DNA from: Smithellaceae bacterium
Lineage (GTDB): Bacteria; Desulfobacterota; Syntrophia; Syntrophales; Smithellaceae
NCBI GenBank assembly: GCA_028693285.1
Contig: JAQUVQ010000005.1
Location: forward strand, 19,160-83,159
DNA: 64,000 bases
Direction of reading: 5' to 3'
Shown here: piece after piece, positions 1-64,000 of the stretch
How the letters are laid out: every line of letters starts with the position of its first letter
Position numbering within the stretch: the first letter of the stretch is position 1
Translations under genes and position numbers: made by a program
Notes under the pieces: model-generated
Seen by the model: the letters and a program-made list of their open reading frames with translations, nothing else
Told to the model about the DNA's origin: nothing
The model's database searches: none

Positions 1-419
1 CAGAGATCAATTTCCCAACTGGCGTTGAGCGTGGTCTGATAGGCGGGATAAGGATTGGAAACGCCGGCGGGCCAGGGCGACGCTCCTGCTTCCGTGGAAC
101 GCTGCCTTGTGGCGGACCCTGCCGCTTGCGCCTGGGGAAAGAGATCGCCCCGGGCAGCCGCATAGCGGCCCTCATACTCCTCGATCCGCGCCGCCGCGAT
201 GAGGACGTCTTTGTTCTCCTTCAGGGCTGTTTCAATGAGCCCGTTGAGGACGGGATCGTTGAACTGCTCCCACCAGCGCGCATTAATCAGCGTTCGCGCC
301 TCCTTGTCCTCAAAGCGCCATTCGGTCGGCGCCTGGATGTCCGGACGCCGGTAATCCGGACCGACGGCGCAGCCGGCGATGAGGAGGATGAAAAAGAGAA
401 TGGATATCTTCCTGATCAT
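1..419 (-). CDS. Efflux outer-membrane factor lipoprotein (NodT/OprM family), 5' part only; gene runs off the left edge
   Basis: My own reverse-strand translation from ATG 419-417 gives MIRKISILFFILLIAGCAVGPDYRRPDIQAPTEWRF... The lipobox LIAGC followed by GPDY is the usual NodT-family N-terminus. It starts 1 nt after the RND gene stop (421-423). It is not in the ORF track because it is truncated. Confidence 0.8.
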   Translation of the reverse strand, partial: MIRKISILFFILLIAGCAVGPDYRRPDIQAPTEWRFEDKEARTLINARWWEQFNDPVLNGLIETALKENKDVLIAAARIEEYEGRYAAARGDLFPQAQAAGSATRQRSTEAGASPWPAGVSNPYPAYQTTLNASWEIDL

Positions 420-420
420 T

Positions 421-3400
421 TTATTTCCCCTCCCCGGCCGGGGTTTCCCCGGTTGTTGCCGTTGGCGCGGCGCCGCTCTGCAATTTTTTGTTTCCCGATC
501 TTCCCAAACGCTCCGTCAGTTTTTCCAGAAGGAAGTAGAACATCGGAATGAAGAAAACGGCAATCAGTGTCGCGCCCAGCATTCCTCCGATGACGCCCGT
601 GCCGATGGAGTGCCGGCTGTTGGCCGAGGCGCCGCTGGCGACGGCCAGGGGGACGCAGCCGAGAATAAAGGCCAGAGAGGTCATGACGATGGGGCGCAGG
701 CGCATTTTCGAGGCCGAAACCGCTGCATCAAAGGCGCTCATCCCCTCCTGGCGCTTCAGTACGGCAAATTCGATGATGAGAATGGCGTTTTTTGCAGCCA
801 GAGCAATCAGCGTGATCAGACCGATCTGGAAATAGATGTCATTTTCCTGGCCCCGAAGCCAGATGGCGACGAGCGCGCCGAAGATGGCGAAAGGTACGGC
901 CATCAGGACGCCGAAGGGCAGCGACCATTTTTCATACTGGGCGGCCAGAATGAGAAACACCATGATCAGGCCGAAGATAAAGACCACTACCGTCGTCCCG
1001 CCCGATTTCTTTTCTTCAAAGGACTCTCCGCTCCATGCGTAGGAGAAGTCCTGAGGAAGAACTTCCGCCGCGACTCGCTCCATGGCTGCGATGGCGTCTC
1101 CCGAACTGTAACCGGGGGCGGGGCCGCCAATAACCTTGGCGGCGGGGAAATTATTAAACCGCGTAACCAGATCGGGGCCGGTGACATTTTTCTGCGAGAC
1201 CAGGGCTTTCAAGGGCACCATACTGCCGCTTCTGGATCGGACATAGATCTGATCCATATCGCTGGGACGGGAGCGGTATTCCGGCTCCGCCTGGAGGATC
1301 ACCTGCCACAGGCGGCTGAATTTCGTGAACTGACTGACGTAGGAGGAACCGAAGAGGATCTGGAGCGTGTTGTAAACGTCTTCCACGGGAACGCCCAGAT
1401 TTTCCGACTTTTCCCGGTCCACATCCACCAGAAGCTGCCGGGAATGGACGTTAAAAAGGGTCGCTACACCCTGGAGTTCGGGCTGCTTTTCCGCCCGGGC
1501 GACCAATTCTTTTGTGAGGGATTCCAGTTTGGACATGTCCCCGGACCCGCGATTCTGTATCCAGAACTCAAACCCGGCGGTAACTCCCAGGCCGGGGATC
1601 GACGGCGGGTTCATCGGCATGACGAATCCTTCCCGAAGTCCCAAAAACAATTTGGATGTTTTGTCGATGATCGCCGGAGCGCGGAGCTCTTTGGGTTTTC
1701 GTTTCTCGTAGTCATTGAGGGAAATGAACTGCAAACCCGCATTGGTTTTGCTTTCTCCGTCCAGGAGGCTGTAGCCGTCCACTTCCACGACGTTCTCAAC
1801 GGCTGGATGCCCGGCATAAATCGTTCTGACCTTTTGATTTAAATCCTGGGTGCGGTCCAGACTGGCCGCGTCGGGCAGTAAAGCGACGCCGAGGAGGTAG
1901 CCCTGGTCTTCCGAGGGCACAAAGCTGGTGGGGACATGTCTAAAGAGAACGAAGACGCAGGTGAGCATAACGGCAAAGATGCACAGGGCCACTGCCACAC
2001 GCTTGATGATGAGCGAGACGCCCCTGGAGTATCCTTCCGTCAGACCGGCGAATTTCGCATCGAACGTCCTGAAGAACCGGTTTTTCTCCCCGTGCCGGGG
2101 TTTCAGGAGCAGAGCGGCCATGGCGGGGGAAAGCGTCAGGGCGACAATTCCGGAAAAAACCACGGACATGGCGATGGTAATGGCAAACTGCTTGTAGAGC
2201 TGCCCCGTAATGCCGCCGAGAAAAGCGACGGGGATGAAAACGGCGCACAGAACGAGGACGATGGCGACGACGGGCCCCGTGACCTCCTCCATGGCTTTCT
2301 TGGCCGCGTCCTTGGGCGATAGATTGAATTCCCTCATGTTCCTCTCGACATTTTCGATGACGACGATGGCGTCATCGACGACAATGCCGATGGCCAGCAC
2401 CATTCCGAAAAGCGTCAGCATGTTGATGGAAAATCCAAAGAGCGTCATGCCGATAAAGGTTCCGATAATCGAGACGGGGATGGCCAGAATGGGGATGACC
2501 GTGGCGCGGATACTCTGGAGAAACAGGAAGACGACCACGATGACGAGCAGGCAGGCCTCGAAGAAAGTGATGACAACCTCTTTGATGGAGGCCCGCACAA
2601 ATTTCGTGGTGTCCATGGCGATTTTGTAATCAATGCCGTCGGGAAAGCCTTTCTTCAGCTCCTTCAGGGTTTTTTCCACCTGTTTAGAAACGTCCAGGGA
2701 GTTGGCGCCGGCCTGCTGAAAAACGGCAATAATCGTTGCGTCTTTTCCATTTAAACGGCAGCGGGTGCCATAGTCTTTGGCCCCAAATTCCGCCCGCCCG
2801 ACGTCTTTGAGGCGAACCATGGCGGCGCCTTGAGCGTTTACCCGGAGGATGATATTTTCAAATTCGGCGGGTTCGATGAGCCTTCCCTTGGTCGTCACGG
2901 AGAAGGTCTGCTCTACGCGCCCCTTCGTCGGGGCCTGGCCGATCTTGCCGACGGCGAACTGCTGATTCTGGTTTTTGATGGCATTGGCCACGTCGGAGGC
3001 TGTGATCCCCAGCTGAATGAGCCGGTCGGGCTTCAGCCAGATGCGCATGGCATAGTCGGGCATGCCCATGATCGCCGCCTGACTGGCGCCGGGGATTCGC
3101 TTGATGGCGTCGAGAATATACAGATTGGCATAATTGGCGACATACTGGTGGTCATAGCGGTCGTTGGGCGAATAGATGCCGACGACCATAAGGAAGCTGC
3201 TCGATTTCTTGCTGACGATGACGCCCTGTTGCTGGACGGATTGGGGAAGCTGAGGCAAGGCCTGATTGACGCGGTTTTGAATGTCCACCTGGGCCAGATC
3301 TGGGCTGGTGCCGATTTCGAAATAGACGCTGAGGTTCATCATACCCGAGCTGGAACTTGTGGAGGACATATAGATCATATTATCCGCCCCGTTCACTTGA

Positions 3401-3603
3401 AGTTCGATGGGGGCGGCGATATTTTCGGAGATGACGTCGGCGCTGGCGCCCGGATAGGTTGCCGAGACGGTGACCACGGGAGGTGTGATATCCGGGTATT
3501 GGGCGATGGGCAGATTGCTCATGGCCACCAGCCCGGCGATAACAATAACGATGGAAATCACGGAGGCAAAAACAGGGCGGTCGATGAAGAAGTGGGAAAT
3601 CAT
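421..3603 (-). CDS. RND efflux permease (HAE1, AcrB/MexB-like)
   Basis: 1060-aa ORF. The N-terminus MISHFFIDRPVFASVISIVIVIAGL and the size are characteristic of the AcrB family. It sits between the adaptor and OMF genes. Confidence 0.95.
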   Translation of the reverse strand: MISHFFIDRPVFASVISIVIVIAGLVAMSNLPIAQYPDITPPVVTVSATYPGASADVISENIAAPIELQVNGADNMIYMSSTSSSSGMMNLSVYFEIGTSPDLAQVDIQNRVNQALPQLPQSVQQQGVIVSKKSSSFLMVVGIYSPNDRYDHQYVANYANLYILDAIKRIPGASQAAIMGMPDYAMRIWLKPDRLIQLGITASDVANAIKNQNQQFAVGKIGQAPTKGRVEQTFSVTTKGRLIEPAEFENIILRVNAQGAAMVRLKDVGRAEFGAKDYGTRCRLNGKDATIIAVFQQAGANSLDVSKQVEKTLKELKKGFPDGIDYKIAMDTTKFVRASIKEVVITFFEACLLVIVVVFLFLQSIRATVIPILAIPVSIIGTFIGMTLFGFSINMLTLFGMVLAIGIVVDDAIVVIENVERNMREFNLSPKDAAKKAMEEVTGPVVAIVLVLCAVFIPVAFLGGITGQLYKQFAITIAMSVVFSGIVALTLSPAMAALLLKPRHGEKNRFFRTFDAKFAGLTEGYSRGVSLIIKRVAVALCIFAVMLTCVFVLFRHVPTSFVPSEDQGYLLGVALLPDAASLDRTQDLNQKVRTIYAGHPAVENVVEVDGYSLLDGESKTNAGLQFISLNDYEKRKPKELRAPAIIDKTSKLFLGLREGFVMPMNPPSIPGLGVTAGFEFWIQNRGSGDMSKLESLTKELVARAEKQPELQGVATLFNVHSRQLLVDVDREKSENLGVPVEDVYNTLQILFGSSYVSQFTKFSRLWQVILQAEPEYRSRPSDMDQIYVRSRSGSMVPLKALVSQKNVTGPDLVTRFNNFPAAKVIGGPAPGYSSGDAIAAMERVAAEVLPQDFSYAWSGESFEEKKSGGTTVVVFIFGLIMVFLILAAQYEKWSLPFGVLMAVPFAIFGALVAIWLRGQENDIYFQIGLITLIALAAKNAILIIEFAVLKRQEGMSAFDAAVSASKMRLRPIVMTSLAFILGCVPLAVASGASANSRHSIGTGVIGGMLGATLIAVFFIPMFYFLLEKLTERLGRSGNKKLQSGAAPTATTGETPAGEGK

Positions 3604-3616
3604 TTATAATTTTCTC

Positions 3617-4843
3617 CTATTTCTTCACCGGCGGCGCCGGCGATTTCTGATCCGTGACAGGTGCGGCGCCTTTGGCAACCGGGGACGTATCGATCTTGAG
3701 GGGTGCTCCCGGCGACATCTTGAGCAGGTTGTCGAGGATGATGCGGTCGCCGGCGGCAAGGCCGCTGTTGATGAACACATCATTGCCCTGCCAGTCTCCG
3801 ACTTCCACGGCGCGGAATTCCGCCTTGCCGTCTTTCCCCGCGATCCAGACGAAAAATCCCTGCGCGCCCTGGTTGACGGCCGTTCGGGGGATCAGGATGC
3901 CGTTGGGGCGGATGCCTCCCAGCAGGTGCACGCGGACGAACTGCCCGGGCCGGATGACCGTCGGGGAGTTGATGGGATTGGGAATTTCCGCCCGAACCTC
4001 ATAGGTTCCGGTTTCGGAATTATAGGAAGGATCGGCGAAATTAAGGCGGCCCTTGTGGGGGAAGATCGAGCCGTCGGCCATTTGAACCTTGACCTCGAAA
4101 TCGGAGCCCTTGGGCATTTTAAAAAGCCCTTTGGCCAGATGGTCCATCAGCTTGAGGTTTTCGTTTTCCGAGATGCTGAAATCCACCCAGATGGGGTCGA
4201 TCTTGGCCACATAGGTCAGAAGGCTGGCCTGACCCACGGAGATGTAGCTTCCCTCCTGCTGCTTTGCCCGTCCGGCCAATCCGTCAATGGGGGAGGTAAT
4301 CGTGGTGTAGCTCAGTTTCAGCTCCGCGTCCTGGACGCTTCCCTGGGCGGCAAAGACGGCGGCGCGGGCGCTCTTTTCCGCGCTGACGGCGTCATCGAGG
4401 TCTTTCTGGCTGACGGCGTTTTTCTCCGCGAGGGGACGGACTCTTTTCAGCGTCGCTTCGGCATTGACCAGCTTGGCCTCCTGCTGGGCCAGCGCGCCCC
4501 GGGCCTGCTGGAGATCCGCTTCAAACGGCCGGCGGTCGATTTGAAACAGCGTTTGACCGGCCCGGACGCGTCCGCCTTCCTCGTAGGTTTTCTTTTCCAG
4601 AAAGCCTTCGACGCGGGCGCGGATTTCCACCTGATGGGAGCTTTCCGTCGTGCCGACAAATTCGATGTCAATCGGGACATCCCGGGGAGCGACCGTCATG
4701 ACCGTGACGGGAATGGCCGGCCGGGAATGCTCTTTGTCGCTTTTATCGCCGCATCCCGAAAAGACGGCCGCGAAGATGAGAAACCAGCCGATGCAAAATA
4801 CCAGGAAAAAAAACGAGCGGTGCGAACGACCTGTACCATCCAT
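3617..4843 (-). CDS. RND efflux membrane-fusion (periplasmic adaptor) lipoprotein
   Basis: The ORF track starts at TTG 4849, but GGAGG-N7-ATG at 4843 is the likelier start. It has a lipoprotein signal (...AAVFSGCGDK) and AcrA/HlyD-type adaptor text (e.g. LKLSYTTITSPIDG). Confidence 0.9.
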   Translation of the reverse strand: MDGTGRSHRSFFFLVFCIGWFLIFAAVFSGCGDKSDKEHSRPAIPVTVMTVAPRDVPIDIEFVGTTESSHQVEIRARVEGFLEKKTYEEGGRVRAGQTLFQIDRRPFEADLQQARGALAQQEAKLVNAEATLKRVRPLAEKNAVSQKDLDDAVSAEKSARAAVFAAQGSVQDAELKLSYTTITSPIDGLAGRAKQQEGSYISVGQASLLTYVAKIDPIWVDFSISENENLKLMDHLAKGLFKMPKGSDFEVKVQMADGSIFPHKGRLNFADPSYNSETGTYEVRAEIPNPINSPTVIRPGQFVRVHLLGGIRPNGILIPRTAVNQGAQGFFVWIAGKDGKAEFRAVEVGDWQGNDVFINSGLAAGDRIILDNLLKMSPGAPLKIDTSPVAKGAAPVTDQKSPAPPVKK

Positions 4844-5042
4844 GTACAAACCTCCATCCGTGTAAAAAAGCTGCGTGACGAATGTTTTGAAAAATTCAGA
4901 ATGACTTTTTCATCGGAGCCATCCGGTTGGAACCGGAATCCCTGGCGATCGGACGATTCCGGATGCATTCTTCGACGAGATGCCCCCATCGGGGCGTTTT
5001 GCGAAACTCTCCTGTGAACGCCAATTGTTGTCCTGGCTGCAA

Positions 5043-5071
5043 CATATAGGAAAATTCCACCGCCAAGTCAA
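5043..5071 (-). promoter_or_regulatory. Candidate sigma70-type promoter for the efflux operon (TTGACT-N17-TATATG)
   Basis: On the minus strand: -35 TTGACT (5071-5066), a 17-nt spacer, then -10 TATATG (5048-5043). It lies about 200 nt upstream of the MFP start. Confidence 0.45.
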
Positions 5072-5168
5072 TGGTTTTATATGCCTTATGTCTGAACCTT
5101 TGGCGGGCGTCTTTTGGGCTCATCCGCTCTGTTATTCACACGGATGCCCGACGGGGTCGAAGGCGTTC

Positions 5169-5834
5169 TTAGGTGGCAAGGCCCGGCAGCGCGATCCGTT
5201 TCTCCAGTCTGCGCGCTGCAAGAACGATGATGGAAATCAGCGCCAGGTAAACTGCTCCGGCCGTGACATAGGCCTTGAAAAACTGAAAATTGGTTGAGGC
5301 AACCTCCTGCATCTGGGCAAAAAAGTCATGATACTGAATAAGAAAAGCGACGGAAGTGTCTTTCAGGTTCTGGATCGCCTGGTTGGTCAGCGAAGGAACG
5401 GACATGCGCATCACCTGCGGCATAATAATCAGGCGAAACGTTTCCCGGCGTGTAAATCCCTGGGACCGGGCGGCTTCCAACTCGGTTTTGTCCAGACCGT
5501 TGTAGGCCGTCGCCAGGTAACGGGCGTTGTAGGCGGAAACATTCAGGGTAAAACCGATGACCGCCACGGTAAACGCCGACAGGCGAATGCCGAGTTCGGG
5601 CAATCCGTAATACATCAGAAAAAGATGAACGATCAGCGGCGTCCCGATAAAGAAGGATATAAAACCGTCCATCCATCTCCGCACGGCTTTATGGCTGCTG
5701 AGCGTCAGGTAAAAGACGCCAACCCCTCCCATCAATCCCGTAACCGACATGATCACCATGAGCACAACGGTGTTTTTCAAGCCCGCCAGAATCTGGGGCC
5801 AGTAGGCAATCAGGTCTTGAATAAAAGCGTCCAT
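5169..5834 (-). CDS. Polar amino-acid ABC transporter permease (HisM/GlnP type)
   Basis: 221-aa multi-TM ORF with the EAA-like loop region (ELEAARSQGFTRRETFRLIIMPQ). It sits in an operon with an ABC ATPase. Confidence 0.9.
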   Translation of the reverse strand: MDAFIQDLIAYWPQILAGLKNTVVLMVIMSVTGLMGGVGVFYLTLSSHKAVRRWMDGFISFFIGTPLIVHLFLMYYGLPELGIRLSAFTVAVIGFTLNVSAYNARYLATAYNGLDKTELEAARSQGFTRRETFRLIIMPQVMRMSVPSLTNQAIQNLKDTSVAFLIQYHDFFAQMQEVASTNFQFFKAYVTAGAVYLALISIIVLAARRLEKRIALPGLAT

Positions 5835-5839
5835 AACGG

Positions 5840-6577
5840 TTACCGGTGATCGATGACACTCATGAAGAAATGTTTGATGCGCGGGTCGGCATGGTTGTAA
5901 AAGAGGCGCTCGGCGATGTCTTCAGCCACGACCACTCCTTCATCCAGGAAAATAATGCTGTCGGAAATATATTTCGCCAGAAACGGGTCATGCGTGACGC
6001 AGAGCATGGTGACATTTTCCAGAAAAAGCTTGTTGATGACGGTGACCACTTCGCGGGACATTTCCGGATCGAGGGCGGACGTCGGTTCGTCCAGGAAAAG
6101 CACCGCCGGGTCCATGGCCAGCGCCCGGACAATGGCCGCCCGCTGTTTCTGTCCGCCGGAAAGCTGCGCGGGATACTTGCCGCGGTGTTCAATCATGCCC
6201 ACGCGCTCCAGCTCGTGCGAGGCTTTTTGGACGGCTTCCGTCGCTTTCATTTTTTTGAGTTTGCGCAGCCCCAGCGTGACATTTTCCTCCACCGTCAGAT
6301 GCCGGTACAGCGCAAAATGCTGAAACACAAACCCGATATCCGCGCGGACTTTGCGAATGTCCACGCCCGGACGGGTGATGTCCTCTCCCTTGAAGATGAT
6401 CCGGCCGGACGTCGGCGGCAACAGCAGATTCAGGCAGCGCAGCAGCGTGGACTTGCCGCAGCCCGAAGTGCCCATGACGACTTTGGACTGCCCTTCGGAA
6501 AGTTCCAGGTTAATCCCCTTGAGGACGGTCTTGCCGTCAAACGCCTTTGCCAGATCTTTCACTTCAATCAGTGCCAT
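5840..6577 (-). CDS. Polar amino-acid ABC transporter ATP-binding protein (GlnQ-like)
   Basis: Walker A GTSGCGKST, ABC signature LSGGQKQR, Walker B LFLDEPTSALD. Confidence 0.95.
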   Translation of the reverse strand: MALIEVKDLAKAFDGKTVLKGINLELSEGQSKVVMGTSGCGKSTLLRCLNLLLPPTSGRIIFKGEDITRPGVDIRKVRADIGFVFQHFALYRHLTVEENVTLGLRKLKKMKATEAVQKASHELERVGMIEHRGKYPAQLSGGQKQRAAIVRALAMDPAVLFLDEPTSALDPEMSREVVTVINKLFLENVTMLCVTHDPFLAKYISDSIIFLDEGVVVAEDIAERLFYNHADPRIKHFFMSVIDHR

Positions 6578-6589
6578 CAGGGTTCCTTT

Positions 6590-7243
6590 TTACTTGGACG
6601 CCAGTCCGGGAACGCGGAATCTCTTTTCCAGCGTCATGAAAAACATCACAAACAGCTTGTAAATCAAAAAGTAAAGGATCCCGACAGCCAGATAAATTTC
6701 CAGGCCCCTGAGCGTCAGGGCGGCCAGGCTCATGGCCTCTTTCATGATTTCGGGAATCCCCACCGTGTAGGCAAAAGGCGTGTATTTCAAAACGGAGGTA
6801 AACTCGTTGATCATGCCCGGAACGGACATGCGAAACATCTGGGGCATGATGATGTAGAAAAAAATCTCCCAGCGGTTAAGCCCCGCCGCTTCGGCGGCCA
6901 GAATTTCATCGCCATCGACGGCAGCCATCGCGCCCCGGAACACTTCCGCCAGATAGGCTCCGGAAACCAGCCCCAGGGTGGCGACCATCGATACGAACGG
7001 CGAAATCCGTATGCCGATCCCCGGCAGGCCGAAAAAAAGAATAAACAGGAGAACGAGGACGGGAATGCTGCGGAACACATACGTATAGACGGCCAAAAAC
7101 AGACTGACCGCCTTCCAGCGCAGCGTGCTTAAAACGGCCAGCGACAGCCCGACCGCCAGACCGGCGCTGATGCTGGCCAGCGTCACCAAAACCGTGTATC
7201 CGGCGCCTTCGGCCAGAATGATCAGGATATTCCCGAAAGTCAT
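6590..7243 (-). CDS. Polar amino-acid ABC transporter permease
   Basis: 217-aa multi-TM ORF with the EAA loop (ILAAEAAGLNRWEIFFYIIMPQ). It is a paralog of 5169-5834. Confidence 0.9.
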   Translation of the reverse strand: MTFGNILIILAEGAGYTVLVTLASISAGLAVGLSLAVLSTLRWKAVSLFLAVYTYVFRSIPVLVLLFILFFGLPGIGIRISPFVSMVATLGLVSGAYLAEVFRGAMAAVDGDEILAAEAAGLNRWEIFFYIIMPQMFRMSVPGMINEFTSVLKYTPFAYTVGIPEIMKEAMSLAALTLRGLEIYLAVGILYFLIYKLFVMFFMTLEKRFRVPGLASK

Positions 7244-7262
7244 CGGTGCGGCGGGCGCCCTT

Positions 7263-8012
7263 CTACTTCATCCACTTATCGACGATGACTTTCAGTTTTT
7301 CCGGCCCCAGTTCTGCCAGATACTTGTCGAAATCATCGCGCAGCGGAGATCCTTTGGGAAACGCAAAGCCAAACATGTCAAATCCGGTGAAGACATAGCT
7401 GTCCTGAATGTCCATTTTCTTTTTGTAAACCGAGGCGACCGAACCGTCCAGGAATGCCAGATCCAGGTTGCCGTTTTTCAGGTCGGCCAGCACTTCGTTG
7501 TACGTCGGATACATTTTGACGTCGCTGAGCTTGTAAACGCCCTGCGGCTCCAGTTTGTTCTTGATGAAATCGCTGTAGGCCATGCCGCGCGGATAGCCGA
7601 TGGCGTATTTCTTCAGCTCGGCCAGATCGTTGATGACAAGATTCTTGCTTTTGAGGCTCACCAGATTCCAGGTGTTGTCCATGTATGGTTTGGAAAAATC
7701 CATCACTTCCTTGCGCTTGTCGGTAATGGAAATCGCGGAAAACGCCACATCGGCCTGCTTGCCGATCACCGCGCCGAGCATTCCCTGCCAGTCGTAGGAA
7801 GTGATCTTGTACTGCCGGTTCCGTGCCTTGCAGAAACCCTCGAAAATTTCCAGGTCCATGCCCTGAAACTTCCCGTTTTCCTCAAACAGGTTCGGCGGCG
7901 ACGTGGGGCACACGGCTACCTGGATGAGAGAAGATTCTTCTTTCTTGCCGCAGCCGACGAGGCCCATAACGAAAATTACGAAAAGAATCATTAAGATGGT
8001 TGATTTTTTCAT
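7263..8012 (-). CDS. Amino-acid ABC transporter substrate-binding lipoprotein (family 3 SBP)
   Basis: The likely start is ATG 8012 (MKKSTILMILFVIFVMGLVGCGKK, with a lipobox). The track ORF extends to 8048. The text is SBP_bac_3-like (DVAFSAISITDKRKEVMDFSKPY). Confidence 0.85.
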   Translation of the reverse strand: MKKSTILMILFVIFVMGLVGCGKKEESSLIQVAVCPTSPPNLFEENGKFQGMDLEIFEGFCKARNRQYKITSYDWQGMLGAVIGKQADVAFSAISITDKRKEVMDFSKPYMDNTWNLVSLKSKNLVINDLAELKKYAIGYPRGMAYSDFIKNKLEPQGVYKLSDVKMYPTYNEVLADLKNGNLDLAFLDGSVASVYKKKMDIQDSYVFTGFDMFGFAFPKGSPLRDDFDKYLAELGPEKLKVIVDKWMK

Positions 8013-8050
8013 GATAAGTCCCCTTGTGCGATTCAATGCTTTTCGCACCG

Positions 8051-8079
8051 TTTATAGGGGAAGCCGCATGCCCTGTCAA
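8051..8079 (-). promoter_or_regulatory. Near-consensus sigma70-type promoter of the amino-acid ABC operon
   Basis: On the minus strand: TTGACA (8079-8074), a 17-nt spacer, then TATAAA (8056-8051), about 40 nt upstream of the SBP start. Confidence 0.6.
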
Positions 8080-8097
8080 CGAAAAAGAGGATAAATC

Positions 8098-9111
8098 TTG
8101 ACAAAGGTTTGGGAATCGGGAAAAAGCCATCCCCGTAACAATGATTTTGACCAACAAAGGATTTCAAAATTGCCCATCCTGTATTTGGCTCCGCTTCAGG
8201 GAATGACAGACCGCATTTACCGCAATCTGTTTCCCCTGTATTTCAAAGGCGTCGATCTGGCCGTCGCGCCCTTTCTTTCCGCGACAAAAAGCATCAAGCC
8301 CGGCAGTCTGCTGCGCGACTATTCTCCCGATCAAAACTCGGGGATTTCGACGATACCGCAGATCATGAGCTCCGGTCCGGATGATTTTACGCGGCTGGCC
8401 AACGCGCTGTTCGACATCGGGTACGGCACGGTCAACTGGAATCTCGGCTGTCCGTTTCGCATGGTGGTGAAGAAGGGCAGGGGCGCGGGGATGCTCTGCC
8501 GACCGGACCGGATCGAAGCCTTTCTCGAAAAAGCAGTGCCCGCGTTGAAACCGAAATTGTCCATCAAGCTCCGGCTGGGCTTGAAAGATCCGGACGAAAT
8601 CCTGGAGCTCATTCCCGTTTTCAACCGGTTTCCGCTCGATGAGCTGATCATCCATCCGCGGACAGCCGTGCAGATGTACGATGGCGAGGTTGACCTCGAT
8701 AGGTTCGGGAAGTGTCTGGATATCTCGAGGCACACTGTGGTCTATAACGGAGACATCGATACGGTCCGGACGCATCGGATGCTTGCCGGGCGCTTCGGGT
8801 CCGTGGACCGCTGGATGATCGGCCGGGGCCTTCTGGGCAATCCGTTTCTCGCGGAGGAAATCAAAGGTCGCATCGAAAGGCCGTATAAGGAGAAAGTCCA
8901 AATCCTGCGCGCTTTCCACGATCACCTGTTTGCCGAATATTCCCAAATCCTGTCCGGCCCCGCGCATATCACGAATAAAATGAAGGAATTCTGGACGTAT
9001 TCAGGGAGTTTTCTGAAAAACAGGGAAAAAATCCGCAAAAGCATCAACAAAACTTATCGCCGCGATCAGTACCTGGACGTTGTTCGGACCATATTTGATG
9101 ACCTACTGTGA
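8098..9111 (+). CDS. tRNA-dihydrouridine synthase family protein
   Basis: Dus hallmarks are present: LAPLQGMTDRIYR, NLGCP, HPRTAVQMY, VYNGDI, MIGRGLLGNPF. The true start is uncertain. The TTG at 8098 is part of a TTGACA hexamer, and an internal TTG near 8170 is an alternative. Confidence 0.8.
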   Translation: MTKVWESGKSHPRNNDFDQQRISKLPILYLAPLQGMTDRIYRNLFPLYFKGVDLAVAPFLSATKSIKPGSLLRDYSPDQNSGISTIPQIMSSGPDDFTRLANALFDIGYGTVNWNLGCPFRMVVKKGRGAGMLCRPDRIEAFLEKAVPALKPKLSIKLRLGLKDPDEILELIPVFNRFPLDELIIHPRTAVQMYDGEVDLDRFGKCLDISRHTVVYNGDIDTVRTHRMLAGRFGSVDRWMIGRGLLGNPFLAEEIKGRIERPYKEKVQILRAFHDHLFAEYSQILSGPAHITNKMKEFWTYSGSFLKNREKIRKSINKTYRRDQYLDVVRTIFDDLL

Positions 9112-9229
9112 TGTTTGGTTGATCTTTGCCGGGAATTCTGTTACCGGATTTTCATGCAAATCGAATGGAAAAGGGAGTTCTTCCGGGGGTAGGCCGCCCG
9201 CGCCACGCCAGGGGGCTTGAGGCCACGGG

Positions 9230-9562
9230 ATGCTCCGGTATCATTACCTTTTTGACCGGGTGCGGATTCTGCGCAACGAGCAGGAGGCGCCGTGCTTTCG
9301 GAAGAAAAAATATTCGGTGTCCCTGCTGGGCCTGGGAAGGTTCACGGCCGTCATCGACGAGCGCGACCGAAAGATTCTCTCCGTCCTGCAAAAGCCCCTG
9401 TCGCTCACGGAGATTGCCGAACGGGGACTCATTTACGGCCGCAAATATCACGTCGACGCCTGGATCTGCATGTGGGAATTCATCATGATCAGAAAGCATG
9501 TGCAAAGAATGGTCGGACAGGGCCGGATTTTGGATTTGGGAGATCAATTGATCGCGGCCTGA
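9230..9562 (+). CDS. Hypothetical 110-aa protein with a winged-helix-like segment
   Basis: The ORF ends 24 nt before the APC permease gene. The segment RDRKILSVLQKPLSLTEIAERGL resembles wHTH recognition regions. No family was recognised with certainty. It could also be a remnant of a longer gene. Confidence 0.35.
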   Translation: MLRYHYLFDRVRILRNEQEAPCFRKKKYSVSLLGLGRFTAVIDERDRKILSVLQKPLSLTEIAERGLIYGRKYHVDAWICMWEFIMIRKHVQRMVGQGRILDLGDQLIAA

Positions 9563-9586
9563 CCTTTCGGAGAAAGGAATGTCCCG

Positions 9587-10921
9587 ATGCTTGAATTCGC
9601 CAGACCCAGAGAGACGCTTTCCGTGGTTGATGCGGCGGCCATTGTCGTGGGCATGGTGCTGGGCGTGGGCATTTTCAAGACCCCGTCCATCGCGGCCGCG
9701 AGCGCCGAAAGCGAAGGGATGCTGATGCTGTTGTGGCTTGCGGGCGGACTGGCCTCCCTGGTCGGCGCCCTGTGCTACGCGGAGCTGATGTCCTCCTGTC
9801 CGCATGCCGGAGGAGATTACCATTATCTCAACAGGGCGTTCGGTTTCACGCCCGCTTTTCTGTACGCCTGGGCGCGCCTGGCCGTCATCCAGACCGGCTC
9901 CATCGCGATGGTGGCGTTTCTTGCCGGCGACTATGCCTCGGAAATTTTTCACCTGGGCCCTCTGTCCTCCTCCCTGTACGCAGCGCTGTTCATTGTTTTT
10001 CTCACGGCCGTCAACATCGCGGGCATAAGGCAGGGCAAGGTGACGCAGATGCTGTTTGCCGCAGGAATCCTTTTCGGATTGCTGATCGTGTCGGCCGCGG
10101 GAATTCTGGCCGACGGACCGCGCGCGCCTGTTTCCGAAGGCGGAATCGTTCCGGGACGGCAGGCGCTGGGCACGGCCATGATCTTCGTGCTGCTGACTTA
10201 CGGCGGCTGGAACGAGGCGTCGTTTCTTTCCGCCGAAGTGCGGCAAGGACCGCGGAATCCGCTGAAGGTCCTGCTTTTCAGTATTGGAACGGTTACGGCC
10301 GTTTATCTGCTCGTCAACGCAGCTCTTTTAAACAGCCTGGGCCTGTCCGGCATGGCTTCCTCCAAAGCGGTGATGGCGGACATGATGCGAAGCCTGCTGG
10401 GGACGGCTGCCGTCGGTGTCGTCAGCCTGCTGATTCTGCTCGCGGCCGTCAGCACGATGAACGCGTCCATCATGACCGGCGCGAGGACGGGTTATGCGCT
10501 GGGGCGGGATTTTCCGGTTCTGGGGCTGCTGGGGCGATGGCAGGGAAAAAGGCAAACACCGGTCAACGCCCTGCTCGTTCAGGGGGGCGTCGCGTTGGCT
10601 CTTGTCGCGCTGGGGACTGGCGCGCATGACGGGTTCGTCATGATGGTGGAATACTCGGCCCCCGTGTTCTGGCTGTTTTTCCTGATGGTCGGCGTTTCCG
10701 TCTTTGTGCTGAGGCGCAGATACCCGGATTTGCCCCGCCCTTTTCGCGTGCCGCTGTATCCGTTGACGCCCCTGGCGTTTATCGCCGTCTGCGCCTTCAT
10801 GCTGTACGCAAGCCTGGCGTACACCGGCCGCGGTTCCTGGGTGGGCGTATGCGTTCTGCTTTCGGGAATTCCACTTTGGGTTTGGCAGAAGAAAAGACGA
10901 ACGGCGGACGGACATTCGTAA
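9587..10921 (+). CDS. APC-superfamily amino-acid permease
   Basis: 444 aa with about 12 TM segments. N-terminal text AAIVVGMVLGVGIFKTPS and LTYGGWNEASFLSAEV is typical of the APC/LAT-type family. Confidence 0.9.
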   Translation: MLEFARPRETLSVVDAAAIVVGMVLGVGIFKTPSIAAASAESEGMLMLLWLAGGLASLVGALCYAELMSSCPHAGGDYHYLNRAFGFTPAFLYAWARLAVIQTGSIAMVAFLAGDYASEIFHLGPLSSSLYAALFIVFLTAVNIAGIRQGKVTQMLFAAGILFGLLIVSAAGILADGPRAPVSEGGIVPGRQALGTAMIFVLLTYGGWNEASFLSAEVRQGPRNPLKVLLFSIGTVTAVYLLVNAALLNSLGLSGMASSKAVMADMMRSLLGTAAVGVVSLLILLAAVSTMNASIMTGARTGYALGRDFPVLGLLGRWQGKRQTPVNALLVQGGVALALVALGTGAHDGFVMMVEYSAPVFWLFFLMVGVSVFVLRRRYPDLPRPFRVPLYPLTPLAFIAVCAFMLYASLAYTGRGSWVGVCVLLSGIPLWVWQKKRRTADGHS

Positions 10922-10956
10922 AACCTAAAGTGATCAAACCATGGAGGGGGAGAAAA

Positions 10957-11748
10957 ATGAAAAGAAGTCTTGATAAAGGCGGCTTCGGGACCCCGGTGGA
11001 TTCGGGCTTTCGCGTTTCGCTCCTGCCGGGAAAACCGGTTTTGGTTTTTATCCTGGCCTTCTGCTGCCTCTTTCTACCCGCCTGGAGTCCGGCGGCGGAT
11101 AAGACGGAAGCAGAGTACGCCGCTCAAAGAGAGAACATGGTTGCACGGCAAATCGAGGACAGGGGAATTTCCGATCCCGGCGTCCTTCGGGCCATGCGCG
11201 CCGTCAGGCGGCACAAGTTTGTTCCTGAAAGCCTGCGCGGCGGAGCCTACGCGGACCACCCACTGCCGATCGGGGAAGGGCAGACCATTTCCCAGCCCTA
11301 CATCGTTGCTTTGATGACGGAGGGGATCCGGCCGAAGTCTCATATGAAAGTGCTGGAAATCGGAACGGGTTCCGGCTATCAGGCCGCGGTGCTGGCCGAA
11401 CTCTGCCAAAGCGTTTACTCGATCGAAATTGTCGAATCCCTGGGAAAAAGAGCGGCAAAGCTTCTCTCCGGACTGTATGACAATGTTCATGTCCGGATCG
11501 GCGACGGGTATCAGGGGTGGCCGCAGGAGGCGCCCTTTGACGCGATCCTCGTCACCTGCGCCCCGACAAAGGTTCCCCGGCCGCTGGAAGATCAGCTCAA
11601 AGAGGGCGGCCGGATGGTGATTCCCGTCGGAGAATCCTGGGTGCAGGAACTGGTTGTGCTGACCAAAAGGAACGGCCGCCTCGAACGACAGGAAATCATT
11701 CCGGTCCGCTTTGTGCCCATGGTGGATGCGAAGGGCCGAAAGTATTGA
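10957..11748 (+). CDS. pcm: Protein-L-isoaspartate O-methyltransferase with N-terminal signal/anchor extension
   Basis: GGAGGGGG-N8-ATG at 10957. Motifs HKFVPE, GEGQTISQPYIVALM and the SAM motif VLEIGTGSGYQAAVLA are present. The first ~45 aa contain a hydrophobic stretch (PVLVFILAFCCLFLPAWSPAADK). Confidence 0.9.
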   Translation: MKRSLDKGGFGTPVDSGFRVSLLPGKPVLVFILAFCCLFLPAWSPAADKTEAEYAAQRENMVARQIEDRGISDPGVLRAMRAVRRHKFVPESLRGGAYADHPLPIGEGQTISQPYIVALMTEGIRPKSHMKVLEIGTGSGYQAAVLAELCQSVYSIEIVESLGKRAAKLLSGLYDNVHVRIGDGYQGWPQEAPFDAILVTCAPTKVPRPLEDQLKEGGRMVIPVGESWVQELVVLTKRNGRLERQEIIPVRFVPMVDAKGRKY

Positions 11749-11766
11749 AGCAAGATTTCTTTCGGC

Positions 11767-12042
11767 TCAGCCCATATTGATGGTGTGGAGCTTCAGAAGA
11801 AATTCCTTGAATTTGTCCTTCGTCGTCTCTTTGATGGATTCAAGCCGGACGACCACGGCCTTGTTGTAAAACGTATACCCGTTTTCGATGATTTCAGGAT
11901 CGTTGTCGTCATCGATGAAGCGCTCCATGAACTTCATGGTGTGTCTTCTTGCCTCTGTTTCATCTTTGGCGGTCACCAGGTAATGATGGTATTCCAGATC
12001 CCCGTCCGTCGTCTCGCTGATTTTTACCCTGTAGTCAGGCAT
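11767..12042 (-). CDS. Hypothetical small acidic protein (91 aa)
   Basis: Clean ORF with GGAG 8 nt upstream of the ATG and its own promoter. No family was recognised. The DNA is visibly more AT-rich than its neighbours. Confidence 0.5.
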   Translation of the reverse strand: MPDYRVKISETTDGDLEYHHYLVTAKDETEARRHTMKFMERFIDDDNDPEIIENGYTFYNKAVVVRLESIKETTKDKFKEFLLKLHTINMG

Positions 12043-12081
12043 ATAATCGTTCTCCTGTTTTTAATGAATGCTGCCGGCCGG

Positions 12082-12110
12082 TATATACTCCAATCACTGG
12101 CCGAAGGCAA
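12082..12110 (-). promoter_or_regulatory. Candidate sigma70-type promoter (TTGCCT-N17-TATATA) for the 91-aa ORF
   Basis: On the minus strand: -35 TTGCCT (12110-12105), a 17-nt spacer, then -10 TATATA (12087-12082), about 40 nt upstream of ATG 12042. Confidence 0.5.
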
Positions 12111-12323
12111 CTATCCCGTTGGGAAGCGGATGAAAATTTTGCCGCACCGGAAACGTCCGTTTTTTCAATCCCGCTTTGGCGGGACGAGCGTTGATTCTCC
12201 GCAGCCTGCTGCGATATGATGACGTTCACTTCATGCCTCGACAGCTTGGCGCGAGGTATTTGACCACGGCCCCGGCGAAGAACGGGAATGCTTGCCCGCC
12301 GGAAAAGCGAAAACCGGATCCGG

Positions 12324-13091
12324 CTATTTCTTCTTCAGGCTGCGGAAATCGGGCTTGCGCTTTTCCATGAAAGCCATCATGGCTTCAATGCTGGCCGGAC
12401 CGCCGGCCAGACGGTCCATGGCCTCCCGCTCGACCTTCAATGCCGCTTCGATGCCCGCCCGATGAGCGGTTTTGAGGCACCGCTTTGTTTCAAGAAGCGA
12501 GCTCAGCGGCAATTGTGCAATCTCCGCGGCCTTCGCCATCGCGCAGGGCAAAAGCTCATCATCGGCGAACTTGCGGGTAGCGATGCCGGTTAGCAGGGCC
12601 TTGTCGGCGTCGATCCATTCCGTGGTGAACAGCAGCTCCGCCGCGAGCTGCGGTCCGATCCGCATCTGCAGCATGTAGCTGCTGGCGAACTCCGGCGCCA
12701 TTCCCAGGCTGTTGAACGGGAGGCGCATCCGCAGACTTTCGCCGACGTAGAGCACGTCGCTGTGGAACAGGATCGTCGCGCCGCCTCCGACGGCGACCCC
12801 TTTGGCCGCTGCGACCAGCGGCTTGTCGAAGTCCACGACCGCGCGCTCCGTGATGCGGTAGCTGTGCGCCTTGCCGGAAACGGCGTAATCCTTCAGATCC
12901 TGGCCGGCGGAAAAGTCTTTGCCCGCCCCCGTGACGACGACCACCGTAACATCGTCATCGGCCCGCGCCGCATCCAGCTCCGCGGCAAAAGATTCCCACA
13001 ATTCCTTGTTGAATGAGTTTTTGCTCTCCGGGCGGTTCAACGTCAACAGCAGGACGCCGTCCTTGAATTCCTTTAAAACCGTGTCGCTCAT
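12324..13091 (-). CDS. Enoyl-CoA hydratase/isomerase (crotonase family)
   Basis: 255 aa. Crotonase text includes LLTLNRPESKNSF, VVVVTGAGKDFSAGQDL and AAAKGVAVGGGATI. Confidence 0.9.
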   Translation of the reverse strand: MSDTVLKEFKDGVLLLTLNRPESKNSFNKELWESFAAELDAARADDDVTVVVVTGAGKDFSAGQDLKDYAVSGKAHSYRITERAVVDFDKPLVAAAKGVAVGGGATILFHSDVLYVGESLRMRLPFNSLGMAPEFASSYMLQMRIGPQLAAELLFTTEWIDADKALLTGIATRKFADDELLPCAMAKAAEIAQLPLSSLLETKRCLKTAHRAGIEAALKVEREAMDRLAGGPASIEAMMAFMEKRKPDFRSLKKK

Positions 13092-13230
13092 TTTTGATAC
13101 CTCTTTTCTTTGAATGTATTTTTCCGGGAGTTTTGCCCCGGCAATTGCGCAAGTTCCGGCCGTCCCTGTTCACCAGGCCGCAAAGAGCAGCGGGCGCCGT
13201 CACGCCCGGTGCAAGCCGGCGGGTCTGAAA

Positions 13231-14064
13231 TCAGATTTTTTCGTATCGCACTTTTCTGCGGTTGACGGTTCGAAGATATTTCACCTTGGGATGCCCGAAG
13301 ACCATCATGAAAATCACCGATTCCCCTTCCTGAATCCCGACTTTTTGCCTTAATTCGGGCGATCGGTCAAACGCGAACGTTCCAAAACCCATCAGGCAGG
13401 CGCCCAGTCCCAGCGCGTTGATCATCAGCTCCAGATGGCCGGCGTTGAAGCAGCCGTCCACCTCGTTGCAGGTGCGGCTGACAATCAGAAGCGCGTTGGG
13501 CGCGCCATGAAACAGCGAATCCCTTTGCTTTTTCTGATAAAAAGAATGCCAGTTGGCCCAGATGGGCTGAAAATCCAGGTATTGGGAAGGGACCCGCATC
13601 GTTTTTTTGTCCACCTGCCGGATGTCCAGTTCCGCCAGGGTTTTCAGGGCGATCGGCGTGATCTCCCGCAGCGTTTCTTTCGTCAGCACGATATAGCGAA
13701 GCGTCTGCGTGTTCGCGCCCGTTTGCGTGTACCGGCCCATTTCCAGAATTTTGGCGATGTCCGCGTCGCTCACCGGTTCGTCGGTATATTGACGGACGCT
13801 TCTGCGGAATTTGACAAAATTCAGGAGGCGATCCGGCGCGATTTCAAACTTCTTCGGATCGTCGTATTCGAGAACTTCGGAAGGATCGTAGTCGCCGGTA
13901 AAAAGAACCGCTTTCTCGGGGCACACGGCCAGGCAGTGTCCGCATTCCAGGCACCATTTGCCGTGAACGGCCTTTCCGTCTTTGATGGCGATGTTGGCGG
14001 TGGGGCAGTCCGCCCTGCATGTGCCGCAGCCGATGCATTTGTCGGGATCCACTTGTATGATCAT
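13231..14064 (-). CDS. Nitroreductase-family protein with N-terminal 2x[4Fe-4S] ferredoxin domain
   Basis: Two CxxCxxCxxxCP motifs (CIGCGTCRADCP, CLECGHCLAVCP) are followed by nitroreductase-like text (RRSVRQYTDEPV ... LGLGACLMG). Confidence 0.85.
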   Translation of the reverse strand: MIIQVDPDKCIGCGTCRADCPTANIAIKDGKAVHGKWCLECGHCLAVCPEKAVLFTGDYDPSEVLEYDDPKKFEIAPDRLLNFVKFRRSVRQYTDEPVSDADIAKILEMGRYTQTGANTQTLRYIVLTKETLREITPIALKTLAELDIRQVDKKTMRVPSQYLDFQPIWANWHSFYQKKQRDSLFHGAPNALLIVSRTCNEVDGCFNAGHLELMINALGLGACLMGFGTFAFDRSPELRQKVGIQEGESVIFMMVFGHPKVKYLRTVNRRKVRYEKI

Positions 14065-14279
14065 GAAACTCTCCTGTGATTCCGGATGATGAAGATTTCT
14101 TAACGCCGCTTCCTGTATTCTCCGGAGATTTTCCTTCTTCCGTCGAATTGCTTTTTGAAAACCGCCCGCAAACAGCCGCCGGTACGGCGATTTCCGGTTG
14201 GAATTAATATGGGGGCCTTGCCCTTGTCAAGATAAAAGAACGGGATGAATCCCTTTATACAAGACAGGCACCTGTTCAA

Positions 14280-15479
14280 TCATGGTTCCGGTCCTTGTGC
14301 CGGTCTGCCGGACCATTTTTTTCCCAGCAGAAAATAATACAGGGGAATGGAGGCAAGAATCACAAAGGTCATGAGGACATACAGGCCGCGGTATCCCACG
14401 AGGGGGACAAGCGCGCCCAGCACGTACGGACCGACGCCAAACCCCATATCCACGAAGATGAAAAAGGTCGTAATCGCGAGCCCCATCCGGTGAGGAGGCA
14501 CCCCTCTGATCGAGATGGCCTGCGCGCAGGAAATAAAACTTCCGTAGCCCAGCGCGAGCAGGACCGCCGCCGCAAGCAGCGTGATCCCCTGGGCGGCCTG
14601 GCTGAACAGCAGCATGCCCAGGGCATAAAGGACCAGGCAGGGATAAACGACAAAATTGGCGCCCCGGATATCCATCAGTCGTCCGGAAAAAGGCCGCGAG
14701 ACGAAGACGGCGATGGAATACACCAGAAAATAAAAGCTGGCGGCTTTTTCCAGATGGATTTCCTTGGCGTACAGGGAGATGAACGTCAGCAGGCCGGAAT
14801 AGCTGAATCCGATGACCAGGATGATGATGGAGATCGGTATCGCTTTGAATTCCAGATAATCGGAGATTTGAAACCGGCGAGCTGCTCCGGACGGCTCCGG
14901 CGCAGGTTTTTCATAGACCGGCTTGTTGACCAGAAACGACATGGCAAAGCTGGCGGACGCCAGAAGCGAGGTAAACGCAAAGATCATCCTGAAATCCGCA
15001 TGATGGATTAAAAAGATGCCGATAAACGGACCCAGGGCCACCGCCAGGATGGCGCCCATGCTGTAATAGCTGATGCCTTCCCCGCGCCGGGCAGGCGGGA
15101 TGATCTGGGCGATGATGGTGCCGGTTGCCGTGCTGGCCGCTCCGAAGGCGATCCCGTGCAGCAGCCGGATGACGATCAGCAGGAATAAATTGACGGCCGC
15201 AAAATACAGTGCCGACGTTATGATAAAAAAGAAGGCGCTGATGATGAGAACTTTCTTGCTTCCGATGTCTTCGATCACACGCCCGGTTCCCAGCCTTCCG
15301 ATCAACGCGCCGATGATGAAGATTCCCGCGACAAGCCCCGCAATGTCCGTGGATGCATGGAATTCATCCACGGCATAAGACGCGATCGTGACGATCAGCA
15401 GAAAATGCGTCAGAAAGACAACGAAATTGATCACGGTGACCGTGATAAAATCCTTGGTCCATAGCGTTTCATGGTTCAT
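14280..15479 (-). CDS. MFS transporter
   Basis: 399 aa with about 12 TM segments. It has the MFS loop motif GRLGTGRVIEDIGSKK. Confidence 0.85.
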   Translation of the reverse strand: MNHETLWTKDFITVTVINFVVFLTHFLLIVTIASYAVDEFHASTDIAGLVAGIFIIGALIGRLGTGRVIEDIGSKKVLIISAFFFIITSALYFAAVNLFLLIVIRLLHGIAFGAASTATGTIIAQIIPPARRGEGISYYSMGAILAVALGPFIGIFLIHHADFRMIFAFTSLLASASFAMSFLVNKPVYEKPAPEPSGAARRFQISDYLEFKAIPISIIILVIGFSYSGLLTFISLYAKEIHLEKAASFYFLVYSIAVFVSRPFSGRLMDIRGANFVVYPCLVLYALGMLLFSQAAQGITLLAAAVLLALGYGSFISCAQAISIRGVPPHRMGLAITTFFIFVDMGFGVGPYVLGALVPLVGYRGLYVLMTFVILASIPLYYFLLGKKWSGRPAQGPEP

Positions 15480-15538
15480 GGTCTGTTTCCTGAGTGCCCG
15501 CCCCCTGTGCCGCGCAACAAGCGGAATCCAAAGAAAAA

Positions 15539-16258
15539 TTATCCGCCCAGATAGGCTTCTATTACCTTCGGGTTTCCGGTCAGTTCTTTGCCGGCGCCGG
15601 AAAGCACGATGCGGCCGGTTTCCAGAACGTAGGCGCGCGAGGCGATGTGCAACGACATGTTGGCGTTTTGTTCGACCAGCAGAATCGTTTTTCCCGCCTG
15701 GTTGATTTCCCGAATGATTCTGAAAATTTCTCTCACCAGCACCGGAGAGAGGCCCATGGAGGGTTCGTCCAGAAGCAGCATCTGTGCATCGCTCATGAGC
15801 GCGCGGCCCACGGCCAGCATCTGCTGCTCTCCGCCGGACAGCATGCCTCCCAACTGTTTGCTTCGTTCTTCCAGCCGGGGGAACAGTGCAAAAACATTTT
15901 TCAGATCGGCGGCGATTTTGGATTTGTCTTTGCGCTGCCAGCAGGCCAGTTGAAGATTTTCCCGCACGGTGAGGTTGCCGAAAATGCCGCGGCCTTCCGG
16001 CACATGGGCGATGCCGGCTGCGACAATCCGGTCGGCGGCAAGGTTTCTCAAATCTTTGCCGGCGAAATTGACGCTTCCGGTGTAGGGAATCAGGCCGGAA
16101 ATCGCGCGCAGGGTGGAGGACTTGCCCGCGCCGTTTGCGCCGATCAGCGTGACAATTTCTCCGCGGGCAACCTCAAAAGAAATATTGTCAACAGCCTGGA
16201 TGCTGTCGTAATGGACGCTTAACCCGGCCACGGAAAGAAGAAGATCGGCGCGGCTCAT
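15539..16258 (-). CDS. livF: Branched-chain amino-acid ABC transporter ATP-binding protein (LivF type)
   Basis: Walker A GANGAGKSS, signature LSGGEQQML, Walker B LLLDEPSMGL. It has a 4-nt overlap with the upstream ATPase gene. Confidence 0.9.
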   Translation of the reverse strand: MSRADLLLSVAGLSVHYDSIQAVDNISFEVARGEIVTLIGANGAGKSSTLRAISGLIPYTGSVNFAGKDLRNLAADRIVAAGIAHVPEGRGIFGNLTVRENLQLACWQRKDKSKIAADLKNVFALFPRLEERSKQLGGMLSGGEQQMLAVGRALMSDAQMLLLDEPSMGLSPVLVREIFRIIREINQAGKTILLVEQNANMSLHIASRAYVLETGRIVLSGAGKELTGNPKVIEAYLGG

Positions 16259-17025
16259 GAGGCGACCTCCTCGCCAAGATAGGCTTCCAGCACTTTGGGG
16301 TTCGCCTGAATTTCGGCAGGCAGACCTTCGGCGATGGTGGCGCCGAAATCCAGCACGACCAGACGTTCGCAGATGCCCATGACCAGGCGCATCTGGTGTT
16401 CAATTAAAAGGATGGTGACGGAAAAGGTCCGGCGAATCCAGCCGATGAAATCCATGAGCTGAAAGATTTCATTGGGGTTCATGCCGGCGGCCGGCTCATC
16501 CAGCAGCAGAAGTTTCGGCTCGGCGGCCAGCGCGCGGGCCATCTCCAGACGCCTCTGCAGCCCATAGGGCAGATTTTTGGCCGTTTCATTGGCGGATTCG
16601 TCCAGATGGAACACGGCCAGCAGATCCAGCGCCTGGCTGGTGATGCGTCTTTCTTCGGCGCGGAAGCGGCCGATGTGCAAGAGGGCCTCGGCAGGCGAGT
16701 AGGCCATTTGACCATAGTGCGCGATGCGGACGTTGTCCAGAACGGAGAGCTCCTTGAAAAGCCGGATGTTCTGGAAAGTCCGGGCAATGCCCAGCCGGGT
16801 GATCGAATGCGGGTCGAGCCCCACCAGTTCCTTGCCCTGAAAGTTGATGCTGCCTTCGCTTGCCCGGTACACGCCGGTCATCAGATTGAAGACGGTGGTT
16901 TTCCCCGCGCCGTTGGGGCCGATAATGCCGACCAGCTCGTTTTGTTGAAGCAGCAGGTTGAAGTCCGACACCGCGCAAAGTCCCGCGAAACGGTGAGTCA
17001 GTCCGGAGATTTTAAGGAGAGGCAT
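16255..17025 (-). CDS. livG: Branched-chain amino-acid ABC transporter ATP-binding protein (LivG type)
   Basis: Walker A GPNGAGKTT, LPYGLQRRLEMARAL, Walker B LLLDEPAAGM. Confidence 0.9.
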   Translation of the reverse strand: MPLLKISGLTHRFAGLCAVSDFNLLLQQNELVGIIGPNGAGKTTVFNLMTGVYRASEGSINFQGKELVGLDPHSITRLGIARTFQNIRLFKELSVLDNVRIAHYGQMAYSPAEALLHIGRFRAEERRITSQALDLLAVFHLDESANETAKNLPYGLQRRLEMARALAAEPKLLLLDEPAAGMNPNEIFQLMDFIGWIRRTFSVTILLIEHQMRLVMGICERLVVLDFGATIAEGLPAEIQANPKVLEAYLGEEVAS

Positions 17026-18061
17026 CGGAGGCCTCCTTTTTCTTTTGCCGCCAGAGCTTTTCCGTGACCAGATCGCGAAGCGGCGTGAACAGGCGGATTT
17101 CCCGCATGCCCATGATGCCGCGCGGCCGGTAAATCATGAGCAGGACCAGCATCAGCGGCATGAAAACCATTCGCCAGACGCCCAGGGGGCGAAGAATTTC
17201 CAGCAGGACGGTGTAGATGACCGCGCCGAGAATCGATCCGGCAATGGATCCGATGCCGCCCAGATAAACCATAATCAGAATATCGGTGGATTTGAGAATG
17301 TCGAACATGCGCGGGTTGATAAATTGCAGCGCGTGGGCAAACAGCCCACCGGCAATGCCGGCAAAAAAGGATGAAACGACGAACGCAATGATTTTGACCT
17401 GGCGCGTGTTGACGCCCATCAGGTCGCTTGCGATTTCATCTTCCCGAATCGAGAGAACGCCGCGCCCGAAATTGGAATAAACCAGATTCCGGATCACCCA
17501 GACACAAAGAGCCGTCCAGAAAAAGACCCACGGCAGCGTGGTGAGCTTCTCCATGCCCAGAAGGCCGCGGGGCCCTCCCACGGCGTCAATGTTTTCCAGG
17601 ATTGATTTGACGATCATTCCGAAGGCCAGCGTGACGATGGCCAGATAATCGCCGCGCGTTTTAAACGAGGGGATGGCCACCAGAAAACCGACCAGGGCCG
17701 CCCCCATGCCGCCGGCCAGAATCGCCGCCGGAAATAAAATGCCGGCGGTGTTCTGCGGAAAGACGTACACGGTCAGAATCGAGGCAATGTATGCGCCGAT
17801 CGCCATGAATCCCGCGTGCCCCACGGAGAATTCTCCCATGTAGCCGTTGATCAGGTTCAGGCTGGCGGTGAGAATGATGTTGATGCCCACATAAATGATA
17901 ATGAGCTGCAGGTATAAATCCACAAAGTCATAAACGTCGGCGGCGATGCAAAAGGCAAGTCCCGCAGCCAGAAAGACCGGCCAGAAATATTTCAGGCCGG
18001 CAAGAAAGCGCCATTGATTGAGCAATGCTGTGCCGGCGGCTTTTATCTTTGTCATGCTCAT
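17012..18061 (-). CDS. livM: Branched-chain amino-acid ABC transporter permease (LivM type)
   Basis: 349-aa polytopic membrane ORF between the LivH-type and LivG-type genes, overlapping both. Confidence 0.9.
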   Translation of the reverse strand: MSMTKIKAAGTALLNQWRFLAGLKYFWPVFLAAGLAFCIAADVYDFVDLYLQLIIIYVGINIILTASLNLINGYMGEFSVGHAGFMAIGAYIASILTVYVFPQNTAGILFPAAILAGGMGAALVGFLVAIPSFKTRGDYLAIVTLAFGMIVKSILENIDAVGGPRGLLGMEKLTTLPWVFFWTALCVWVIRNLVYSNFGRGVLSIREDEIASDLMGVNTRQVKIIAFVVSSFFAGIAGGLFAHALQFINPRMFDILKSTDILIMVYLGGIGSIAGSILGAVIYTVLLEILRPLGVWRMVFMPLMLVLLMIYRPRGIMGMREIRLFTPLRDLVTEKLWRQKKKEASDASP

Positions 18062-18933
18062 ACCTTTTGCGGCTGGGGTTTGCCCAGAATGCCGTAGGGC
18101 CGCAGAATCAAAAGAACCAATAGCAGCGTGAAAGCGACGAAGTCGCGGTACGTGGACGGAAAAAACGCCGCCACGAGAATTTCCACCGCGCCCAGAATGA
18201 AACCGCCGATCATGGCGCCGCGCACGTTGCCGATGCCGCCCACCACCGCGCAGATAAAGGCTTTCCAGCCGACCATGATGCCCATGTAGGGATCAATCAC
18301 CGGGTAGGCCAGCCCGTACATGACGCCCGCCGCTCCGCCCAGACCCGTGCCGATGGCGAAGGTGAGCGAAATGATTTTATTGACCGGCACGCCCATCAGG
18401 GGAACGATCGTCTTGTCCCAGGAAATGGCGCGCATGGCCATGCCCGCTTTGGTGCGCTGGACGACAAAATCCAGAATCAGCATCAGAATCAGCGAAAGCG
18501 CGATTACCAGCACCTGCAAAGAAGAAATGGACAACGATCCGATCGCCCAGGTGGTGTTGGTCAGAAGCGGCGGGATGTGCTTGGGATACGGGGAAAGGGC
18601 CAGCGTGAAATTTTCCAGAAACAATCCCACGCCCAGCGCGGTGATGATGGCGGAGACGCGCGGCGCGGCGCGCAGCGGTTTATAGGCCAGTCTTTCGATG
18701 ATGACGCCCAGACAGGCCACTCCCAGCATCGATAAAAGCAGGGTCGGGACAAACGACAGCTTCAGATAAACAGCCAGCAGGAAGCAGAAAAACGCTCCGA
18801 CCATGAACAGATCGCCGTGGGCGAAGTTGATCATCGTCAGAATGCCGTAAACCATCGTGTAGCCCAGCGCGATGAGCGCATAGATGCTGCCCAGCTGAAG
18901 GGCGTTTAGGGCTTGCTGAAAAAGATAGGCCAT
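18058..18933 (-). CDS. livH: Branched-chain amino-acid ABC transporter permease (LivH type)
   Basis: The likely start is ATG 18933 (MAYLFQQALNALQLGSIYALIALGYTMVYG, the typical LivH N-terminus). The 21-codon extension in the track ORF lies inside a repeat element. Confidence 0.9.
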   Translation of the reverse strand: MAYLFQQALNALQLGSIYALIALGYTMVYGILTMINFAHGDLFMVGAFFCFLLAVYLKLSFVPTLLLSMLGVACLGVIIERLAYKPLRAAPRVSAIITALGVGLFLENFTLALSPYPKHIPPLLTNTTWAIGSLSISSLQVLVIALSLILMLILDFVVQRTKAGMAMRAISWDKTIVPLMGVPVNKIISLTFAIGTGLGGAAGVMYGLAYPVIDPYMGIMVGWKAFICAVVGGIGNVRGAMIGGFILGAVEILVAAFFPSTYRDFVAFTLLLVLLILRPYGILGKPQPQKV

Positions 18934-18940
18934 ACCGGAA

Positions 18941-19030
18941 CCTTCCCCGCCCCCTGCGGGAGGGGATCGAGGGGAGGGGAGTTTTATTTGGATCACCCTT
19001 CCTCGATCCCTCCCATCAAGGGAAGGATCG
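18941..19030. repeat. Intergenic G-tract/C-tract inverted-repeat element (stem-loop; G4-capable arm)
   Basis: GGGAGGGGATCGAGGGGAGGGG (18958-18979) faces its near-complement CCCTTCCTCGATCCCTCCC (18996-19014). A third partial copy, GGGAAGGATCG, lies at about 19019-19029. Confidence 0.7.
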
Positions 19031-19053
19031 CTGATGAAGGATGAAAATACTTT

Positions 19054-20220
19054 CTATGGTTTTGCGTCCGCAAACCACGCAAACTTTCCGTCTTTAATCT
19101 GCAGAATGACCGCGCTTTTGATCGGGTCGCCGGAGCCTTCTTTAAACTGCATGCTGCCGGTTACCCCCTGATAGAGAGGAATTTTTGCCAGCGCGTCGCG
19201 CACGGCCTGCCGGTCGTTTTTACCGGCGGTTTTAATGGCCTGCAGGAGGAGTCCGAAGGAATCATACGTCAGGGCGGCTACATCGTCGGGGGTCGTCCCG
19301 TATTTGGCTTTGTAGGCCTCAATGAATTTTTTTGTCGCGTCGCTTGCCGAGTCGGCCGCGTAATGCGTGCTGAAATAATAGCCTTCGCATTCTTTGCCGC
19401 AGAGCTTGAGCAGCTCTTCGGATCCCCAGGAATCCGAGCCGATAAACGGGACGGTGATTCCCAGACGCTTGGCCTGCTGGATTTGCAGCGGAACTTCGCT
19501 GTAATAGTTCGGCAGGAAGATAATGTCCGGGTTTGCTTTTTTGATCTTGGTGAGCTGCGATGAGAAGTCCTTGTCATTGGTCGTATACGTTTCAAAAGCG
19601 ACGATTGCGCCGCCGTTTTTCTCGTACACCTCTCGGAAAATCTCGGCGATGCCTTTGTTGTATTCGGAAGCCACATCGTACAGCACAGCTGTTTTTTTCA
19701 GCTTTAAATTATCCAGCGTGAATTTGGCGATCACGCCTCCCTGAAAGGGATCGATAAAGCAGGCGCGAAAAACGTATTGTTTGGAGGCATTGGTCTTGGA
19801 ATTCAGCGTGGCCTTGGGTGCGGTGGACCAGGGGGTAATCAAAACGGTTTTGCCCGACTCGGCGATTTCCGCCGCCGGCAACGCGTAGCGGCTGGCGTTG
19901 GGGCCGACAATGGCTGTTACTTTCTGCTGGGTGATCAGCTTCTGCGCGGAGGAGGCGGACTGATCGGCTTTTCCGGCATTGTCTTCGATGATCAGTTCCA
20001 CCGGATATTTCTTATCCCCCAGAAGAATGCCGCCGCCGTCGTTGATTTCCCGGACCGCAAGCTCCGCGGCGTTTTTGCAGGAGGCGCCGACCGCCGGAAT
20101 GTCGCCGGTCAGCTCGGCGATGACGCCGATTCTCACCGCGTCGGAATCCTTTTTGGCACAGCCGAAAATACACAGTGAGCCAATCACCAAAAGAGCAATC
20201 CATATATAAGTTTTTCTCAT
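19054..20220 (-). CDS. Branched-chain amino-acid ABC transporter substrate-binding lipoprotein (LivK type)
   Basis: 388 aa with a lipoprotein signal (SLCIFGCAKK). The text is typical of type-1 periplasmic binding proteins of the Leu/Ile/Val family (VRIGVIAELTGDIPAVG, FIGSDSWG). Confidence 0.9.
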   Translation of the reverse strand: MRKTYIWIALLVIGSLCIFGCAKKDSDAVRIGVIAELTGDIPAVGASCKNAAELAVREINDGGGILLGDKKYPVELIIEDNAGKADQSASSAQKLITQQKVTAIVGPNASRYALPAAEIAESGKTVLITPWSTAPKATLNSKTNASKQYVFRACFIDPFQGGVIAKFTLDNLKLKKTAVLYDVASEYNKGIAEIFREVYEKNGGAIVAFETYTTNDKDFSSQLTKIKKANPDIIFLPNYYSEVPLQIQQAKRLGITVPFIGSDSWGSEELLKLCGKECEGYYFSTHYAADSASDATKKFIEAYKAKYGTTPDDVAALTYDSFGLLLQAIKTAGKNDRQAVRDALAKIPLYQGVTGSMQFKEGSGDPIKSAVILQIKDGKFAWFADAKP

Positions 20221-20259
20221 GGGGAATCTCCCGTCCGGAACTAAAAATTTTGACCACAG

Positions 20260-20288
20260 CTTATAAGGGAAGGACGGGGCAGTGTCAA
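20260..20288 (-). promoter_or_regulatory. Near-consensus sigma70-type promoter of the liv operon
   Basis: On the minus strand: TTGACA (20288-20283), a 17-nt spacer, then TATAAG (20265-20260), about 40 nt upstream of ATG 20220. Confidence 0.6.
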
Positions 20289-20451
20289 TGGAAAAGAAGG
20301 TCGTTGACGTACCGGACGACGGCCGGCGAGGCGGTGAGTCCCGGCGATGATATTCAGGGCGGCAGCTCCGTTTCGGCGGCCGGCGAAAAAATCTTGAGCG
20401 GTGCGGCCGGTCGTGGTAAGAACCGGAGAAAACGGAAAGGCCTTTTCAATA

Positions 20452-21234
20452 TTGAAGATTGCCACGTACAACGTCAATTCGATTCGTTCCCGTCTGCATA
20501 TCGTGCTGCCCTGGCTTGAAAGCCATCAGCCGGATATTTTCTGCATGCAGGAAACCAAGGTCGAGGACGCCAAATTTCCCCTCGCTGAATTTGAGGCGGC
20601 GGGATACACGGTAACCTTCCGCGGCGGCAAACAATACAATGGCGTGGCCGTCGCCTCCCGCATCAAGCCGCAAAAGACTTCCTTCGGACTGGCCGGTGAT
20701 CCGTCAGACCCGGACCGCCTGGCGGTTGCGCATTTCGGGGATCTGGTTGTTTTAAACGCCTATGTGCCGCAGGGGCAGGAAGTGGATAAACCCCAGTTTG
20801 CCTATAAGCTGGCGTGGCTGGGAAGGCTGAAAAAATATCTTCTTACGAACTTCCGTCCCGATCAAAAGCTGGTGTTGTGCGGTGATTTCAATGTGGCGCC
20901 CCAACCGATGGACGTTCATGATCCCAAGCGCATTCTGGGGCATGTTTCCTTCAATCCGGAGGTCTGGAAGGCTTACGAGGATGTTTTGTCCTGGGGGCTC
21001 GTGGATGTTTTCCGTCATCATCATCCCGACGAGCCGGGGCAGTACACTTTTTTTGATTACCGCGTGAAGGATTCCGTCGGGCGAAACCTGGGCTGGCGCG
21101 TGGATCATGTTCTGGCCACAAGGAAAACAGCGGATCAATCGAGCGGCTGCGTCATTGACCGGGCCACGCGTCTTGCGGAAAAGCCGTCCGATCATGCGGT
21201 GATTTACGCCGAGTGGGAAGGGAAGCTTCGATGA
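20452..21234 (+). CDS. xthA: Exodeoxyribonuclease III
   Basis: Starting at TTG 20452 gives M-KIATYNVNSIRSRL, the canonical XthA N-terminus. The track ORF starts at GTG 20401. The C-terminal text LGWRVDHVLAT ... SDHAVIYAEW fits the family. Confidence 0.9.
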   Translation: MKIATYNVNSIRSRLHIVLPWLESHQPDIFCMQETKVEDAKFPLAEFEAAGYTVTFRGGKQYNGVAVASRIKPQKTSFGLAGDPSDPDRLAVAHFGDLVVLNAYVPQGQEVDKPQFAYKLAWLGRLKKYLLTNFRPDQKLVLCGDFNVAPQPMDVHDPKRILGHVSFNPEVWKAYEDVLSWGLVDVFRHHHPDEPGQYTFFDYRVKDSVGRNLGWRVDHVLATRKTADQSSGCVIDRATRLAEKPSDHAVIYAEWEGKLR

Positions 21235-21806
21235 GGAAAAAAGAGGATATTCATCGCATCAATGAAGATCTTGCGGCGCGCTTTGCGAAAGTGGAAGCAA
21301 CGATCGCGTCCGCCCCCACCATGGCCGGACTTTTTGAGGCGCTGGTGGAAGGCATCGAAAGGGAATTTGCCGTTCCTTTTGTCTGGCTGACGTTTGTGGA
21401 TCGGCCGGGGGTGGATTTATGGATAGATGACGCGGGCGCATCGGAGATTCTGAAAAGCAGGTTTAGCGTCGTTTCCGCGGAGCTTCTGGGAAAAATTCTT
21501 TCAGGCGGGCTGCATCCCGTTCTCTCCAATCAAAATCTTCAGCCTTTTTACAAGCTGATGCCGCCCAGTCAAAAATATTTTGTCCGGTCAATCGCCGTGG
21601 TTCCTTTTGCGCAGGACGGTCAGGTGATCGGAGCCTGGAACAACGGCGATGCGGACGCGGACCGCTATTCGCCGGATATGGATACCGCGCTGCTTTCGTC
21701 ACTGGCCGACAGTGTTTCCCTTCGGCTGACTGAACTGGCCGCGGAGAAAAATGCCGCATCCGCTGCGGAGAAAAGCGCGGAGCAGCCGGGAGGTTTTCAT
21801 GGTTGA
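21231..21806 (+). CDS. DUF484-family (GAF-like) protein
   Basis: ATG 21231 overlaps the xthA stop (ATGA). The layout is an N-terminal coiled segment followed by a GAF-like region (FVRSIAVVPFAQDGQVIGAWNNGD), as in DUF484. Confidence 0.6.
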   Translation: MRKKEDIHRINEDLAARFAKVEATIASAPTMAGLFEALVEGIEREFAVPFVWLTFVDRPGVDLWIDDAGASEILKSRFSVVSAELLGKILSGGLHPVLSNQNLQPFYKLMPPSQKYFVRSIAVVPFAQDGQVIGAWNNGDADADRYSPDMDTALLSSLADSVSLRLTELAAEKNAASAAEKSAEQPGGFHG

Positions 21807-22149
21807 CGAGTGGATTCAAGAGATCAAAAAAAAGTGCCCGCCGGACATGCTGGGAATGATTCTGGTGCACAACGGCGTTGTGCGGGCCACGTCCAAAAAA
21901 GGCGGTCCGGTGGCGCGCATGAAACTTTCTTACAGCCGGGCCGCGCTGGATGAGGCGGTGCGCCGGTTCAAGGAAAGGGAAGGCATCGCGGAGATTCGCG
22001 CCTGGATCAACGAAGGGACGCTCGGCGTCGGCGACGACATTATGGTGGTTTTGGTGGCGGGCCGGTTCCGCACGGATGTTTTGCCGGTGTTTCAGGAGCT
22101 CATTTCGCTGATCAAAACAGAAATCGTGAGGGAAGATGAGACTTCATGA
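21799..22149 (+). CDS. MoaE-like (molybdopterin synthase catalytic subunit family) small protein
   Basis: GGAGG-N6-ATG at 21799. The text GMILVHNGVVRA ... IAEIRAWINEGTLGVGDDIMVVLVAG.FR follows the MoaE pattern (GAxVxFxGxVR ... HRxGxLxxGDxIVxV) by eye. Confidence 0.5.
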   Translation: MVDEWIQEIKKKCPPDMLGMILVHNGVVRATSKKGGPVARMKLSYSRAALDEAVRRFKEREGIAEIRAWINEGTLGVGDDIMVVLVAGRFRTDVLPVFQELISLIKTEIVREDETS

Positions 22150-22295
22150 GCAAGGCCCTCATTTGCTTTGCCCGCCGCCGGTTTTTGGCAGGCGGCAGGC
22201 AGGAACGCGAATATAGATAACACTTTTGAGCCCGAATATGCTAGCTTGCGTTCACCAAACGGAAAAGCCGCTCTTCGGGCCGGGAAGGAAATGCG

Positions 22296-23420
22296 ATGGA
22301 CACCATGACGGAATTCAGGGAAGTTGCTGACCAACCTTACGGGTATCTGCAAAAACTCAAAGACCAAACCGGAAAGAAGATGGTGGGCTATGTCTGTTCC
22401 TACACGCCGGAGGAGATTCTTCTGGCGGCCGGGGCCCACCCGGTGCGTCTTTTCGGCACCAAACAGCAGATTCATCTGGCCGATTCCCATCTTCAGTCCT
22501 ACAGCTGCTCGATTGTCCGCGGCGTTCTGGAGGAAGGCCTTTCCGGGAGAATCGGATTTCTGGACGGCATGGTTTTCCCGCACACCTGCGATTCCATTCA
22601 GCGGCTGTCCGACATCTGGCGTCTGAATATTCCGTTCGGATTTCATTCGGACCTGGTGCTGCCCGTCAAGCTCAACACGCCCTCCGCACGGGACTATATG
22701 ACGGATGTCCTGAGAAAATTCCAAAACGACGTCGGCCGCGCGCTTGGGGTGGACATTACCGACGACGCCCTGCAAAAAGCAATCGGGACGATGAATGCCA
22801 TTCGGCAATCGATCAGGGATATTTACGAGATCCGCAGCCAATACCCCCGTCTCATGTCCGGCGCGGATTTATACACGCTGGTCCGGGCGTCTATGATGAT
22901 GGACCGGGAGCGTCTCGCGGGGATGCTTTCCGAAACGGTTGTGAAGATGAAGGCAAAAGCGGCCGGGGAAAAGCCGGACCCCTCTCTGAAGAGGATTGTT
23001 CTTGCGGGCGGCATGTGCAATCATCCGGATATTTATCCCATGATTGAAGAGGCGGGCGGAGCCGTTGTCTGGGATGATTTCTGTACGGGGGCGAGATATT
23101 TTGCCGAGCTGGTCGCCGGTGGGGATGACCCTGCAGCCGGCATCGCGGAGCGGCTGATCCGGCGCGTGGTTTGCCCGGCCAAGCATGCCGGCCTGGACAG
23201 GCGCGCCAAACATATCCTTCGCCTCGTAAAAGAACAAAACGCCCGGGGCGTCATCTTTTTGCTTTTCAAATTCTGCGATCCGCATGCGTTTGATTATCCC
23301 GACATTCGGAAAAGCATGGACGAAGCGGGAATTCCCGTTCTGCTTCTGGAGATGGAAGACCCTCTCCCCGGGGAAGGGCAGCTGAAAACGCGTTTTGAAG
23401 CATTTCTGGAAATGGTGTGA
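22296..23420 (+). CDS. 2-hydroxyacyl-CoA dehydratase / benzoyl-CoA reductase-family subunit (HgdB/BcrC-like)
   Basis: 374 aa. The text GYVCSYTPEEILLAAGAHPVRLFG and FKFCDPHAFDYP is typical of the HAD/BcrBC family (DUF/BcrAD_BadFG partner subunits). Confidence 0.85.
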   Translation: MDTMTEFREVADQPYGYLQKLKDQTGKKMVGYVCSYTPEEILLAAGAHPVRLFGTKQQIHLADSHLQSYSCSIVRGVLEEGLSGRIGFLDGMVFPHTCDSIQRLSDIWRLNIPFGFHSDLVLPVKLNTPSARDYMTDVLRKFQNDVGRALGVDITDDALQKAIGTMNAIRQSIRDIYEIRSQYPRLMSGADLYTLVRASMMMDRERLAGMLSETVVKMKAKAAGEKPDPSLKRIVLAGGMCNHPDIYPMIEEAGGAVVWDDFCTGARYFAELVAGGDDPAAGIAERLIRRVVCPAKHAGLDRRAKHILRLVKEQNARGVIFLLFKFCDPHAFDYPDIRKSMDEAGIPVLLLEMEDPLPGEGQLKTRFEAFLEMV

Positions 23421-23431
23421 AAGGAGGCGTC

Positions 23432-24676
23432 ATGTCCGAAGCAAAATCTGAAAAGGAAAAAAGGAAAATCCAGTCCGAAAAGAAAATGCGGGATATCATG
23501 ACCGCCTACTATATCGACGCCAAAACGGCCCGGCAGAACAACAAGAAGGTGGCCTGGATCACGAGCGGCGGGCCGGTGGAGCCGCTGATCGCCATGGATA
23601 TCATTCCCGTCTATCCGGAAAACCACGGGGCCATGATCGGCGCCAGCAAAATGGGCGTGGACCTGTGCGAAAAAGCCGAGGCGATGGGCTATTCCAACGA
23701 CCTGTGTTCCTACGCCCGCTCCGACATCTCCTGCGCGACGGTCAACGGCGGACCGATCGGCGGCCTGCCGGAGCCGGACATGCTGGTGTGCTGCAACAAT
23801 ATCTGCGGAACCGTCCTGAAATGGTACGAAGTCCAGGCGCGCTATTTCAATATTCCCCTGTTTATTTTCGACACGCCCTTTTGCCATACGGAATATACAA
23901 AAGAGGCGAAGCGCTATGTGGAGCGGCAGATTGGGGAATATGTCGCCTTTCTCGAAGGCGTCTGCGGCCGCAAAATGGATCAGGACCGCATGAAGGACGT
24001 CGGCAGAATCTCCTTTGAAGGCCAGAAGCTGTGGCAGGAAGTCCTGGATACGGCGGTCAACAAGCCTTCTCCCATGACGGCTTTCGACGCTTTTTTTCAC
24101 CTGGCGCTCATCGTGACCCTGCGGGGAACACAGCAGACCATCGATTACTACCAGGGCTTGCTGGCCGAGATGAAAGACCGGATTCGTGACGGCATCGGCG
24201 CCATTGCGCAGGAAAAGTACCGTTTGCTCTGGGACAATCTTCCGATCTGGTACCGGATGAAGTGGCTGTCGAAGAAATTTGCCGAACACGACGCCTGCCT
24301 GGTGGCCGACACGTACACCTCGGCCTGGTGCGGAGCGATGAAGTATATCGACGAAAACAAATTTCTGGATTCGATGGCCGAGGCCTACTCGCGCATTTAC
24401 CTGAACATCGGCGTCGATGAAATGGCCCGCATGGTCATCGCGATGATCGACAAATATCAGGTGGACGGATTTGTGCTGCATTCCAACCGCAGCTGCAAAC
24501 CCTATTCGCTGGGCCAGTTCGATATTCAGCGGATCGTCGAAAAGGAGCGGAACATTCCCTGTCTGATGATCGAAGCGGACATGGTGGATGAACGGAGTTT
24601 TTCGGAAAGCCAGATCTCGACGAGAATCGACGCCTTTATGGAAATCATCAAGGACAGGAAAAAGGGAAGGGCGTAA
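23432..24676 (+). CDS. 2-hydroxyacyl-CoA dehydratase-family subunit (HgdA/BcrB-like)
   Basis: AAGGAGG-N6-ATG at 23432. The text VAWITSGGPVEPLIAMDIIPVYPENHGA and HSNRSCKPYSLGQ is typical of the large dehydratase subunit. Confidence 0.85.
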   Translation: MSEAKSEKEKRKIQSEKKMRDIMTAYYIDAKTARQNNKKVAWITSGGPVEPLIAMDIIPVYPENHGAMIGASKMGVDLCEKAEAMGYSNDLCSYARSDISCATVNGGPIGGLPEPDMLVCCNNICGTVLKWYEVQARYFNIPLFIFDTPFCHTEYTKEAKRYVERQIGEYVAFLEGVCGRKMDQDRMKDVGRISFEGQKLWQEVLDTAVNKPSPMTAFDAFFHLALIVTLRGTQQTIDYYQGLLAEMKDRIRDGIGAIAQEKYRLLWDNLPIWYRMKWLSKKFAEHDACLVADTYTSAWCGAMKYIDENKFLDSMAEAYSRIYLNIGVDEMARMVIAMIDKYQVDGFVLHSNRSCKPYSLGQFDIQRIVEKERNIPCLMIEADMVDERSFSESQISTRIDAFMEIIKDRKKGRA

Positions 24677-24768
24677 AGTTCAGCGGTTCAATACGGAAGA
24701 CGAACGACAGGGAACGGCTGGAAACCGCTTTCCGCAGGAGATAATCGGCGAAATACAAGATACGGGAA

Positions 24769-25536
24769 ATGATAACAGCAGGCATTGACATCGGGTCCAT
24801 CACGGCAAAAGCGGCTCTGGTTGAAAACGGGAAAATTCTGGGCACGAAGGTGACGTTTACCGGCTATAACGCGGAGGCGGCAGGCCGAAAGGTTTATGAA
24901 GATGTGCTGGCCGACTCCGGCCTGGAGGCGTCAGCCGTGGGTAAAATTGTATCCACCGGCTACGGGCGCAATTCAGTGAAATTTGCCGACAGGACGTTCA
25001 CGGAAATCATGGCGCATGCCGCGGGGGCGAATTTCCTGAAGCCGGAAGTCCGCACCATTATCGACATCGGCGGACAGGACAGCAAGGCCATCGCGCTCGA
25101 TGAGCGGGGAAAAGTCAAAAATTTTGTCATGAACGACAAGTGCGCCGCGGGGACCGGCCGTTTTCTGGAAGTGATGGCGCGCGCGCTGGAAGTCGATCTG
25201 GATGAGTTCGGCGCCATGTCGCTTCAGTCGGGCGCCCCTTCTAAAATCAGCAGCCTGTGCACGGTCTTCGCGGAATCGGAAGTCATTTCCCTGATCGCCC
25301 GCGGCGAACAGAGATTCGACATCATTGCCGGCATCCATGAATCGATCGCGGCGCGCATCTCCTCGATGATCGCGCGCGTCGGCCTGACCGAACCGGTCAT
25401 GATCACCGGCGGCGTCGCGCGCAATGCCGGTGTGGTGGCCGCGCTGGAAGGAAAACTCGGCGTGAAGATCGCCGTGCTGCCCTCCGCGCAGGTCAACGGC
25501 GCGATCGGTGCGGCAATCCTGGCGTCGTCTCTTTGA
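24769..25536 (+). CDS. CoA-substrate-specific enzyme activase (HgdC/BcrAD/BadFG ATPase)
   Basis: 255 aa. It has ASKHA-fold motifs GIDIGSITAKA and DIGGQDSK, plus NDKCAAGTGRFLE carrying the cluster-bridging Cys context. Confidence 0.9.
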   Translation: MITAGIDIGSITAKAALVENGKILGTKVTFTGYNAEAAGRKVYEDVLADSGLEASAVGKIVSTGYGRNSVKFADRTFTEIMAHAAGANFLKPEVRTIIDIGGQDSKAIALDERGKVKNFVMNDKCAAGTGRFLEVMARALEVDLDEFGAMSLQSGAPSKISSLCTVFAESEVISLIARGEQRFDIIAGIHESIAARISSMIARVGLTEPVMITGGVARNAGVVAALEGKLGVKIAVLPSAQVNGAIGAAILASSL

Positions 25537-25630
25537 GTTTGTTACGTTTTAGCTTATCTGCTTTTGCGATCAGTAAATGGGATACATTGTTTGTTCTGAG
25601 CCTCCGCATGGATTCCTTCAGCATCAATCT

Positions 25631-27865
25631 TCAGCCGAGATAGCTGACCAACTGATAGGCCGCGATGCCGCCCAGGTAGGAGACCATCAGGGTTAATGCG
25701 ATCGTGGAGTAAAACCACTTGTTGCTGTTCATTTCCTTGCGCAGGACGGCGATGGTTGCGACGCAGGGAATGAAGAGCATCATCACGACCAGAAACGCGG
25801 CCGCGGAGGCGCGGCTCATGATCGTCGGCAGAACGGCCGATATTCCCCCGTCGCCCACGGAATACAGAACGCCCAGCGTGGCCACCACGGTTTCCTTAGC
25901 GACGAGTCCGGTGAGCAGCGCGGTGATCATCTTCCAGTCCAGCCCCAGCAATTCCCCCAGCGGCTCAATCATTTTTCCCATAGCGGCCAGCCAGCTTTCC
26001 TCTACCGTTCCGGCGGGGAAATACGAAAGAATCCAGATCAGGACCGACATTCCCAGAATGACGGTGCCCGCCTTGCGCAGGAATGAAAGCGTTCTCGACC
26101 AGATGACCATCCCGATGGTCCGGGCATCCGGCGTGTGATAAATGGGCAACTCCATGATAAAAGGCGCGTCCTGTTCCCGGAGCGTACGGTTGACCAGAAT
26201 GCCCGCCAGTCCCAGCACGGCGATGTTGAGGGCCAAAATCGTCCAGGAAACGAGGGCGGCGTATTGGCCAAAGACGGCGGCCGATACCAGGGTGAGCACC
26301 GCCAGCCTCGCGGTGCAGGGGACAAACGGGATGAGCAGCAGCGTGATCATGCGGGCCTTGCGCGTCTCGATGATCCGCGCGCCGAGCACGGCGGGCACGT
26401 TGCAGCCGAAGCCCAGGCACATGGGAATGAAGCTTTTTCCGTGCAGTCCCACCAGATGCATGATGCGGTCCATGACGAACGCGGCCCGCGCCATGTAGCC
26501 CACGTCTTCCAGAAATGCCATGATCGCGAAAAAGATCAGCAAAATGGGCAGAAAACTCAGCACGGAGCCCACGCCGCCAATCACGCCGTCAACGAGAAGC
26601 CCCCTGGCCCAGCCGGGCCATTGGGCAAGCGACGGTTCGAAGGCCCGACTCAGATATTGGATGCCGTCGTTCATCGCGTTTTGCAGCGGCACGCCGAGGG
26701 TGTAGGTCAGAAAGAAAACCATCGCCATGATGGCCAGCAGAATCGGGATGCCGAAAACCGGACGGGTCAGCACATGGTCAATGCGGTCGGTGAGCACCAC
26801 CTGCCCCATTTTAAAGTGCGAAACCGCCGCACGGGTCATTTTTTCGATCCAGTCGTAGCGGCCGTTGACGACGGCGTGAAGTGCGTCTTCATGCTCGCTG
26901 AGCAGTTTCAGGATGAATTCATTGACGGCCGGCTGGATTTTCGTTTTCACCATGGCCGTGACTTCCGGGTCGCCTTCCATCAATTTTACCGCCACCCATT
27001 CGGGCGTGTAGGGCTCCCGGATAAAAGGCCGGATGGCGGCCAGAATCTTTTGGTAAATTTCCAGATGGTCGGCGGAAACCTCCGGCAGCTCGGGCCGAAA
27101 GTTCTGCGGGGAAGAAGTCAGCTCCGTAATCTCATCCACCAGTTCCTGAATGCCGCTGTTTCGTTTGGCTACCATGGGGACCACCGGGAGTCCCAGTGAA
27201 TTTTGCAGCGCTTTGGCGTCAATCTGCGTGCCCTGATTTGAAGCGACATCCAGCATGTTGATGGCCACCATCACAGGACGGTCCAGAAGCAGCACCTCGG
27301 ATAAAAGATACAGGCTGCGCTCCAGCGCCGCGGCGTTGAGCACCAGGACGACCAGATCGGGTTTCTCTTGAATAATGTAATCCCGGGTGACCCTTTCTTC
27401 CTCGGAAAAAGAGGTCAGGCTGTAGGTGCCCGGCAGATCCACGATCCGGATAAAAACGTTTCTGGCGCGGTGGACGCCTTCTTTTTTCTCGACGGTTTTC
27501 CCGGGCCAGTTGCCGACATGCTGGGAAAGACCGGTCAGGATGTTGAAGATGGTGGATTTGCCGACGTTGGGCTGGCCGACCAGGGCGACGGAAACTTCCT
27601 TCTCGATCGGAGGGAGGCAGGCATCGTCGGCCGGATCGATTTTGCGCGCCATGATCTTTGACGCTTCGCCCCGTCCCAGCGCAATCCGGGTGGACCCAAC
27701 GGAAAGGACGACCATGCCGCCGCTGACCTGCGCGATGCGGAACCGGGCGCCGCCGGCGATGCCCATGCCGGCCAGGCGGCTGGTCAGCCCGGACCCGCCG
27801 TCGATCGAAGAAATGACGCCTTCTTCGCCTTCCCGAAAATCGGTAATCACCGTCAGGCTGCTCAT
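25631..27865 (-). CDS. feoB: Ferrous iron transporter, FeoA domain fused to FeoB
   Basis: The N-terminal ~75 aa are FeoA/SH3-like (GEEGVISSIDGGSGLTSRLAGMGIAGGARFRI). Next comes the FeoB G-domain (VALVGQPNVGKSTIFN, VDLPGTYSL) and then the polytopic membrane domain. ATG 27865 overlaps the upstream stop (ATGA). The track lists GTG 27871. Confidence 0.9.
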   Translation of the reverse strand: MSSLTVITDFREGEEGVISSIDGGSGLTSRLAGMGIAGGARFRIAQVSGGMVVLSVGSTRIALGRGEASKIMARKIDPADDACLPPIEKEVSVALVGQPNVGKSTIFNILTGLSQHVGNWPGKTVEKKEGVHRARNVFIRIVDLPGTYSLTSFSEEERVTRDYIIQEKPDLVVLVLNAAALERSLYLLSEVLLLDRPVMVAINMLDVASNQGTQIDAKALQNSLGLPVVPMVAKRNSGIQELVDEITELTSSPQNFRPELPEVSADHLEIYQKILAAIRPFIREPYTPEWVAVKLMEGDPEVTAMVKTKIQPAVNEFILKLLSEHEDALHAVVNGRYDWIEKMTRAAVSHFKMGQVVLTDRIDHVLTRPVFGIPILLAIMAMVFFLTYTLGVPLQNAMNDGIQYLSRAFEPSLAQWPGWARGLLVDGVIGGVGSVLSFLPILLIFFAIMAFLEDVGYMARAAFVMDRIMHLVGLHGKSFIPMCLGFGCNVPAVLGARIIETRKARMITLLLIPFVPCTARLAVLTLVSAAVFGQYAALVSWTILALNIAVLGLAGILVNRTLREQDAPFIMELPIYHTPDARTIGMVIWSRTLSFLRKAGTVILGMSVLIWILSYFPAGTVEESWLAAMGKMIEPLGELLGLDWKMITALLTGLVAKETVVATLGVLYSVGDGGISAVLPTIMSRASAAAFLVVMMLFIPCVATIAVLRKEMNSNKWFYSTIALTLMVSYLGGIAAYQLVSYLG

Positions 27866-28731
27866 GCGCACCCCGCCTTGAGGCTCACTCGGTATTTTTT
27901 TAAAATCTGTTCCGGACCGTAGGACGTCTTCGTTTTTCGCAAATTTTTATTGCCGAGGTCCTCTTCCAGGTTCAGGTACTCATAGCGGGACTGCAATCGG
28001 ATGGCCGAATCGTTGAACATGAATTCATAGATGCCGTGATAGCTTTTCAATCCTTTGGCGAAATGCAGACAAAATGTGTCCCGGTTCAACGCTTCTCCAA
28101 TCACAAAGCCCGCCGGCTGATTTTCGATGGAATACAGGGTTCCCCAAAGTGCAAGCTCGGAGAATTTTTGCAAAGCCTCCTCGCATACCGCAAAATCTGT
28201 TTTGCCCTCGGCGAACCGGGATTCATCCTGCCAGCGTCGCAGTACGGCCAAGGCATCCTGAAGATTGCCCGGACCCAGCGGTTGACCCTCCGGACGGTAC
28301 GCGCCAAAGAACTGATTCAGATGGTTGCGGTGGCGCGTGTAGGGCTTGCCGGCAAAGGACGCCAGGTTTGCCGTCCGGTAGATATAATCCGATTCGCTTT
28401 CGTCGAAGGTTGCGCAGAATTCATTTTCGGGGAAAAACGGCAGCCACTCCTCAGGGATCGGAAAGAAAAAGTTGCGTCCGTTCAGCAGTCCCTTCAGCAT
28501 CTCCAGACAGCAGACGCGGAGATCGGCAAGCGGCATGATGTAGTTTTGCCCCTGCCGGTTGTAAGCGGAAATGAAAACGCCGCATTCTTTTTTCAGGATT
28601 TCATAATGGCTGACCTTGCGGAACAGATAAACATTGGCAAAGGTGTAGTCCGAAATGTTCAGATGCATTTGGTGAAACTGCTCCGCCAGAAATGACCGGT
28701 GCGCCAGCTCGATGGTTTCAGTAATGTCCAT
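27862..28731 (-). CDS. DUF2156-family protein (MprF/LysX C-terminal, GNAT-like fold)
   Basis: The text NISDYTFANVYLFRKVSHYE ... YTRHRNHLNQF ... NLEEDLGNKNLRKTKTSYGP resembles stand-alone DUF2156 proteins. The start is either ATG 28731 or GTG 28797 (the latter overlaps the M48 gene). Confidence 0.6.
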   Translation of the reverse strand: MDITETIELAHRSFLAEQFHQMHLNISDYTFANVYLFRKVSHYEILKKECGVFISAYNRQGQNYIMPLADLRVCCLEMLKGLLNGRNFFFPIPEEWLPFFPENEFCATFDESESDYIYRTANLASFAGKPYTRHRNHLNQFFGAYRPEGQPLGPGNLQDALAVLRRWQDESRFAEGKTDFAVCEEALQKFSELALWGTLYSIENQPAGFVIGEALNRDTFCLHFAKGLKSYHGIYEFMFNDSAIRLQSRYEYLNLEEDLGNKNLRKTKTSYGPEQILKKYRVSLKAGCA

Positions 28732-28768
28732 AAAATAAAATCTCTTCAGCCCTTTTCCGGTTTTTTGC

Positions 28769-29455
28769 TCAAAGATCAAAATGCTGCTGATGCTCACGCA
28801 GCCAAAGTCTTCGGGTTTGATAATCCGGGATTACTTCTAGCACTAAGCTCCAGAATTTTGAAGAATGATTTTTCTCCCGGATATGCATCATTTCATGAAC
28901 AACCACGTAATCCACCATTTGCGGCGGCGCCATGATCAGGCGAAAAGCGAAGGATAAATGATTCTTTTCAGAGCAGGAGCCCCACCGTTTTTCGGCGGAG
29001 GTAATCCGAATGCCGCCGGGCGTGAGACCCAGAAGCCGGCTGTAGAAATCCACCCGTTGGGTGAGATGCCGCCGGGCCTGCTTCCGGTACCAGGCCGTCA
29101 GGAAATATTTACGCAGTTTCCGGTCCGCGGGGCAGTTCAGAAAAAAACGATGATCCCTGAACACCACTCCCGGATACTCCAGCGGGTCAAAAAAAGCTTC
29201 CAGCGGGCAGGCCTCGCCCAGATAGTAAAACTGTTCGCCCGTTTCACAGGCTTTCTTGGAATGCGAGGCCTGCTGCAGGGCCTGCCGGCGCAGGGATTTT
29301 TCGATCCAGGCCTGTTTTTCTTTGACAAAGCGCTGAATCTCCGCGGCCGGCATGTGATAAGGCGCCTGAACCGTTATTTCCGAACGGCTGCCGATTTGCA
29401 GCGACAGGGTCTTTTTTCGTTTTCGGCTTCGGATCAGCGAATATTGAATATCCAT
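28769..29455 (-). CDS. YgjP-like M48-family zinc metallopeptidase (DUF45)
   Basis: The likely start is ATG 29455 (MDIQYSLIRSRKRKKTLSLQI, the typical YgjP N-terminus). It has the HEMMH zinc motif in VVHEMMHIREKNHSSKFW. Confidence 0.8.
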   Translation of the reverse strand: MDIQYSLIRSRKRKKTLSLQIGSRSEITVQAPYHMPAAEIQRFVKEKQAWIEKSLRRQALQQASHSKKACETGEQFYYLGEACPLEAFFDPLEYPGVVFRDHRFFLNCPADRKLRKYFLTAWYRKQARRHLTQRVDFYSRLLGLTPGGIRITSAEKRWGSCSEKNHLSFAFRLIMAPPQMVDYVVVHEMMHIREKNHSSKFWSLVLEVIPDYQTRRLWLREHQQHFDL

Positions 29456-29490
29456 GGCGTTTACGGAGCGAAGCACTACCACATTGCCGG

Positions 29491-29519
29491 GGGAAATGCG
29501 AGACGGGAAATGAAGAGAC
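29491..29519. repeat. Tandem direct repeat GGGAAATG-N2/3-AGAC x2 in a divergent promoter region
   Basis: GGGAAATGCGAGAC (29491-29504) is directly followed by GGGAAATGAAGAGAC (29505-29519), 36-64 nt upstream of the M48 start on the opposite strand. Confidence 0.6.
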
Positions 29520-29646
29520 GGTTTTGCCGTCCGTTGGCCGCGAGGCAGCTCTCCGAAAGGGGCCGCGCCGGGCCTGCGGGCAAAGATGCTTTTCATTTTC
29601 CGGGGATTGTGATAGGGCCAGGAAAAAAAGCCGGGAAGTGAAACCA

Positions 29647-29991
29647 ATGGAAGAGAAAAATCTTCGCCCCTGGGGCTACTATCAAATCCTGTCCGATGCC
29701 GCCGATCACAAGGTTAAAAGAATTCTGGTGGTGCCGGGCGGCACCCTGAGCCTGCAACGCCACACCAGACGAGCGGAGCACTGGTATGCGGTTTCGGGCA
29801 GCGGCGCGGCGGCGATTGACGGCAAAGTCCATCCCCTTTCGGCCGGCGGCGCCGTGGATATTCCAAAGGGCGCCACTCACCGCCTGGAAAACACCGCCCG
29901 CGAAGATCTGGTGATCATCGAAGTGCAGACCGGGACCTATTTCGGCGAGGATGACATCGAGAGGCTCGAAGACAAATACGGCAGGGCGTAA
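29647..29991 (+). CDS. Cupin-domain protein (mannose-6-phosphate isomerase type II C-terminal-like)
   Basis: The start is ATG 29647. The text RPWGYYQIL ... VKRILVVPGGTLSLQRHTRRAEHWYAVSG ... THRLEN is the ManC-type cupin signature. Confidence 0.8.
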   Translation: MEEKNLRPWGYYQILSDAADHKVKRILVVPGGTLSLQRHTRRAEHWYAVSGSGAAAIDGKVHPLSAGGAVDIPKGATHRLENTAREDLVIIEVQTGTYFGEDDIERLEDKYGRA

Positions 29992-30002
29992 AGAAAGGGC
30001 TG

Positions 30003-31733
30003 CTACTTCTTCGCGCCGGCCTTCTGATGCTTTGCGCCGGGGAACCGGCGTCGGGCGGCGGCCATGTCTTTCTGCCTTTGTTTTTTGACGGGGTCCTTTT
30101 CTGCAAAAATTTTCCGTCCGTTGGCCGGATCGATTCCCGTCCAGTACATCAGCGCCGACCAGGTGGATGGCAGAGGCGTGTAAATCTGCACCTGCTCCAA
30201 AACGGTGTGCAGCTCCCGCGCGGCGAAGGATTGAAGAGCGCGCATATCTTCCTCGGTGCATCCCGGATGAGCGGCGATGAAATAATAGGTCAGAAACTGT
30301 TTTCGTTTTTCCTCATTATTCAATTTTGCAAAGAGCGCCTTGAATTCGGTTAGCGTCTGCGCCGGCGGTTTGCCCATCAGCTTCAAAACGCCCGGCGCGG
30401 TATGCTCCGGCGCAATCTTCAGCTGGCCGGAAACGTGGTGTTTTACGAGTTCACGCAGGTAGGATACGCCGTGCTTTTTATCCGCCAGCACCAGATCGTG
30501 GCGGACGCCGGAGGCGACAAACACTTTTTTGACGCCGGGAATGCTGCGCAATCCCGCGAGGAGTCGAATCTGCCGGGTGTGATCGTTTTTAAGCGAAGGG
30601 CAGGGCTGCGGATAAAGACACTCTTTGTCCGCGCAAGCGCCCCGGGCGGGTTGGCGTGCGCAACCGATGCCGTACATGTTGGCCGTCGCGCCGCCCACGT
30701 CCGCCAGAACCCCTTTGAAGTCCGGCCGTGCGGCGATCTCCCTCGCTTCCTGCAAAATGGAAGCTTCCGACCGGCTCAGGATGGTCCGGCCTTCGTGCAA
30801 TGCGATGGAGCAAAACCGGCACCCGCCGAAGCAGCCGCGGTGCGTCGTGAGGGAAAACGAGATGGTGTCGATGGCGCGGACTTTGCCCTGCTTTGCGTAA
30901 AACGGGTGTACGAGCCGGGTGAAGGGGAGCGCGTAAACCGCGTCCAGTTCCGCTTCCGTCAGGTGCGGCTGCGGGGAATGGTGAACGAGAAAGCGGTCGG
31001 CGTGCCGCTGCGCGAGCCCCTGCGCCGTGGCCGGGTCCTGGTTGGCGGAAAAACGGCTGAACATCTGAAGGAAGGCTCTTTTATCGGCCGCCGCGTTTTC
31101 AAAAGAAGGCAGTTCCAGGTAATCGGGGGGCGGTTCGTTTTCGATGACGCAGGTTCCGCGGATGTTGCGGAGGTCTTCTCCGGCGTTGAGACGCCGCGCG
31201 ATTTCCAGGACCGCCTTCTCCGCCATCCCGTAGGCCAGTATGTCGATGCGGGCGTCGAACAGAATGGAGCGGCGGACGGCATTTGACCAGAAGTCGTAGT
31301 GCGCGATGCGCCGCAGACTGGCTTCGACGCCGCCGGCGACAATCGGCTTTGTGTTTTTGAATGAGCGGCGGATCCCATTGGCGTAGGCAATAACGGCGCG
31401 GTCGGGCCGGCGGTTGTTTCTTCCGCCGGGGGTCAGATCATCTCCCGCTCTCTTTTTTTTCAGCGCCGTGTAATTGGCGACGAGCGAATCCATGCAGCCG
31501 CCGGTGACGCCCCAGAACAGACGCGGCTCTCCCAGACGGCGGATGTCCCCGTCGTCCGCCGCGTCCGGCTGGGCAATGATGCCGACGCGGTAGCCCGCGG
31601 CTTCGAGCACCCGGCCGATCACGGCCGCGCCGATGTGAGGACTGTCGATGCAGGCGTCGCCCGTGACGAGGATGACGTCAAGGCGGCCCCATCCCTTTTT
31701 TCGAAGTTCTTCAGGCGTGGTCGGCAGGAACAT
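30003..31733 (-). CDS. ygiQ: YgiQ-family radical SAM protein (UPF0313)
   Basis: 576 aa. It has the N-terminus MFLPTTPEELRKKGWGRLDVILVTGDACIDSPH and the radical SAM cluster motif CFGGCRFC. Confidence 0.9.
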   Translation of the reverse strand: MFLPTTPEELRKKGWGRLDVILVTGDACIDSPHIGAAVIGRVLEAAGYRVGIIAQPDAADDGDIRRLGEPRLFWGVTGGCMDSLVANYTALKKKRAGDDLTPGGRNNRRPDRAVIAYANGIRRSFKNTKPIVAGGVEASLRRIAHYDFWSNAVRRSILFDARIDILAYGMAEKAVLEIARRLNAGEDLRNIRGTCVIENEPPPDYLELPSFENAAADKRAFLQMFSRFSANQDPATAQGLAQRHADRFLVHHSPQPHLTEAELDAVYALPFTRLVHPFYAKQGKVRAIDTISFSLTTHRGCFGGCRFCSIALHEGRTILSRSEASILQEAREIAARPDFKGVLADVGGATANMYGIGCARQPARGACADKECLYPQPCPSLKNDHTRQIRLLAGLRSIPGVKKVFVASGVRHDLVLADKKHGVSYLRELVKHHVSGQLKIAPEHTAPGVLKLMGKPPAQTLTEFKALFAKLNNEEKRKQFLTYYFIAAHPGCTEEDMRALQSFAARELHTVLEQVQIYTPLPSTWSALMYWTGIDPANGRKIFAEKDPVKKQRQKDMAAARRRFPGAKHQKAGAKK

Positions 31734-32126
31734 TTAAAAGATTCCGATCATGGAGAGCCCCAGGGTCAGCGCGGCAAGGATTGCGATCAGGGAAAGGCGG
31801 CCCGACCAGCGGTGAACGGCTCGAAAGACGTTTTTGTTGGGGGCTTTTAAAGAATAGAATCCGAGAAGCACCGTCAGAAATGCCAGCATGACGGCGATGG
31901 CCCCCACCTGTTGGTGGATTCCCGCCAGATGATCTGCGCCCGCCAGGATGATATGCACAAAGGCCATGACGCCGCCCGCGGCCAGAAAAATGCCCCCGGC
32001 GCTGTTGAGATTTTTGTGTCCCTGCAGCCAGAATTTTCTTTTCCTTCCGAACATGGCCAGGCCGACGCCTGCCAGAAGGCATAAAGACGCCGCAAGCATC
32101 AGCAACAGATGAATAATGATCAGCAT
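31734..32126 (-). CDS. Hypothetical 4-TM membrane protein
   Basis: 130-aa ORF with four hydrophobic segments and several His residues. Its stop (31736-31734) abuts the ygiQ ATG (31733) with no spacer. Confidence 0.55.
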   Translation of the reverse strand: MLIIIHLLLMLAASLCLLAGVGLAMFGRKRKFWLQGHKNLNSAGGIFLAAGGVMAFVHIILAGADHLAGIHQQVGAIAVMLAFLTVLLGFYSLKAPNKNVFRAVHRWSGRLSLIAILAALTLGLSMIGIF

Positions 32127-32177
32127 GACATGAGGTCTCCTCGCGCCGGGGGATTCGGGTTTTTTCTTAAAACAAGA

Positions 32178-33017
32178 CTACAGGGACAATTCCATTCCCT
32201 GATAAACGGCAAAGCATTCCAGGGGTGAATGTTTTTCGGCGATGATTTGCCGGCAGGCGTCGACCATTTCGTCGACGGCCGTGTCGAAGCGGTCCTGATT
32301 GTGATGGAACAGCCCCAGTTGTTTGACGCCGGCATCCAGCGCAAGTTTCACCGCCTGTTCGATGGTGGAATGCCCCCAGCCGATCCTTTTGGAATACTCT
32401 TCATTCCAGTATTCAGCGTCGTGAATCAGCAAATCGGCGTTTTGGCAAAAAGCAACATAGTTTTCATAGGACAGCGATCCTTCGTGCCGGAATCCCAGTT
32501 CGTTGTCGGTCAGGAAAACAAAGCGTTTGCCGTTTTCTGAAAATTGATAGCCGTTTCCCTGATTGGGGTGGTTGAGCGCGACCGGCGTGATGGTCATGCC
32601 GCCCAGTTCGTAGGCTTCCATGCAGATGTCCGCATAGGTGACATCGGCATGGATGGCGTCGAAATTGATGGGGAAGTAGGGAGCGGACATGACGCGCGCG
32701 AGCATTTCCCGGATGGAGTCCTGGGCAAACGCGCAGCCCCAGACGTCGATCTTGGTTTTGCGCAGGTAAAGCGGTTTGAAGAAAGGGAATCCCATAATAT
32801 GGTCCCAGTGGGCATGAGTCAAAAGCAGAATAAAATCGTGATGGCCGTTGTCCAGAAAGCTGTTTCCTGCTTCGCGGATGCCGGAGCCTGCGTCCACCAG
32901 CAGAATATCGTTGCGGTTGTTCCGGATTTCCAGACAGGTCGTGTTGCCGCCGTACCGAAGGTATTTCCGTCCTGATACCGGTATGGAACCTCTCGCCCCC
33001 CAGCAACGTATGATCAT
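32178..33017 (-). CDS. MBL-fold metallo-hydrolase
   Basis: It has the HxHxDH motif (LLTHAHWDHIMG) and downstream His/Asp ligands (HDAEY, FHHNQD). Confidence 0.85.
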   Translation of the reverse strand: MIIRCWGARGSIPVSGRKYLRYGGNTTCLEIRNNRNDILLVDAGSGIREAGNSFLDNGHHDFILLLTHAHWDHIMGFPFFKPLYLRKTKIDVWGCAFAQDSIREMLARVMSAPYFPINFDAIHADVTYADICMEAYELGGMTITPVALNHPNQGNGYQFSENGKRFVFLTDNELGFRHEGSLSYENYVAFCQNADLLIHDAEYWNEEYSKRIGWGHSTIEQAVKLALDAGVKQLGLFHHNQDRFDTAVDEMVDACRQIIAEKHSPLECFAVYQGMELSL

Positions 33018-33092
33018 AAATCATCCCCTGTTGGCATAATCATACAGAATATTTGTTTTTTTTCAAGCAGGGAGATCATAAAAAATGCGGTT

Positions 33093-33123
33093 TTGCCCTT
33101 GCTATTGGACCAATAACCATTAT
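33093..33123 (+). promoter_or_regulatory. Candidate copZA promoter with long spacer containing palindrome TATTGGaCCAATA
   Basis: TTGCCC (33093-33098), a 19-nt spacer, then CATTAT (33118-33123). A perfect 6-1-6 palindrome at 33103-33115 is centred in the spacer. Confidence 0.35.
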
Positions 33124-33156
33124 GATAAAAAAAATGAGAATCATCGGAGGTGTCCT

Positions 33157-33357
33157 GTGAAAAACATTCAAATTGCGGGCATGAGTTGCGGGCACTGCGT
33201 CATGGCGGTTACAAAAGCGCTCGGTGCGGTTGATGGAATTAAGGATATCCGGGTCGATTTAAAAACAGGGGTCGCGACGTATGATGAGGTGAAGCCCGTG
33301 GAAGCATCCATCGTTGCTGCGGCCATTAAGAAGGCGGGCTACGACATTGTCGGATAA
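33157..33357 (+). CDS. copZ: Copper chaperone, heavy-metal-associated domain
   Basis: GGAGG-N7-GTG at 33157. It has the MxCxxC motif (GMSCGHC) in a ~66-aa HMA fold. Confidence 0.85.
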
Positions 33358-35614
33358 AGTCGTGATCTCGGTGGGCGGCATGACCTGCGCGGCCTGTGTG
33401 CGCCGCGTGGAAAACGCGCTGAAAAACGTCGAAGGCGTGGTGGATGCGGGCGTCAATCTGGCCACCGCCCGCGCCACCGTGGTCCACCAGCCCCGCTGGG
33501 CGGGTGTACCCGCGCTGGCGCGCGTTGTTGCCGAACAGGGATACGAATTCCTGGGCGAGGTTTCCGATGCGGCCGCCGATCCGATCGAGGCTTCCCGCGT
33601 CCGGGAGCTCGGCGAGTTGAAGCTGAAAGTCTCCTGCGGCGCCGTGTTGAGCGTCTTGATCTTTTTCGGATCGATGCAGCACTGGTTCGGCTTTTTGCAG
33701 GCGATTCCCCGTCAGTCGATGCTCGCGGCAATGTTCATTTTAACGGCGCCCGCGGTGTTTTGGGTGGGGAGCCGGTTTTTCATCGGAGCCTGGAAGGCCG
33801 CGAAGCAAAAGACGTCGGACATGAACACGCTGGTGGCGGTGGGCGCCTTTTCCGCCTATGCCTATTCGGCCGCCGCCACTTTTTTCCCCCGTTTCTTTGG
33901 CAGTGCGGGCGTCGCTCCCCATGTGTATTATGACGGCGCGGCCATGATCATCACGCTGGTGCTGCTGGGCCGGCTTCTGGAGGCCGTCAGCAGGGGAAAG
34001 ACTTCCCAGGCAATTAAAAAACTGATCGGGCTGGCGCCGAAAACGGCGCGTGTCATTCGGGACGGCGCTGAAGTGGAGATGACCATCGATGCGCTGCAGA
34101 CCGGAGATGAGGTGCTGGTGCGGCCGGGAGAAAAAGTTCCGGTGGACGGAATCATCCTGACGGGCCGATCGACGCTGGATGAGTCCATGCTGACCGGCGA
34201 GAGCCTGCCGGTTTCCAGGGAGGCCGGCCAAAAAGTGTTTGCCGCCACCATGAATCAGGCAGGAAGCTTCACGATGCGCGCCACCGGGGTAGGCGCGGAC
34301 ACCATGCTGGCGCATATTATCCGCATGGTGGAGGAAGCGCAGGGCTCCAAGGCGCCGATTCAGCGCCTGGCGGACAAAGTAGCGTCTGTTTTTGTGCCGG
34401 TTGTCTTTTTGATTGCCTTCCTGACGTTTGGTGTTTGGTATTTTGTTCCCGCCGACGCCAATTTCAGCCGTGCTCTGATCAATTTTGTGTCGGTGCTGGT
34501 CATCGCCTGCCCCTGCGCGTTGGGGCTGGCCACGCCCACGGCGGTCATCGTGGGTACGGGTCTGGGCGCGCAAAGCGGCATCCTGATCAAGGGAGGCGAG
34601 GCCCTTGAAAAGATCCACAAGCTTTCCATGGTCGTATTTGACAAAACCGGAACGCTGACGCGCGGTGAACCGGAAGTGACGGATGTGGTCTGCGCCGCGG
34701 ATTTTACCGGCAGGCGGGTGCTCACCGTGGCCGCCGCGCTGGAGAAAACGTCGGAGCATCCGCTCGCGAAAGCGATTGTTGATCGGGCGCGAAAGGACGG
34801 CATTTCGCCGCCTTCCACGGACAGCTTTGAAGCGCTCTCCGGCATGGGCGCCAGAGGCTTTGTTGACGGAAAGGCGGCGCTGGCCGGAAACCGTTTCCTG
34901 ATGACGAAGCAGGGGTATTCGGTTGATCTTCTGGACGGCGAGGCGGTCCGTCTGGCCCAAAAGGGAAAAACCCTTGTGTATGTAGCTGAAGGGGAAAAAA
35001 TCATGGGCCTCATCGCGCTTGCCGATGCGCCCAAAGCGTCCGCGAGAAAGGCCGTGGAAAGCCTGAAGCGTCGCGGTTTGAAGGTGGCGATGATTACCGG
35101 CGACAATGCGGGAACGGCGGCAAGTGTCGGCGCACAACTGGGCGTCGAACAGGTCATGGCGGATGTGCTGCCGGGCGGCAAGGCAGACGCTATCCGGCAA
35201 CTGCAGGCATTCGGAGAGGTAGTGGCCATGGTCGGGGACGGCATCAACGACGCGCCGGCGCTGGCGGCAGCCGATGTCGGGATTGCCGTCGGAGCGGGTG
35301 CGGATGTGGCGATTGAAGCGGCGGACATCACGCTGGTGCGGGAGGATTTGAATGCCGTGCCGGAAGCCATCGCCCTTTCGGCGGCGACGATACGGGTGAT
35401 TCGCCAAAATCTGTTTTGGGCGTTTATTTACAATGTCATCGGCATTCCGATTGCGGCGGGGATTCTTTACCCCTTCTTCGGGATCCTGTTAAGTCCTGCA
35501 TATGCGGCAGCCGCCATGGCTTTCAGCTCGGTTTCCGTCGTGAGCAATTCCCTGCGGCTGAAAAGGGTTTGGGCAAAGCGAAGCCGCTTGAGGAATGAAG
35601 GGGATGGGATATAG
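33347..35614 (+). CDS. copA: Copper-translocating P1B-type ATPase
   Basis: It has one HMA domain (GMTCAAC), the CPC motif in TM6 ([11 protein letters not shown]), [15 protein letters not shown] and TGES. The track ORF starts at 33314. TTG 33347 is the likelier start and overlaps the copZ end. Confidence 0.95.
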
Positions 35615-35626
35615 GTCATAGGCCAT

Positions 35627-35663
35627 GGGTTATGGGCTATAGGGCATAGGGCGTTGGGACGGG
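35627..35663 (+). repeat. G-quadruplex-forming motif (six GGG tracts, loops 2-5 nt) followed by T5
   Basis: GGGttatGGGctataGGGcataGGGcgttGGGacGGG, then TTTTT (35664-35668). It begins 13 nt after the copA stop. Confidence 0.7.
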
Positions 35664-35758
35664 TTTTTGCCAATGGGTGATTGACGGCGCCAGGATGAAT
35701 AGAAACCCCTAATAAATTCAATCATCTCCAATTATTTACCAAAAATGAATTTTTTTTC

Positions 35759-35787
35759 TTGACAATCAGGAACGGGAAGAGTAATCG
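35759..35787 (+). promoter_or_regulatory. Weak candidate promoter (TTGACA-N17-TAATCG) behind an A/T-rich UP-like tract
   Basis: Perfect -35 TTGACA at 35759-35764, preceded by aattatttaccaaaaatgaatttttttt. The -10 is poor (TAATCG, 35782-35787). Confidence 0.3.
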
Positions 35788-35794
35788 AATAGCC

Positions 35795-35836
35795 ATTGGT
35801 TGAACGTCCAATCAAGAATTGGGTTGATCGTCCAAT
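35795..35836 (+). promoter_or_regulatory. Tandem candidate operator sites ATTGG-N8/9-CCAAT x2
   Basis: ATTGGTTGAACGTCCAAT (35795-35812) and ATTGGGTTGATCGTCCAAT (35818-35836). They are near-identical direct copies 23 nt apart, and each is an inverted repeat. Confidence 0.5.
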
Positions 35837-35904
35837 AAGGATCAGAAACATCATGGACGCAGGTTTTCGGCTTATTGGTTACGGGAATCATTTTGAAGGT
35901 TTCT

Positions 35905-36456
35905 ATGCTGTTAAAAGGCTGCTTACACACCCACACAACCTGTTCGGACGGAAAATTATCCCCGCAGGAAGTTGCGGATGCTTATGAGTCAAAAGGCTAT
36001 GATTTCATTGCCTTTACGGATCATGATTACCTTTTGAAGCCAAACTATCTGGAGACTTACGGCCGGGTCAGGACAAGCATGATGGTTTTCTACGGCATAG
36101 AGCTTTCGGTTTTTGTCAACGGAAACATTCATGTGGCAAAAATTGAAGGCGACCGGGAGCAGCTCCATGTCTTCAATCACATCAGCGAGTATGATTTCAC
36201 ACCCCAGCAGCTGATCGTGCGTCTGCGGCAGCTCGAAAAAATGTATCCCCTGGATGCGGTGGAAATCACGAAGAAAGGATTCCGCGATTCGGTTTTTGAA
36301 GCGCTCGATCTTCCCTATCCCAAAATCGCCTCCGATGACTCGCACACACTGACGGGGATTGGCCGGGCGTGGGTAGAGTTGGATGCGAAGAGGGAAAAGG
36401 ATTCCATTATTCACGCGATCCGGCACGGTGAATTCTGGAACTGTTACCTGAGTTGA
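35905..36456 (+). CDS. PHP-domain (polymerase/histidinol-phosphatase-like) metal-dependent phosphoesterase
   Basis: The likely start is ATG 35905 (the track lists TTG 35875). It has the PHP motif LHTHTTCSDG and a second motif FTDHD. Confidence 0.7.
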   Translation: MLLKGCLHTHTTCSDGKLSPQEVADAYESKGYDFIAFTDHDYLLKPNYLETYGRVRTSMMVFYGIELSVFVNGNIHVAKIEGDREQLHVFNHISEYDFTPQQLIVRLRQLEKMYPLDAVEITKKGFRDSVFEALDLPYPKIASDDSHTLTGIGRAWVELDAKREKDSIIHAIRHGEFWNCYLS

Positions 36457-36459
36457 GTA

Positions 36460-36485
36460 CGGCGGCCGCTTTCGGGCGGACGCCG
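36460..36485 (+). terminator. GC-rich hairpin after the PHP gene (no U-tract)
   Basis: CGGCGGCCGC-tttcgg-GCGGACGCCG forms a 10-bp stem with one mismatch, 4 nt after the stop. It is followed by CAAATACGG, so it is not a canonical intrinsic terminator. Confidence 0.3.
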
Positions 36486-36538
36486 CAAATACGGATCAGT
36501 CATTATTCGGTCATATGAAACAGGAAGGAGGACGGGGA

Positions 36539-37684
36539 ATGGGAAAAAGATTGGCGGTCTGCGCAGTGGCGCAGATTAAAAACCATCCGGATTATCATGA
36601 TTGGCGTTTTCAAAACATGCTGCTCGAATGTTTCGAACCGATCGTGGAGGAGACAAAGGTGACCTTCGACATGGACAAGGGCATCCGGACGATCATCACC
36701 TGCTCGGACGACATGTTCGATGCCCGGACCATATCCGACAACGGGATTACGGATGTCGTCGGGGCGCATTTTCGCGGCGAGGAAAAGATGGCACAGGAAA
36801 GCATCAATGGCCTCGGATACGCCATGGCCTGCATTCTCTCCGGCCATGACGACGTGATCCTTTTTATGGGCCACTGCAAGGAGTCGCAGGGGGAAAGCCG
36901 CAGGATGATTTCCAATCTTGCCTATGATCCCTTCTACTGCAGACCGCTGGGCATGGACTACCACAACGTGGACGCGCTGCAGGCCCGCGCTTACATGGAA
37001 AAATCAAAGGTGACGGACGAGCATCTGGCAAAAGTGGTGGTCCGCTCCAGAGCGAACGGCAAAAAAAATCCCTATGGCCGCGAAAACAAAATCGTCAGTG
37101 AAAAAGACGTGCTGAATTCACCGATGTACTCGGATCCCCTCCGGGAAATGCACATCTATCCGGTCACCGACTGGGCCTACGGAATGCTTTTGTGCAGTGA
37201 AAAGCGGGCCAAGGAGTTCACCAAGAAACCCGTCTGGATCACAGGATACGGCAGCTGCATGGACCGGTATTTCCTCGGCGACCGCGACATCGCTTCGAAT
37301 TTTTCGCTCAAGAACGCCGCCAAGCGGGCGTACGCCATGGCCGGCATTAAAGATCCCCGAAAAGACGTCCAGGTTTTTGAACTGAGCGATCAAGCTGCAC
37401 ATCAGCTCCCGATGTGGGCCGAAGGCGTCGGCATCGCGGAAGAAGGACGGGGCGGCCAGTGGATCGACGATGGCGGCATGGAACGGTTCAATGTCAACCT
37501 GTCCGGCGGCCAGCTCAACGGCAATCCGCTTCTTCTGGGCGGCGCGGCCAGGGCTCTGGAATGCTACTACCAGTTGTCGGGGCAGGCAGGCAAGCGGCAG
37601 GTCAAGGGTGCAAAACGGGCAGTTGCCCAGGCGGCGACCGGCGGGGCCGGGCAGCATCAGGCCGTCATCGTCATGGAAGCGTAG
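36539..37684 (+). CDS. SCPx/DitF-type thiolase-like protein, catalytically degenerate (pair 1, subunit A)
   Basis: GGAAGGAGG upstream of ATG 36539. The thiolase-like fold text is paralogous to 45835-46980. By-eye alignment gives Ala at the nucleophile Cys position and GNP instead of GHP. Confidence 0.8.
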   Translation: MGKRLAVCAVAQIKNHPDYHDWRFQNMLLECFEPIVEETKVTFDMDKGIRTIITCSDDMFDARTISDNGITDVVGAHFRGEEKMAQESINGLGYAMACILSGHDDVILFMGHCKESQGESRRMISNLAYDPFYCRPLGMDYHNVDALQARAYMEKSKVTDEHLAKVVVRSRANGKKNPYGRENKIVSEKDVLNSPMYSDPLREMHIYPVTDWAYGMLLCSEKRAKEFTKKPVWITGYGSCMDRYFLGDRDIASNFSLKNAAKRAYAMAGIKDPRKDVQVFELSDQAAHQLPMWAEGVGIAEEGRGGQWIDDGGMERFNVNLSGGQLNGNPLLLGGAARALECYYQLSGQAGKRQVKGAKRAVAQAATGGAGQHQAVIVMEA

Positions 37685-37696
37685 GGAGGTTGAATC

Positions 37697-38896
37697 ATGG
37701 CACATCAAAAGAAAAACAGAAATGTTGGAATTATCGGCATCGGTCAGACCAAACATTCCAGTCACCGCGAGGATGTCAACCAGCCTGAATTGATCCATGA
37801 AGCGGTCAGCCTGGCCCTGAAAGACGCGAACCTCACCATGAAAGACATTGACTGCGTGGTTCACGGCAATATGGAGCTTTTTGAAATGGTCCACTCGCCG
37901 GATCTCTGGCACGTGCTGGGAACCGGCGCCTACGGCAAGGACTCGATCCGGATCACTACCGGCGGGACGGTCGGGGCCACTCTGTCGTGCGCCTCGGACA
38001 ATCTGGTGGCGTCGGGAATGTACGACATCGTCATGGCCATCGGATTTGAAAAGCTTCAGGAGGGGCACACCACGGGCGGCATCACCAACATGGCCTGCCC
38101 GCTGTGGTTCAGGAAAATTCAGGCGGGAGCGCTCACCGGCTCCTCGGCCTATGACGTGGAGCGGGAATTCGGCCTGGAGCGGGCGGATCGCGCATCGCTC
38201 ATGTACCGGATCATCATGGACAAGCACGCAAGCCTCAATCCCAACGCCCACCGGGCATTCGGCCTGGACTTCAGCCAGATCGACGATCTGATCCGGACTT
38301 CGCCGAAGCTTGTCGGCGAACTGAAGCTCATCGAAATGTGCTCGCAGTCGGACGGCGCCTGCTGCGTGATCTACGCGTGCGAGAAAAAGGCGAAAGAGCT
38401 GTCCAAAATTCCGGTCTGGATCCGCGACCATATCACCGTCCACAAGGAAGAGAACTTCACGATCTTCGGCTACGACCGGAAATATCCGGTGCTGAAAACG
38501 CATAAATTCGCGGCCGAGCAGCTTTTCAAACGCAACGGCATCAATGACCCTTTGAATTATTTTGACGTGTTCGAAATGTATGATCCCGCGACCTGGTGGG
38601 CCATCGACTGGATTCGGGACTTCTTCAATCTGCAGGGGGACGAGCACCTCAGACTCATCGAGGAAAAGGAGATCATGATCGGCGGCAAGATGCCCATCAA
38701 TCCGTCCGGCGGCGTGATCGGATCCAATCCGATCGGCGCGACGGCGCTGGTCCGGGTGGCCGAGGCGGCCCTGCAGGTGCGCGGCAATGCCGGCCCGCAC
38801 CAGATTCCCACCCCGGTCAATCATGCACTCGCGTCAGGGTTTGGCGGCACCATGTGGACCGTGATGACAATGCTCGAAAAGGAACTTAACTGGTAG
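37697..38896 (+). CDS. SCPx-type thiolase-like protein, catalytically degenerate (pair 1, subunit B)
   Basis: The text IGIGQTKHS..., TTGGTVGAT...AIGFEKL and INPSGGVIGSNPIGATA shows SCPx-thiolase family spacing, but with Gly for the nucleophile Cys and Asn for His. Confidence 0.85.
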   Translation: MAHQKKNRNVGIIGIGQTKHSSHREDVNQPELIHEAVSLALKDANLTMKDIDCVVHGNMELFEMVHSPDLWHVLGTGAYGKDSIRITTGGTVGATLSCASDNLVASGMYDIVMAIGFEKLQEGHTTGGITNMACPLWFRKIQAGALTGSSAYDVEREFGLERADRASLMYRIIMDKHASLNPNAHRAFGLDFSQIDDLIRTSPKLVGELKLIEMCSQSDGACCVIYACEKKAKELSKIPVWIRDHITVHKEENFTIFGYDRKYPVLKTHKFAAEQLFKRNGINDPLNYFDVFEMYDPATWWAIDWIRDFFNLQGDEHLRLIEEKEIMIGGKMPINPSGGVIGSNPIGATALVRVAEAALQVRGNAGPHQIPTPVNHALASGFGGTMWTVMTMLEKELNW

Positions 38897-38906
38897 GAGG
38901 ACGATC

Positions 38907-40097
38907 ATGGCAGAATACTGGGGAGTAAAGGTAGAAGATATATTCAATACGATGAAAGACCGGTTCCGCCCCGAAGGCGCCAAGGATGTCGATGCGGTTT
39001 TCGGCTATGACATCGCCGGGGAAGGCAAATGGAAGCTGACGGTAAAGAACAATGCGATGACGCTCGAAAAGGCGGATCAATTATCCGGCTGCATCGCAAC
39101 CATGTCGGCCGACGGCGAGACCTTTGTCGGTGTCAACACGGGCAAAGTCGATGCGACCAACGCCTTTATGAGCGGAAAATTCAAGGTGGAAGGCGACATG
39201 GGCGCCTTCGGAAAGACCGGGAAACTTTTCCGCAAATTCGTCCTCGCCAAAAAGGAGATGACGACCAAAGAGTATCTTGCGGACATGTTCGCCACCATCG
39301 TGCCCCGCTTTAAGGCCAGGGAGGCCGAAGGGCTCGAAGCTTCCTTCGGTTTCGATCTCGGCGGACCGGACGGCGGCAAGTGGACCGTCTTTATTAAGGA
39401 TAAGGTCTGCACGGTTACGGAAACAATTGAAGGCAAGCCGACGGTTACGCTGGAATTCAACGACGCCAGGGATTACGTTGATTTCATCCTTGGAAAGATC
39501 GACGCGCAGAGCATCCTGGCCGCGGGAAAAGCGTCCGCGAAGGGCGATATCAACATGATGGCGTCGAAATGGCCGATCCTGTTTGAGAAATACAAAGATC
39601 CCATGGCCGGCGCTGTTCAGGAACAGGAACTGCTGGTGCTCAAAAAGACCATATCGTTGAACGAGAAGTTTTCAACCGGCCCCATCATGGGCAAGTTCCT
39701 CAAGGGCCTGAAAGAGAAAAAAATATTCGCGAATCGATGCCCCGAGTGCGGCCGGCTGCAGTTGCCGCCGCGGGAAGTGTGCGCGGAATGCCGCGTGCGC
39801 GCCGGTGAGTTCGTGGAGGTCGGGCCCAAGGGGGAAGTCCGATATATGGACGTGGTCTATTACGCCATGCCTGATCCCCTGACCGGCGTGGCCCGGGAAA
39901 CCCCGTATGGCTCCATCTTTATCCGACTGGATGGCTGCAAGGGCAACGAGACCCTGCCGCACTTTATCCGGAAGGATCAGATCGAAAAGATTCAGAGGGG
40001 CTGGAATGAAAAGAAAGGGACCCGCGTCCGCCCCGTCTGGGAGGAAAAACGGATCGGAGACATCTGGGACATTAAATACTTTGAGATTGATGAGTAA
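38907..40097 (+). CDS. SCP2 - SCP2 - DUF35 (Zn-ribbon/OB-fold) fusion protein
   Basis: There are two SCP2-like repeats (AVFGYDIAGEGKWKL...NAFMSGKFKVEGDMGAFGK and ASFGFDLGGPDGGKWTV...AAGKASAKGDINMMAS). They are followed by a DUF35 module with CPECG-N10-CAEC and an OB-fold tail (YGSIFIRLDG). Confidence 0.8.
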   Translation: MAEYWGVKVEDIFNTMKDRFRPEGAKDVDAVFGYDIAGEGKWKLTVKNNAMTLEKADQLSGCIATMSADGETFVGVNTGKVDATNAFMSGKFKVEGDMGAFGKTGKLFRKFVLAKKEMTTKEYLADMFATIVPRFKAREAEGLEASFGFDLGGPDGGKWTVFIKDKVCTVTETIEGKPTVTLEFNDARDYVDFILGKIDAQSILAAGKASAKGDINMMASKWPILFEKYKDPMAGAVQEQELLVLKKTISLNEKFSTGPIMGKFLKGLKEKKIFANRCPECGRLQLPPREVCAECRVRAGEFVEVGPKGEVRYMDVVYYAMPDPLTGVARETPYGSIFIRLDGCKGNETLPHFIRKDQIEKIQRGWNEKKGTRVRPVWEEKRIGDIWDIKYFEIDE

Positions 40098-40108
40098 GGA
40101 GAAGCGAT

Positions 40109-41536
40109 ATGACAACCAAAAAGACCGCAGGAGTCGAAGACAGCTATCAAATCGAAGGCAAAATGGCGCTCCCTTATTCTTACTTTGCCGGCCGGGTGGG
40201 CAGCAAATTCATTACGACCCTCCGGGATCAGAAGAAAATCATGGGAGTGAAATGCCCCGCCTGCAATACGGTCTATGTGCCGCCGCGGCAGGTCTGCGAC
40301 GTGGACTTTACCGATATTCGCGACGCGTGGGTTGAATTGGAAAGCACGGGCACGGTGAAGAATTTCACGGTCGTGCGTTATGACGACAAGCATCTGCCGA
40401 GAAAGGCGCCGTTTGTCCTGGCCCTCATTCAACTGGAGGGGGCCGGCACGCCGTTTGCGCACATTCTGGAGGAGTGCAAAATCGAAGACGTCAGGATCGG
40501 AATGAAGGTCGAGGCGGTATTCGCGAAGGAAACGACCCAAACCATTCTTGATATCGATCACTTCAAACCCGCGGCGGAAAAGGCGTCGATTCATGAGGTG
40601 AACGCGCGCAGGAAACAATGGGTTCCGACCGATGAACCCGCCGAAGCATCAACCAGAAAAGGAGGGAAGCCCGATATGTCCAAGCCCGTTATTATTACCG
40701 CGGCGCTCACCGGCGCCGCTACGATGAGAAATCAGAACCCGTCCGTACCCTACAAACCGGAGGAATTCGCGGAAGAAGCCTACAAGTGCTGGAAAGCCGG
40801 CGCCGCGATGGTGCATGTGCATGCCCGGGAAGACGGAGGAATGGCCACCCATGACCACGCGAGGATCAAGGCGACCTATGATGCCATCAAGGATAAGTGT
40901 CCGGAACTCATCGTCTGTCTGAGCTCCGCCGTCGGCATGGGCAAGACCGCCGAGCAGCGGATCTCCCAGATTGTCTATATCAAACCCGACATGGCCTCGC
41001 TCAACACCAACACCATGAACTTCGGCATCGTGGACCGCAAAACCGGCAAGATCTTCATCGACTATGTGTTTGAAAACACTTTCGGCATGCTGCAGGACTT
41101 CGGCAAAGTTATGGAAGAAAACGGCGTGAAGCCGGAAATCGAGTGCTACGACATGGGCGGTCTGGACAATACCCTCATGATCGGCAAGCAGGGCATTTTC
41201 AGCGATCCGATGAACTTCAATTTCGTCTGGGGCGTCGCCGGCGGGCAGCAGTTCAGGACCGAAGCCTTCATCGCCATGATGAACGCGCTTCCCCCGAAGG
41301 CGAACTTCACCACCTGCGGCGTCGGGATGGATCAGTATCCCTGCATCATGCAGTCCTGCATTCTCGGCGGGCACATGAGAGTCGGTCTGGAGGACAACAT
41401 CCGGATGCCCAACGGGGCGCTGGCCAAGGGGAGTTACGAGCAGGTGGAGGTGGCGGTGAACATCGCCAACTGTCTGGGACGCCCGGTGGCGACCACGGAC
41501 GAGGCTCGTCTCATTATGGGGCTCAGGAAGCGGTAA
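40109..41536 (+). CDS. DUF35 (Zn-ribbon/OB-fold) - BKACE (beta-keto acid cleavage enzyme, DUF849) fusion protein
   Basis: The N-terminal DUF35 has CPACN...VCDVD and APFVLALIQLEG. From about aa 190 the text is BKACE (PVIITAALTGAAT, AAMVHVHARED, ECYDMGG, GGHMRVGLEDN). Confidence 0.8.
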   Translation: MTTKKTAGVEDSYQIEGKMALPYSYFAGRVGSKFITTLRDQKKIMGVKCPACNTVYVPPRQVCDVDFTDIRDAWVELESTGTVKNFTVVRYDDKHLPRKAPFVLALIQLEGAGTPFAHILEECKIEDVRIGMKVEAVFAKETTQTILDIDHFKPAAEKASIHEVNARRKQWVPTDEPAEASTRKGGKPDMSKPVIITAALTGAATMRNQNPSVPYKPEEFAEEAYKCWKAGAAMVHVHAREDGGMATHDHARIKATYDAIKDKCPELIVCLSSAVGMGKTAEQRISQIVYIKPDMASLNTNTMNFGIVDRKTGKIFIDYVFENTFGMLQDFGKVMEENGVKPEIECYDMGGLDNTLMIGKQGIFSDPMNFNFVWGVAGGQQFRTEAFIAMMNALPPKANFTTCGVGMDQYPCIMQSCILGGHMRVGLEDNIRMPNGALAKGSYEQVEVAVNIANCLGRPVATTDEARLIMGLRKR

Positions 41537-41546
41537 AAAAACGGGT

Positions 41547-41587
41547 GGTTCGCCGCGGATGCCGGACAAGGGCGCCTGCGGCGAACC
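41547..41587 (+). other. Intercistronic stem-loop (10-bp perfect GC-rich stem, 21-nt loop)
   Basis: GGTTCGCCGC (41547-41556) pairs with GCGGCGAACC (41578-41587). It lies between the BKACE fusion and the ligase gene and has no U-tract. Confidence 0.5.
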
Positions 41588-41615
41588 GCTCTGGATCGAT
41601 TCGGGAGAACGCGCA

Positions 41616-43466
41616 ATGAAAATCGCAGAAAAAACCATGAACGACGTTTTTAGGAACCGCGTTCAAAAATATCAAGACCGTCTTGCCGTTGAAAAAAAGA
41701 TGAACGGCGTGTGGCACACCGCCACCTGGAACGAATACTACGAGCGGTCGCGCGCCGTCGGCATGGGGCTGTATGCCCTGGGGATTCGCAAAGGAGACAT
41801 GGTGTCCATTCTGTCCGAAAACCGGCTGGAATGGATCTACACCGACATGGGCGCGCTGGGAATCGGCGCCTGCGTGATTCCGATCTATCCGACGCTGACG
41901 GCCGAGGAGATCGAGTACATCCTCAATAATTCCGAATCAAAGGTTATTGTGACGGAAGACCGCGGCCAGCTCAAAAAAGTGCTGGCCGTCATTGAGAGGT
42001 GCCCCGGCATTGAAAAGATCGTCGTGATGGAGGAAAAGGACGCTCAGGGGCATCCCGGCGTGATGAGCTTTACGGCGCTGATGGAACTGGGAAGGAAAAA
42101 GCATGCCGAAGACCCTTCCCTTTTTGAGAAGCTCTCCCGGGAAGTGACGGTCGATGATCTGGCTACTCTCGTATATACGTCCGGTACGACCGGCTTGCCC
42201 AAGGGCGCCATGATCAGCCACGGGAACGTTTTCTGGATTGTGAAATCCCTGGACGCGGTCCAGCCTCCGTTTGCCGACGATCAGGACGTGCTGGTTGCCT
42301 TTCTTCCCCTCTCCCACGTGTTTCAGCGGATTCCCGGACATTTTTATGCCATGCACCGCGGGATCACCATCTCCTATGCCCAGTCGATCGACACGCTTCT
42401 GACGGACTTCGAAGAAAAGAGGCCGACCATGATTCTGGCCGTTCCGCGCGTGTGTGAAAAAGTGTACCAGAAGATCATTACGCAGGTGAAGGAACAGTCC
42501 CCTTTCAAGCAGAAGGTGTTTTACTGGGGGCAGTGTGTCGGCAACCGGATCAGCGAACTTCGCGAGAATCACAAGCCCATTCCGCCGGGGCTCAGACTGA
42601 AATACAAAATCGCCTATGCCGTCATCTTTAAAAAGCTCCAGCAGAAGCTGGGCGGACGGTTGAAATGGATGACGGCTGCCGGCGCGCCCACGGCGCCGGA
42701 AATTATCCGGTTCTTCAACGCCGCCGGAATTACGGTCATTCAGGGATACGGCATGACCGAAACGACGGCGCCGGCGTCCATCCAGTCCCTGTCCGATTTT
42801 CGCATCGGCACGACCGGCAAGCCGATGCCCGGCCAGGACATCAGGATCGCCGAAGACGGAGAGATTCTGATCAAGGGCGGAAATGTCATGAAGGGATACT
42901 GGAAGCTGCCGGAGGAAACCCGCGCCGTATTCACGCCGGACGGTTACCTGATGTCGGGCGACATCGGGAAGTTCGACGAGGAAGGCAATCTCCTCATCAC
43001 GGACCGCAAGAAGGATCTTCTCATCACCTCAGGAGGCAAAAACATCGCTCCGCAGATGATCGAAGGGCTGTTCAAGTCCGATCCGCTGTTTACCCAGTTT
43101 ATCGTGATCGGTGAAAGGAAAAAATACCTGACTGGATTGTGCAACATCGATCTGGAGATTGCCGCGATGATCGCCGACGATGAAAAGATCCCCTATCAGA
43201 AACCGGCGGACCTGCTGGACAACGACCGCTTCCTGGCGATTGTCAGAAACCATGTCGAGGAGCGCAACACGCATCTGGCCAAGTACGAAACCATCAAGGA
43301 TTACCGGATCATCAAAACGGATTTTTCCCAGGAGGGCGGCGAACTGACGGCGACGCTCAAACTGAAGCGCAAGGTGATTAATGAGAAGTACCAGGATCTG
43401 ATTGACGAGATGTACGGGAAGGAAGCGGTCGATGAGCTTTACGGGCAAAAGCAGTCCCGGGCGTGA
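41616..43466 (+). CDS. Long-chain acyl-CoA synthetase (AMP-forming, FadD/ACSL-like)
   Basis: The likely start is ATG 41616 (MKIAEKTMNDVF). It has the AMP-binding motif YTSGTTGLPKGA, GYGMTET, and C-terminal TDRKKDLLITSGGKNIAP. Confidence 0.9.
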   Translation: MKIAEKTMNDVFRNRVQKYQDRLAVEKKMNGVWHTATWNEYYERSRAVGMGLYALGIRKGDMVSILSENRLEWIYTDMGALGIGACVIPIYPTLTAEEIEYILNNSESKVIVTEDRGQLKKVLAVIERCPGIEKIVVMEEKDAQGHPGVMSFTALMELGRKKHAEDPSLFEKLSREVTVDDLATLVYTSGTTGLPKGAMISHGNVFWIVKSLDAVQPPFADDQDVLVAFLPLSHVFQRIPGHFYAMHRGITISYAQSIDTLLTDFEEKRPTMILAVPRVCEKVYQKIITQVKEQSPFKQKVFYWGQCVGNRISELRENHKPIPPGLRLKYKIAYAVIFKKLQQKLGGRLKWMTAAGAPTAPEIIRFFNAAGITVIQGYGMTETTAPASIQSLSDFRIGTTGKPMPGQDIRIAEDGEILIKGGNVMKGYWKLPEETRAVFTPDGYLMSGDIGKFDEEGNLLITDRKKDLLITSGGKNIAPQMIEGLFKSDPLFTQFIVIGERKKYLTGLCNIDLEIAAMIADDEKIPYQKPADLLDNDRFLAIVRNHVEERNTHLAKYETIKDYRIIKTDFSQEGGELTATLKLKRKVINEKYQDLIDEMYGKEAVDELYGQKQSRA

Positions 43467-43510
43467 GCCGGCGCGATGATTAAAAACCTTAGTCAGGAAG
43501 GTGGAGAACT

Positions 43511-44506
43511 ATGAATAAGGCAGTGGAATTGAAGCAGGGGCAGAATCAGCTTTTCTCTGATCCGAATGCGGACAAAGCGAGGGAGTTTTTCCGCAATAAA
43601 TCACGCGCCATGGTCAACAAAGTCACCACGGTGGACGAAGCGGTGAAAAGACTGGTCAAAGACGGCGACTATATCGCCATCGGCGGATTCGGCGCCAACC
43701 GCATCCCGACTGCGGTGCTTCATGAGATTGCCCGCCAGGGAAAGAAAAATCTGGCGTTTGCCGGCCACACCGCCACGCACGACATGCAGATTCTGGTCGG
43801 CGGGGAATGCATTGACCGCCTGGATATCGCCTACGTCATCGGTCTGGAGGCGCGCGGCCTTTCCCCCAACGCGCGCCGCGCGGTGGAGAGCGGGAAAATC
43901 AAGCTCACGGAATGGACGAACGCGACCCTCTCCTGGCGGATCAAAGCTGCGGCCATGGGGCTTTCCTTTCTTCCGGCGCGCAATATCATGGGAACCGATA
44001 CGTTCAAGTACAGTGCGGCCAAGGAAATTCTCTGTCCTTTCACCGGACAGAAATTTGCCGCCTTCCCGGCCCTGTATCCGGATTTCGCGGCCATCCATGT
44101 CCATGAGTGCGACGTTTACGGGAACGCGCACGTTTTCGGATCGACCGTGTCGGACCAGGATTTGGCCAAAGCGTCCAAACGCGTCGTGATCACCACGGAG
44201 CGGATCATCTCCAACGATGAGATCCGGCGGCAGCCGACGGCTACCTTCATTCCGTTCTGGTGCGTGGACGCGGTCGTGGAAGTGCCCTACGGCAGCTATC
44301 CCGGAAATATGCCCTACGAGTATTTTTCCGACGAAGAGCATATCCGGCAGTGGCTCAAAATCGAACGCGATCCCGAAGAGTTCCGGAAATTTTTCAAACG
44401 GCAGATTCTGGACACGAAAAATTTCTACGAATACCTGGAGCTCAACGGAGGCATCGCGAGAATGCTGAAGCTGCGCGCCATCGAGCATCTGACGCATAAT
44501 CGATAA
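43511..44506 (+). CDS. Class I CoA-transferase subunit A (glutaconate CoA-transferase GctA-like)
   Basis: 331 aa. The text DGDYIAIGGFGANRIP fits the family, and it is paired with a B subunit 11 nt downstream. Confidence 0.8.
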   Translation: MNKAVELKQGQNQLFSDPNADKAREFFRNKSRAMVNKVTTVDEAVKRLVKDGDYIAIGGFGANRIPTAVLHEIARQGKKNLAFAGHTATHDMQILVGGECIDRLDIAYVIGLEARGLSPNARRAVESGKIKLTEWTNATLSWRIKAAAMGLSFLPARNIMGTDTFKYSAAKEILCPFTGQKFAAFPALYPDFAAIHVHECDVYGNAHVFGSTVSDQDLAKASKRVVITTERIISNDEIRRQPTATFIPFWCVDAVVEVPYGSYPGNMPYEYFSDEEHIRQWLKIERDPEEFRKFFKRQILDTKNFYEYLELNGGIARMLKLRAIEHLTHNR

Positions 44507-44517
44507 GGAGGAGGAAT

Positions 44518-45288
44518 ATGGCGGACTTCAATGCAATGGAACTGATGATCTGCGTGGCCGCGCGGAACCTGGAGGACGGCGCGACCGTCGTCGTGGGAAC
44601 GGGCGCGCCCTGCGCCGCGGCGATGCTGTCGCAGAAAACGCACTCGCCCAATCTTACCATCATGTTTGAAGCCGGCGGCGTCGCGCCGATTCTGCCGTCC
44701 ATGCCGATCTCGGTGGGGGATTCGCGGACGTTTCACAAGGCCATTCTGGCCAGCTCCATGCCGGACATTATGGAAACCTGTCAGCGCGGCATGGTGGACT
44801 ACACCTTTCTGGGCGGCGCGCAGATCGATATGTACGGAAACATCAATTCCACCATGATCGGCACCAATCACGCGAAGCCGAAAGTGCGGTTCCCGGGATC
44901 CGGCGGCGCCAACGATCTGGCCTCCCTGTGCTGGCGGACCATGGTGATGACGCCGCAGGATTCCAAGCGCTTCACGGACAAGATCGATTTCATTACGTCC
45001 CCGGGATATCTGAGCGGCGGGAATTCGCGCTATGAGGCGGGGCTTCCCAAGGGAACCGGCCCCTACCGGATCATTACCAATATGGCGATCATGGGCTTTG
45101 ACGACACGTCCAAGCGGATGAAGGTGCTGAACATCAACCCCGGATACAACCGGACGGATATCCAGGACAACTGCGGCTTTGAACTTCTCTGGGCCGACCG
45201 GATCACGGAGACGGAGCCGCCCCGTGAAGACGAACTGCGGATTCTCCGCGAGGAAGTGGATCCGCACCGGTATATCATAGGAAGATAG
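44518..45288 (+). CDS. Class I CoA-transferase subunit B (GctB-like)
   Basis: 256 aa. Its text includes VVVGTGAPCAAAML and IMFEAGGV. The Glu in IMFEAGGV is in the context of the catalytic Glu of family I transferases. Confidence 0.8.
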   Translation: MADFNAMELMICVAARNLEDGATVVVGTGAPCAAAMLSQKTHSPNLTIMFEAGGVAPILPSMPISVGDSRTFHKAILASSMPDIMETCQRGMVDYTFLGGAQIDMYGNINSTMIGTNHAKPKVRFPGSGGANDLASLCWRTMVMTPQDSKRFTDKIDFITSPGYLSGGNSRYEAGLPKGTGPYRIITNMAIMGFDDTSKRMKVLNINPGYNRTDIQDNCGFELLWADRITETEPPREDELRILREEVDPHRYIIGR

Positions 45289-45350
45289 GCCAATTCATCT
45301 GCTCCTCCCGCGGCGCCCGCGGGGGTGGCAAAACCCTTAGGAGAAAAATC

Positions 45351-45818
45351 ATGTCCGATCAATTTCAAGGCATTGAGCCGATGGTTTACCAAAGCCAGAT
45401 CAACGTTCCCTATTCCTGGTGGGCAGGGGACACGGCGACCCGGTTTTTTGTGACGCTGCGCGATGAAAAGAAAATCACCGCGACCAAATGCGGCGACTGC
45501 GGAAAGGTATTGCTGCCTCCGCGCAAGATTTGTCCGCGCTGCTTCACCGAAAACATGGAATGGGTGAAGGTGTCCGATGAAGGGACCCTGCTCACGTTTG
45601 CGGTGGCGGGGCGGCCGTTCGCCGCCATTCCCGCGGATAAAAAGGTTCCAGTGATCTGGGGGCTGATTCAACTCGACGGCGCCGATACCGCCCTGCTGCA
45701 TTATCTGGACGGCGTCAGGCCCGAGGAAGTGAGCATCGGCATGCGCGTCCGGGCGGTGTACTCCGAGGTGCGCAAAGGCACCATCCGCGACATTTCGCAT
45801 TTCAAACCGGTTAAATAG
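45351..45818 (+). CDS. DUF35 Zn-ribbon/OB-fold protein (acyl-CoA-associated)
   Basis: 155 aa. It has CGDCG-N10-CPRC followed by an OB-fold (IWGLIQLDGADT..., IGMRVRAVY). Confidence 0.85.
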   Translation: MSDQFQGIEPMVYQSQINVPYSWWAGDTATRFFVTLRDEKKITATKCGDCGKVLLPPRKICPRCFTENMEWVKVSDEGTLLTFAVAGRPFAAIPADKKVPVIWGLIQLDGADTALLHYLDGVRPEEVSIGMRVRAVYSEVRKGTIRDISHFKPVK

Positions 45819-45834
45819 GGAAGGAGCCACAGCT

Positions 45835-46980
45835 ATGGACAGAGCAGCGATCATCGGCGTCGGAATGACGAAAATTGAAAAAAGAAAGATCAGCCAGACC
45901 TTTGCCGACATGGCGTGGGAGGCCGTGAACAAGGCCCTCACCGACGCGGGGATGACCCTCGACGACATCGACAACGTGGTGACCACCTCCAGCGACTTCT
46001 GGGACGGCCGGACGATTTCCTGCATGGCCGTGGGGGACGCCAGCGGCGCGGCCCACAAAAACATCTCCTGCGTCGAGGGCGACGGCACCTACGGCGCTTT
46101 TTACGGCATGACGAGGGCTCTTTCCGGCTCCTACCGGACCACCCTGGTGACGGGGCATACGAAAGGTTCCGAGAGCGTGTCGAGTCTCATTACCAACGCA
46201 GCCTTTGATCCCATCTACGAGCGGAGTCTGGGCATGGACATGATCACCGCCTGCGCGATGCAGGCGCGATCCTACATGCACCGCACAAAAACGACCGCCG
46301 AACAGTTGGCCCTGGTTTCCGTGAAGAACCACGGCAACGCGCTTAAAAATCCGCTGGCGCAGCTTCCCATGAAAATCACCGTCGAGGATGTTCTGAAATC
46401 TGAAATGGTCGCGGATCCGCTTCACAAGCTGGACTGCTCTCCGGTATCCGACGGATGCGCGGCGGTCATCATCGCCCACGAATCGGTGGCGGAAAAGTTC
46501 CGGCAGAAGCCGGTCTGGGTGCGCGGCGTGTCCTTCTGCGCGGACAGCTTCTTCTTTGGAGACCGGGACCTCTCCCGCGCCCGTTCGCTTGCCCAGGCGG
46601 CCAGGAAGGCCTACGCGATGGCCGGCGTCCACGACCCGAAAAAGGAAATCGATGTCGCGGAAGTCTCCGACGCTTTTACCTATCAGGAGCTTCTGTGGCT
46701 GGAGGAAATGGGGCTTGCCGACGACGCGGCGGCTGGAAAACGGCTGGAGCGGGGAGAGTTCAACCTCGACGGCCCGCTGCCGGTGAACGCCTCCGGCGGA
46801 CTGCTTTCCGGGCATCCCGTCATCGCCGCCGGCCTCTACAGCATGGCCGCGGTGGTCCGGCAGATTCGGGGAGACGCGGGCGGTTTTCAGGTGCAAAAAG
46901 CGAAAACCGGCCTGGTGCAGGGTGTCAACGGGCTGGGCGGCCAGTCCCACTGTGTGTGGATTCTGGACAAGGACAAGTAG
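45835..46980 (+). CDS. SCPx-type thiolase-like protein retaining Cys and GHP (pair 2, subunit A)
   Basis: Paralog of 36539-37684. It has NISCVEGDG at the nucleophile region and GGLLSGHPV near the C-terminus. Confidence 0.85.
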   Translation: MDRAAIIGVGMTKIEKRKISQTFADMAWEAVNKALTDAGMTLDDIDNVVTTSSDFWDGRTISCMAVGDASGAAHKNISCVEGDGTYGAFYGMTRALSGSYRTTLVTGHTKGSESVSSLITNAAFDPIYERSLGMDMITACAMQARSYMHRTKTTAEQLALVSVKNHGNALKNPLAQLPMKITVEDVLKSEMVADPLHKLDCSPVSDGCAAVIIAHESVAEKFRQKPVWVRGVSFCADSFFFGDRDLSRARSLAQAARKAYAMAGVHDPKKEIDVAEVSDAFTYQELLWLEEMGLADDAAAGKRLERGEFNLDGPLPVNASGGLLSGHPVIAAGLYSMAAVVRQIRGDAGGFQVQKAKTGLVQGVNGLGGQSHCVWILDKDK

Positions 46981-46991
46981 GAGGACAAACC

Positions 46992-48149
46992 ATGGCGAAA
47001 CGAGTTGCAATTGTAGGAACCGGACAGACCTTCCATAAGAGCCATCGCCCCGACGTCAACGGACAGGAGCTGATCCATGAGGCAGTTGCCCGTGCGCTGG
47101 CGGACGCCGACCTGAAGCTGAAGGACATCGACGCCGTCGTCATCGGGAACATGGATCATTTTGAGGGGATCAACTACGTGGACTGCTGGAGCGTGGACGG
47201 TTCCGGCGGGACGATGAAGCCCATTATCAAGCTGACCACCGGCGGAACCACCGGCTGCACCGTCGCCATCGGCGGATATCATCTGGTCGGCTCGGGAATG
47301 TTCGACCGAGTGCTGATCATCGGCTGGGAAAAGAACTCCGAATCGGACACGACCGGCGCCATCACCACGGCTTTTGATCCCATCTGGGACCGCCTGGTCT
47401 TCGCCGGCGCAATATCGGGTCTGGCGGCGGAGGCGCAGGCTTACATGGCCCGCTACGGCGCGACGGACCGCGACGGCGCCCGGGTGAGCGTGCGCGACCG
47501 GAAACATGCGATGAACAATCCGCACGCGCAGCTTCGAAAGGAAGTGAGCCTGGAAGAAGTGCTGGCTTCCCCGATGCTGGCGGACCCGATCCATCTTTTG
47601 GACGTTTGCCCCCGCTCCGACGGCGCGTGCGCGGTCATCATGGCCAGTGAAGACATCGCCGAAAAGATCTGCCCGAAACCGGACTGGATCTGGGGCACGG
47701 CTGCGCGCCACTCCTACAGCTACCTGGGCGACGCCGATTACGGCCGCCTGACCAGCATGCGCGAAGGATCGCAGGAACTCTGGAAGAAGGCGGGCATCAA
47801 AGAGCCGCGCAAAGAACTGGATGTTGTCGAGATGTACCAGCCCTATTCGTTCGGCGGTTTGATCTGGATCGAGGACATGGGCCTGGTGGGCCCCGGCGAG
47901 GCGCCGCGGTATATCTGGGACGGCAACACCGACATGGGCGGCGAACTGCCGATCAATCCGTCGGGCGGCGTGATTTCCTGCAATCCCATCGGGGCGACCG
48001 GGCTGATCCGCTGCGCGGAAGCGGCCATGCAGGTGATGGGCAAAGCCGAAGGCCGGCAGGTTCCGGACGTCAACTTTGCCTTCAGCAGCGGTTTCGGCGG
48101 CTGCTGGTGGACCGATATGATTCTGCACGGAAAGAAAAAACCGGCCTGA
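46992..48149 (+). CDS. SCPx-type thiolase-like protein, catalytically degenerate (pair 2, subunit B)
   Basis: GGAGG upstream of ATG 46992 (the track ORF 46455-48149 has a spurious N-extension). It is a paralog of 37697-38896, with TTGGTTGCT...IIGWEKN and INPSGGVISCNPIGATG. Confidence 0.85.
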   Translation: MAKRVAIVGTGQTFHKSHRPDVNGQELIHEAVARALADADLKLKDIDAVVIGNMDHFEGINYVDCWSVDGSGGTMKPIIKLTTGGTTGCTVAIGGYHLVGSGMFDRVLIIGWEKNSESDTTGAITTAFDPIWDRLVFAGAISGLAAEAQAYMARYGATDRDGARVSVRDRKHAMNNPHAQLRKEVSLEEVLASPMLADPIHLLDVCPRSDGACAVIMASEDIAEKICPKPDWIWGTAARHSYSYLGDADYGRLTSMREGSQELWKKAGIKEPRKELDVVEMYQPYSFGGLIWIEDMGLVGPGEAPRYIWDGNTDMGGELPINPSGGVISCNPIGATGLIRCAEAAMQVMGKAEGRQVPDVNFAFSSGFGGCWWTDMILHGKKKPA

Positions 48150-48169
48150 AGCAACAAGGAGGAACCAGC

Positions 48170-48634
48170 ATGGCGGAAAAAGAAAACATCATTATCGAAT
48201 CGGGCGACGCGGTTCAGCCCTTCGCGTATTCCGTGGGCATGCACGGAAGCAGGTTTTTTGCGGAGATTCGCGACCATAAGCGGTTTCTGGGGATCAAGTG
48301 CCCCAAATGCGGGAAGGTGTATATTCCGCCGCGCGGCGTCTGCGGAGACTGCTTTGTCGAGATGAAAGACTGGGTCGAAGTCGGGCCGAAAGGGGTCATC
48401 GGCACCTTTACGATTCTTCGCTACGCGTTTATCGACCCGGAAACGGGCGCGCAGAAGCCGGTCCCCTATGGCTACGGGTTTATCAGGTTTGACGGCGCCG
48501 ACACCCTGTTCCAGCACTACATCAACATTGAGGATGAAGCGAAGATTCGCGTGGGCGCCCGCGTGGAGCCGGTATTTGCCGGAGAGCGAAAGGGCAGCAT
48601 TCGGGATATTGAGTATTTTCGGGTCATCGACTGA
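48170..48634 (+). CDS. DUF35 Zn-ribbon/OB-fold protein
   Basis: AAGGAGG upstream of ATG 48170. It has CPKCG-N10-CGDC followed by an OB-fold (YGYGFIRFDGADT, VGARVEPVF). Confidence 0.85.
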   Translation: MAEKENIIIESGDAVQPFAYSVGMHGSRFFAEIRDHKRFLGIKCPKCGKVYIPPRGVCGDCFVEMKDWVEVGPKGVIGTFTILRYAFIDPETGAQKPVPYGYGFIRFDGADTLFQHYINIEDEAKIRVGARVEPVFAGERKGSIRDIEYFRVID

Positions 48635-49536
48635 TGGCCGCAAAGGAGTCGCCGACGGTTGAGATCAATCCATTCAAGCGGATTCTGAAGATGCCGGGGG
48701 CTCTGTGCGGGGGAATCAGCACCGGCAGCGATAAAATCCGCAGCGGATACGGCAACGGGGACTGCCTTTACTTTGATTTTGAGCACCTGGTCTTCGCCGT
48801 GGCGGACGGCACGGAACGCTTCCCCTGGGCGTCGAGGGATCTTTTGCAGCGGCTGTCGGAGAGGCTTTTGCGGTCCGGTTCCCCGGAAACGGCCCGGGAT
48901 TGGAAGGACATGATGAACACCGGGGTCTATGACGGCCAGAAGTACCAGCATAAGACGACCTTCAGCGCCGTCGCCCTTCGCCGTGAAGGAGAGGATGTTT
49001 TTCTGATCATCGCGAACGGAGGCGACAGCGTCGTAACGGTCATGGATGGCCTTACGGGAAAGATTCGCCGTCAGACGGGGCGCAACATGGATTTTGCGGG
49101 AAGAAGCAGGCAGATTGTGGATGTGACGGAGCACCGGATGCCGGACCGGGACCACCGGGTGCTTCTTTCCACGGACGGGTTCGATGATGTCTGGCGCTTC
49201 TATCTGCGCCGGTCGCCCGCCGGCTCCGCGCGCGGCGTTCTCGAAAGGGTTGGGCTGGACGGAATCGGCGAGGTGATTTCCGGGCTTCTGGAAGAGCACC
49301 GGGACCGTTTTGAGTATGATGATGTCGGCTTTATTCTTCTGGATCCGGGCGCGGTGAAGCCGGTGAAGGGAAAAGCTCTGATCATGGGAGGAACGCGGCC
49401 TTTTGAAGAAAATCGCTACCGGCTGCAGTATACACCGGAGGCGCATGACCGGTGGATCCCCGATGCCGAGTGGGCCGGACAGGAGGAAATGCTTGACGGC
49501 GCGGGAATCCGGGTGCTGAACACGGTGCGGTGCTGA
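48634..49536 (+). CDS. Divergent PP2C/SpoIIE-like phosphatase-fold protein
   Basis: The ATG shares its A (48634) with the upstream TGA stop. It has PP2C-like motif order: FAVADGTE, TTFSAVAL...LIIANGGDSVV, LLSTDGFDDV, YDDVGFILLD. Confidence 0.55.
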   Translation: MAAKESPTVEINPFKRILKMPGALCGGISTGSDKIRSGYGNGDCLYFDFEHLVFAVADGTERFPWASRDLLQRLSERLLRSGSPETARDWKDMMNTGVYDGQKYQHKTTFSAVALRREGEDVFLIIANGGDSVVTVMDGLTGKIRRQTGRNMDFAGRSRQIVDVTEHRMPDRDHRVLLSTDGFDDVWRFYLRRSPAGSARGVLERVGLDGIGEVISGLLEEHRDRFEYDDVGFILLDPGAVKPVKGKALIMGGTRPFEENRYRLQYTPEAHDRWIPDAEWAGQEEMLDGAGIRVLNTVRC

Positions 49537-49554
49537 AGGACCGGATTCCCTTTC

Positions 49555-50187
49555 ATGCAAGAAAGTGTTGCAGAAGAGATGAATGAGCGGAACAAAAATG
49601 ATTTGCTGAATCTGAGGCGGTCCCAACTGACGGCGGCGGCGTACAAAGTGGTTGCGCAGAAGGGGTACAACGATTTCACCATCAAGGATATCGCCGAGGA
49701 AGCCGGCCTGTCCACGGGCCTGGTCCACTACTACTTCAAAAACAAGGAAGATCTTCTTTTCAAGCTGCTCAAGGAGATGAACGCCAATCTTCGGGACAAT
49801 CTGAAAAAGGCCATGGGGGAGCTTGCCGAACCCAGGGATAAACTGATGGCTTTCTGCGACGAAGCCTTTGCGCTGGTGGACCGGGAAAAGGCGTATTTTT
49901 ACGTGCTCATCGATTTTTGGGCGCAGATCAATCACGATGCCAGGATTCGCCAGGCGAACGTCAAACTTTTTCAGAGCTACCGCGCCGAGATCGCGGCGAT
50001 CATTCAGGAAGGGGCGGCCAAAGGCGTTTTCACCGTGGAGGACGTGAACCTGACGTCCGTGATCATCATCGCGCTCATTCAGGGAACCATCATCCAGTAC
50101 GCGATTGATCGCGAGGCGTTCAATTACAGCGAGATCAAGGAGAAAATCAAGGAGCAGATTCTCTCCAGAATCGTCAACGGAAAATAA
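49555..50187 (+). CDS. TetR/AcrR-family transcriptional regulator
   Basis: 210 aa. It has the N-terminal HTH text GYNDFTIKDIAEEAGLSTGLVHYYFKNKEDLL. Confidence 0.9.
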   Translation: MQESVAEEMNERNKNDLLNLRRSQLTAAAYKVVAQKGYNDFTIKDIAEEAGLSTGLVHYYFKNKEDLLFKLLKEMNANLRDNLKKAMGELAEPRDKLMAFCDEAFALVDREKAYFYVLIDFWAQINHDARIRQANVKLFQSYRAEIAAIIQEGAAKGVFTVEDVNLTSVIIIALIQGTIIQYAIDREAFNYSEIKEKIKEQILSRIVNGK

Positions 50188-50206
50188 TGCATTAAAGGAG
50201 GCATTC

Positions 50207-51358
50207 ATGGAATTCGGTTTTACGGAAGAACAGCTGATGTTCAGAGATTCGGTCTATAAGTTCGCAAAAAAGGAAATTGTGCCGCTGGTCGAGGAGGCAG
50301 ATCTCAAAAGCGAGTTCTCCATGGAGGTGTGGCGGAAACTCGGTGAGATGGGCATCCTGGGCCTTCCGTTTCCCGAAGAACTGGGCGGATCGGGCGCCAG
50401 TGTAGAGACCTGCTGCCTGGCCGGCGAAGCCCTGGGCCATGCCGGCGTCGATCAGGGACATCTGCTTGCCCTGGGCGCCCACACTTACCTGTGCGCGGAC
50501 ACGATCTTCAAGCACGGCTCGCCCGAACAGCTGAAAAAGTACGTTCCGAAGCTGGCCAGCGGCGAATGGATCGGGTGCATGGGACTGACGGAGCCGGGCG
50601 CCGGTTCGGACGCCGCGTCCATCACCACCACGGCGGTCAAAAAAGACGGCAAGTGGATTCTCAACGGGACGAAGACCTTTATTACCAACGCCCCGGTCTG
50701 CGAAGTCTGCGTTGTGTATGCCACGGTGGACAAGGCCCTCAAGCACAAGGGCATTACCGCCTTCATCGTCGAGAGAGGCTTTCCCGGATTCGCAACCGGC
50801 GCGCCGTTTCACAAGATGGGCGTGCGGGCATCCGCCACCTCCGAAGTGATTCTGGACAACTGCGAAGTTCCGGAAGAAAACCTGCTGGGCGAGGTCGGCA
50901 AAGGGTTTGAATACACCCATGAGACCCTGTCCTGGGACCGCAGCTCCCTTCTGGCGCCTTTCGTCGGCGCCCTGCAGTTCGCCATCGAGTCCTGCACCAA
51001 ATACTCCCAGGAAAGGGTGCAGTTCGGCAAGCCGATCAACGCGTTCCAGGCGATTCAGCACAAGCTGGCGGACATCAAGATCATCCAGGAGGCCGCCAAA
51101 ATGGTTGTTTACCGCGTGGCTCACGACAAGGATTCCGGAAAGCCTTTGAATCATTTGCATACGTCCATCGCGAAATCCGTGGTCGGCGACTACGGCATCA
51201 AAGCCGCCAGCGACGCAGTCCAGATTTTCGGCGGCTACGGGTTCATCCACGAATATCCGATCGAGCGGTTTTTGAGGGATGTGAAACTGGCGCAGATCGG
51301 CGGAGGGACATCGGAAATGCAGAAATTCATCATCTCCCGCATCCTGAGCTTTATGTAG
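50207..51358 (+). CDS. Acyl-CoA dehydrogenase (paralog lacking the MCAD-type catalytic Glu)
   Basis: AAAGGAGG upstream of ATG 50207. ACAD text is present ([26 protein letters not shown]). The C-terminal motif reads [10 protein letters not shown] where MCAD has QIYEGTAQIQ. Confidence 0.85.
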
Positions 51359-51408
51359 CCTCAGGCCGGAAGCAGAATAACCAGACATCCATTGAAGGAG
51401 AATATGCC

Positions 51409-52581
51409 ATGAACTATGATTTAACGCCGGAACAGTTGTCGATAAAGGACAATTTTACGAAATTTTGCACAAAGGAAATCGAACCGCGCGCCGCGCTGCT
51501 CGATGAAGCGCCCCATGAAGAAGTCCCCGGGCTGATCAGAGAAAATATCAAGAAGATGGCCGGCATCGGCTATCTCGGCATCGGACACGAAGAAGCTTAC
51601 GGCGGAACGAATCTCGACCTGATCAGCCAGGCCATCGCGGGGGAAGCGGTCGCGGCCGCCTGCGCGTCCACCTTTTTATCCTGCGGCGCATCCTCCGGCC
51701 TGTTCGGCATGCCGCTGAGGCTGTTCGGCTCCGAAGAGCAGAAGAAAAAATATCTTCCCGGCATCATCAAAGGGGAAATCATCGGCTGTTTTGGCCTCAC
51801 CGAACCGGAAGCCGGCTCCGACGCCGCGTCCATCAAGACGGCCGCCGTGAAAGACGGGGACCGCTGGATTCTCAACGGAACCAAAACATTCATTACCAAC
51901 GCCACCATTGCCGACGTGGCGCTGATCTTCGCTTATAACGACAAGGCGAAGGGACCGGGGGCCGGCGTGACCTGCTTCCTGGTGGAGGCGGGCACACCGG
52001 GGTTCAAAGCGGGCAAACCTTTCGACAAAATGGGATTTCGCGGCTCCCCGACCGCCGAACTGATCCTCGAGGACTGCGAAGTGCCGGACAGCGCCGTTCT
52101 GGGCACGGTGGGCAGCGGCTTTATCCAGGCCATGATGACGCTGGAATACGGCCGGATCGGCATGGCGACCGTTTGCCTGGGCATTGCGTCCAAGTGCCTG
52201 GAGCTGGCCAACAAGTATTCCAAGGAGCGCGTGGTCTTCGGAAAGCCGATCAACCGCTTTCAGGACATTTCGTTCAAGCTTGCCGATATGCTGATCATGT
52301 CCGATACGGCGAGGCTCCTCATTTATCAGGCCGCGTGGGCCAAGCAGACCGGCCGTCCCGAGTCCGCCGTGCTGGCCTCCGTGGCCAAAGTCTGGGCTTC
52401 CGAGACCGGCAAGCAGATCTCCGACCTGGCCGTTCAGATTCACGGGGGCTACGGCTACATGAAGGAATACCCCGTGGAGCGCCTCTACCGCGACGCGAGG
52501 CTGGGAGAAATCGGCGAGGGCGCTTCGGAAATCCAGCGCATCCTGATCGCCAAAGACCTGATCCGGAGGTACGCGGCCTAG
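51409..52581 (+). CDS. Acyl-CoA dehydrogenase
   Basis: 390 aa with [13 protein letters not shown] and [13 protein letters not shown]. The C-terminal [10 protein letters not shown] retains the catalytic Glu. Confidence 0.9.
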
Positions 52582-52642
52582 CCGTTCAGACGAAGGCGCG
52601 CGCTTTCCGACCGGAGACATGACGCTGCAAGGAGAAAGACCC

Positions 52643-53080
52643 ATGGCCATCGACGCAAAATTCATCGGCAAGGCCTACCCATCCTATACCTATGAGGTGG
52701 GCAGGGAAAAAATCAAAGAGTATGCGAAAGCGATCAAGAATTTCGATCCGCATTATCTGGAAGACGATTTCGCCGCCAAATCGAAGTACGGAACGATCAT
52801 CGCCCCGCCCACCTTTGCGGTGGTCTATGGCGCCTACCTGATCGAGCCGGTGTTCAACGACCGGGATCTGAACCTGAACATGGCGATGCTGGTCCACGGA
52901 GAGCAGGAACTGGAGTTTTTCGAGGTGGTCAAGGCGGGAGATGTCATCACCACCGGCGCAAAGATAGTGCACATTCAGAACAAGGAAAAGCTGGATATCA
53001 TCGCCATTGAAGTTCAGTCGAAAAACCAGCACGGCCGGGACGTCTGCCGTGGAATTTACACCTTTGTCGTCAGAAAGTAG
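52643..53080 (+). CDS. MaoC-N-terminal-like hot-dog protein (HadA/ChsH-type non-catalytic hydratase subunit)
   Basis: The likely start is ATG 52643. It has a hot-dog fold without the D-x(4)-H catalytic motif and sits directly upstream of a catalytic MaoC partner. Confidence 0.7.
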   Translation: MAIDAKFIGKAYPSYTYEVGREKIKEYAKAIKNFDPHYLEDDFAAKSKYGTIIAPPTFAVVYGAYLIEPVFNDRDLNLNMAMLVHGEQELEFFEVVKAGDVITTGAKIVHIQNKEKLDIIAIEVQSKNQHGRDVCRGIYTFVVRK

Positions 53081-53090
53081 GAGGCACGCC

Positions 53091-53477
53091 ATGGCCATTG
53101 AAAAAGGACAGACCTTCAGCGGAAGCGAGAAGGTCGATAAATACAGGCCCATTTACTACGCCGGCGCATCCGGCGATTTCAATCCGATTCATATCGATCC
53201 CGAATTCGGGAAAATGGTCGGGCTTGGAGGGGCGATTCTTCAGGGATTGTGCACACTTGCCTTTGCGTCCAAAACCGTCACCGACTGGGCGGGAGATCCC
53301 GGGAAGCTCAAGAGGCTCAAATGCCGGTTCAGCGCTCCGGTGCTGATGGAAGATACGATTTCGGTCCAGGGAACCGTCACGGATGTGCAGTCGGGACGCG
53401 CCAGGATTGATCTGAAGGTGGTCAACCAGAACGGCGTGGAAGTGCTTCAGAAGGTTGAAGCCGAGGTCGAAGCGTAA
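53091..53477 (+). CDS. MaoC-like (R)-specific enoyl-CoA hydratase, catalytic subunit
   Basis: AGGAGG upstream of ATG 53091. It has the catalytic motif YAGASGDFNPIHID. Confidence 0.8.
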   Translation: MAIEKGQTFSGSEKVDKYRPIYYAGASGDFNPIHIDPEFGKMVGLGGAILQGLCTLAFASKTVTDWAGDPGKLKRLKCRFSAPVLMEDTISVQGTVTDVQSGRARIDLKVVNQNGVEVLQKVEAEVEA

Positions 53478-53513
53478 AATGCAGCCGTTTGCAGAATAAA
53501 TATTCCCGAACGC

Positions 53514-53542
53514 TTGACAATTGTTCTCAATTGCCATATGAA
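53514..53542 (+). promoter_or_regulatory. Internal sigma70-type promoter overlapped by CAATTG-N4-CAATTG
   Basis: TTGACA (53514-53519), a 17-nt spacer, then TATGAA (53537-53542). CAATTG occurs at 53518-53523 and 53528-53533. The element lies about 90 nt upstream of the long ACAD gene. Confidence 0.5.
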
Positions 53543-53629
53543 CTTCGTCGAAGCACCTTCCCGCACGCTCTTCAGGGGGAAACCGGAACGATTACTCGTT
53601 CATAAATAAAAGAAAACAAGGAGGTTTGT

Positions 53630-55468
53630 ATGGCAAGTTTGTGGGTTGACGAAAGGGATATCAAATTCCAGCTTTTTGAAATGTTCAACATCGGGGAAAC
53701 GCTCCTGGGAAAGGGCCGTTACGCCGATCACGATGCGGATATGTGCAACATGGTGCTGGACCAGGCGCAGAAATTTGCCGAGGTCGAGATCGCGCCCACC
53801 TATCCGGATGAGGTCCACCGCAAACCCGTCGAAGCGGTCTTCAAGGACGGCAAGGTTTTCGCACCGGAAGCCTATCACCGTCTCTACAAGCTTTATTGCG
53901 AAGGCGGCTGGATGACGACGGCGGATTCGCCCGAAGTCGGCGGTCAGGCTTTTCCGTTCATCATCGGGGCGGCCTGCGCCAACATGTTTCTGGCCGCCAA
54001 TCAGGCGTTTCTCATGTACCCCGGTCTGACCCACGGCGCGGCGCGCCTGGTGGAGGACTTTTTCCAGAATCCCCTGCGGGACATTATTCTTGAAAAGATG
54101 TTCTCCGGTGTCTGGGCCGGAACGATGTGCCTGACCGAGCCGGGCGCCGGCTCCGACGTGGGCATTCTGAAAACTACGGCCAAGAAGAACGCCGACGGCA
54201 CGTATTCCATCACCGGCACCAAATGTTTCATCTCCGCCGGCGACCATGATCTCGCCGAAAACATCATTCACCCGGTCCTGGCCCGCATCGAAGGCGATCC
54301 CGCCGGCACCAAGGGCATCTCCATTTTCATCGTTCCCAAGATCCGCATCAACGAGAAGGGCGAGCTGGGAGAACCCAACGACGTGCAGTGCGGCAACATC
54401 GAAAGCAAAATGGGCATCCACGGCAACGCCACCTGTACGCTGAATTTCGGCACCGACGGCAAGTGCATCGGCTACCTCATGGGCGAGGAGCGCGACGGCA
54501 TGAAGATCATGTTCCAGATGATGAATGAAGAGCGCCAGGGCGTGGGCATGATGGGCGTATCGCTCGCGATGGCCTCCTACCTGCACGCGCTGGATTACGC
54601 CAAGCAGCGCATTCAGGGCTCGAACATCATTGAAATGGCCATGAAGGTTCCGAATCCGAAAGCGGTTCCGATCATCCAGCATCCGGACGTGCGCCGCATG
54701 CTCCTCAAACAGAAGAGCATCACCGAAGGGATCCGCGCGCTGGCTTTCCTGTGCTACTACGCCATGGACCGGGAATTCAACGCCGGTCTCGAGAACAAAG
54801 AGCAGGACAAAGAATACTGGCACGGCATGATCGAAATGCTCACGCCGATGGTCAAGTCCTACTGCACCGAGCGGGGCATGGAAGTCTGCAGTGACGCCGT
54901 CCAGACCTACGGCGGCTACGGCTACTGCCGGGAGTACCCGGTCGAGCAGATGATGCGCGATCAGAAGATCAACCTGATTTATGAAGGCACCAACGGCATT
55001 CAGGCCATGGACCTTCTGGGCCGCAAGCTCGGCATGAAGAAAGGCCTGTATTTCATGAACCTGCTGGGTCTGACCCAGGCCGCCATTGCCGAAGCCAAAG
55101 GCAATGACAAACTCAAAGCCGAGGCCGAAATCGTCGAAGGCGCCCTCAACGCCTGTGCGGGAACCGCCATGGCATTTGCCAAAATGTTGAAGACGACGCC
55201 GTTTGTTCCCCTGATCGGCGCGGCCGACTACCTCAACTGCCTGTCCGACGCCCTGGTGGGCTGGCTGCACATCTGGATGGCCAACACCGCCGTTAAAGGC
55301 CTGGCCAATGCCGCGAGCGACAGGGACAAAGCTTTCTATTCCGGCAAGATCGAAGGCGCAAAATTCTTCATCAACCGAATCACCGGACTGGTGCCGGCCA
55401 GGTTGGAAAACCTGCAGAAGGACGAGCAGAGCGCGATGAACATCAGCGAAGAAGCCTTTGCCGTTTAA
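53630..55468 (+). CDS. Large acyl-CoA dehydrogenase with C-terminal extension (FadE-like)
   Basis: 612 aa with [12 protein letters not shown], the catalytic context LIYEGTNGIQ, and a ~170-aa C-terminal helical extension. Confidence 0.9.
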   Translation: MASLWVDERDIKFQLFEMFNIGETLLGKGRYADHDADMCNMVLDQAQKFAEVEIAPTYPDEVHRKPVEAVFKDGKVFAPEAYHRLYKLYCEGGWMTTADSPEVGGQAFPFIIGAACANMFLAANQAFLMYPGLTHGAARLVEDFFQNPLRDIILEKMFSGVWAGTMCLTEPGAGSDVGILKTTAKKNADGTYSITGTKCFISAGDHDLAENIIHPVLARIEGDPAGTKGISIFIVPKIRINEKGELGEPNDVQCGNIESKMGIHGNATCTLNFGTDGKCIGYLMGEERDGMKIMFQMMNEERQGVGMMGVSLAMASYLHALDYAKQRIQGSNIIEMAMKVPNPKAVPIIQHPDVRRMLLKQKSITEGIRALAFLCYYAMDREFNAGLENKEQDKEYWHGMIEMLTPMVKSYCTERGMEVCSDAVQTYGGYGYCREYPVEQMMRDQKINLIYEGTNGIQAMDLLGRKLGMKKGLYFMNLLGLTQAAIAEAKGNDKLKAEAEIVEGALNACAGTAMAFAKMLKTTPFVPLIGAADYLNCLSDALVGWLHIWMANTAVKGLANAASDRDKAFYSGKIEGAKFFINRITGLVPARLENLQKDEQSAMNISEEAFAV

Positions 55469-55492
55469 ACGTTCTTGAAGAAAACCAATTTG

Positions 55493-55531
55493 AAGGAGGA
55501 ACCGGAACCGTAACGGTTCCTCCTTTTTTTA
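55493..55531 (+). terminator. Rho-independent terminator
   Basis: AAGGAGGAACCG (55493-55504) pairs perfectly with CGGTTCCTCCTT (55514-55525). The loop is 9 nt and the stem runs into a T7 tract, 25 nt after the ACAD stop. Confidence 0.85.
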
Positions 55532-55600
55532 TCGAGCGTCATTTGGCGGACAGCCGAATGCAGATTCATTCAAATTAATCATACAGACAGGGAGAAAAGC

Positions 55601-56854
55601 ATGATGAAGGATGTGGTTATTGTTTCAGCCTGCCGGACGGCGATCGGTTCGTTCGGCGGATCGTTAAGGGATCTGCATGTGGTGGATCTTGCGAGCGTTG
55701 CGATGAGAGAGGCCATCCGGCGGTCCGGCGTAGCTCCGGAGCTGATTGACGACGTCCGCTTCGGAAATTGTTTTGAGCCGTACAATTCGCTCAACCTTAC
55801 CCGGATCGCGGCGCTGAAGGCGGGGGTTCCGAATACGTCGGTTGCCGTCACGATCAACCGGGTGTGCATTTCGGGCATGGAAGCCACGATCTCCGGAATG
55901 GCCATGATTCAGGCCGGCCTGGCGGATATTATTCTCTCCGGGGGCGCCGAGCACATGTCGGGCATCGCCTATGCCGTTCCCGGCGCGCGCTGGGGCTGCC
56001 GGCTGCAGAACAGCACGCTGGACGACCAACTCATTGAAGGCCTGATGTGCGGATCCAGAATTCTTCCCGCTCCCGCGGACAGCCCTCTGGCCGGAGGAAT
56101 GCCCTACGACCTGTACAAAGGCAAACCCTACATCATGGGGCACACCGCGGAATTTATCGCCCAGATGTACGGCATTTCCCGCGAAGAAATGGACGAAGTC
56201 GCCCTGCGCAGCCACAATAACGTGGAGCGCGCCACGAAGGAGGGGGATTTCGCCGAAGAAATCGTTCCGGTCGAGATTCCGCAGAAAAAAGGGAAGCCGC
56301 CCAAGATTTTTGACAAGGATGAACATTTCCGGCCCGGCATTACGCTGGAAGACCTGCGCAATCTTCCGCCGGCCTTCATTCCCAAAACCGGCAAGGTTAC
56401 GGCGGGAAACGCTTCGGGTCTGAACGACGCGGCCAGCGCCACCGTCATCATGTCCATGGAGAAAGCGAAGGAGCTGGGCCTCAAGCCCCTGGCCAAGATC
56501 AAGGCGGTCGGATACGGCGGATGCGACCCGTCCGTCATGGGACTGAGCCCCGTCCCCGCGGTTCGAAGCCTGATGAAGCGCTCCGGCCTGAAGCTGGAGG
56601 ATTTTGAGCTGATCGAGGTGAACGAAGCGTTCGCCGCCCAGTACCTGGGATGTGAAAAAGAGCTGAAAATCAACCGGGAGATTACGAACGTGAACGGCTC
56701 CGGAATCGGCCTGGGCCATCCGGTCGGCGCAACCGGCAACCGGATCATGGTAACGCTCATCCACGCGATGAAAAAGCGCAAAAAGACGCTGGGCCTCGCC
56801 ACGCTGTGCGGCGGGGGAGGCGTTTCCATCGCAACGGCCATTGAAATGCTGTAA
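55601..56854 (+). CDS. Acetyl-CoA C-acyltransferase (canonical degradative thiolase)
   Basis: It has all the thiolase signatures: INRVCISGMEA (Cys nucleophile), NVNGSGIGLGHPVGATG (His) and LCGGGGVS (second Cys). Confidence 0.95.
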   Translation: MMKDVVIVSACRTAIGSFGGSLRDLHVVDLASVAMREAIRRSGVAPELIDDVRFGNCFEPYNSLNLTRIAALKAGVPNTSVAVTINRVCISGMEATISGMAMIQAGLADIILSGGAEHMSGIAYAVPGARWGCRLQNSTLDDQLIEGLMCGSRILPAPADSPLAGGMPYDLYKGKPYIMGHTAEFIAQMYGISREEMDEVALRSHNNVERATKEGDFAEEIVPVEIPQKKGKPPKIFDKDEHFRPGITLEDLRNLPPAFIPKTGKVTAGNASGLNDAASATVIMSMEKAKELGLKPLAKIKAVGYGGCDPSVMGLSPVPAVRSLMKRSGLKLEDFELIEVNEAFAAQYLGCEKELKINREITNVNGSGIGLGHPVGATGNRIMVTLIHAMKKRKKTLGLATLCGGGGVSIATAIEML

Positions 56855-56899
56855 GCGGTCCGGCGGCAAACACCGGCCCGTCATCGGGGAGGGAAGACC

Positions 56900-57712
56900 A
56901 TGAAGGATTTGCGGGGTAAAATTGCCCTGGTTACGGGCGCGGCGATGGGCATGGGCCGGAGTTTGTCGGAGGATTTCCTCAGGGAAGGATGCGCGGTCGC
57001 GCTGGTGGACGTGAACGGACCGGCGCTTGCGGAGGCCCAAGCCGAGCTTGCGAAAACAGGCAGGTGCGCCGCCTTCGTCTGCGATATTTCCAACAGGGAG
57101 GCGGTTTACGAGCTGGCCCGCCGGGTGGAAAAGGAATTCGGTCCGGTCGATATTCTGGTCAACAACGCCGGCATCGTCAAGGCCCGGGAGCTGCTCGATC
57201 TTTCCGACGACGACATTGAAAAAACCATCCGCATCAATCTCACCGCCCAGTTCTGGACGTGCAAGGCGTTTCTGCCCTCCATGATTCAAAGGGGAGGCGG
57301 CCATATCGTCAACTTCGCCTCGGCGGGCGGCATTCTGTCTCTTCCCAATCTTTCCGCTTACTGCGCAAGCAAATTCGGCGTGGTGGGCTTCTCCGATTCA
57401 CTGCGCCAGGAAATGAAAAAACATCAGTACAACATCGGGGTCACCTACGTATGCCCCAACACGGTGAATACCGGCATGTTTGAAGGATCAAAGATGGTTG
57501 CGGGCACCAGAATGCTTTCCGCCTCCGACGTGACCAAAAAGGTGATCCGGGCCGTCAAGCGCAATCAGGCCATGGTCGCGGTGCCGGATTTTCCCGTGAA
57601 AATCCTGACGCCGCTCACCAAGGTTCTTCTTCCCATCAGGGCGATGGACTGGTTGAACAAAATCATGGGCATGGCCACCTGCAACGATTCGTGGAGAGGC
57701 CGGAGCTGTTAA
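56900..57712 (+). CDS. Short-chain dehydrogenase/reductase (SDR)
   Basis: It has TGAAMGMGRS (TGxxxGxG), NNAG and the YxxxK motif (SAYCASKFG). Confidence 0.9.
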   Translation: MKDLRGKIALVTGAAMGMGRSLSEDFLREGCAVALVDVNGPALAEAQAELAKTGRCAAFVCDISNREAVYELARRVEKEFGPVDILVNNAGIVKARELLDLSDDDIEKTIRINLTAQFWTCKAFLPSMIQRGGGHIVNFASAGGILSLPNLSAYCASKFGVVGFSDSLRQEMKKHQYNIGVTYVCPNTVNTGMFEGSKMVAGTRMLSASDVTKKVIRAVKRNQAMVAVPDFPVKILTPLTKVLLPIRAMDWLNKIMGMATCNDSWRGRSC

Positions 57713-57738
57713 AAAATAAATTTCAGGACGGGAATAAG

Positions 57739-58386
57739 ATGAAAGCATTAAAGGGAATTCTGATTTTTGCCGTTGTTTTGATTTGTCTGTCGGCCGTGGT
57801 GACCGGAATCAATATTCTTCAGAAGGGCGGCGCCTGGGACGGAAGAAGCATGGAGGAGATTCTGGGCGTTGCGCCTCAAAAGGCGACCCTGGAGGACATT
57901 GGCAAGCTCGACAAGGCGGAGATCTTCCAGCTTTACTATGCCGCTTCCGCGCCTTCCTTTCACGATTTCCGGGGCGAATTTGCCGCGGTGACGGTGGATG
58001 TCGGCATTCTGGCGTCCAGCGCGGCTTATTTCACCCATCACTTTTTCGGTCCGGGACGCTGGGAGGGCAAGGCCTTCAACCCGTCTGAAAAAGACAGGGG
58101 ATACGGGTACAATATTTTCAGGGATGCCGGGGGCAAAGTTTACCGGACGCGCAGAATGGACACGGAAATCGGACCGTCGGATTACGACGGCAAACCCGCC
58201 TTCAAACTTAATTACGGCGCCTACAATACAGGGACCGTTCATTCCATGCGCGACGAGATCCGCAGGATCAACGATCATCTGTTTCTCGGTCTCGGGTATA
58301 TGGCGCTGGGCGGAGGGAAAATCAATCCGGCTCCCTTTGCGCTCATCGGGCCGGCGAAGCAATGGGTAGGCGTCGATCAATCCTGA
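57739..58386 (+). CDS. Membrane-anchored GXWXG / DUF4334-like protein
   Basis: The likely start is ATG 57739, giving an N-terminal TM helix (ILIFAVVLICLSAVVTGI). It has a G-R-W-E-G (GxWxG) motif and C-terminal text RRINDHLFLGLGYM resembling DUF4334. Confidence 0.45.
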   Translation: MKALKGILIFAVVLICLSAVVTGINILQKGGAWDGRSMEEILGVAPQKATLEDIGKLDKAEIFQLYYAASAPSFHDFRGEFAAVTVDVGILASSAAYFTHHFFGPGRWEGKAFNPSEKDRGYGYNIFRDAGGKVYRTRRMDTEIGPSDYDGKPAFKLNYGAYNTGTVHSMRDEIRRINDHLFLGLGYMALGGGKINPAPFALIGPAKQWVGVDQS

Positions 58387-58390
58387 GGAC

Positions 58391-60469
58391 ATGAGCATGC
58401 ACTACAACCTCCTTTTTTCAGAAGGCCGGATCGGCAGCGTGATTTTGCGCAACCGCGTGGTTCTTCCTCCCCTGGAAGTGGGGATGGCCAATTTTGACGG
58501 GACCCCCTCGGAACAGCTCGTCGCCTATTATGAAGAACGCGCGAAAAACGGCCTCGGACTGCTGATGACCGGCATTACCCGCGTCAATGAACGTCACGGC
58601 GCGGGCCTGCCGCGCCAGCTGGCCATGACGTCCGATAGGCACATCGAACCCTTTGCCCGCATGGTTGAACGAATTCACCGCCACGGCACAAAAATTTTCT
58701 GCCAGCTTCATCACCCAGGCCGTCAGAGCAATTCGCTGATGATCGGCTCCTGGCCGCTGATGGAACGGATCGGCCGCCTCTGGCCGGGGTACTGGAAATA
58801 TTTTTTCAAGCTGGTGCCCGCGGCGGAAAAATTTGCCCAAACCGGCCTGGTGCCGGCCGTTGTGGCGCCTTCGGCCGTGGCCTGCGAATATTCCAAACAG
58901 AAAACCCGGGCTTTGTCGACCCGGGAAGTCCGCAGCCTGGTGAACGACTTTGTTCGGGCCGCGCGCCGTGTTCAGCAGGCCCGCGCCGATGGCGTGGAAC
59001 TGCACGCCGCCCACGGCTATCTCATCCAGCAGTTTCTGAGCCCCCGCACCAACCGGCGAACGGATGAATACGGCGGATCGATTGAAAACCGCATGCGCTT
59101 CATTCTGGAGATCATCCGCGGCATCCGCGGCCTTTGCGGTCCGGATTTTCCGATCGTTGTCCGTCTGGCGGTGGACGAATACTACCGGTGTGTCGGCCAG
59201 CCCGGCGAGGGCATTGAACTGGCCCTGGGCGTGGAGATCGCAAAACGCCTGGAACAGGCCGGCATCGATGCCATCGATGTTTCCTCGGCCAATTATGAAA
59301 CCATGAACTACTGGCTGGAGCCCGCCTCCTTTGAGACGGGATGGCGCAAGAATCTGGCCCGGGCCGTAAAGGAAGCGGTCGGGATTCCGGTGCTGGCCGC
59401 CAATGTGATTCGCAGCCCGGAACAGGCCGAGGCGCAGCTTCAGGAGGGGTGCCAGGATTTTGTGTGCCTGGGACGACCGCATCTGGCGGATCCGGCCTGG
59501 ACCAGAAAAGCCGCCGAAGGCCGCGAACGGGACATTCGGCGCTGCATCAGCTGCCTGTGGTGCTTTGAATCCTTTCTGACCAATGCCGCCAAAGGCGAGA
59601 CGCTGGAATGCGCCGTCAATCCGCGGCTGGGCCGTGAGCGCGAGACCGCCGAGCCGCTGAAGAACGGAGCCGGCCGCGTGGTGGTCATCATCGGTGCGGG
59701 GCCCGCCGGACTTTCCGCGGCCGGGATTCTGGGCCAGCGCGGATTCAAACCCATCGTTCTGGAAAAGAACGCCGCCGTCGGCGGCCAGCTGCAGCTTGCC
59801 AACAAGCCTCCCAAAAAGGAAAAGATCAACTGGTGCTTTGCCGATCTCGAGCATGCCGCCCTGCAAAACGGGGCTGAAATCCGTCTGAATGCCGAGGCAA
59901 CGCCCGCATCCGTGAAGGCTCTCGCTCCCTATGCCGTCATCATTGCCACCGGAGCGAAAGCCGTCGTCCCGCCCGTCGAAGGCGTTCATCTTCCGCATGT
60001 CTGCACCGTCACCGAAATCCTGAACGGCTCCGTCCGGCTTAAAAATCAGCGGGTCGCCGTGATCGGCTCGGGGATGACCGGCCTGGAAACGGCGGAGAAG
60101 CTGGCGGAGGAAGGCAACCGCGTCCTGGTGGCGGAAATGATGGACCGGATCGCGCCGGGCGTCCATCCGCAGCATCTGGACGATATCCTTCCGCGCCTGA
60201 AAGCCTATTCCGCGGATTTCATCACCGGCCACAAGCTTGCCAAAATTTCGGCCGGCGTCGTTTTTCTGGAAAGCGTTGCCGGCGGAAAACGCCGCGAAGA
60301 AAAGGCCGATGCCGTTGTTCTTTCCGTCGGCGTGCAAAGCAACAGCGCGCTGGCCGCGGCGCTTCAACCTCACTTTCCCAGACTCCGCGTCATCGGCGAT
60401 GCTCGCAGGGTCGGCCGCATTCCCCAAGCCGTGCGGGATGGTTTTGACACAGCCTGGAATTTGATGTAA
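58391..60469 (+). CDS. OYE-family NADH:flavin oxidoreductase with FeS and FAD/NAD domains (2,4-dienoyl-CoA reductase / enoate reductase-like)
   Basis: 692 aa. It has an N-terminal TIM-barrel OYE domain (HHPGRQ, AAHGYLIQQFLSPRTN.RTDEYGGS). The FeS motif is CISCLWC...EC. The C-terminal half carries Rossmann motifs (VVIIGAGPAGLSAA, VAVIGSGMTGLE). Confidence 0.85.
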   Translation: MSMHYNLLFSEGRIGSVILRNRVVLPPLEVGMANFDGTPSEQLVAYYEERAKNGLGLLMTGITRVNERHGAGLPRQLAMTSDRHIEPFARMVERIHRHGTKIFCQLHHPGRQSNSLMIGSWPLMERIGRLWPGYWKYFFKLVPAAEKFAQTGLVPAVVAPSAVACEYSKQKTRALSTREVRSLVNDFVRAARRVQQARADGVELHAAHGYLIQQFLSPRTNRRTDEYGGSIENRMRFILEIIRGIRGLCGPDFPIVVRLAVDEYYRCVGQPGEGIELALGVEIAKRLEQAGIDAIDVSSANYETMNYWLEPASFETGWRKNLARAVKEAVGIPVLAANVIRSPEQAEAQLQEGCQDFVCLGRPHLADPAWTRKAAEGRERDIRRCISCLWCFESFLTNAAKGETLECAVNPRLGRERETAEPLKNGAGRVVVIIGAGPAGLSAAGILGQRGFKPIVLEKNAAVGGQLQLANKPPKKEKINWCFADLEHAALQNGAEIRLNAEATPASVKALAPYAVIIATGAKAVVPPVEGVHLPHVCTVTEILNGSVRLKNQRVAVIGSGMTGLETAEKLAEEGNRVLVAEMMDRIAPGVHPQHLDDILPRLKAYSADFITGHKLAKISAGVVFLESVAGGKRREEKADAVVLSVGVQSNSALAAALQPHFPRLRVIGDARRVGRIPQAVRDGFDTAWNLM

Positions 60470-60502
60470 AAGAAAAAACCCATTAGACAGGAGGATCGGA
60501 TC

Positions 60503-61033
60503 ATGAGCATCATCAAGGACGTTCAATCCGGGAAAAAGCCGCTCAAGCGGGCGTATGTAGCCATTTTTCTGTGGTTCACCGGCCGCGCCATTCAGGCGGC
60601 GGCAAAGGTCGATTCCGAGGTCAAAAAAGAATTCGAAAAACTTCCCGAGGATTTCACCTTTTCTCTGGGCTGTCTGCCCTGCGGCCCCTGGATGGTGGTG
60701 GGCCGGGAAAAGGGCGTCGTGAAGTATCTGGGCGGAGATTCCCGCGGACGGCCCGTGCAGGTTCGCCTGGCCATCAAGAGCCTGGACGCGGGCTTTCTGA
60801 TTCTCTCCTTTCAGGAAAGCACGGCGCTCGCCACGGCGCGCAACCGGCTGATCACGGACGGGGAAATTCCCCAGGCGCTGGCCATTATCCGCATTCTCGA
60901 TATTGTGGAAGTTTACCTTCTGCCCAAGCTCATCGCCTCTCTGGCCGTGAAGCGGTATCCTTCCTGGTGGTCGTTCGGCCGCAAACTCGGCGGCCGCATC
61001 GGTGTTTACACCCGCACGCTGCTGGGCATCTAA
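60503..61033 (+). CDS. Hypothetical protein, possibly SCP2-like
   Basis: 176 aa. The segment TALATARNRLITDGEIPQALAIIRIL resembles the C-terminal SCP2 motif (A...G.l...GD...a). The assignment is tentative. Confidence 0.4.
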   Translation: MSIIKDVQSGKKPLKRAYVAIFLWFTGRAIQAAAKVDSEVKKEFEKLPEDFTFSLGCLPCGPWMVVGREKGVVKYLGGDSRGRPVQVRLAIKSLDAGFLILSFQESTALATARNRLITDGEIPQALAIIRILDIVEVYLLPKLIASLAVKRYPSWWSFGRKLGGRIGVYTRTLLGI

Positions 61034-61048
61034 CGAAAGGAATACGAT

Positions 61049-62215
61049 ATGAATTCCGCAGCCGTTTTTGATTTTACCTGCCCCGTCAAGACCAATTCCG
61101 GAAACAAGGCGCTGGAGCACCTGCCCGTGGAGCTGGCCGGACTCAATGCCGTGAACCCTCTGATCGTCGCCAACGCGCGGGCGGTCGGCCCCAAAGCCGT
61201 CCGGACGCTGATGAACGCATTCGGCGATTCGAAAATGACGCTGGGCCTTTTTGAAGGCGTCACCGAAGCAGCCGATCTCGGCGTCGTGGATCATTTGAAA
61301 AACATCTGCCTGGAAAAAAAATACGATGCCTTCATCGCGCTGGGCGGGGGGAAAGCCGCCGATGTCGCCAAGGTGCTGAATCTTGCGGTTTCGCTGAAAA
61401 CGCCGGACGCGCGGCAGCTTTCGCCCAAGACGCCCGTCCGCAAGCGCCTGCTGCCGCTGGTGGTCGTGCCGACGGCCGGAGCGGACGGCCTGGAAACCTC
61501 GGGCTTTGCCCATCTGAACCGGATGATTTTTTCCTCCGAATTTCTCGCGCCCGGCCTGGCCGTGCTGGATTCGCGCCTGGCGAGAGCAAGAAAAGGAATC
61601 CTGATGGCCGCGACGGGCCTTGCCGCGCTGGGCCGCGCCGTGGAATCGCACGTCAGCGCCGACAGAAACCCTTTCCAGAAAGCCTATTCCTTTGCCGCCG
61701 TCCGCTTTGTCCGGGAAAACCTTCCGGCCGCGGTCGCCGATCCCGGGAATAAAAAGGCGGCGCTTGCCGTGCTCAACGCCGCGGCGATGTCCGGCTGCGC
61801 CTTTTCCAATGCGGCCTCCGGCAGGCTCCACAAACTCGGTCAGGTGTTTTACGAACTGCTGGGCATTCCCCAGGGCGTGATCATGGGCATGTGCCTGTCC
61901 CGCGTTCTGGAAGATGGCTTTCGGGAAGGCTCCTGTGACCCGGCGGCTCTTCTTCAACCCCTGGCCGGAGACGACGCGTTTGCGCGAACACCTGCCGGAA
62001 AGAGGGCGGAGGCCGCTCTTGCCCTCCTGAACCGTTTTCTGGAAGAGCTTCGGGGCGCTCTGGGCAAGGATCTGCCGAAGAGCCTTTCGGAGGCGGGAGT
62101 GTCCGGCTACCGGAAGGAGGAAATTCTGGATGTGCTGGGAAAAGACGAAGACGGCCATTACCTGCGCGGCGTCGTGGAAGGGATGGCCGGAGGAAAACGG
62201 GAAAGGAAGGGGTGA
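61049..62215 (+). CDS. Iron-containing alcohol dehydrogenase-family protein lacking metal ligands
   Basis: It is a Fe-ADH fold with the GGGKAADVAK motif. The ligand motifs read TGLAALGRAVES and LHKLGQ...IPQG where the paralog has TGMDAMSHAVEA and VHNLGH...VPHG. Confidence 0.8.
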   Translation: MNSAAVFDFTCPVKTNSGNKALEHLPVELAGLNAVNPLIVANARAVGPKAVRTLMNAFGDSKMTLGLFEGVTEAADLGVVDHLKNICLEKKYDAFIALGGGKAADVAKVLNLAVSLKTPDARQLSPKTPVRKRLLPLVVVPTAGADGLETSGFAHLNRMIFSSEFLAPGLAVLDSRLARARKGILMAATGLAALGRAVESHVSADRNPFQKAYSFAAVRFVRENLPAAVADPGNKKAALAVLNAAAMSGCAFSNAASGRLHKLGQVFYELLGIPQGVIMGMCLSRVLEDGFREGSCDPAALLQPLAGDDAFARTPAGKRAEAALALLNRFLEELRGALGKDLPKSLSEAGVSGYRKEEILDVLGKDEDGHYLRGVVEGMAGGKRERKG

Positions 62216-62220
62216 TTCCG

Positions 62221-63468
62221 ATGCTTTTGCCGGATTATTATGAGTTCTGCTGTCGTGTGAAAATTGTCGCGGGTCATGACGCCCTGGAAAAAATACCGGA
62301 TCTGCTCATCGAGCGCGGCGCAAAGAAACCACTCGTCATCACGGACAAGGGAGTGGCGGGCGCGGGTCTCATCGATATCGTTTCCCGGGCGCTCGGGGAC
62401 CGCGTGCAGGCGGATCTGATCGCCGACGATGTTCCCCCCGATTCGGATCTCCGGGTCGTCAACCGGCTGGCGCGCCTTTACCGGGACAACGCCTGCGACG
62501 CGATCATCGCCGTCGGCGGCGGTTCCGTCATGGACACGGCCAAGGGGATCAACATCGTTGTTTCGGAAAACGCGGAAGACCTGATGGCCTTCAGCGGCGT
62601 CGGCGCGCTCAAGCGCCCCCTGAAGCCCCTGGTGGCCGTCCCGACCACCGCCGGCACGGGGTCGGAAGTCACGCAGGTGGCCGTTATCAAGGATCACGAG
62701 AAGCATTTGAAGATGGCCTTTGGGAGTTATTTTCTGCTGCCCGACATTTCCATCCTCGATTCCCGAATGACCCTGACGATGCCGCCTTTCATCACGGCCA
62801 TGACCGGCATGGACGCCATGAGCCACGCCGTGGAAGCCTACTATTGCCTTCAGAAAAATCCGCTCTCCGACGCCCACGCGCTTTCCGCCGTCGGCATGAT
62901 TTACCGGCACCTGCCGCTGGTCGTGAAAAATCCGGATGATCGCGAAGGCCGCCTGGCCATGGCGGTCGCCGCCTGCCTGGCGGGCATCGCCTTTTCCAAT
63001 TCCATGGTCGGACTGGTTCACAATCTCGGCCATGCGACCGGCTCCGTCTGCGGCGTTCCCCATGGCCTCTGCATGGCCATCCTTCTGCCCTACGGCCTGG
63101 AGTACAACCTGCACAAAATGGCGGACGTCATGGCGGAGCTCCTGCTTCCCATGGCGGGAGAGCAGGTGTATCTGGCCACGCCTGCGGAGCAGAGAGCCCA
63201 AAAAGTCGTATCCCTGATCCGCGGGCTCAATGAAGACCTCCACGCCATCACCGGCGGACGGCACGCCAGATGCCTGCAGGAGATCAAAGACCGCGAAGGG
63301 AAGCCGTCCGTCCCCCGGGACGTGCTGCCGCAAATCGCCGCCGCTGCGCTGCTCGACGGAGCGTCTATTTACAATCCGGAAGACACGGACTACGAGGACA
63401 ACCTGATGGTGCTGGAAGCGGCCTGGGAAGGGAAGCCTCTGGACAGGTCTCGCGTAAAAAAAGGCTGA
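62221..63468 (+). CDS. Iron-containing alcohol dehydrogenase
   Basis: It has GGGSVMDTAK, TGMDAMSHAVEAY and VHNLGHATGSVCGVPHG, so all four canonical metal ligands are present. The start is ATG 62221 or 62212. Confidence 0.9.
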   Translation: MLLPDYYEFCCRVKIVAGHDALEKIPDLLIERGAKKPLVITDKGVAGAGLIDIVSRALGDRVQADLIADDVPPDSDLRVVNRLARLYRDNACDAIIAVGGGSVMDTAKGINIVVSENAEDLMAFSGVGALKRPLKPLVAVPTTAGTGSEVTQVAVIKDHEKHLKMAFGSYFLLPDISILDSRMTLTMPPFITAMTGMDAMSHAVEAYYCLQKNPLSDAHALSAVGMIYRHLPLVVKNPDDREGRLAMAVAACLAGIAFSNSMVGLVHNLGHATGSVCGVPHGLCMAILLPYGLEYNLHKMADVMAELLLPMAGEQVYLATPAEQRAQKVVSLIRGLNEDLHAITGGRHARCLQEIKDREGKPSVPRDVLPQIAAAALLDGASIYNPEDTDYEDNLMVLEAAWEGKPLDRSRVKKG

Positions 63469-63487
63469 TGAACGAAAGGGAGCAGTC

Positions 63488-64000
63488 ATGATAAAACCTT
63501 ACATGGGAAAAATCCTCATGGTGGATTTGTCCAGCCGGACCATGACGGAAGAAGAAATCCCCGACCGGGTGTATGAACAGTATCTGTCCGGGATGGGGCT
63601 GGGCGCCTATATCCTCTACCATCGCATGCCGGCCGGCGCCGACCCGCTGGGTCCGGACAATATTCTCGGTTTCTGCTCGGGATTGCTCACGGGAACCGGC
63701 AGCCTGTTTTCCGGCCGCTGGACGCTTGTGGGGAAATCGCCGCTGACCGGGTGCTGGGGCGACGCGAACTGCGGCGGCACCTTTTCTCCGGCCATCAAGC
63801 ATTCCGGCTATGACGCCATTTTCTTCACCGGCATCAGTTCCGGCCCCGTTTATCTGTATGTGAAAAACGGCAAAGCTTCTCTGAAAGACGCGGCCGATCT
63901 CTGGGGGCGGGATGCCGTCGAGACGGAAGAAGCGCTCAAGAAGCAGTACGGCCCCAAAGCCGCCGTGGCCGTCATCGGCCCCGCCGGAGAGAAGCTTTCG
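63488..64000 (+). CDS. aor: Aldehyde:ferredoxin oxidoreductase (tungsten AOR family), N-terminal part; continues past the window
   Basis: Own translation from ATG 63488: MIKPYMGKILMVDLSSRTMTEEEIPDRVYEQYLSGMGLGAYILY...GRWTLVGKSPLTG...GYDAIFFTG. This is the typical AOR N-terminal domain. Confidence 0.85.
   Translation, partial: MIKPYMGKILMVDLSSRTMTEEEIPDRVYEQYLSGMGLGAYILYHRMPAGADPLGPDNILGFCSGLLTGTGSLFSGRWTLVGKSPLTGCWGDANCGGTFSPAIKHSGYDAIFFTGISSGPVYLYVKNGKASLKDAADLWGRDAVETEEALKKQYGPKAAVAVIGPAGEKLS

Follow-up and report, generated by a model that had tools for sequence, protein, structure and literature searches.

What does a protein that joins two SCP2 domains to a DUF35 module do in an operon of thiolase-fold genes? 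The question is raised by P0001, encoded in a 64,000-nucleotide stretch of a Smithellaceae bacterium (contig JAQUVQ010000005.1; the whole of this stretch is called the window below). The initial annotation took the protein for an unfamiliar fusion that would set a carrier of hydrophobic ligands on a thiolase-like core. Our answer, which we consider probable, is that P0001 is a non-catalytic docking adaptor that holds a hydrophobic substrate at a C–C lyase complex of aldolase-like type. The gene and its parts are listed here, with positions counted from the first letter of the window.

38907..40097, + strand: P0001 gene (SCP2-SCP2-DUF35), 396 aa, stop codon included, one open frame
38895..38900, + strand: Shine–Dalgarno sequence AGGAGG, 6 nt 5' of the P0001 ATG, overlapping the TAG stop of thiolase-like protein B
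38907..39251, + strand: SCP2 domain 1, residues 1–115 (Pfam, AF2, Foldseek)
39258..39602, + strand: SCP2 domain 2, residues 118–232 (Pfam, similarity to domain 1)
39603..39674, + strand: tether and N-terminal segment of the DUF35 module, residues 233–256, predicted disordered, sequence conserved (EQELLVLKKTIS)
39702..39800, + strand: DUF35 rubredoxin-like Cys4 zinc ribbon, residues 266–298, PF12172 (zf-ChsH2)
39801..40094, + strand: DUF35 OB-fold half, residues 299–396, divergent, with small insertions

The gene boundaries first assigned, 38907–40097, are exactly those of the open reading frame on the plus strand, and the N-terminal MAEYWG start is common to all orthologues in the alignment of homologues. 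As the Shine–Dalgarno sequence overlaps the stop codon of the preceding gene (ThlB), P0001 is tightly coupled to it.

The two N-terminal repeats were scanned separately against Pfam SCP2 (PF02036; gathering cut-off 21.3 bits). Both exceed the cut-off, domain 1 (residues 1–117 scanned) with 53.1 bits (E 4.2e-14) and domain 2 (residues 118–240 scanned) with 33.8 bits (E 4.5e-8), and their assignment as SCP2 domains withstands the HMM check. The halves align to each other with 28% identity (E 2e-13), and each carries the C-terminal motif that had been quoted for it, AFMSGKFKVEGDM and AAGKASAKGDI. Structure prediction, proposed earlier as a check, places the SCP2 fold in both repeats: pLDDT in the AF2 model is ~85–92 in the two domains, and Foldseek matches the model with probability 1.0 to the SCP2 structures 8af2, 1ikt, 1c44 and 3bdq (target-normalised TM 0.6–0.7, ~0.65 for 8af2 and 1ikt). 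PDB sequence search and Foldseek together match these domains to 1c44, 1qnd and 1ikt. The top Foldseek matches of the model are the SCP2-fold domains at the C-terminus of alkylsulfatases, and by this analogy SCP2 domains can also be structural modules. Domain 1 is strongly conserved across 39 homologues (mean pairwise identity 70%, 24 invariant columns), which could mean that it serves as a protein–protein interface and not as a non-specific lipid pocket. In the 513-aa orthologues, which have three SCP2 domains, it is domain 2 that has been duplicated.

The remainder of the protein had been read as a complete DUF35, which is firm for the zinc ribbon and likely for the OB half. The zinc ribbon matches PF12172 with E 1e-8 and 33.7–35.3 bits against a cut-off of 23.2, and none of its four cysteines (C278, C281, C292 and C295) varies among 39 homologues. 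The OB half, which carries an invariant PDPLTGxxRETPYG loop, is divergent; it scores 13.4 bits with PF01796 (OB_ChsH2_C), below the cut-off of 27.1, yet spans profile positions 2–64 of 65, and in two relatives, P0123 (28.9 bits) and P0133 (32.1 bits), the cut-off is exceeded. This region aligns end to end with the other three DUF35 modules of the window at 26–38% identity. Foldseek finds the DUF35 chains 3irb, 9myr_B, 6ok1_B and 5m3k_B/E with probability 1.0, in superpositions of 123–141 columns whose rmsd is high at 12–13 A. Two SCP2 domains plus a DUF35 are thus supported at the sequence level, by Pfam and a PDB sequence search, and at the structural level, by the AF2 model and Foldseek. No curated NCBIfam model reaches its cut-off with P0001; the score with the BbsA model (NF053627) is 14.5 bits against an equivalog cut-off of 250.

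Between the SCP2 domains and the DUF35 module the chain is predicted to be loose. Mean pLDDT for the AF2 model is 75.6 and pTM is 0.37; the low pTM, together with a pLDDT of <50 at tether residues 235–255, suggests that P0001 resembles beads on a string. Within the tether E239, E241, L242 and K246 are invariant in the homologue alignment.

This design is real and recurrent, one component of a larger module, and it is not unique to the window. SCP2 is on the list of domains fused to DUF35 given by Krishna et al. 2010 (PMC2954200), databases at NCBI and JGI already name such proteins ('SCP2 sterol-binding domain-containing protein', 'OB-fold protein/putative sterol carrier protein'), the SCP2-DUF35 architecture occurs in 509 clusters in metagenomes, and relatives are found in 121 species-level genomes, all MAGs, from Smithellaceae/Syntrophaceae, Spirochaetota and other Desulfobacterota. 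As an architecture the fusion is therefore not new; as to its being already characterised, literature searches on SCP2 with DUF35, DUF35 with BKACE and Smithella sterol carriers found no functional study of the protein or its module, and neither a Smithellaceae comparative-genomics paper nor a methanogenic limonene paper was found to characterise it.

The neighbours of P0001 suggest what it works with. The operon contains the following genes.

35875..36456, + strand: PHP-domain metallohydrolase, the module's first gene in every case
36515..37684, + strand: thiolase-fold protein A (ThlA), Cys-less, GHP replaced by GNP, HDCF His position variable
37697..38896, + strand: thiolase-fold protein B (ThlB), Gly at the nucleophile position, invariant Tyr in YDPA, GHP replaced by SNP
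40109..41536, + strand: DUF35 (Y-type) fused to a BKACE beta-keto-acid cleavage enzyme
41559..43466, + strand: FadD11-like long-chain acyl-CoA ligase
43511..45288, + strand: CoA-transferase subunits, A (43511–44506) and B (44518–45288)
45351..48636, + strand: paralogous second cassette, in the order Y2, A', B', X2
45351..45818, + strand: DUF35 Y2 of the second cassette
45835..46980, + strand: thiolase-fold A' of the second cassette
46992..48149, + strand: thiolase-fold B' of the second cassette
48170..48636, + strand: DUF35 X2 of the second cassette, closest paralogue of the P0001 DUF35

The order PHP, ThlA, ThlB, SCP2(n)-DUF35, second DUF35 is kept at ~80 loci in at least two phyla, wherever the flanks are present. 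The second DUF35 may be stand-alone, BKACE-fused or fused to a MaoC hydratase, the last in relative L091. What varies at the position of P0001 (the X-DUF35 position) is the cargo: no SCP2 domain in P0133, L094 and L096; one in P0128, P0122, P0127 and L095; two in P0001 itself; three in P0067–P0073; and an acyl-CoA ligase plus two SCP2 domains in P0124 and L091, a fusion that, as judged from its domains, joins substrate activation, SCP2 and dock on one chain. Since some modules lack SCP2 domains altogether, the core does not depend on them, a point against the adaptor reading.

The DUF35 modules are matched in number to the thiolase-fold proteins, four to four in the operon, and the X-type gene follows the B-type thiolase-fold gene in both cassettes. 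A tree separates the P0001 module and DUF35_4 from the BKACE DUF35 and DUF35_3 with support of 98/94. DUF35 proteins dock 1:1 on thiolase-fold subunits. The complexes 6esq, 6ok1, 9myr, 5m3k and 7pxp are among the matches of the operon proteins in PDB sequence and Foldseek searches, and in each of them the DUF35 is the partner of a thiolase-fold protein. The operon has a lipid context: next to the FadD11-like ligase it includes acyl-CoA dehydrogenases, a canonical thiolase and a TetR regulator. It is presumably a lipid-breakdown operon, and its hosts are uncultured anaerobes. With ThlA/B, A'/B', BKACE, the PHP protein and the ligase, no curated NCBIfam model reaches its cut-off.

The nature of the core is a point on which the initial annotation needs correcting. 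ThlA and ThlB have the SCP2-type thiolase fold (PF22691), but the catalytic residues of a thiolase have been lost from all four thiolase-fold proteins and we reject a true thiolase as the core. The nucleophilic Cys is absent from ThlA, ThlB, A' and B', its position being Ser or Gly; A' has a conserved Cys (41 of the 45 orthologues) five residues before that position, which is itself Gly. The HDCF motif is represented by SDQA (A), YDPA (B), SDAF (A') and YQPY (B'). Asn replaces the His of GHP in three of the four (GNP in A, SNP in B, CNP in B'), with GHP retained in A'. Neither ThlA nor ThlB thus has the nucleophilic Cys, HDCF motif and GHP His of SCPx/SCP2-type thiolases, and with none of the four thiolase-fold proteins is the cut-off of any NCBIfam thiolase model reached.

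The pattern in ThlB resembles that of Ltp2 and Sal, aldolases whose catalytic Tyr lies in YDHF and YDCY, respectively, and which use a further catalytic residue, His with Tyr344 in Ltp2 and Cys304 in Sal (PMC12329534). Among ThlB orthologues Tyr takes the HDCF His position in 79 of 80 and Gly the nucleophile position, again in 79 of 80, as in an Ltp2/Sal-type enzyme. The second catalytic residue of Ltp2 and Sal has no counterpart in ThlB, where the third motif position is Pro (78 of 80), and ThlB is consequently a member of neither clade. ThlB may nonetheless work like these aldolases. From these residues ThlB is the candidate catalytic, aldolase-like subunit and ThlA probably a non-catalytic partner; the ThlA/ThlB core is most likely a C–C lyase of the retro-aldol (aldolase) type, not a thiolase.

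The model implicit in the initial annotation was in effect an SCPx split in two, a true thiolase that thiolyses 3-oxoacyl-CoA with SCP2 supplied in trans through DUF35. The SCP2-type thiolase fold of ThlA and ThlB speaks for it, as does the fusion of such a thiolase to SCP2 in eukaryotic SCPx, but the missing Cys, the substituted HDCF motifs, the Asn for His in three of the four GHP motifs and the unreached thiolase cut-offs make it highly improbable. Quite improbable, if less so, is that P0001 remains unassembled as a free carrier or sensor of acyl-CoA or lipid, its DUF35 binding CoA and its SCP2 domains the acyl tail. The 1:1 match between DUF35 modules and thiolase-fold proteins and the strict adjacency to ThlB would then go unexplained, and the DUF35 of the later structures (6esq, 6ok1, 9myr, 5m3k, 7pxp) is always bound to a thiolase-fold subunit. 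In favour of this reading, Krishna et al. 2010 (PMC2954200) had proposed that DUF35 delivers acyl-CoA non-covalently, and an SCP2 domain beside a CoA binder would be chemically sensible.

More weight, though we still think it unlikely, is to be given to a structural or localising role of the SCP2 domains, in oligomerisation or as an anchor to a membrane or lipid phase, with DUF35 docked on ThlA/ThlB all the same. The SCP2-like domains of alkylsulfatases, the top Foldseek matches, belong to the architecture of the enzyme; domain 1 is more conserved than would be expected of a non-specific lipid binder; and a conserved RFR motif with several other invariant surface-type residues could form an interface. 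An integral structural role fits poorly with a scaffold that stays constant while the number of its SCP2 domains ranges from 0 to 3, and the recurrent fusion with acyl-CoA ligases, SDRs and hydratases points to substrate handling. As regards anchoring, an informal look at P0001 noticed neither a transmembrane segment nor an amphipathic anchor.

In the docking adaptor that we prefer, the X-type DUF35 of P0001, zinc ribbon and OB fold, would dock on the Cys-less thiolase-fold heteromer encoded just upstream, and its partner would probably be ThlB because the P0001 gene always follows that of ThlB. Both the docking and the choice of subunit are argued here from gene order and analogy. The tether of ~20 residues, predicted to be disordered, would carry the tandem SCP2 domains as arms. 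Whether the substrate is an acyl-CoA, a free keto acid or a free fatty acid, these arms would keep its hydrophobic tail near the complex, and they may also hand the substrate on between the acyl-CoA ligase, the lyase core and whatever enzyme the Y-type DUF35 tethers. That enzyme is BKACE in the operon of the window; elsewhere it is a MaoC hydratase, or the Y-type DUF35 tethers none. The earlier proposal that DUF35 places lipid modules on the core thus agrees with the invariant synteny and with the docking role of DUF35, but the core, which it called thiolase-like, is not a thiolase; the poorly soluble substrate that it envisaged is plausible.

The closest parallels are the hydratase–aldolase complexes of steroid and bile-acid side-chain degradation, ChsH1-ChsH2(MaoC-DUF35)-Ltp2 and Shy(DUF35)-Sal (PDB 6ok1, 9myr; PMC12329534). 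There, as would be the case for P0001, a DUF35 with fused cargo docks on a Cys-less C–C lyase of the SCP2-thiolase fold, Tyr is found at the HDCF His position and the substrate is hydrophobic; the partner DUF35-MaoC of L091 extends the parallel. The differences are that the cargo of P0001 is a tandem SCP2 array and not an enzyme, that its core is an A/B heteropair with two types of DUF35, that the YDPA of ThlB has neither the His of YDHF in Ltp2 nor the Cys of YDCY in Sal, and that the hosts are strict anaerobes with no steroid context. Another heteromeric pair of thiolase-fold 'lipid-transfer proteins', Ltp3-Ltp4, is an aldol-lyase that acts on branched hydrophobic acyl-CoA in the degradation of C24-branched sterol side chains (PMC6678751). 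The best sub-threshold NCBIfam matches of ThlA and ThlB, far below the curated cut-offs, are PRK08313 and PRK07937 (with PRK06066 for ThlA), models named 'thiolase domain-containing' or 'lipid-transfer protein'. We know of no SCP2 array or BKACE with Ltp3/4.

The DUF35 zinc-ribbon/OB staple on thiolase-fold subunits is shared with the archaeal thiolase/HMG-CoA synthase/DUF35 complex (6esq), PhlABC (5m3k) and BbsAB (7pxp), where it builds multi-enzyme assemblies as a bare scaffold of 130–150 aa, whereas the DUF35 of P0001 carries SCP2 domains. SCP2 is joined to enzymes of the beta-oxidation type for bulky or branched acyl-CoAs in SCPx (thiolase-SCP2) and MFE-2 (SDR-hydratase-SCP2); in P0001, by contrast, a tandem of SCP2 domains would be attached non-covalently, by way of a docking domain, to an enzyme other than a thiolase. 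Foldseek also matches the P0001 model to the SCP2 subunit UbiJ (PDB 6h6o), presumably the SCP2-fold lipid-holding subunit of the soluble multi-enzyme Ubi metabolon. UbiJ differs in its pathway, in having no DUF35 and in its single SCP2 domain.

The whole operon may be drawn together, tentatively and with confidence well below even, as an undescribed modular 'aldolytic' metabolon of strict anaerobes with SCP2(n)-DUF35 as its substrate-holding arm; its hosts may be Smithellaceae/Syntrophaceae, uncultured Spirochaetota and other Desulfobacterota. The substrate of the Cys-less A/B hub would be a 3-hydroxyacyl-CoA that is tertiary or for some other reason cannot be oxidised, and that stems from lipids with a beta-branch, an isoprenoid-like structure or a comparable block. 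Its cleavage would give acetyl-CoA and a free beta-keto acid. The DUF35-tethered BKACE would turn this acid, without ATP, into a shortened acyl-CoA and acetoacetate, the CoA-transferase A/B of the operon would recycle the acetoacetate, and the number of SCP2 domains, which ranges from 0 to 3, would adjust the module to how hydrophobic its substrate is. A carboxylation of the beta-methyl group by way of a biotin carboxylase was also considered as part of the pathway; the genome has four carboxyltransferase genes, and as none is on the P0001 contig this step is unsupported.

Thiolase-fold complexes stapled by DUF35 are an emerging theme, in archaeal mevalonate synthesis, in toluene and steroid catabolism and in Friedel–Crafts acylases. 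The P0001 family would add a further use of the staple, the docking of SCP2 modules, in some cases together with an acyl-CoA ligase, beside a C–C lyase, while a second DUF35 staple in the same module would bring BKACE or a hydratase. If this is true, P0001 would be a bacterial in-trans counterpart of the eukaryotic SCPx and MFE-2, and its operon would point to an uncharacterised route by which syntrophic and fermentative anaerobes break down hydrophobic and perhaps branched lipids; such organisms are important in methanogenic digesters and at hydrocarbon-impacted sites.

P0001, the SCP2-SCP2-DUF35 protein under study, is encoded by exactly one open reading frame of 396 aa at the interval first proposed for it, 38907-40097 (+). 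The AGGAGG 6 nt before its ATG overlaps the TAG with which the upstream gene ends, and the downstream gene starts 11 nt past the P0001 stop with its own AGGAG in front. In the whole protein, the Pfam matches are two stretches of SCP2 and one zinc ribbon of the ChsH2 type. When the protein was scanned as three separate thirds, residues 1-117 and 118-240 each matched SCP2 (E 4.2e-14 and 4.5e-8), and residues 241-396 matched zf-ChsH2 (E 1e-8). The OB half of the DUF35 in this last third scored 13.4 bits, below the 27.1 cut-off, with the profile covered over its full length. Four observations support it as genuine: it aligns end-to-end with the three other DUF35 modules of the window at 26-38% identity; the OB halves of the relatives P0123 and P0133 exceed the Pfam cut-off; 39 homologues show no variation at the four zinc-binding Cys or at 36 of the 97 OB columns; and the AF2 model of P0001 matches the DUF35 chains 3irb, 9myr_B, 6ok1_B and 5m3k with probability 1.0. 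The two SCP2 domains and DUF35 of the initial annotation are confirmed. The model also matches the SCP2 structures 8af2, 1ikt and 1c44 (probability 1.0), and its SCP2 domains are well folded (pLDDT 85-92). As residues 235-255 are of low confidence and predicted to be disordered, and the pTM is only 0.37, the model suggests a beads-on-a-string arrangement. The SCP2 domains are 28% identical to each other (E 2e-13), so their duplication is old.

The fusion had been noted as unusual. It is in fact recurrent, and SCP2 was listed among DUF35-fused domains by Krishna et al. in 2010 (PMC2954200), but it is uncharacterised: no characterisation of an SCP2-DUF35 protein was found in the literature, and the architecture has thus been recorded, not studied. 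A word-indexed search with P0001 gave 509 clusters (90% identity) at E <= 1e-3, and the matches listed share its architecture; source names, where given, are 'SCP2 sterol-binding domain-containing protein' or 'uncharacterized OB-fold protein/putative sterol carrier protein'. When one genome of each GTDB species was scanned, 121 contained relatives. The 80 loci kept, every one from MAGs, belong to Smithellaceae/Syntrophaceae, uncultured Spirochaetota (Leptospirales-like), other Thermodesulfobacteriota and Desulfomonilia. A P0001-type gene is present in 25 of 116 genomes of the window's own family and in 18 of 401 in an even sample of the phylum, and is therefore accessory and patchily distributed. 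Six Spirochaetota-binned copies (L029, L033, L034, L036, L038 and L041), on long contigs (up to 550 kb), encode proteins 80-84% identical to the Smithella copy, and the entire operon is syntenic; this points either to mis-binning or to a module that was recently passed between phyla.

In all ~80 loci with enough flank the genes run PHP hydrolase, thiolase-fold A, thiolase-fold B, SCP2(n)-DUF35, and the next gene, without exception, encodes a second DUF35. The features of the window that concern us here are as follows.

22296-25536, ~11 kb upstream of the module: two HGD-D subunits (2-hydroxyacyl-CoA dehydratase/benzoyl-CoA reductase-like) and a BcrAD/BadFG-type activator ATPase
35875-36456: PHP-domain protein
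38907-40097 (+): P0001
40109-41536: second DUF35, fused to a BKACE beta-keto-acid cleavage enzyme
45835-46980: A', paralogue of ThlA in a second cassette

The PHP-domain protein, always the first gene of the module, has as its best NCBIfam matches, all sub-threshold, CehA/McbA metallohydrolase, RNase RNM and 3',5'-nucleoside bisphosphate phosphatase. Fusion of the second DUF35 to BKACE is found in most loci; it stands alone in 11 of the kept loci (e.g. L074); in L093 it stands alone with a separate BKACE gene after it; and in L091 it forms a fusion with a MaoC hydratase. Further along the window's operon come a FadD11-like acyl-CoA ligase, CoA-transferase subunits A and B, the paralogous second cassette (DUF35, A', B', DUF35), a 300-aa protein without family assignment, a TetR regulator, acyl-CoA dehydrogenases, a canonical thiolase and an SDR. 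The thermodesulfobacterial locus L074 has a minimal module of TetR, PHP, A, B, SCP2x2-DUF35 and stand-alone DUF35, and the genes that come next (L074:10213-12628) encode an NMO-like flavoenzyme and a sulfatase; at this one locus they may hint at sulfated lipid substrates.

The catalytic landmarks of the thiolase-fold proteins were read from HMMER alignments to the SCP2-type thiolases 7yvy, 6esq and 6hsj.

Residues at thiolase catalytic landmarks in the window (ThlA; ThlB; A'; B')
Nucleophilic Cys: Ser; Gly; Gly; Gly
HDCF motif: SDQA; YDPA; SDAF; YQPY
GHP His: Asn; Asn; His kept; Asn

Among ThlB orthologues Gly replaces the nucleophile, Tyr the HDCF His and Asn the GHP His, each in 79 of 80, and the HDCF His position is variable among ThlA orthologues. 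YDAF occupies the motif in 38 of 45 A' orthologues, the window copy having lost the Tyr. A Cys conserved in 41 of 45 stands five residues ahead of the nucleophile position, and the window A' retains both it and the GHP His. No NCBIfam model matched the thiolase-fold proteins at its cut-off. The loss of catalytic residues rules out a thiolase identity for the A/B core, and the 'thiolase-like core' of the initial annotation appears aldolase-like instead. In the DUF35-bound steroid side-chain aldolases Ltp2 (YDHF) and Sal (YDCY), Tyr at the HDCF-type position is the catalytic base, and in Sal the nucleophile is replaced by Gly (PMC12329534). ThlB has the same Tyr, and Gly as in Sal, but lacks the second catalytic residue and has Pro at the third motif position. 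Its design is like that of these aldolases, but it belongs to neither clade.

In a tree, the four DUF35 modules of the window fall into four orthologue clades, with an unrooted split (support 98/94) between those of P0001 and DUF35_4 (X type) and those of the BKACE fusion and DUF35_3 (Y type); the best pairwise match of the P0001 module, DUF35_4, agrees with this. ThlA and A' are 35% identical and ThlB and B' 42%, and this pairing, with the X/Y split, indicates that an ancestral A-B-X-Y module was probably duplicated whole. As X is the gene immediately after B in both cassettes, we infer from gene order that X, and thus the SCP2 arm, docks on B and Y on A. The long branch of the P0001 DUF35 (1.5 substitutions per site) points to fast change after acquisition of SCP2. 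The zinc ribbon of the BKACE-fused DUF35 (residues 49-66) reads C-x2-C...C-x2-D, and across 78 loci the fourth ligand is Asp in 58 and Cys in 20; this Cys3Asp variant recalls Shy, whose ribbon is Cys3His (PMC12329534).

To survey the cargo of the X-type DUF35, 1.84 billion representatives were searched exhaustively with HMMER, and Pfam matches and loci were looked up. At a constant gene position, it bears no SCP2 (P0133, 176 aa; L094, L096), one (P0128, P0122 and P0127, about 280 aa; L095), two (P0001), three (P0067-P0073, about 513 aa), or two with an acyl-CoA ligase (P0124, 897 aa, in L091). SCP2 is a plug-in cargo of variable copy number. In the triple-SCP2 proteins of Spirochaetota (P0067-P0073, 513 aa), adjacent SCP2-2-type copies are 84-98% identical within a protein but only 62-81% between orthologues, which points to concerted evolution, to gene conversion or to duplications that happened recently and repeatedly. 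Other combinations exist: P0140 is KASIII-like-DUF35-SCP2-SCP2, and contig C60 of the window's own genome encodes a 914-aa KASIII/HMGCS-like-DUF35-SDR-SCP2 beside a 444-aa SDR-SCP2 protein. The 444-aa and 914-aa proteins (L090:6409-7743 and L090:7793-10537) mark a second lipid-type cluster, with a DUF35 and SCP2 combination different from that of P0001 within one organism; it continues with an SCP2-type thiolase, ACAD, family-III CoA-transferase, split MaoC hydratase, thioesterase and AMP-ligase. Tandem SCP2 without DUF35 occurs in bacterial MFE-2-like SDR-SCP2x2-4-hydratase, ligase-SCP2-SCP2 and FMN-reductase-SCP2x3 proteins; prokaryotic examples are P0236, P0241, P0252, P0194 and P0181, including a stand-alone SCP2x3. 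SCP2 multimerisation is therefore widespread outside the P0001 family, and the variety of SCP2-enzyme fusions makes the tethering of SCP2 to acyl-CoA-processing enzymes a recurrent design, of which P0001 is one instance.

On balance we favour P0001 as a non-catalytic, DUF35-docked adaptor whose SCP2 arms hold a hydrophobic substrate at the A/B lyase. Its DUF35 would staple it to the A/B heteromer, and the two flexibly tethered SCP2 domains would bind the substrate by its hydrophobic tail, concentrate it locally at the lyase and perhaps pass it among the ligase, the lyase and whichever enzyme, BKACE or hydratase, the Y staple carries. The strongest comparative support is L091, with both its ligase-SCP2-SCP2-DUF35 fusion and its MaoC-DUF35 partner; it has the same hydratase-aldolase logic as ChsH2-Ltp2 and Shy-Sal and adds an SCP2 arm. 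A putative hydrophobic substrate is a reasonable assumption for the module. That the SCP2 domains serve a structural or localising role seems unlikely, and that P0001 is a free carrier or sensor quite improbable. A true split SCPx thiolase formed by A/B and P0001 is barely credible and is rejected by the catalytic residues of the thiolase-fold proteins.

The P0001 module would belong with the DUF35-stapled thiolase-fold complexes. A bolder and doubtful proposal joins the lyase, the stapled BKACE and the CoA-transferase in one coherent pathway. The lyase would carry out an aldol-type cleavage, comparable to that of HMG-CoA lyase, of a 3-hydroxy-3-substituted acyl-CoA with a carboxymethyl branch, giving acetyl-CoA or propionyl-CoA and a free beta-keto acid. 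A comparable cleavage has been drawn for Ltp3-Ltp4 (PMC6678751). BKACE would convert the beta-keto acid and acetyl-CoA to a shortened acyl-CoA and acetoacetate, which the operon's CoA-transferase A/B could activate. The BKACE reaction is established Kce chemistry, and NCBIfam family names among the BKACE matches are a further basis for assigning it. Against this pathway, no carboxylase linked to the operon was found. Such a pathway would explain why a BKACE is stapled to a lyase and, if true, would make the whole module a new aldolytic lipid-degradation machine.

Follow-up and report, generated by a model that had tools for sequence, protein, structure and literature searches.

A fused DUF35-BKACE gene in a conserved operon

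The window analyzed here is a stretch of 64,000 nucleotides from a Smithellaceae bacterium genome (GCA_028693285.1, contig JAQUVQ010000005.1, positions 19,160 to 83,159), and all coordinates below refer to it. On its forward strand, an open reading frame runs from an ATG at 40109 to a stop codon at 41534–41536 and encodes a protein of 475 amino acids. The open reading frame list, its translation and Pfam matches identified this gene (40109–41536) as an in-frame fusion of a DUF35 module and a complete beta-keto acid cleavage enzyme (BKACE, DUF849) joined by a linker, the architecture that had originally been predicted from the sequence.

The fused gene belongs to an operon read from the forward strand. 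The two SCPx-type thiolase-like genes of its upstream part, thlA (36515/36539–37684) and thlB (37697–38896), each carry Pfam Thiolase_C_1, and wherever a locus extends far enough, the pair is kept directly upstream. Their PDB matches are DUF35-binding thiolase-fold proteins (6ESQ_A, 7PXP_C, 6OK1_A and 5M3K_C), and thlA and thlB are the proteins on which the operon's two DUF35 modules presumably dock. A nucleophilic cysteine seems to be absent from these neighbors. The second DUF35 adaptor is encoded by an SCP2-SCP2-DUF35 gene (38907–40097; Pfam SCP2 in two stretches and zf-ChsH2) with conserved synteny. Downstream, Pfam and NCBIfam matches assigned a FadD11-like acyl-CoA ligase (41559–43466), subunits A (43511–44506) and B (44518–45288) of a 3-oxoacid CoA-transferase-like enzyme, and two further thiolase-like genes (45835–46980 and 46992–48149), with which the downstream operon genes end at 48149. 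This gene order is common to most loci with fused or split genes, the ligase being absent there in some of them. We draw attention to the operon itself, which has nine to ten genes, brings DUF35 adaptors and SCP2 domains together with thiolase-like proteins and a BKACE, and is widely distributed among anaerobic syntrophs and spirochaetes.

Domains of the fused protein

The DUF35 module (40109–40570, residues 1–154) consists of a zinc ribbon and an OB fold. The two Pfam profiles occur in their usual order, zf-ChsH2 just above its cut-off at residues 40–63 (24.5 versus 23.2 bits) and OB_ChsH2_C at residues 74–138 (49.2 versus 27.1 bits), and the sequence matches in the PDB were the DUF35 proteins 6ESQ_E (E = 1e-8), 3IRB (E = 1e-8) and 6OK1_B (E = 3e-4). 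The ribbon had been called degenerate, which is a fair description: C49-x2-C52 ... C63-x2-D66 offers three cysteines and an aspartate and departs from the four-cysteine CxxC...CxxC pattern. In the ortholog alignment the fourth ligand is aspartate in most sequences and cysteine in P0056, P0065, P0078 and P0084, and zinc binding through D66 is possible.

The linker (40571–40675, residues ~155–189, about 36 amino acids) differs in length and sequence among the aligned orthologs, is purine-rich and has little RNA structure. Residues 181–189 have pLDDT below 50 in the AlphaFold model, which was built from 17 sequences and was used for linker disorder only, its mean pLDDT of 72.6 being moderate.

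The remainder of the protein is a BKACE TIM-barrel domain (40676–41533), which matches PF05853 over all 274 of its positions (1–274) at residues 193–472 (304.7 bits versus a cut-off of 24.8, E = 7e-91). The H236-V-H238 pair after strand 2 and G-L-E428-D-N correspond to the HLH and GFEDN motifs of the 3-keto-5-aminohexanoate cleavage enzyme Kce (PDB 2Y7D, E = 8e-48), and the zinc-site residues H236, H238 and E428 are invariant in 17 aligned orthologs, in line with the HVH zinc context noted at the outset. The domain scored below the NCBIfam equivalog cut-offs for Kce (265.8 versus 382 bits), 3-oxoadipate:acetyl-CoA acetyltransferase (194.8 versus 350 bits) and 3,5-dioxohexanoate:acetyl-CoA acetone transferase (176.6 versus 430 bits).

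An internal Shine-Dalgarno sequence and in-frame ATG at the domain junction

The original prediction placed a Shine-Dalgarno (SD) sequence, a nine-nucleotide spacer and an in-frame ATG exactly at the junction, and the sequence bears this out. AAAGGAGGG at 40658–40666 is followed by AAGCCCGAT and then by ATG at 40676–40678, which is codon 190 of the fused frame. The GGAGG core of this internal SD (40661–40665) ends 10 nt before the ATG, and the motif encodes K184-G185-G186. The residues after Met190, SKPVIITAALTG, align from Kce residue 8 onward, and Met190 is the proposed start of a free BKACE of 286 amino acids. The N-terminal peptide expected of such a free form would be (M)SKPVIITAALTGAATMR, while a peptide such as GGKPDMSKPVIITAALTGAATMR would span the junction in the fused form.

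The calculated duplex with the anti-SD is stronger at the internal site (−12.7 kcal/mol) than at the primary start of the gene (−8.2 kcal/mol), where AAGGAG at 40096–40101 serves the ATG at 40109 and shares bases with the stop codon that ends the SCP2-DUF35 gene upstream. Across the cluster's coding sequence (20.4 kb), the site at Met190 is the strongest internal SD with an in-frame ATG, and its energy matches or exceeds that of every true gene start in the cluster. Taken by itself, the window contains 35 GGAGG-N4-11-ATG sites where 22 ± 5 are expected. Of 100 shuffled versions, 4 contained at least 35, and the number is not beyond chance. Since this enrichment was not significant, we dropped the single-window statistic in favor of a comparative analysis, and the significance of the internal SD-ATG pair rests on its conservation among species.

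Split and fused orthologs

Six of the genomes retrieved contain the syntenic operon with separate DUF35 (155 amino acids) and BKACE (~288 amino acids) genes. The spacers between them measure 25–177 nt, each has an SD before the BKACE ATG, and in 5 of the 6 loci both genes are in one frame. The separate DUF35 protein of L001 ends ...DHFEPLT*, equivalent to the end of the DUF35 module in the window. These split operons support the proposal that the junction motif derives from the start of a formerly separate gene, and the loci compared are of both kinds, split and fused. Uniformly fused orthologs devoid of an SD-like junction, which would have counted against the original prediction, were not what the comparison showed.

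The fused gene was found in 70 non-identical species-level genomes from Smithellaceae/Syntrophales, Spirochaetota and other groups, representing at least two phyla, with BKACE identities of 72–97% to the window protein. The four-fold sites of these genes are saturated (median wobble entropy 1.6 bits). Given this spread over genomes and phyla and this saturation, the fusion is old, contrary to the suggestion that a stop codon was lost recently. Neighbor-joining trees group most fused genes together; because the deep BKACE branches have bootstrap values of 3–48%, the trees do not discriminate between one fusion and several.

The protein database also lists BKACEs of 286 amino acids annotated as stand-alone (P0089–P0096), with 82–92% identity to the window protein. 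These entries could be cited in favor of two genes as the true state, with the fusion produced by errors of assembly or annotation or by recent, pseudogene-like read-through. We checked the genomic context of P0089 and two others, L087 and L088. All four contigs of P0089 (92% identity) are truncated at the 5′ end, with the frame open to base 1, so we rejected the 286-residue proteins as recent split forms. The start of L087 lies 16 nt from a contig end. On 5′-truncated contigs, gene callers picked the ATG equivalent to Met190 as the start, and the internal start thus accounts for these annotations. L088 follows a TetR gene in a different genomic setting and truly stands alone. Its clade includes core fused members (89% bootstrap), and it starts at the methionine equivalent to Met190, preceded by GAGGAGGAAAAC. 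Full-length orthologs of the fused gene keep an uninterrupted frame of 467–518 amino acids in all 70 independent assemblies, with both domains strongly conserved, and we regard an artefact as having next to no probability.

A library of representatives at 50% identity yielded no further DUF35-BKACE fusions; the other BKACE fusion partners in it were 4HBT, GNAT, SCP2 and aminotransferase domains. In our literature search, DUF35 with BKACE, or Smithella with Kce, were not found together in any paper; a study of limonene degradation that names Smithellaceae had no bearing on the gene.

Evidence for selection on the internal SD and ATG

A strong SD is kept at the junction in 69 of the 70 fused genes and the ATG in 67, with a median anti-SD duplex energy of −12.3 kcal/mol. 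In 55 of the 70 orthologs the junction SD is the strongest anti-SD site of the open reading frame, and when energies are averaged over the alignment it is the sole conserved peak along the frame (column mean −10.7 versus −7.3 kcal/mol for the next best). The motif occurs in two reading registers. Class 1 (51 genes) follows A.AGGAGG.AAACC.GAT-ATG and encodes K/R-G-G-K/R-P-D-M, for example K-G-G-K-P-D-M; class 2 (19 genes) follows GAAAGGAGGAAAGC.-ATG and encodes E-R-R-K-A-M. Both registers keep GGAGG at a canonical distance of 6–10 nt from the ATG while encoding different peptides, and hence the SD is conserved at the level of nucleotides and not of the peptide. The two registers could stem from two independent fusions.

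Synonymous sites tell the same region apart from the rest of the gene. In the 51 class-1 genes, the first glycine codon (Gly185) is GGA in 40, GGG in 11 and GGY in none. Its wobble base shows 3 parsimony changes, none of them between purine and pyrimidine, the lowest count among 105 four-fold sites, for which the medians are 15 changes and 9 changes of the purine/pyrimidine type. Either A or G at this position keeps the pairing with the anti-SD (A-U or G·U). The adjacent glycine codon, outside the core, has undergone 14 changes, 8 of them between purine and pyrimidine.

Two other explanations of the motif meet these data directly. First, selection could act on the peptide, with R-K-G-G-K-P-D-M a functional motif (for instance a hinge, docking or protease site) and GGAGG arising as a by-product of the codons for Gly-Gly or Arg-Arg. 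The residues are indeed conserved inside each class, and basic, glycine-rich hinges are common. Against this, the two classes share GGAGG with the unrelated peptides GGKPD and ERRKA, Gly185 is never GGC or GGT although 27–94% of codons in other conserved glycine columns are GGY (27% at the adjacent glycine), the segment is predicted to be disordered, and stand-alone BKACEs lack these residues entirely. Second, the motif could be a neutral relic of the former BKACE gene start that no longer has a function. Its source is visible in the split orthologs, a single window does not lift it above chance, and in a few lineages the ATG or the SD is gone. On the other hand, the core wobble base has changed only from purine to purine in genes whose neutral four-fold sites are saturated; the rest of the linker can no longer be aligned, yet GGAGG persists across species in both registers. 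We consider a relic very unlikely and selection on the peptide marginally more so.

Arginine codons at the junction were uniformly AGR/AGG (35 of 35 class-2 arginine codons and 17 of 17 at class-1 codon −6). We rejected this codon choice as independent evidence because K↔R changes naturally yield AGR and some other conserved arginine columns are rich in AGG too.

The RNA around the start codon is open. From −30 to +20 around Met190 the minimum free energy is −4.3 kcal/mol compared to −10.2 kcal/mol gene-wide, this segment is less structured than the gene average in 97% of species (z = +1.5), and positions −30 to −1 are 49% A. Such a purine-rich, unstructured stretch could be a mere consequence of a linker rich in Lys, Glu and Arg.

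L054 shows a paired loss, its ATG replaced by CTG and its SD decayed (−7.5 kcal/mol). The sister species L047 and L083 have CTG in place of ATG and retain the SD, so that the SD may have a role independent of this start codon, or the ATG may have been lost recently. The former possibility leads to a third explanation, namely that the SD-like site is under RNA-level selection for something other than initiation, such as ribosome pausing at the domain boundary or mRNA stability, and that the methionine is incidental. Synonymous constraint and a conserved anti-SD peak demonstrate selection for pairing and not for initiation itself, and the site lies exactly between two folding units, where a pause could give DUF35 time to fold before the BKACE barrel leaves the ribosome. 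That ribosomes pause at internal SD-like sequences is itself disputed in the ribosome-profiling literature. This explanation leaves aside that the ATG is nearly as well conserved as the SD, at canonical spacing in both registers within an otherwise variable linker, that SD and ATG were lost jointly in L054, and that the same SD-ATG pair is a real start in L088. We judge it unlikely, while giving it an appreciable chance of being correct.

Origin and possible products of the fused gene

The reading that we favor, and consider fairly probable, is that two genes merged, that the initiation region of the second was selectively kept, and that a start at Met190 supplies free BKACE beside the tethered form. 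Adjacent operon genes for a DUF35 adaptor and a BKACE would have merged by read-through of the intergenic spacer, which, now translated, would have become the linker. The BKACE's own initiation region (A-rich, unstructured, with GGAGG and ATG) would have been maintained by selection within the fused frame. If ribosomes still initiate at Met190, one mRNA would give both the 475-residue DUF35-BKACE of about 53 kDa and the free 286-residue BKACE of about 31 kDa. That the enzyme is made both tethered and free had been proposed as one of two options; the comparison of orthologs supports that proposal with evidence that the SD and the ATG are under selection at the level of RNA, and the internal start is probably functional. 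The short product could be scarce, as ribosomes elongating from the primary start will obstruct the internal site in part.

BKACEs form oligomers, a tetramer in the case of Kce. The DUF35 module would dock the 475-residue form on the neighboring thiolase-fold proteins, and free BKACE subunits may co-assemble with tethered ones, so that initiation at Met190 would set the ratio between the two, as in accounts of other in-frame internal starts. For a function of the short product, the nearest support is the stand-alone BKACE of L088, which begins at the same methionine. The fusion would then be a case in which a ribosome-binding site was not erased but kept under selection, with a tethered form gained and the free enzyme not given up. 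If internal initiation is true, a synonymous change of GGA to GGC at Gly185 should remove the short product.

Metabolic context

BKACEs use acetyl-CoA, converting a beta-keto acid and acetyl-CoA to acetoacetate and an acyl-CoA. The fused enzyme would presumably catalyze a reaction of this type, with the downstream CoA-transferase taking up the acetoacetate. Speculatively, a BKACE docked on a thiolase-fold core would offer another route to resolve a beta-keto intermediate; the description of this route as CoA-independent was imprecise, since the enzymes depend on acetyl-CoA. The idea gains some plausibility, indirectly, from the apparent lack of the nucleophilic cysteine in the neighboring thiolase-like proteins. 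An extended version, which we think improbable, is an undescribed metabolon in which cysteine-less thiolase folds carry DUF35 adaptors, the BKACE on one DUF35 arm takes over the carbon-carbon cleavage of a beta-keto intermediate, the second arm bears two lipid-binding SCP2 domains and the internal start tunes the tethered to free ratio.

For Smithella, a six-carbon beta-keto intermediate of propionate dismutation was reportedly proposed by de Bok et al. in 2001. The enzymes of this pathway are still unassigned (PMC8892533). It is speculative that the cluster supplies the step from 3-oxohexanoate and acetyl-CoA to acetoacetate and butyryl-CoA in this route, and a role specific to Smithella is disfavored by the operon's occurrence in many Spirochaetota genomes.

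Comparison with known systems

In-frame internal initiation is already known, with ArcB, ClpB, IF2, LysC and Cas8/Cas11 as examples, and we regard the DUF35-BKACE gene as a new, probable case, well supported by the comparative sequence evidence. One of its closest parallels is E. coli ArcB-C, detected by Ribo-RET (Meydan et al., 10.1101/520783). Like the fused gene, arcB contains an SD-like sequence and an internal start in frame, located exactly where a C-terminal domain begins and conserved in orthologs, and it yields this domain free beside the full-length protein (10.1101/520783). Several differences remain. ArcB-C was demonstrated by ribosome profiling and western blot, whereas the start within DUF35-BKACE is predicted from sequence; ArcB is a sensor kinase and not a metabolic enzyme, and it is not known as a recent fusion of genes that are still separate in relatives. 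A second parallel is Cas11, which is translated from within cas8 in type I-B (Cas11b from cas8b) and other systems (PMC11899642). Here too, an internal start in frame yields the C-terminal part of a large subunit as a protein of its own, providing extra subunit copies for a complex, and elsewhere a separate gene encodes each of the two parts. Cas8/Cas11 differs in belonging to a CRISPR effector complex and in being experimentally verified, while a stoichiometric role of DUF35-BKACE is inferred. Among metabolic enzymes, aspartokinase II (lysC) of Bacillus subtilis and Corynebacterium has a beta subunit whose translation begins in phase within the gene, behind a ribosome-binding site of its own, and this smaller subunit assembles with the full-length alpha subunit. 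lysC resembles the fused gene in being a metabolic enzyme with an internal start and differs in family, in chemistry and in having no fusion to a docking adaptor.

The operon resembles the archaeal thiolase/HMG-CoA synthase/DUF35 complex (6ESQ), BbsAB (7PXP), ChsH2-Ltp2 (6OK1) and PhlACB (5M3K), in which DUF35 is likewise encoded beside SCPx-type thiolase-fold proteins. None of these systems has a DUF35-BKACE fusion. The likeness is one of sequence, and the operon in the window is distinguished by two DUF35 carriers and by partners that seem to be without a nucleophilic cysteine. With Kce (2Y7D) and other characterized BKACEs, the fused protein shares the full TIM barrel and the H-x-H and E ligands, and the downstream CoA-transferase is reminiscent of acetoacetate-processing operons. 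Kce acts in lysine fermentation, in contrast to the lipid or beta-oxidation-like context and the DUF35 fusion in the window. Finally, in the bifunctional 3-aminobutyryl-CoA ammonia-lyase/Kce (NCBIfam NF052389) the BKACE is likewise the C-terminal of two domains, with a different partner domain.

The fused gene and its operon

The DUF35-BKACE gene (window positions 40109-41536, + strand) encodes a protein of 475 aa. Pfam assigned zf-ChsH2 to residues 40-63 and OB_ChsH2_C to residues 74-138, together making up DUF35, and a complete BKACE domain to residues 193-472 (profile 1-274 of 274, E 7e-91). The BKACE part matches Kce (PDB 2Y7D) from Kce residue 8 (E 8e-48), with H236-V-H238 aligned on HLH and G-L-E428-D-N on GFEDN, and carries all hallmarks of the family. 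At the junction, where the linker meets BKACE, an internal Shine-Dalgarno sequence (SD), AAAGGAGGG (40658-40666, + strand), is followed by AAGCCCGAT and by ATG 40676, which is codon 190 and in frame. The ORF, Pfam matches, Kce alignment and junction DNA thus confirmed everything the original prediction had stated about the ORF, its domains and the junction. The DUF35 zinc ribbon consists of three Cys and an Asp (C49, C52, C63, D66; 40253-40306); its fourth ligand is Asp in most orthologs as well and Cys in some orthologs of the second junction class described below (P0056, P0065, P0078, P0084), and within the fused clade a shift from four Cys to three Cys plus Asp seems to be under way.

The gene is a member of a co-directional operon. 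Upstream are two SCPx-type thiolase-like genes, thlA and thlB (36515-37684 and 37697-38896, + strand), and an SCP2-SCP2-DUF35 gene (38907-40097, + strand). Downstream follow a FadD11-like acyl-CoA ligase of the long-chain type, two 3-oxoacid-CoA-transferase-like subunits and two further thiolase-like genes, thlC and thlD (45835-48149), and further on a TetR regulator, acyl-CoA dehydrogenases, a classical thiolase, an SDR and an enoate-reductase-like flavoprotein. Chains of the four solved DUF35-thiolase-fold complexes (6ESQ, 7PXP, 6OK1, 5M3K) are matched by thlA, thlB and the DUF35 module, and because of these matches DUF35 is assumed to be a docking module here, a likeness drawn from sequence. 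For the first thiolase-like gene, ATG 36539, preceded by GGAGG at 36527-36531, is a likelier start than ATG 36515, which lacks an SD (-2.6 kcal/mol). Neither Pfam nor NCBIfam gave a match for a 300-aa ORF between the fourth thiolase-like and TetR genes (48634-49536). The region immediately upstream of the operon (33314-36456) contains genes for a heavy-metal P-type ATPase (HMA, E1-E2 ATPase and hydrolase domains) and a small PHP-domain protein, which seem unrelated to the fusion.

Fused and split orthologs

A protein search returned full-length fused relatives of 445-518 aa (66-92% identity; Syntrophales, Spirochaetota and other MAGs) as well as BKACEs of 284-289 aa (74-77% identity). One shorter BKACE, P0099, lies within the same operon on a 490-kb contig (locus L001), where a separate 155-aa DUF35 gene (ending in DHFEPLT and a stop) is followed by a 25-nt spacer, taaaatattttaagggaggaggagtacgATG, and a 288-aa BKACE. 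Scanning one genome per species yielded 80 loci, the closest from Smithellaceae at 96% identity. Gene order is kept in most fused and split loci, with the ligase absent at its position in some. Spirochaetota loci contain an extra gene between BKACE and the ligase (L031, 7960-8739; the same gap in many others), whose 259-aa product we read, judging by its sequence, as a putative crotonase/enoyl-CoA hydratase. The six split loci have spacers of 25-177 nt, each with an SD, and in five both genes share a frame. Since the linker of the fused gene, from DHF.P to Met190 (~105 nt), falls inside this range, our preferred reading is that it was once an intergenic spacer.

The original prediction had offered the recent loss of a stop codon as one origin of the fusion. 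This is unsupported: the fusion occurs in 70 species of at least two phyla and synonymous sites are saturated, so on sequence comparison it is old. That the fusion is an artefact has a negligible probability given this distribution. We also rejected 286-aa "stand-alone" BKACEs (82-92% identity) as recent split forms on the strength of the three that were looked up: for P0089 (92%), all four contigs begin within the fused gene with the frame open to base 1; the start of P0093 is 16 nt away from a contig end; and P0095 is truly stand-alone, but at another place (L088). On truncated contigs the gene callers had picked the internal SD-ATG. BKACE also occurs in other fusions (4HBT-BKACE, GNAT-BKACE, BKACE-SCP2 and BKACE-aminotransferase, among P0178, P0263, P0220, P0143 and P0128), and there are tandem DUF35-DUF35 proteins.

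Conservation of the proposed internal start site

Taken alone, the junction motif is unremarkable in the window, where GGAGG-N4-11-ATG occurs 35 times against 22 +/- 5 expected. Among the 20.4 kb of cluster coding sequence it is the strongest internal SD with an in-frame ATG; its anti-SD energy of -12.7 kcal/mol is stronger than the -8.2 of the gene's primary start and equals that of the best true starts. Residues 181-189, encoded by the SD, have pLDDT < 50 in the AlphaFold model (mean pLDDT 72.6), which speaks against their having a structural role. The SCP2-DUF35 neighbour has an in-frame internal ATG (codon 314) after the G-rich, SD-like ccaagggggaagtccgatatATG (39826-39848, -10.3 kcal/mol), situated within its DUF35 part and away from any domain junction.

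Junctions were compared across 70 non-identical genes drawn from 73 intact fused loci. The Met190 codon is ATG in 67 and CTG in three: in L054 the SD has decayed to -7.5 kcal/mol, and in the sister species L047 and L083 it is retained (ggaaggggaggaaggcccgacCTG). In class 1 (51 genes) the consensus is A.AGGAGG.AAACC.GAT-ATG, encoding K/R-G-G-K/R-P-D-M with 10 nt from GGAGG to ATG; in class 2 (19 genes) it is GAAAGGAGGAAAGC.-ATG, encoding E-R-R-K-A-M with 6 nt. The linker outside the junction is unalignable. A constraint on the peptide itself is highly improbable, as the two registers encode unrelated peptides yet keep the same five bases. In duplexes with the 16S 3' tail, the junction is the strongest site of the ORF in 55 of the 70 genes (median -12.3 kcal/mol), and in alignment-column averages it is the sole conserved peak (-10.7; the next column reaches -7.3, and the overall mean is -0.75).

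Synonymous sites point the same way. The central A of GGAGG in class 1 comes from the first Gly codon, which reads GGA in 40 genes and GGG in 11, with neither GGC nor GGT occurring. In the 29 other conserved Gly columns of these genes, GGY accounts for 27-94%. The anti-SD U can pair with either purine, as A-U or G.U. Wobble entropy at this codon (0.75 bits; median 1.60) is the lowest among 105 conserved four-fold-degenerate columns. On a neighbour-joining tree the site shows three parsimony changes, the lowest of the 105 (next-lowest 8, median 15), and is the only one with zero purine/pyrimidine changes (median 9). The wobble of the adjacent Gly codon, just beyond the core, behaves as an ordinary site (14 and 8 changes); because this control has the same phylogeny, relatedness fails to explain the constraint. 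Exclusive AGR codons for Arg at the junction were considered and rejected as independent evidence. Comparative sequence evidence thus indicates that the SD and ATG are under nucleotide-level purifying selection, and it is very unlikely that they are a neutral relic. Selection for an RNA-level role apart from initiation, for example pausing at the domain boundary, is an unlikely explanation of the same SD.

The region around the internal ATG (-30 to +20) is weakly folded, with a mean MFE of -4.3 compared with -10.2 kcal/mol in other 50-nt windows (z = +1.5, positive in 97% of species), and positions -30 to -1 are 49% A. This agrees with an initiation region, though a Lys/Glu/Arg-rich linker could also produce it. 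The stand-alone BKACE of L088 (547-1407) follows a TetR gene, and nothing DUF35-like lies upstream; it begins MSKPVIV at the Met190 equivalent, preceded by GAGGAGGAAAAC. This gene shares 84-86% identity with the fused domains that match it best and about 80% with split ones, and its clade (89% bootstrap) includes core fused members, which suggests that the internal site is able to act as a real start. Another stand-alone BKACE (L086, 2204-3064) adjoins an upstream der GTPase gene and also starts at the Met190 equivalent. Both genes sit in unrelated contexts and may be BKACE modules released secondarily via the internal start.

Enzyme chemistry

Since BKACE scores under all three curated cut-offs, for Kce, 3-oxoadipate:acetyl-CoA acetyltransferase and the 3,5-dioxohexanoate enzyme, it was given no substrate. 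The downstream CoA-transferase subunits are in keeping with how acetoacetate is usually handled. In HMMER alignments to 6HSJ, 7YVY and 6ESQ, thlB has Gly (TTGGTVGA) at the nucleophilic-Cys position and Asn opposite the His of G-H-P. In thlC a gap of three residues spans A-A-C of 7YVY and G-H-P is kept, and a four-sequence alignment places no Cys at the nucleophile position of thlA and thlD. The canonical nucleophilic Cys therefore appears to be missing from all four thiolase-like proteins (36515-38896, 45835-48149), which may be Ltp2/TLP-like lyases or scaffolds instead of thiolases. If this absence holds, thiolysis would be impossible for the thiolase-fold proteins and cleavage within the assembly may fall to BKACE, close to what the original prediction envisaged; we regard this as a lead, not a finding. 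The literature search found no paper connecting DUF35 with BKACE. The Smithella propionate dismutation route has yet to have its enzymes assigned (PMC8892533). Tying the operon to that route is pure speculation, and the link is weakened because the operon is widespread in Spirochaetota.

Probable tethered and free forms of BKACE

Of the original interpretation, the tethered and free forms of BKACE made through an internal start gain support from comparative evidence of selection on the SD and ATG, while recent fusion does not stand. Ribosomes probably still initiate at Met190, which would yield two products, a 475-aa DUF35-tethered BKACE and a 286-aa free BKACE. BKACEs are oligomers, Kce being a tetramer, so free and tethered subunits could co-assemble, which would determine how many DUF35 arms each oligomer carries. 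Co-assembly is the second scenario of Meydan et al. for in-frame internal starts (10.1101/520783).

Genes whose in-frame internal start yields the C-terminal domain separately are a known kind. The present case is new and well supported; it is unsurprising in principle, but unusually clean and evolutionarily informative, and sits in an uncharacterised operon. Recognised from the DNA sequence, it parallels ArcB-C, whose conserved start coincides exactly with a domain boundary (10.1101/520783), and Cas11b, an internal product made from within the larger gene cas8b (PMC11899642).
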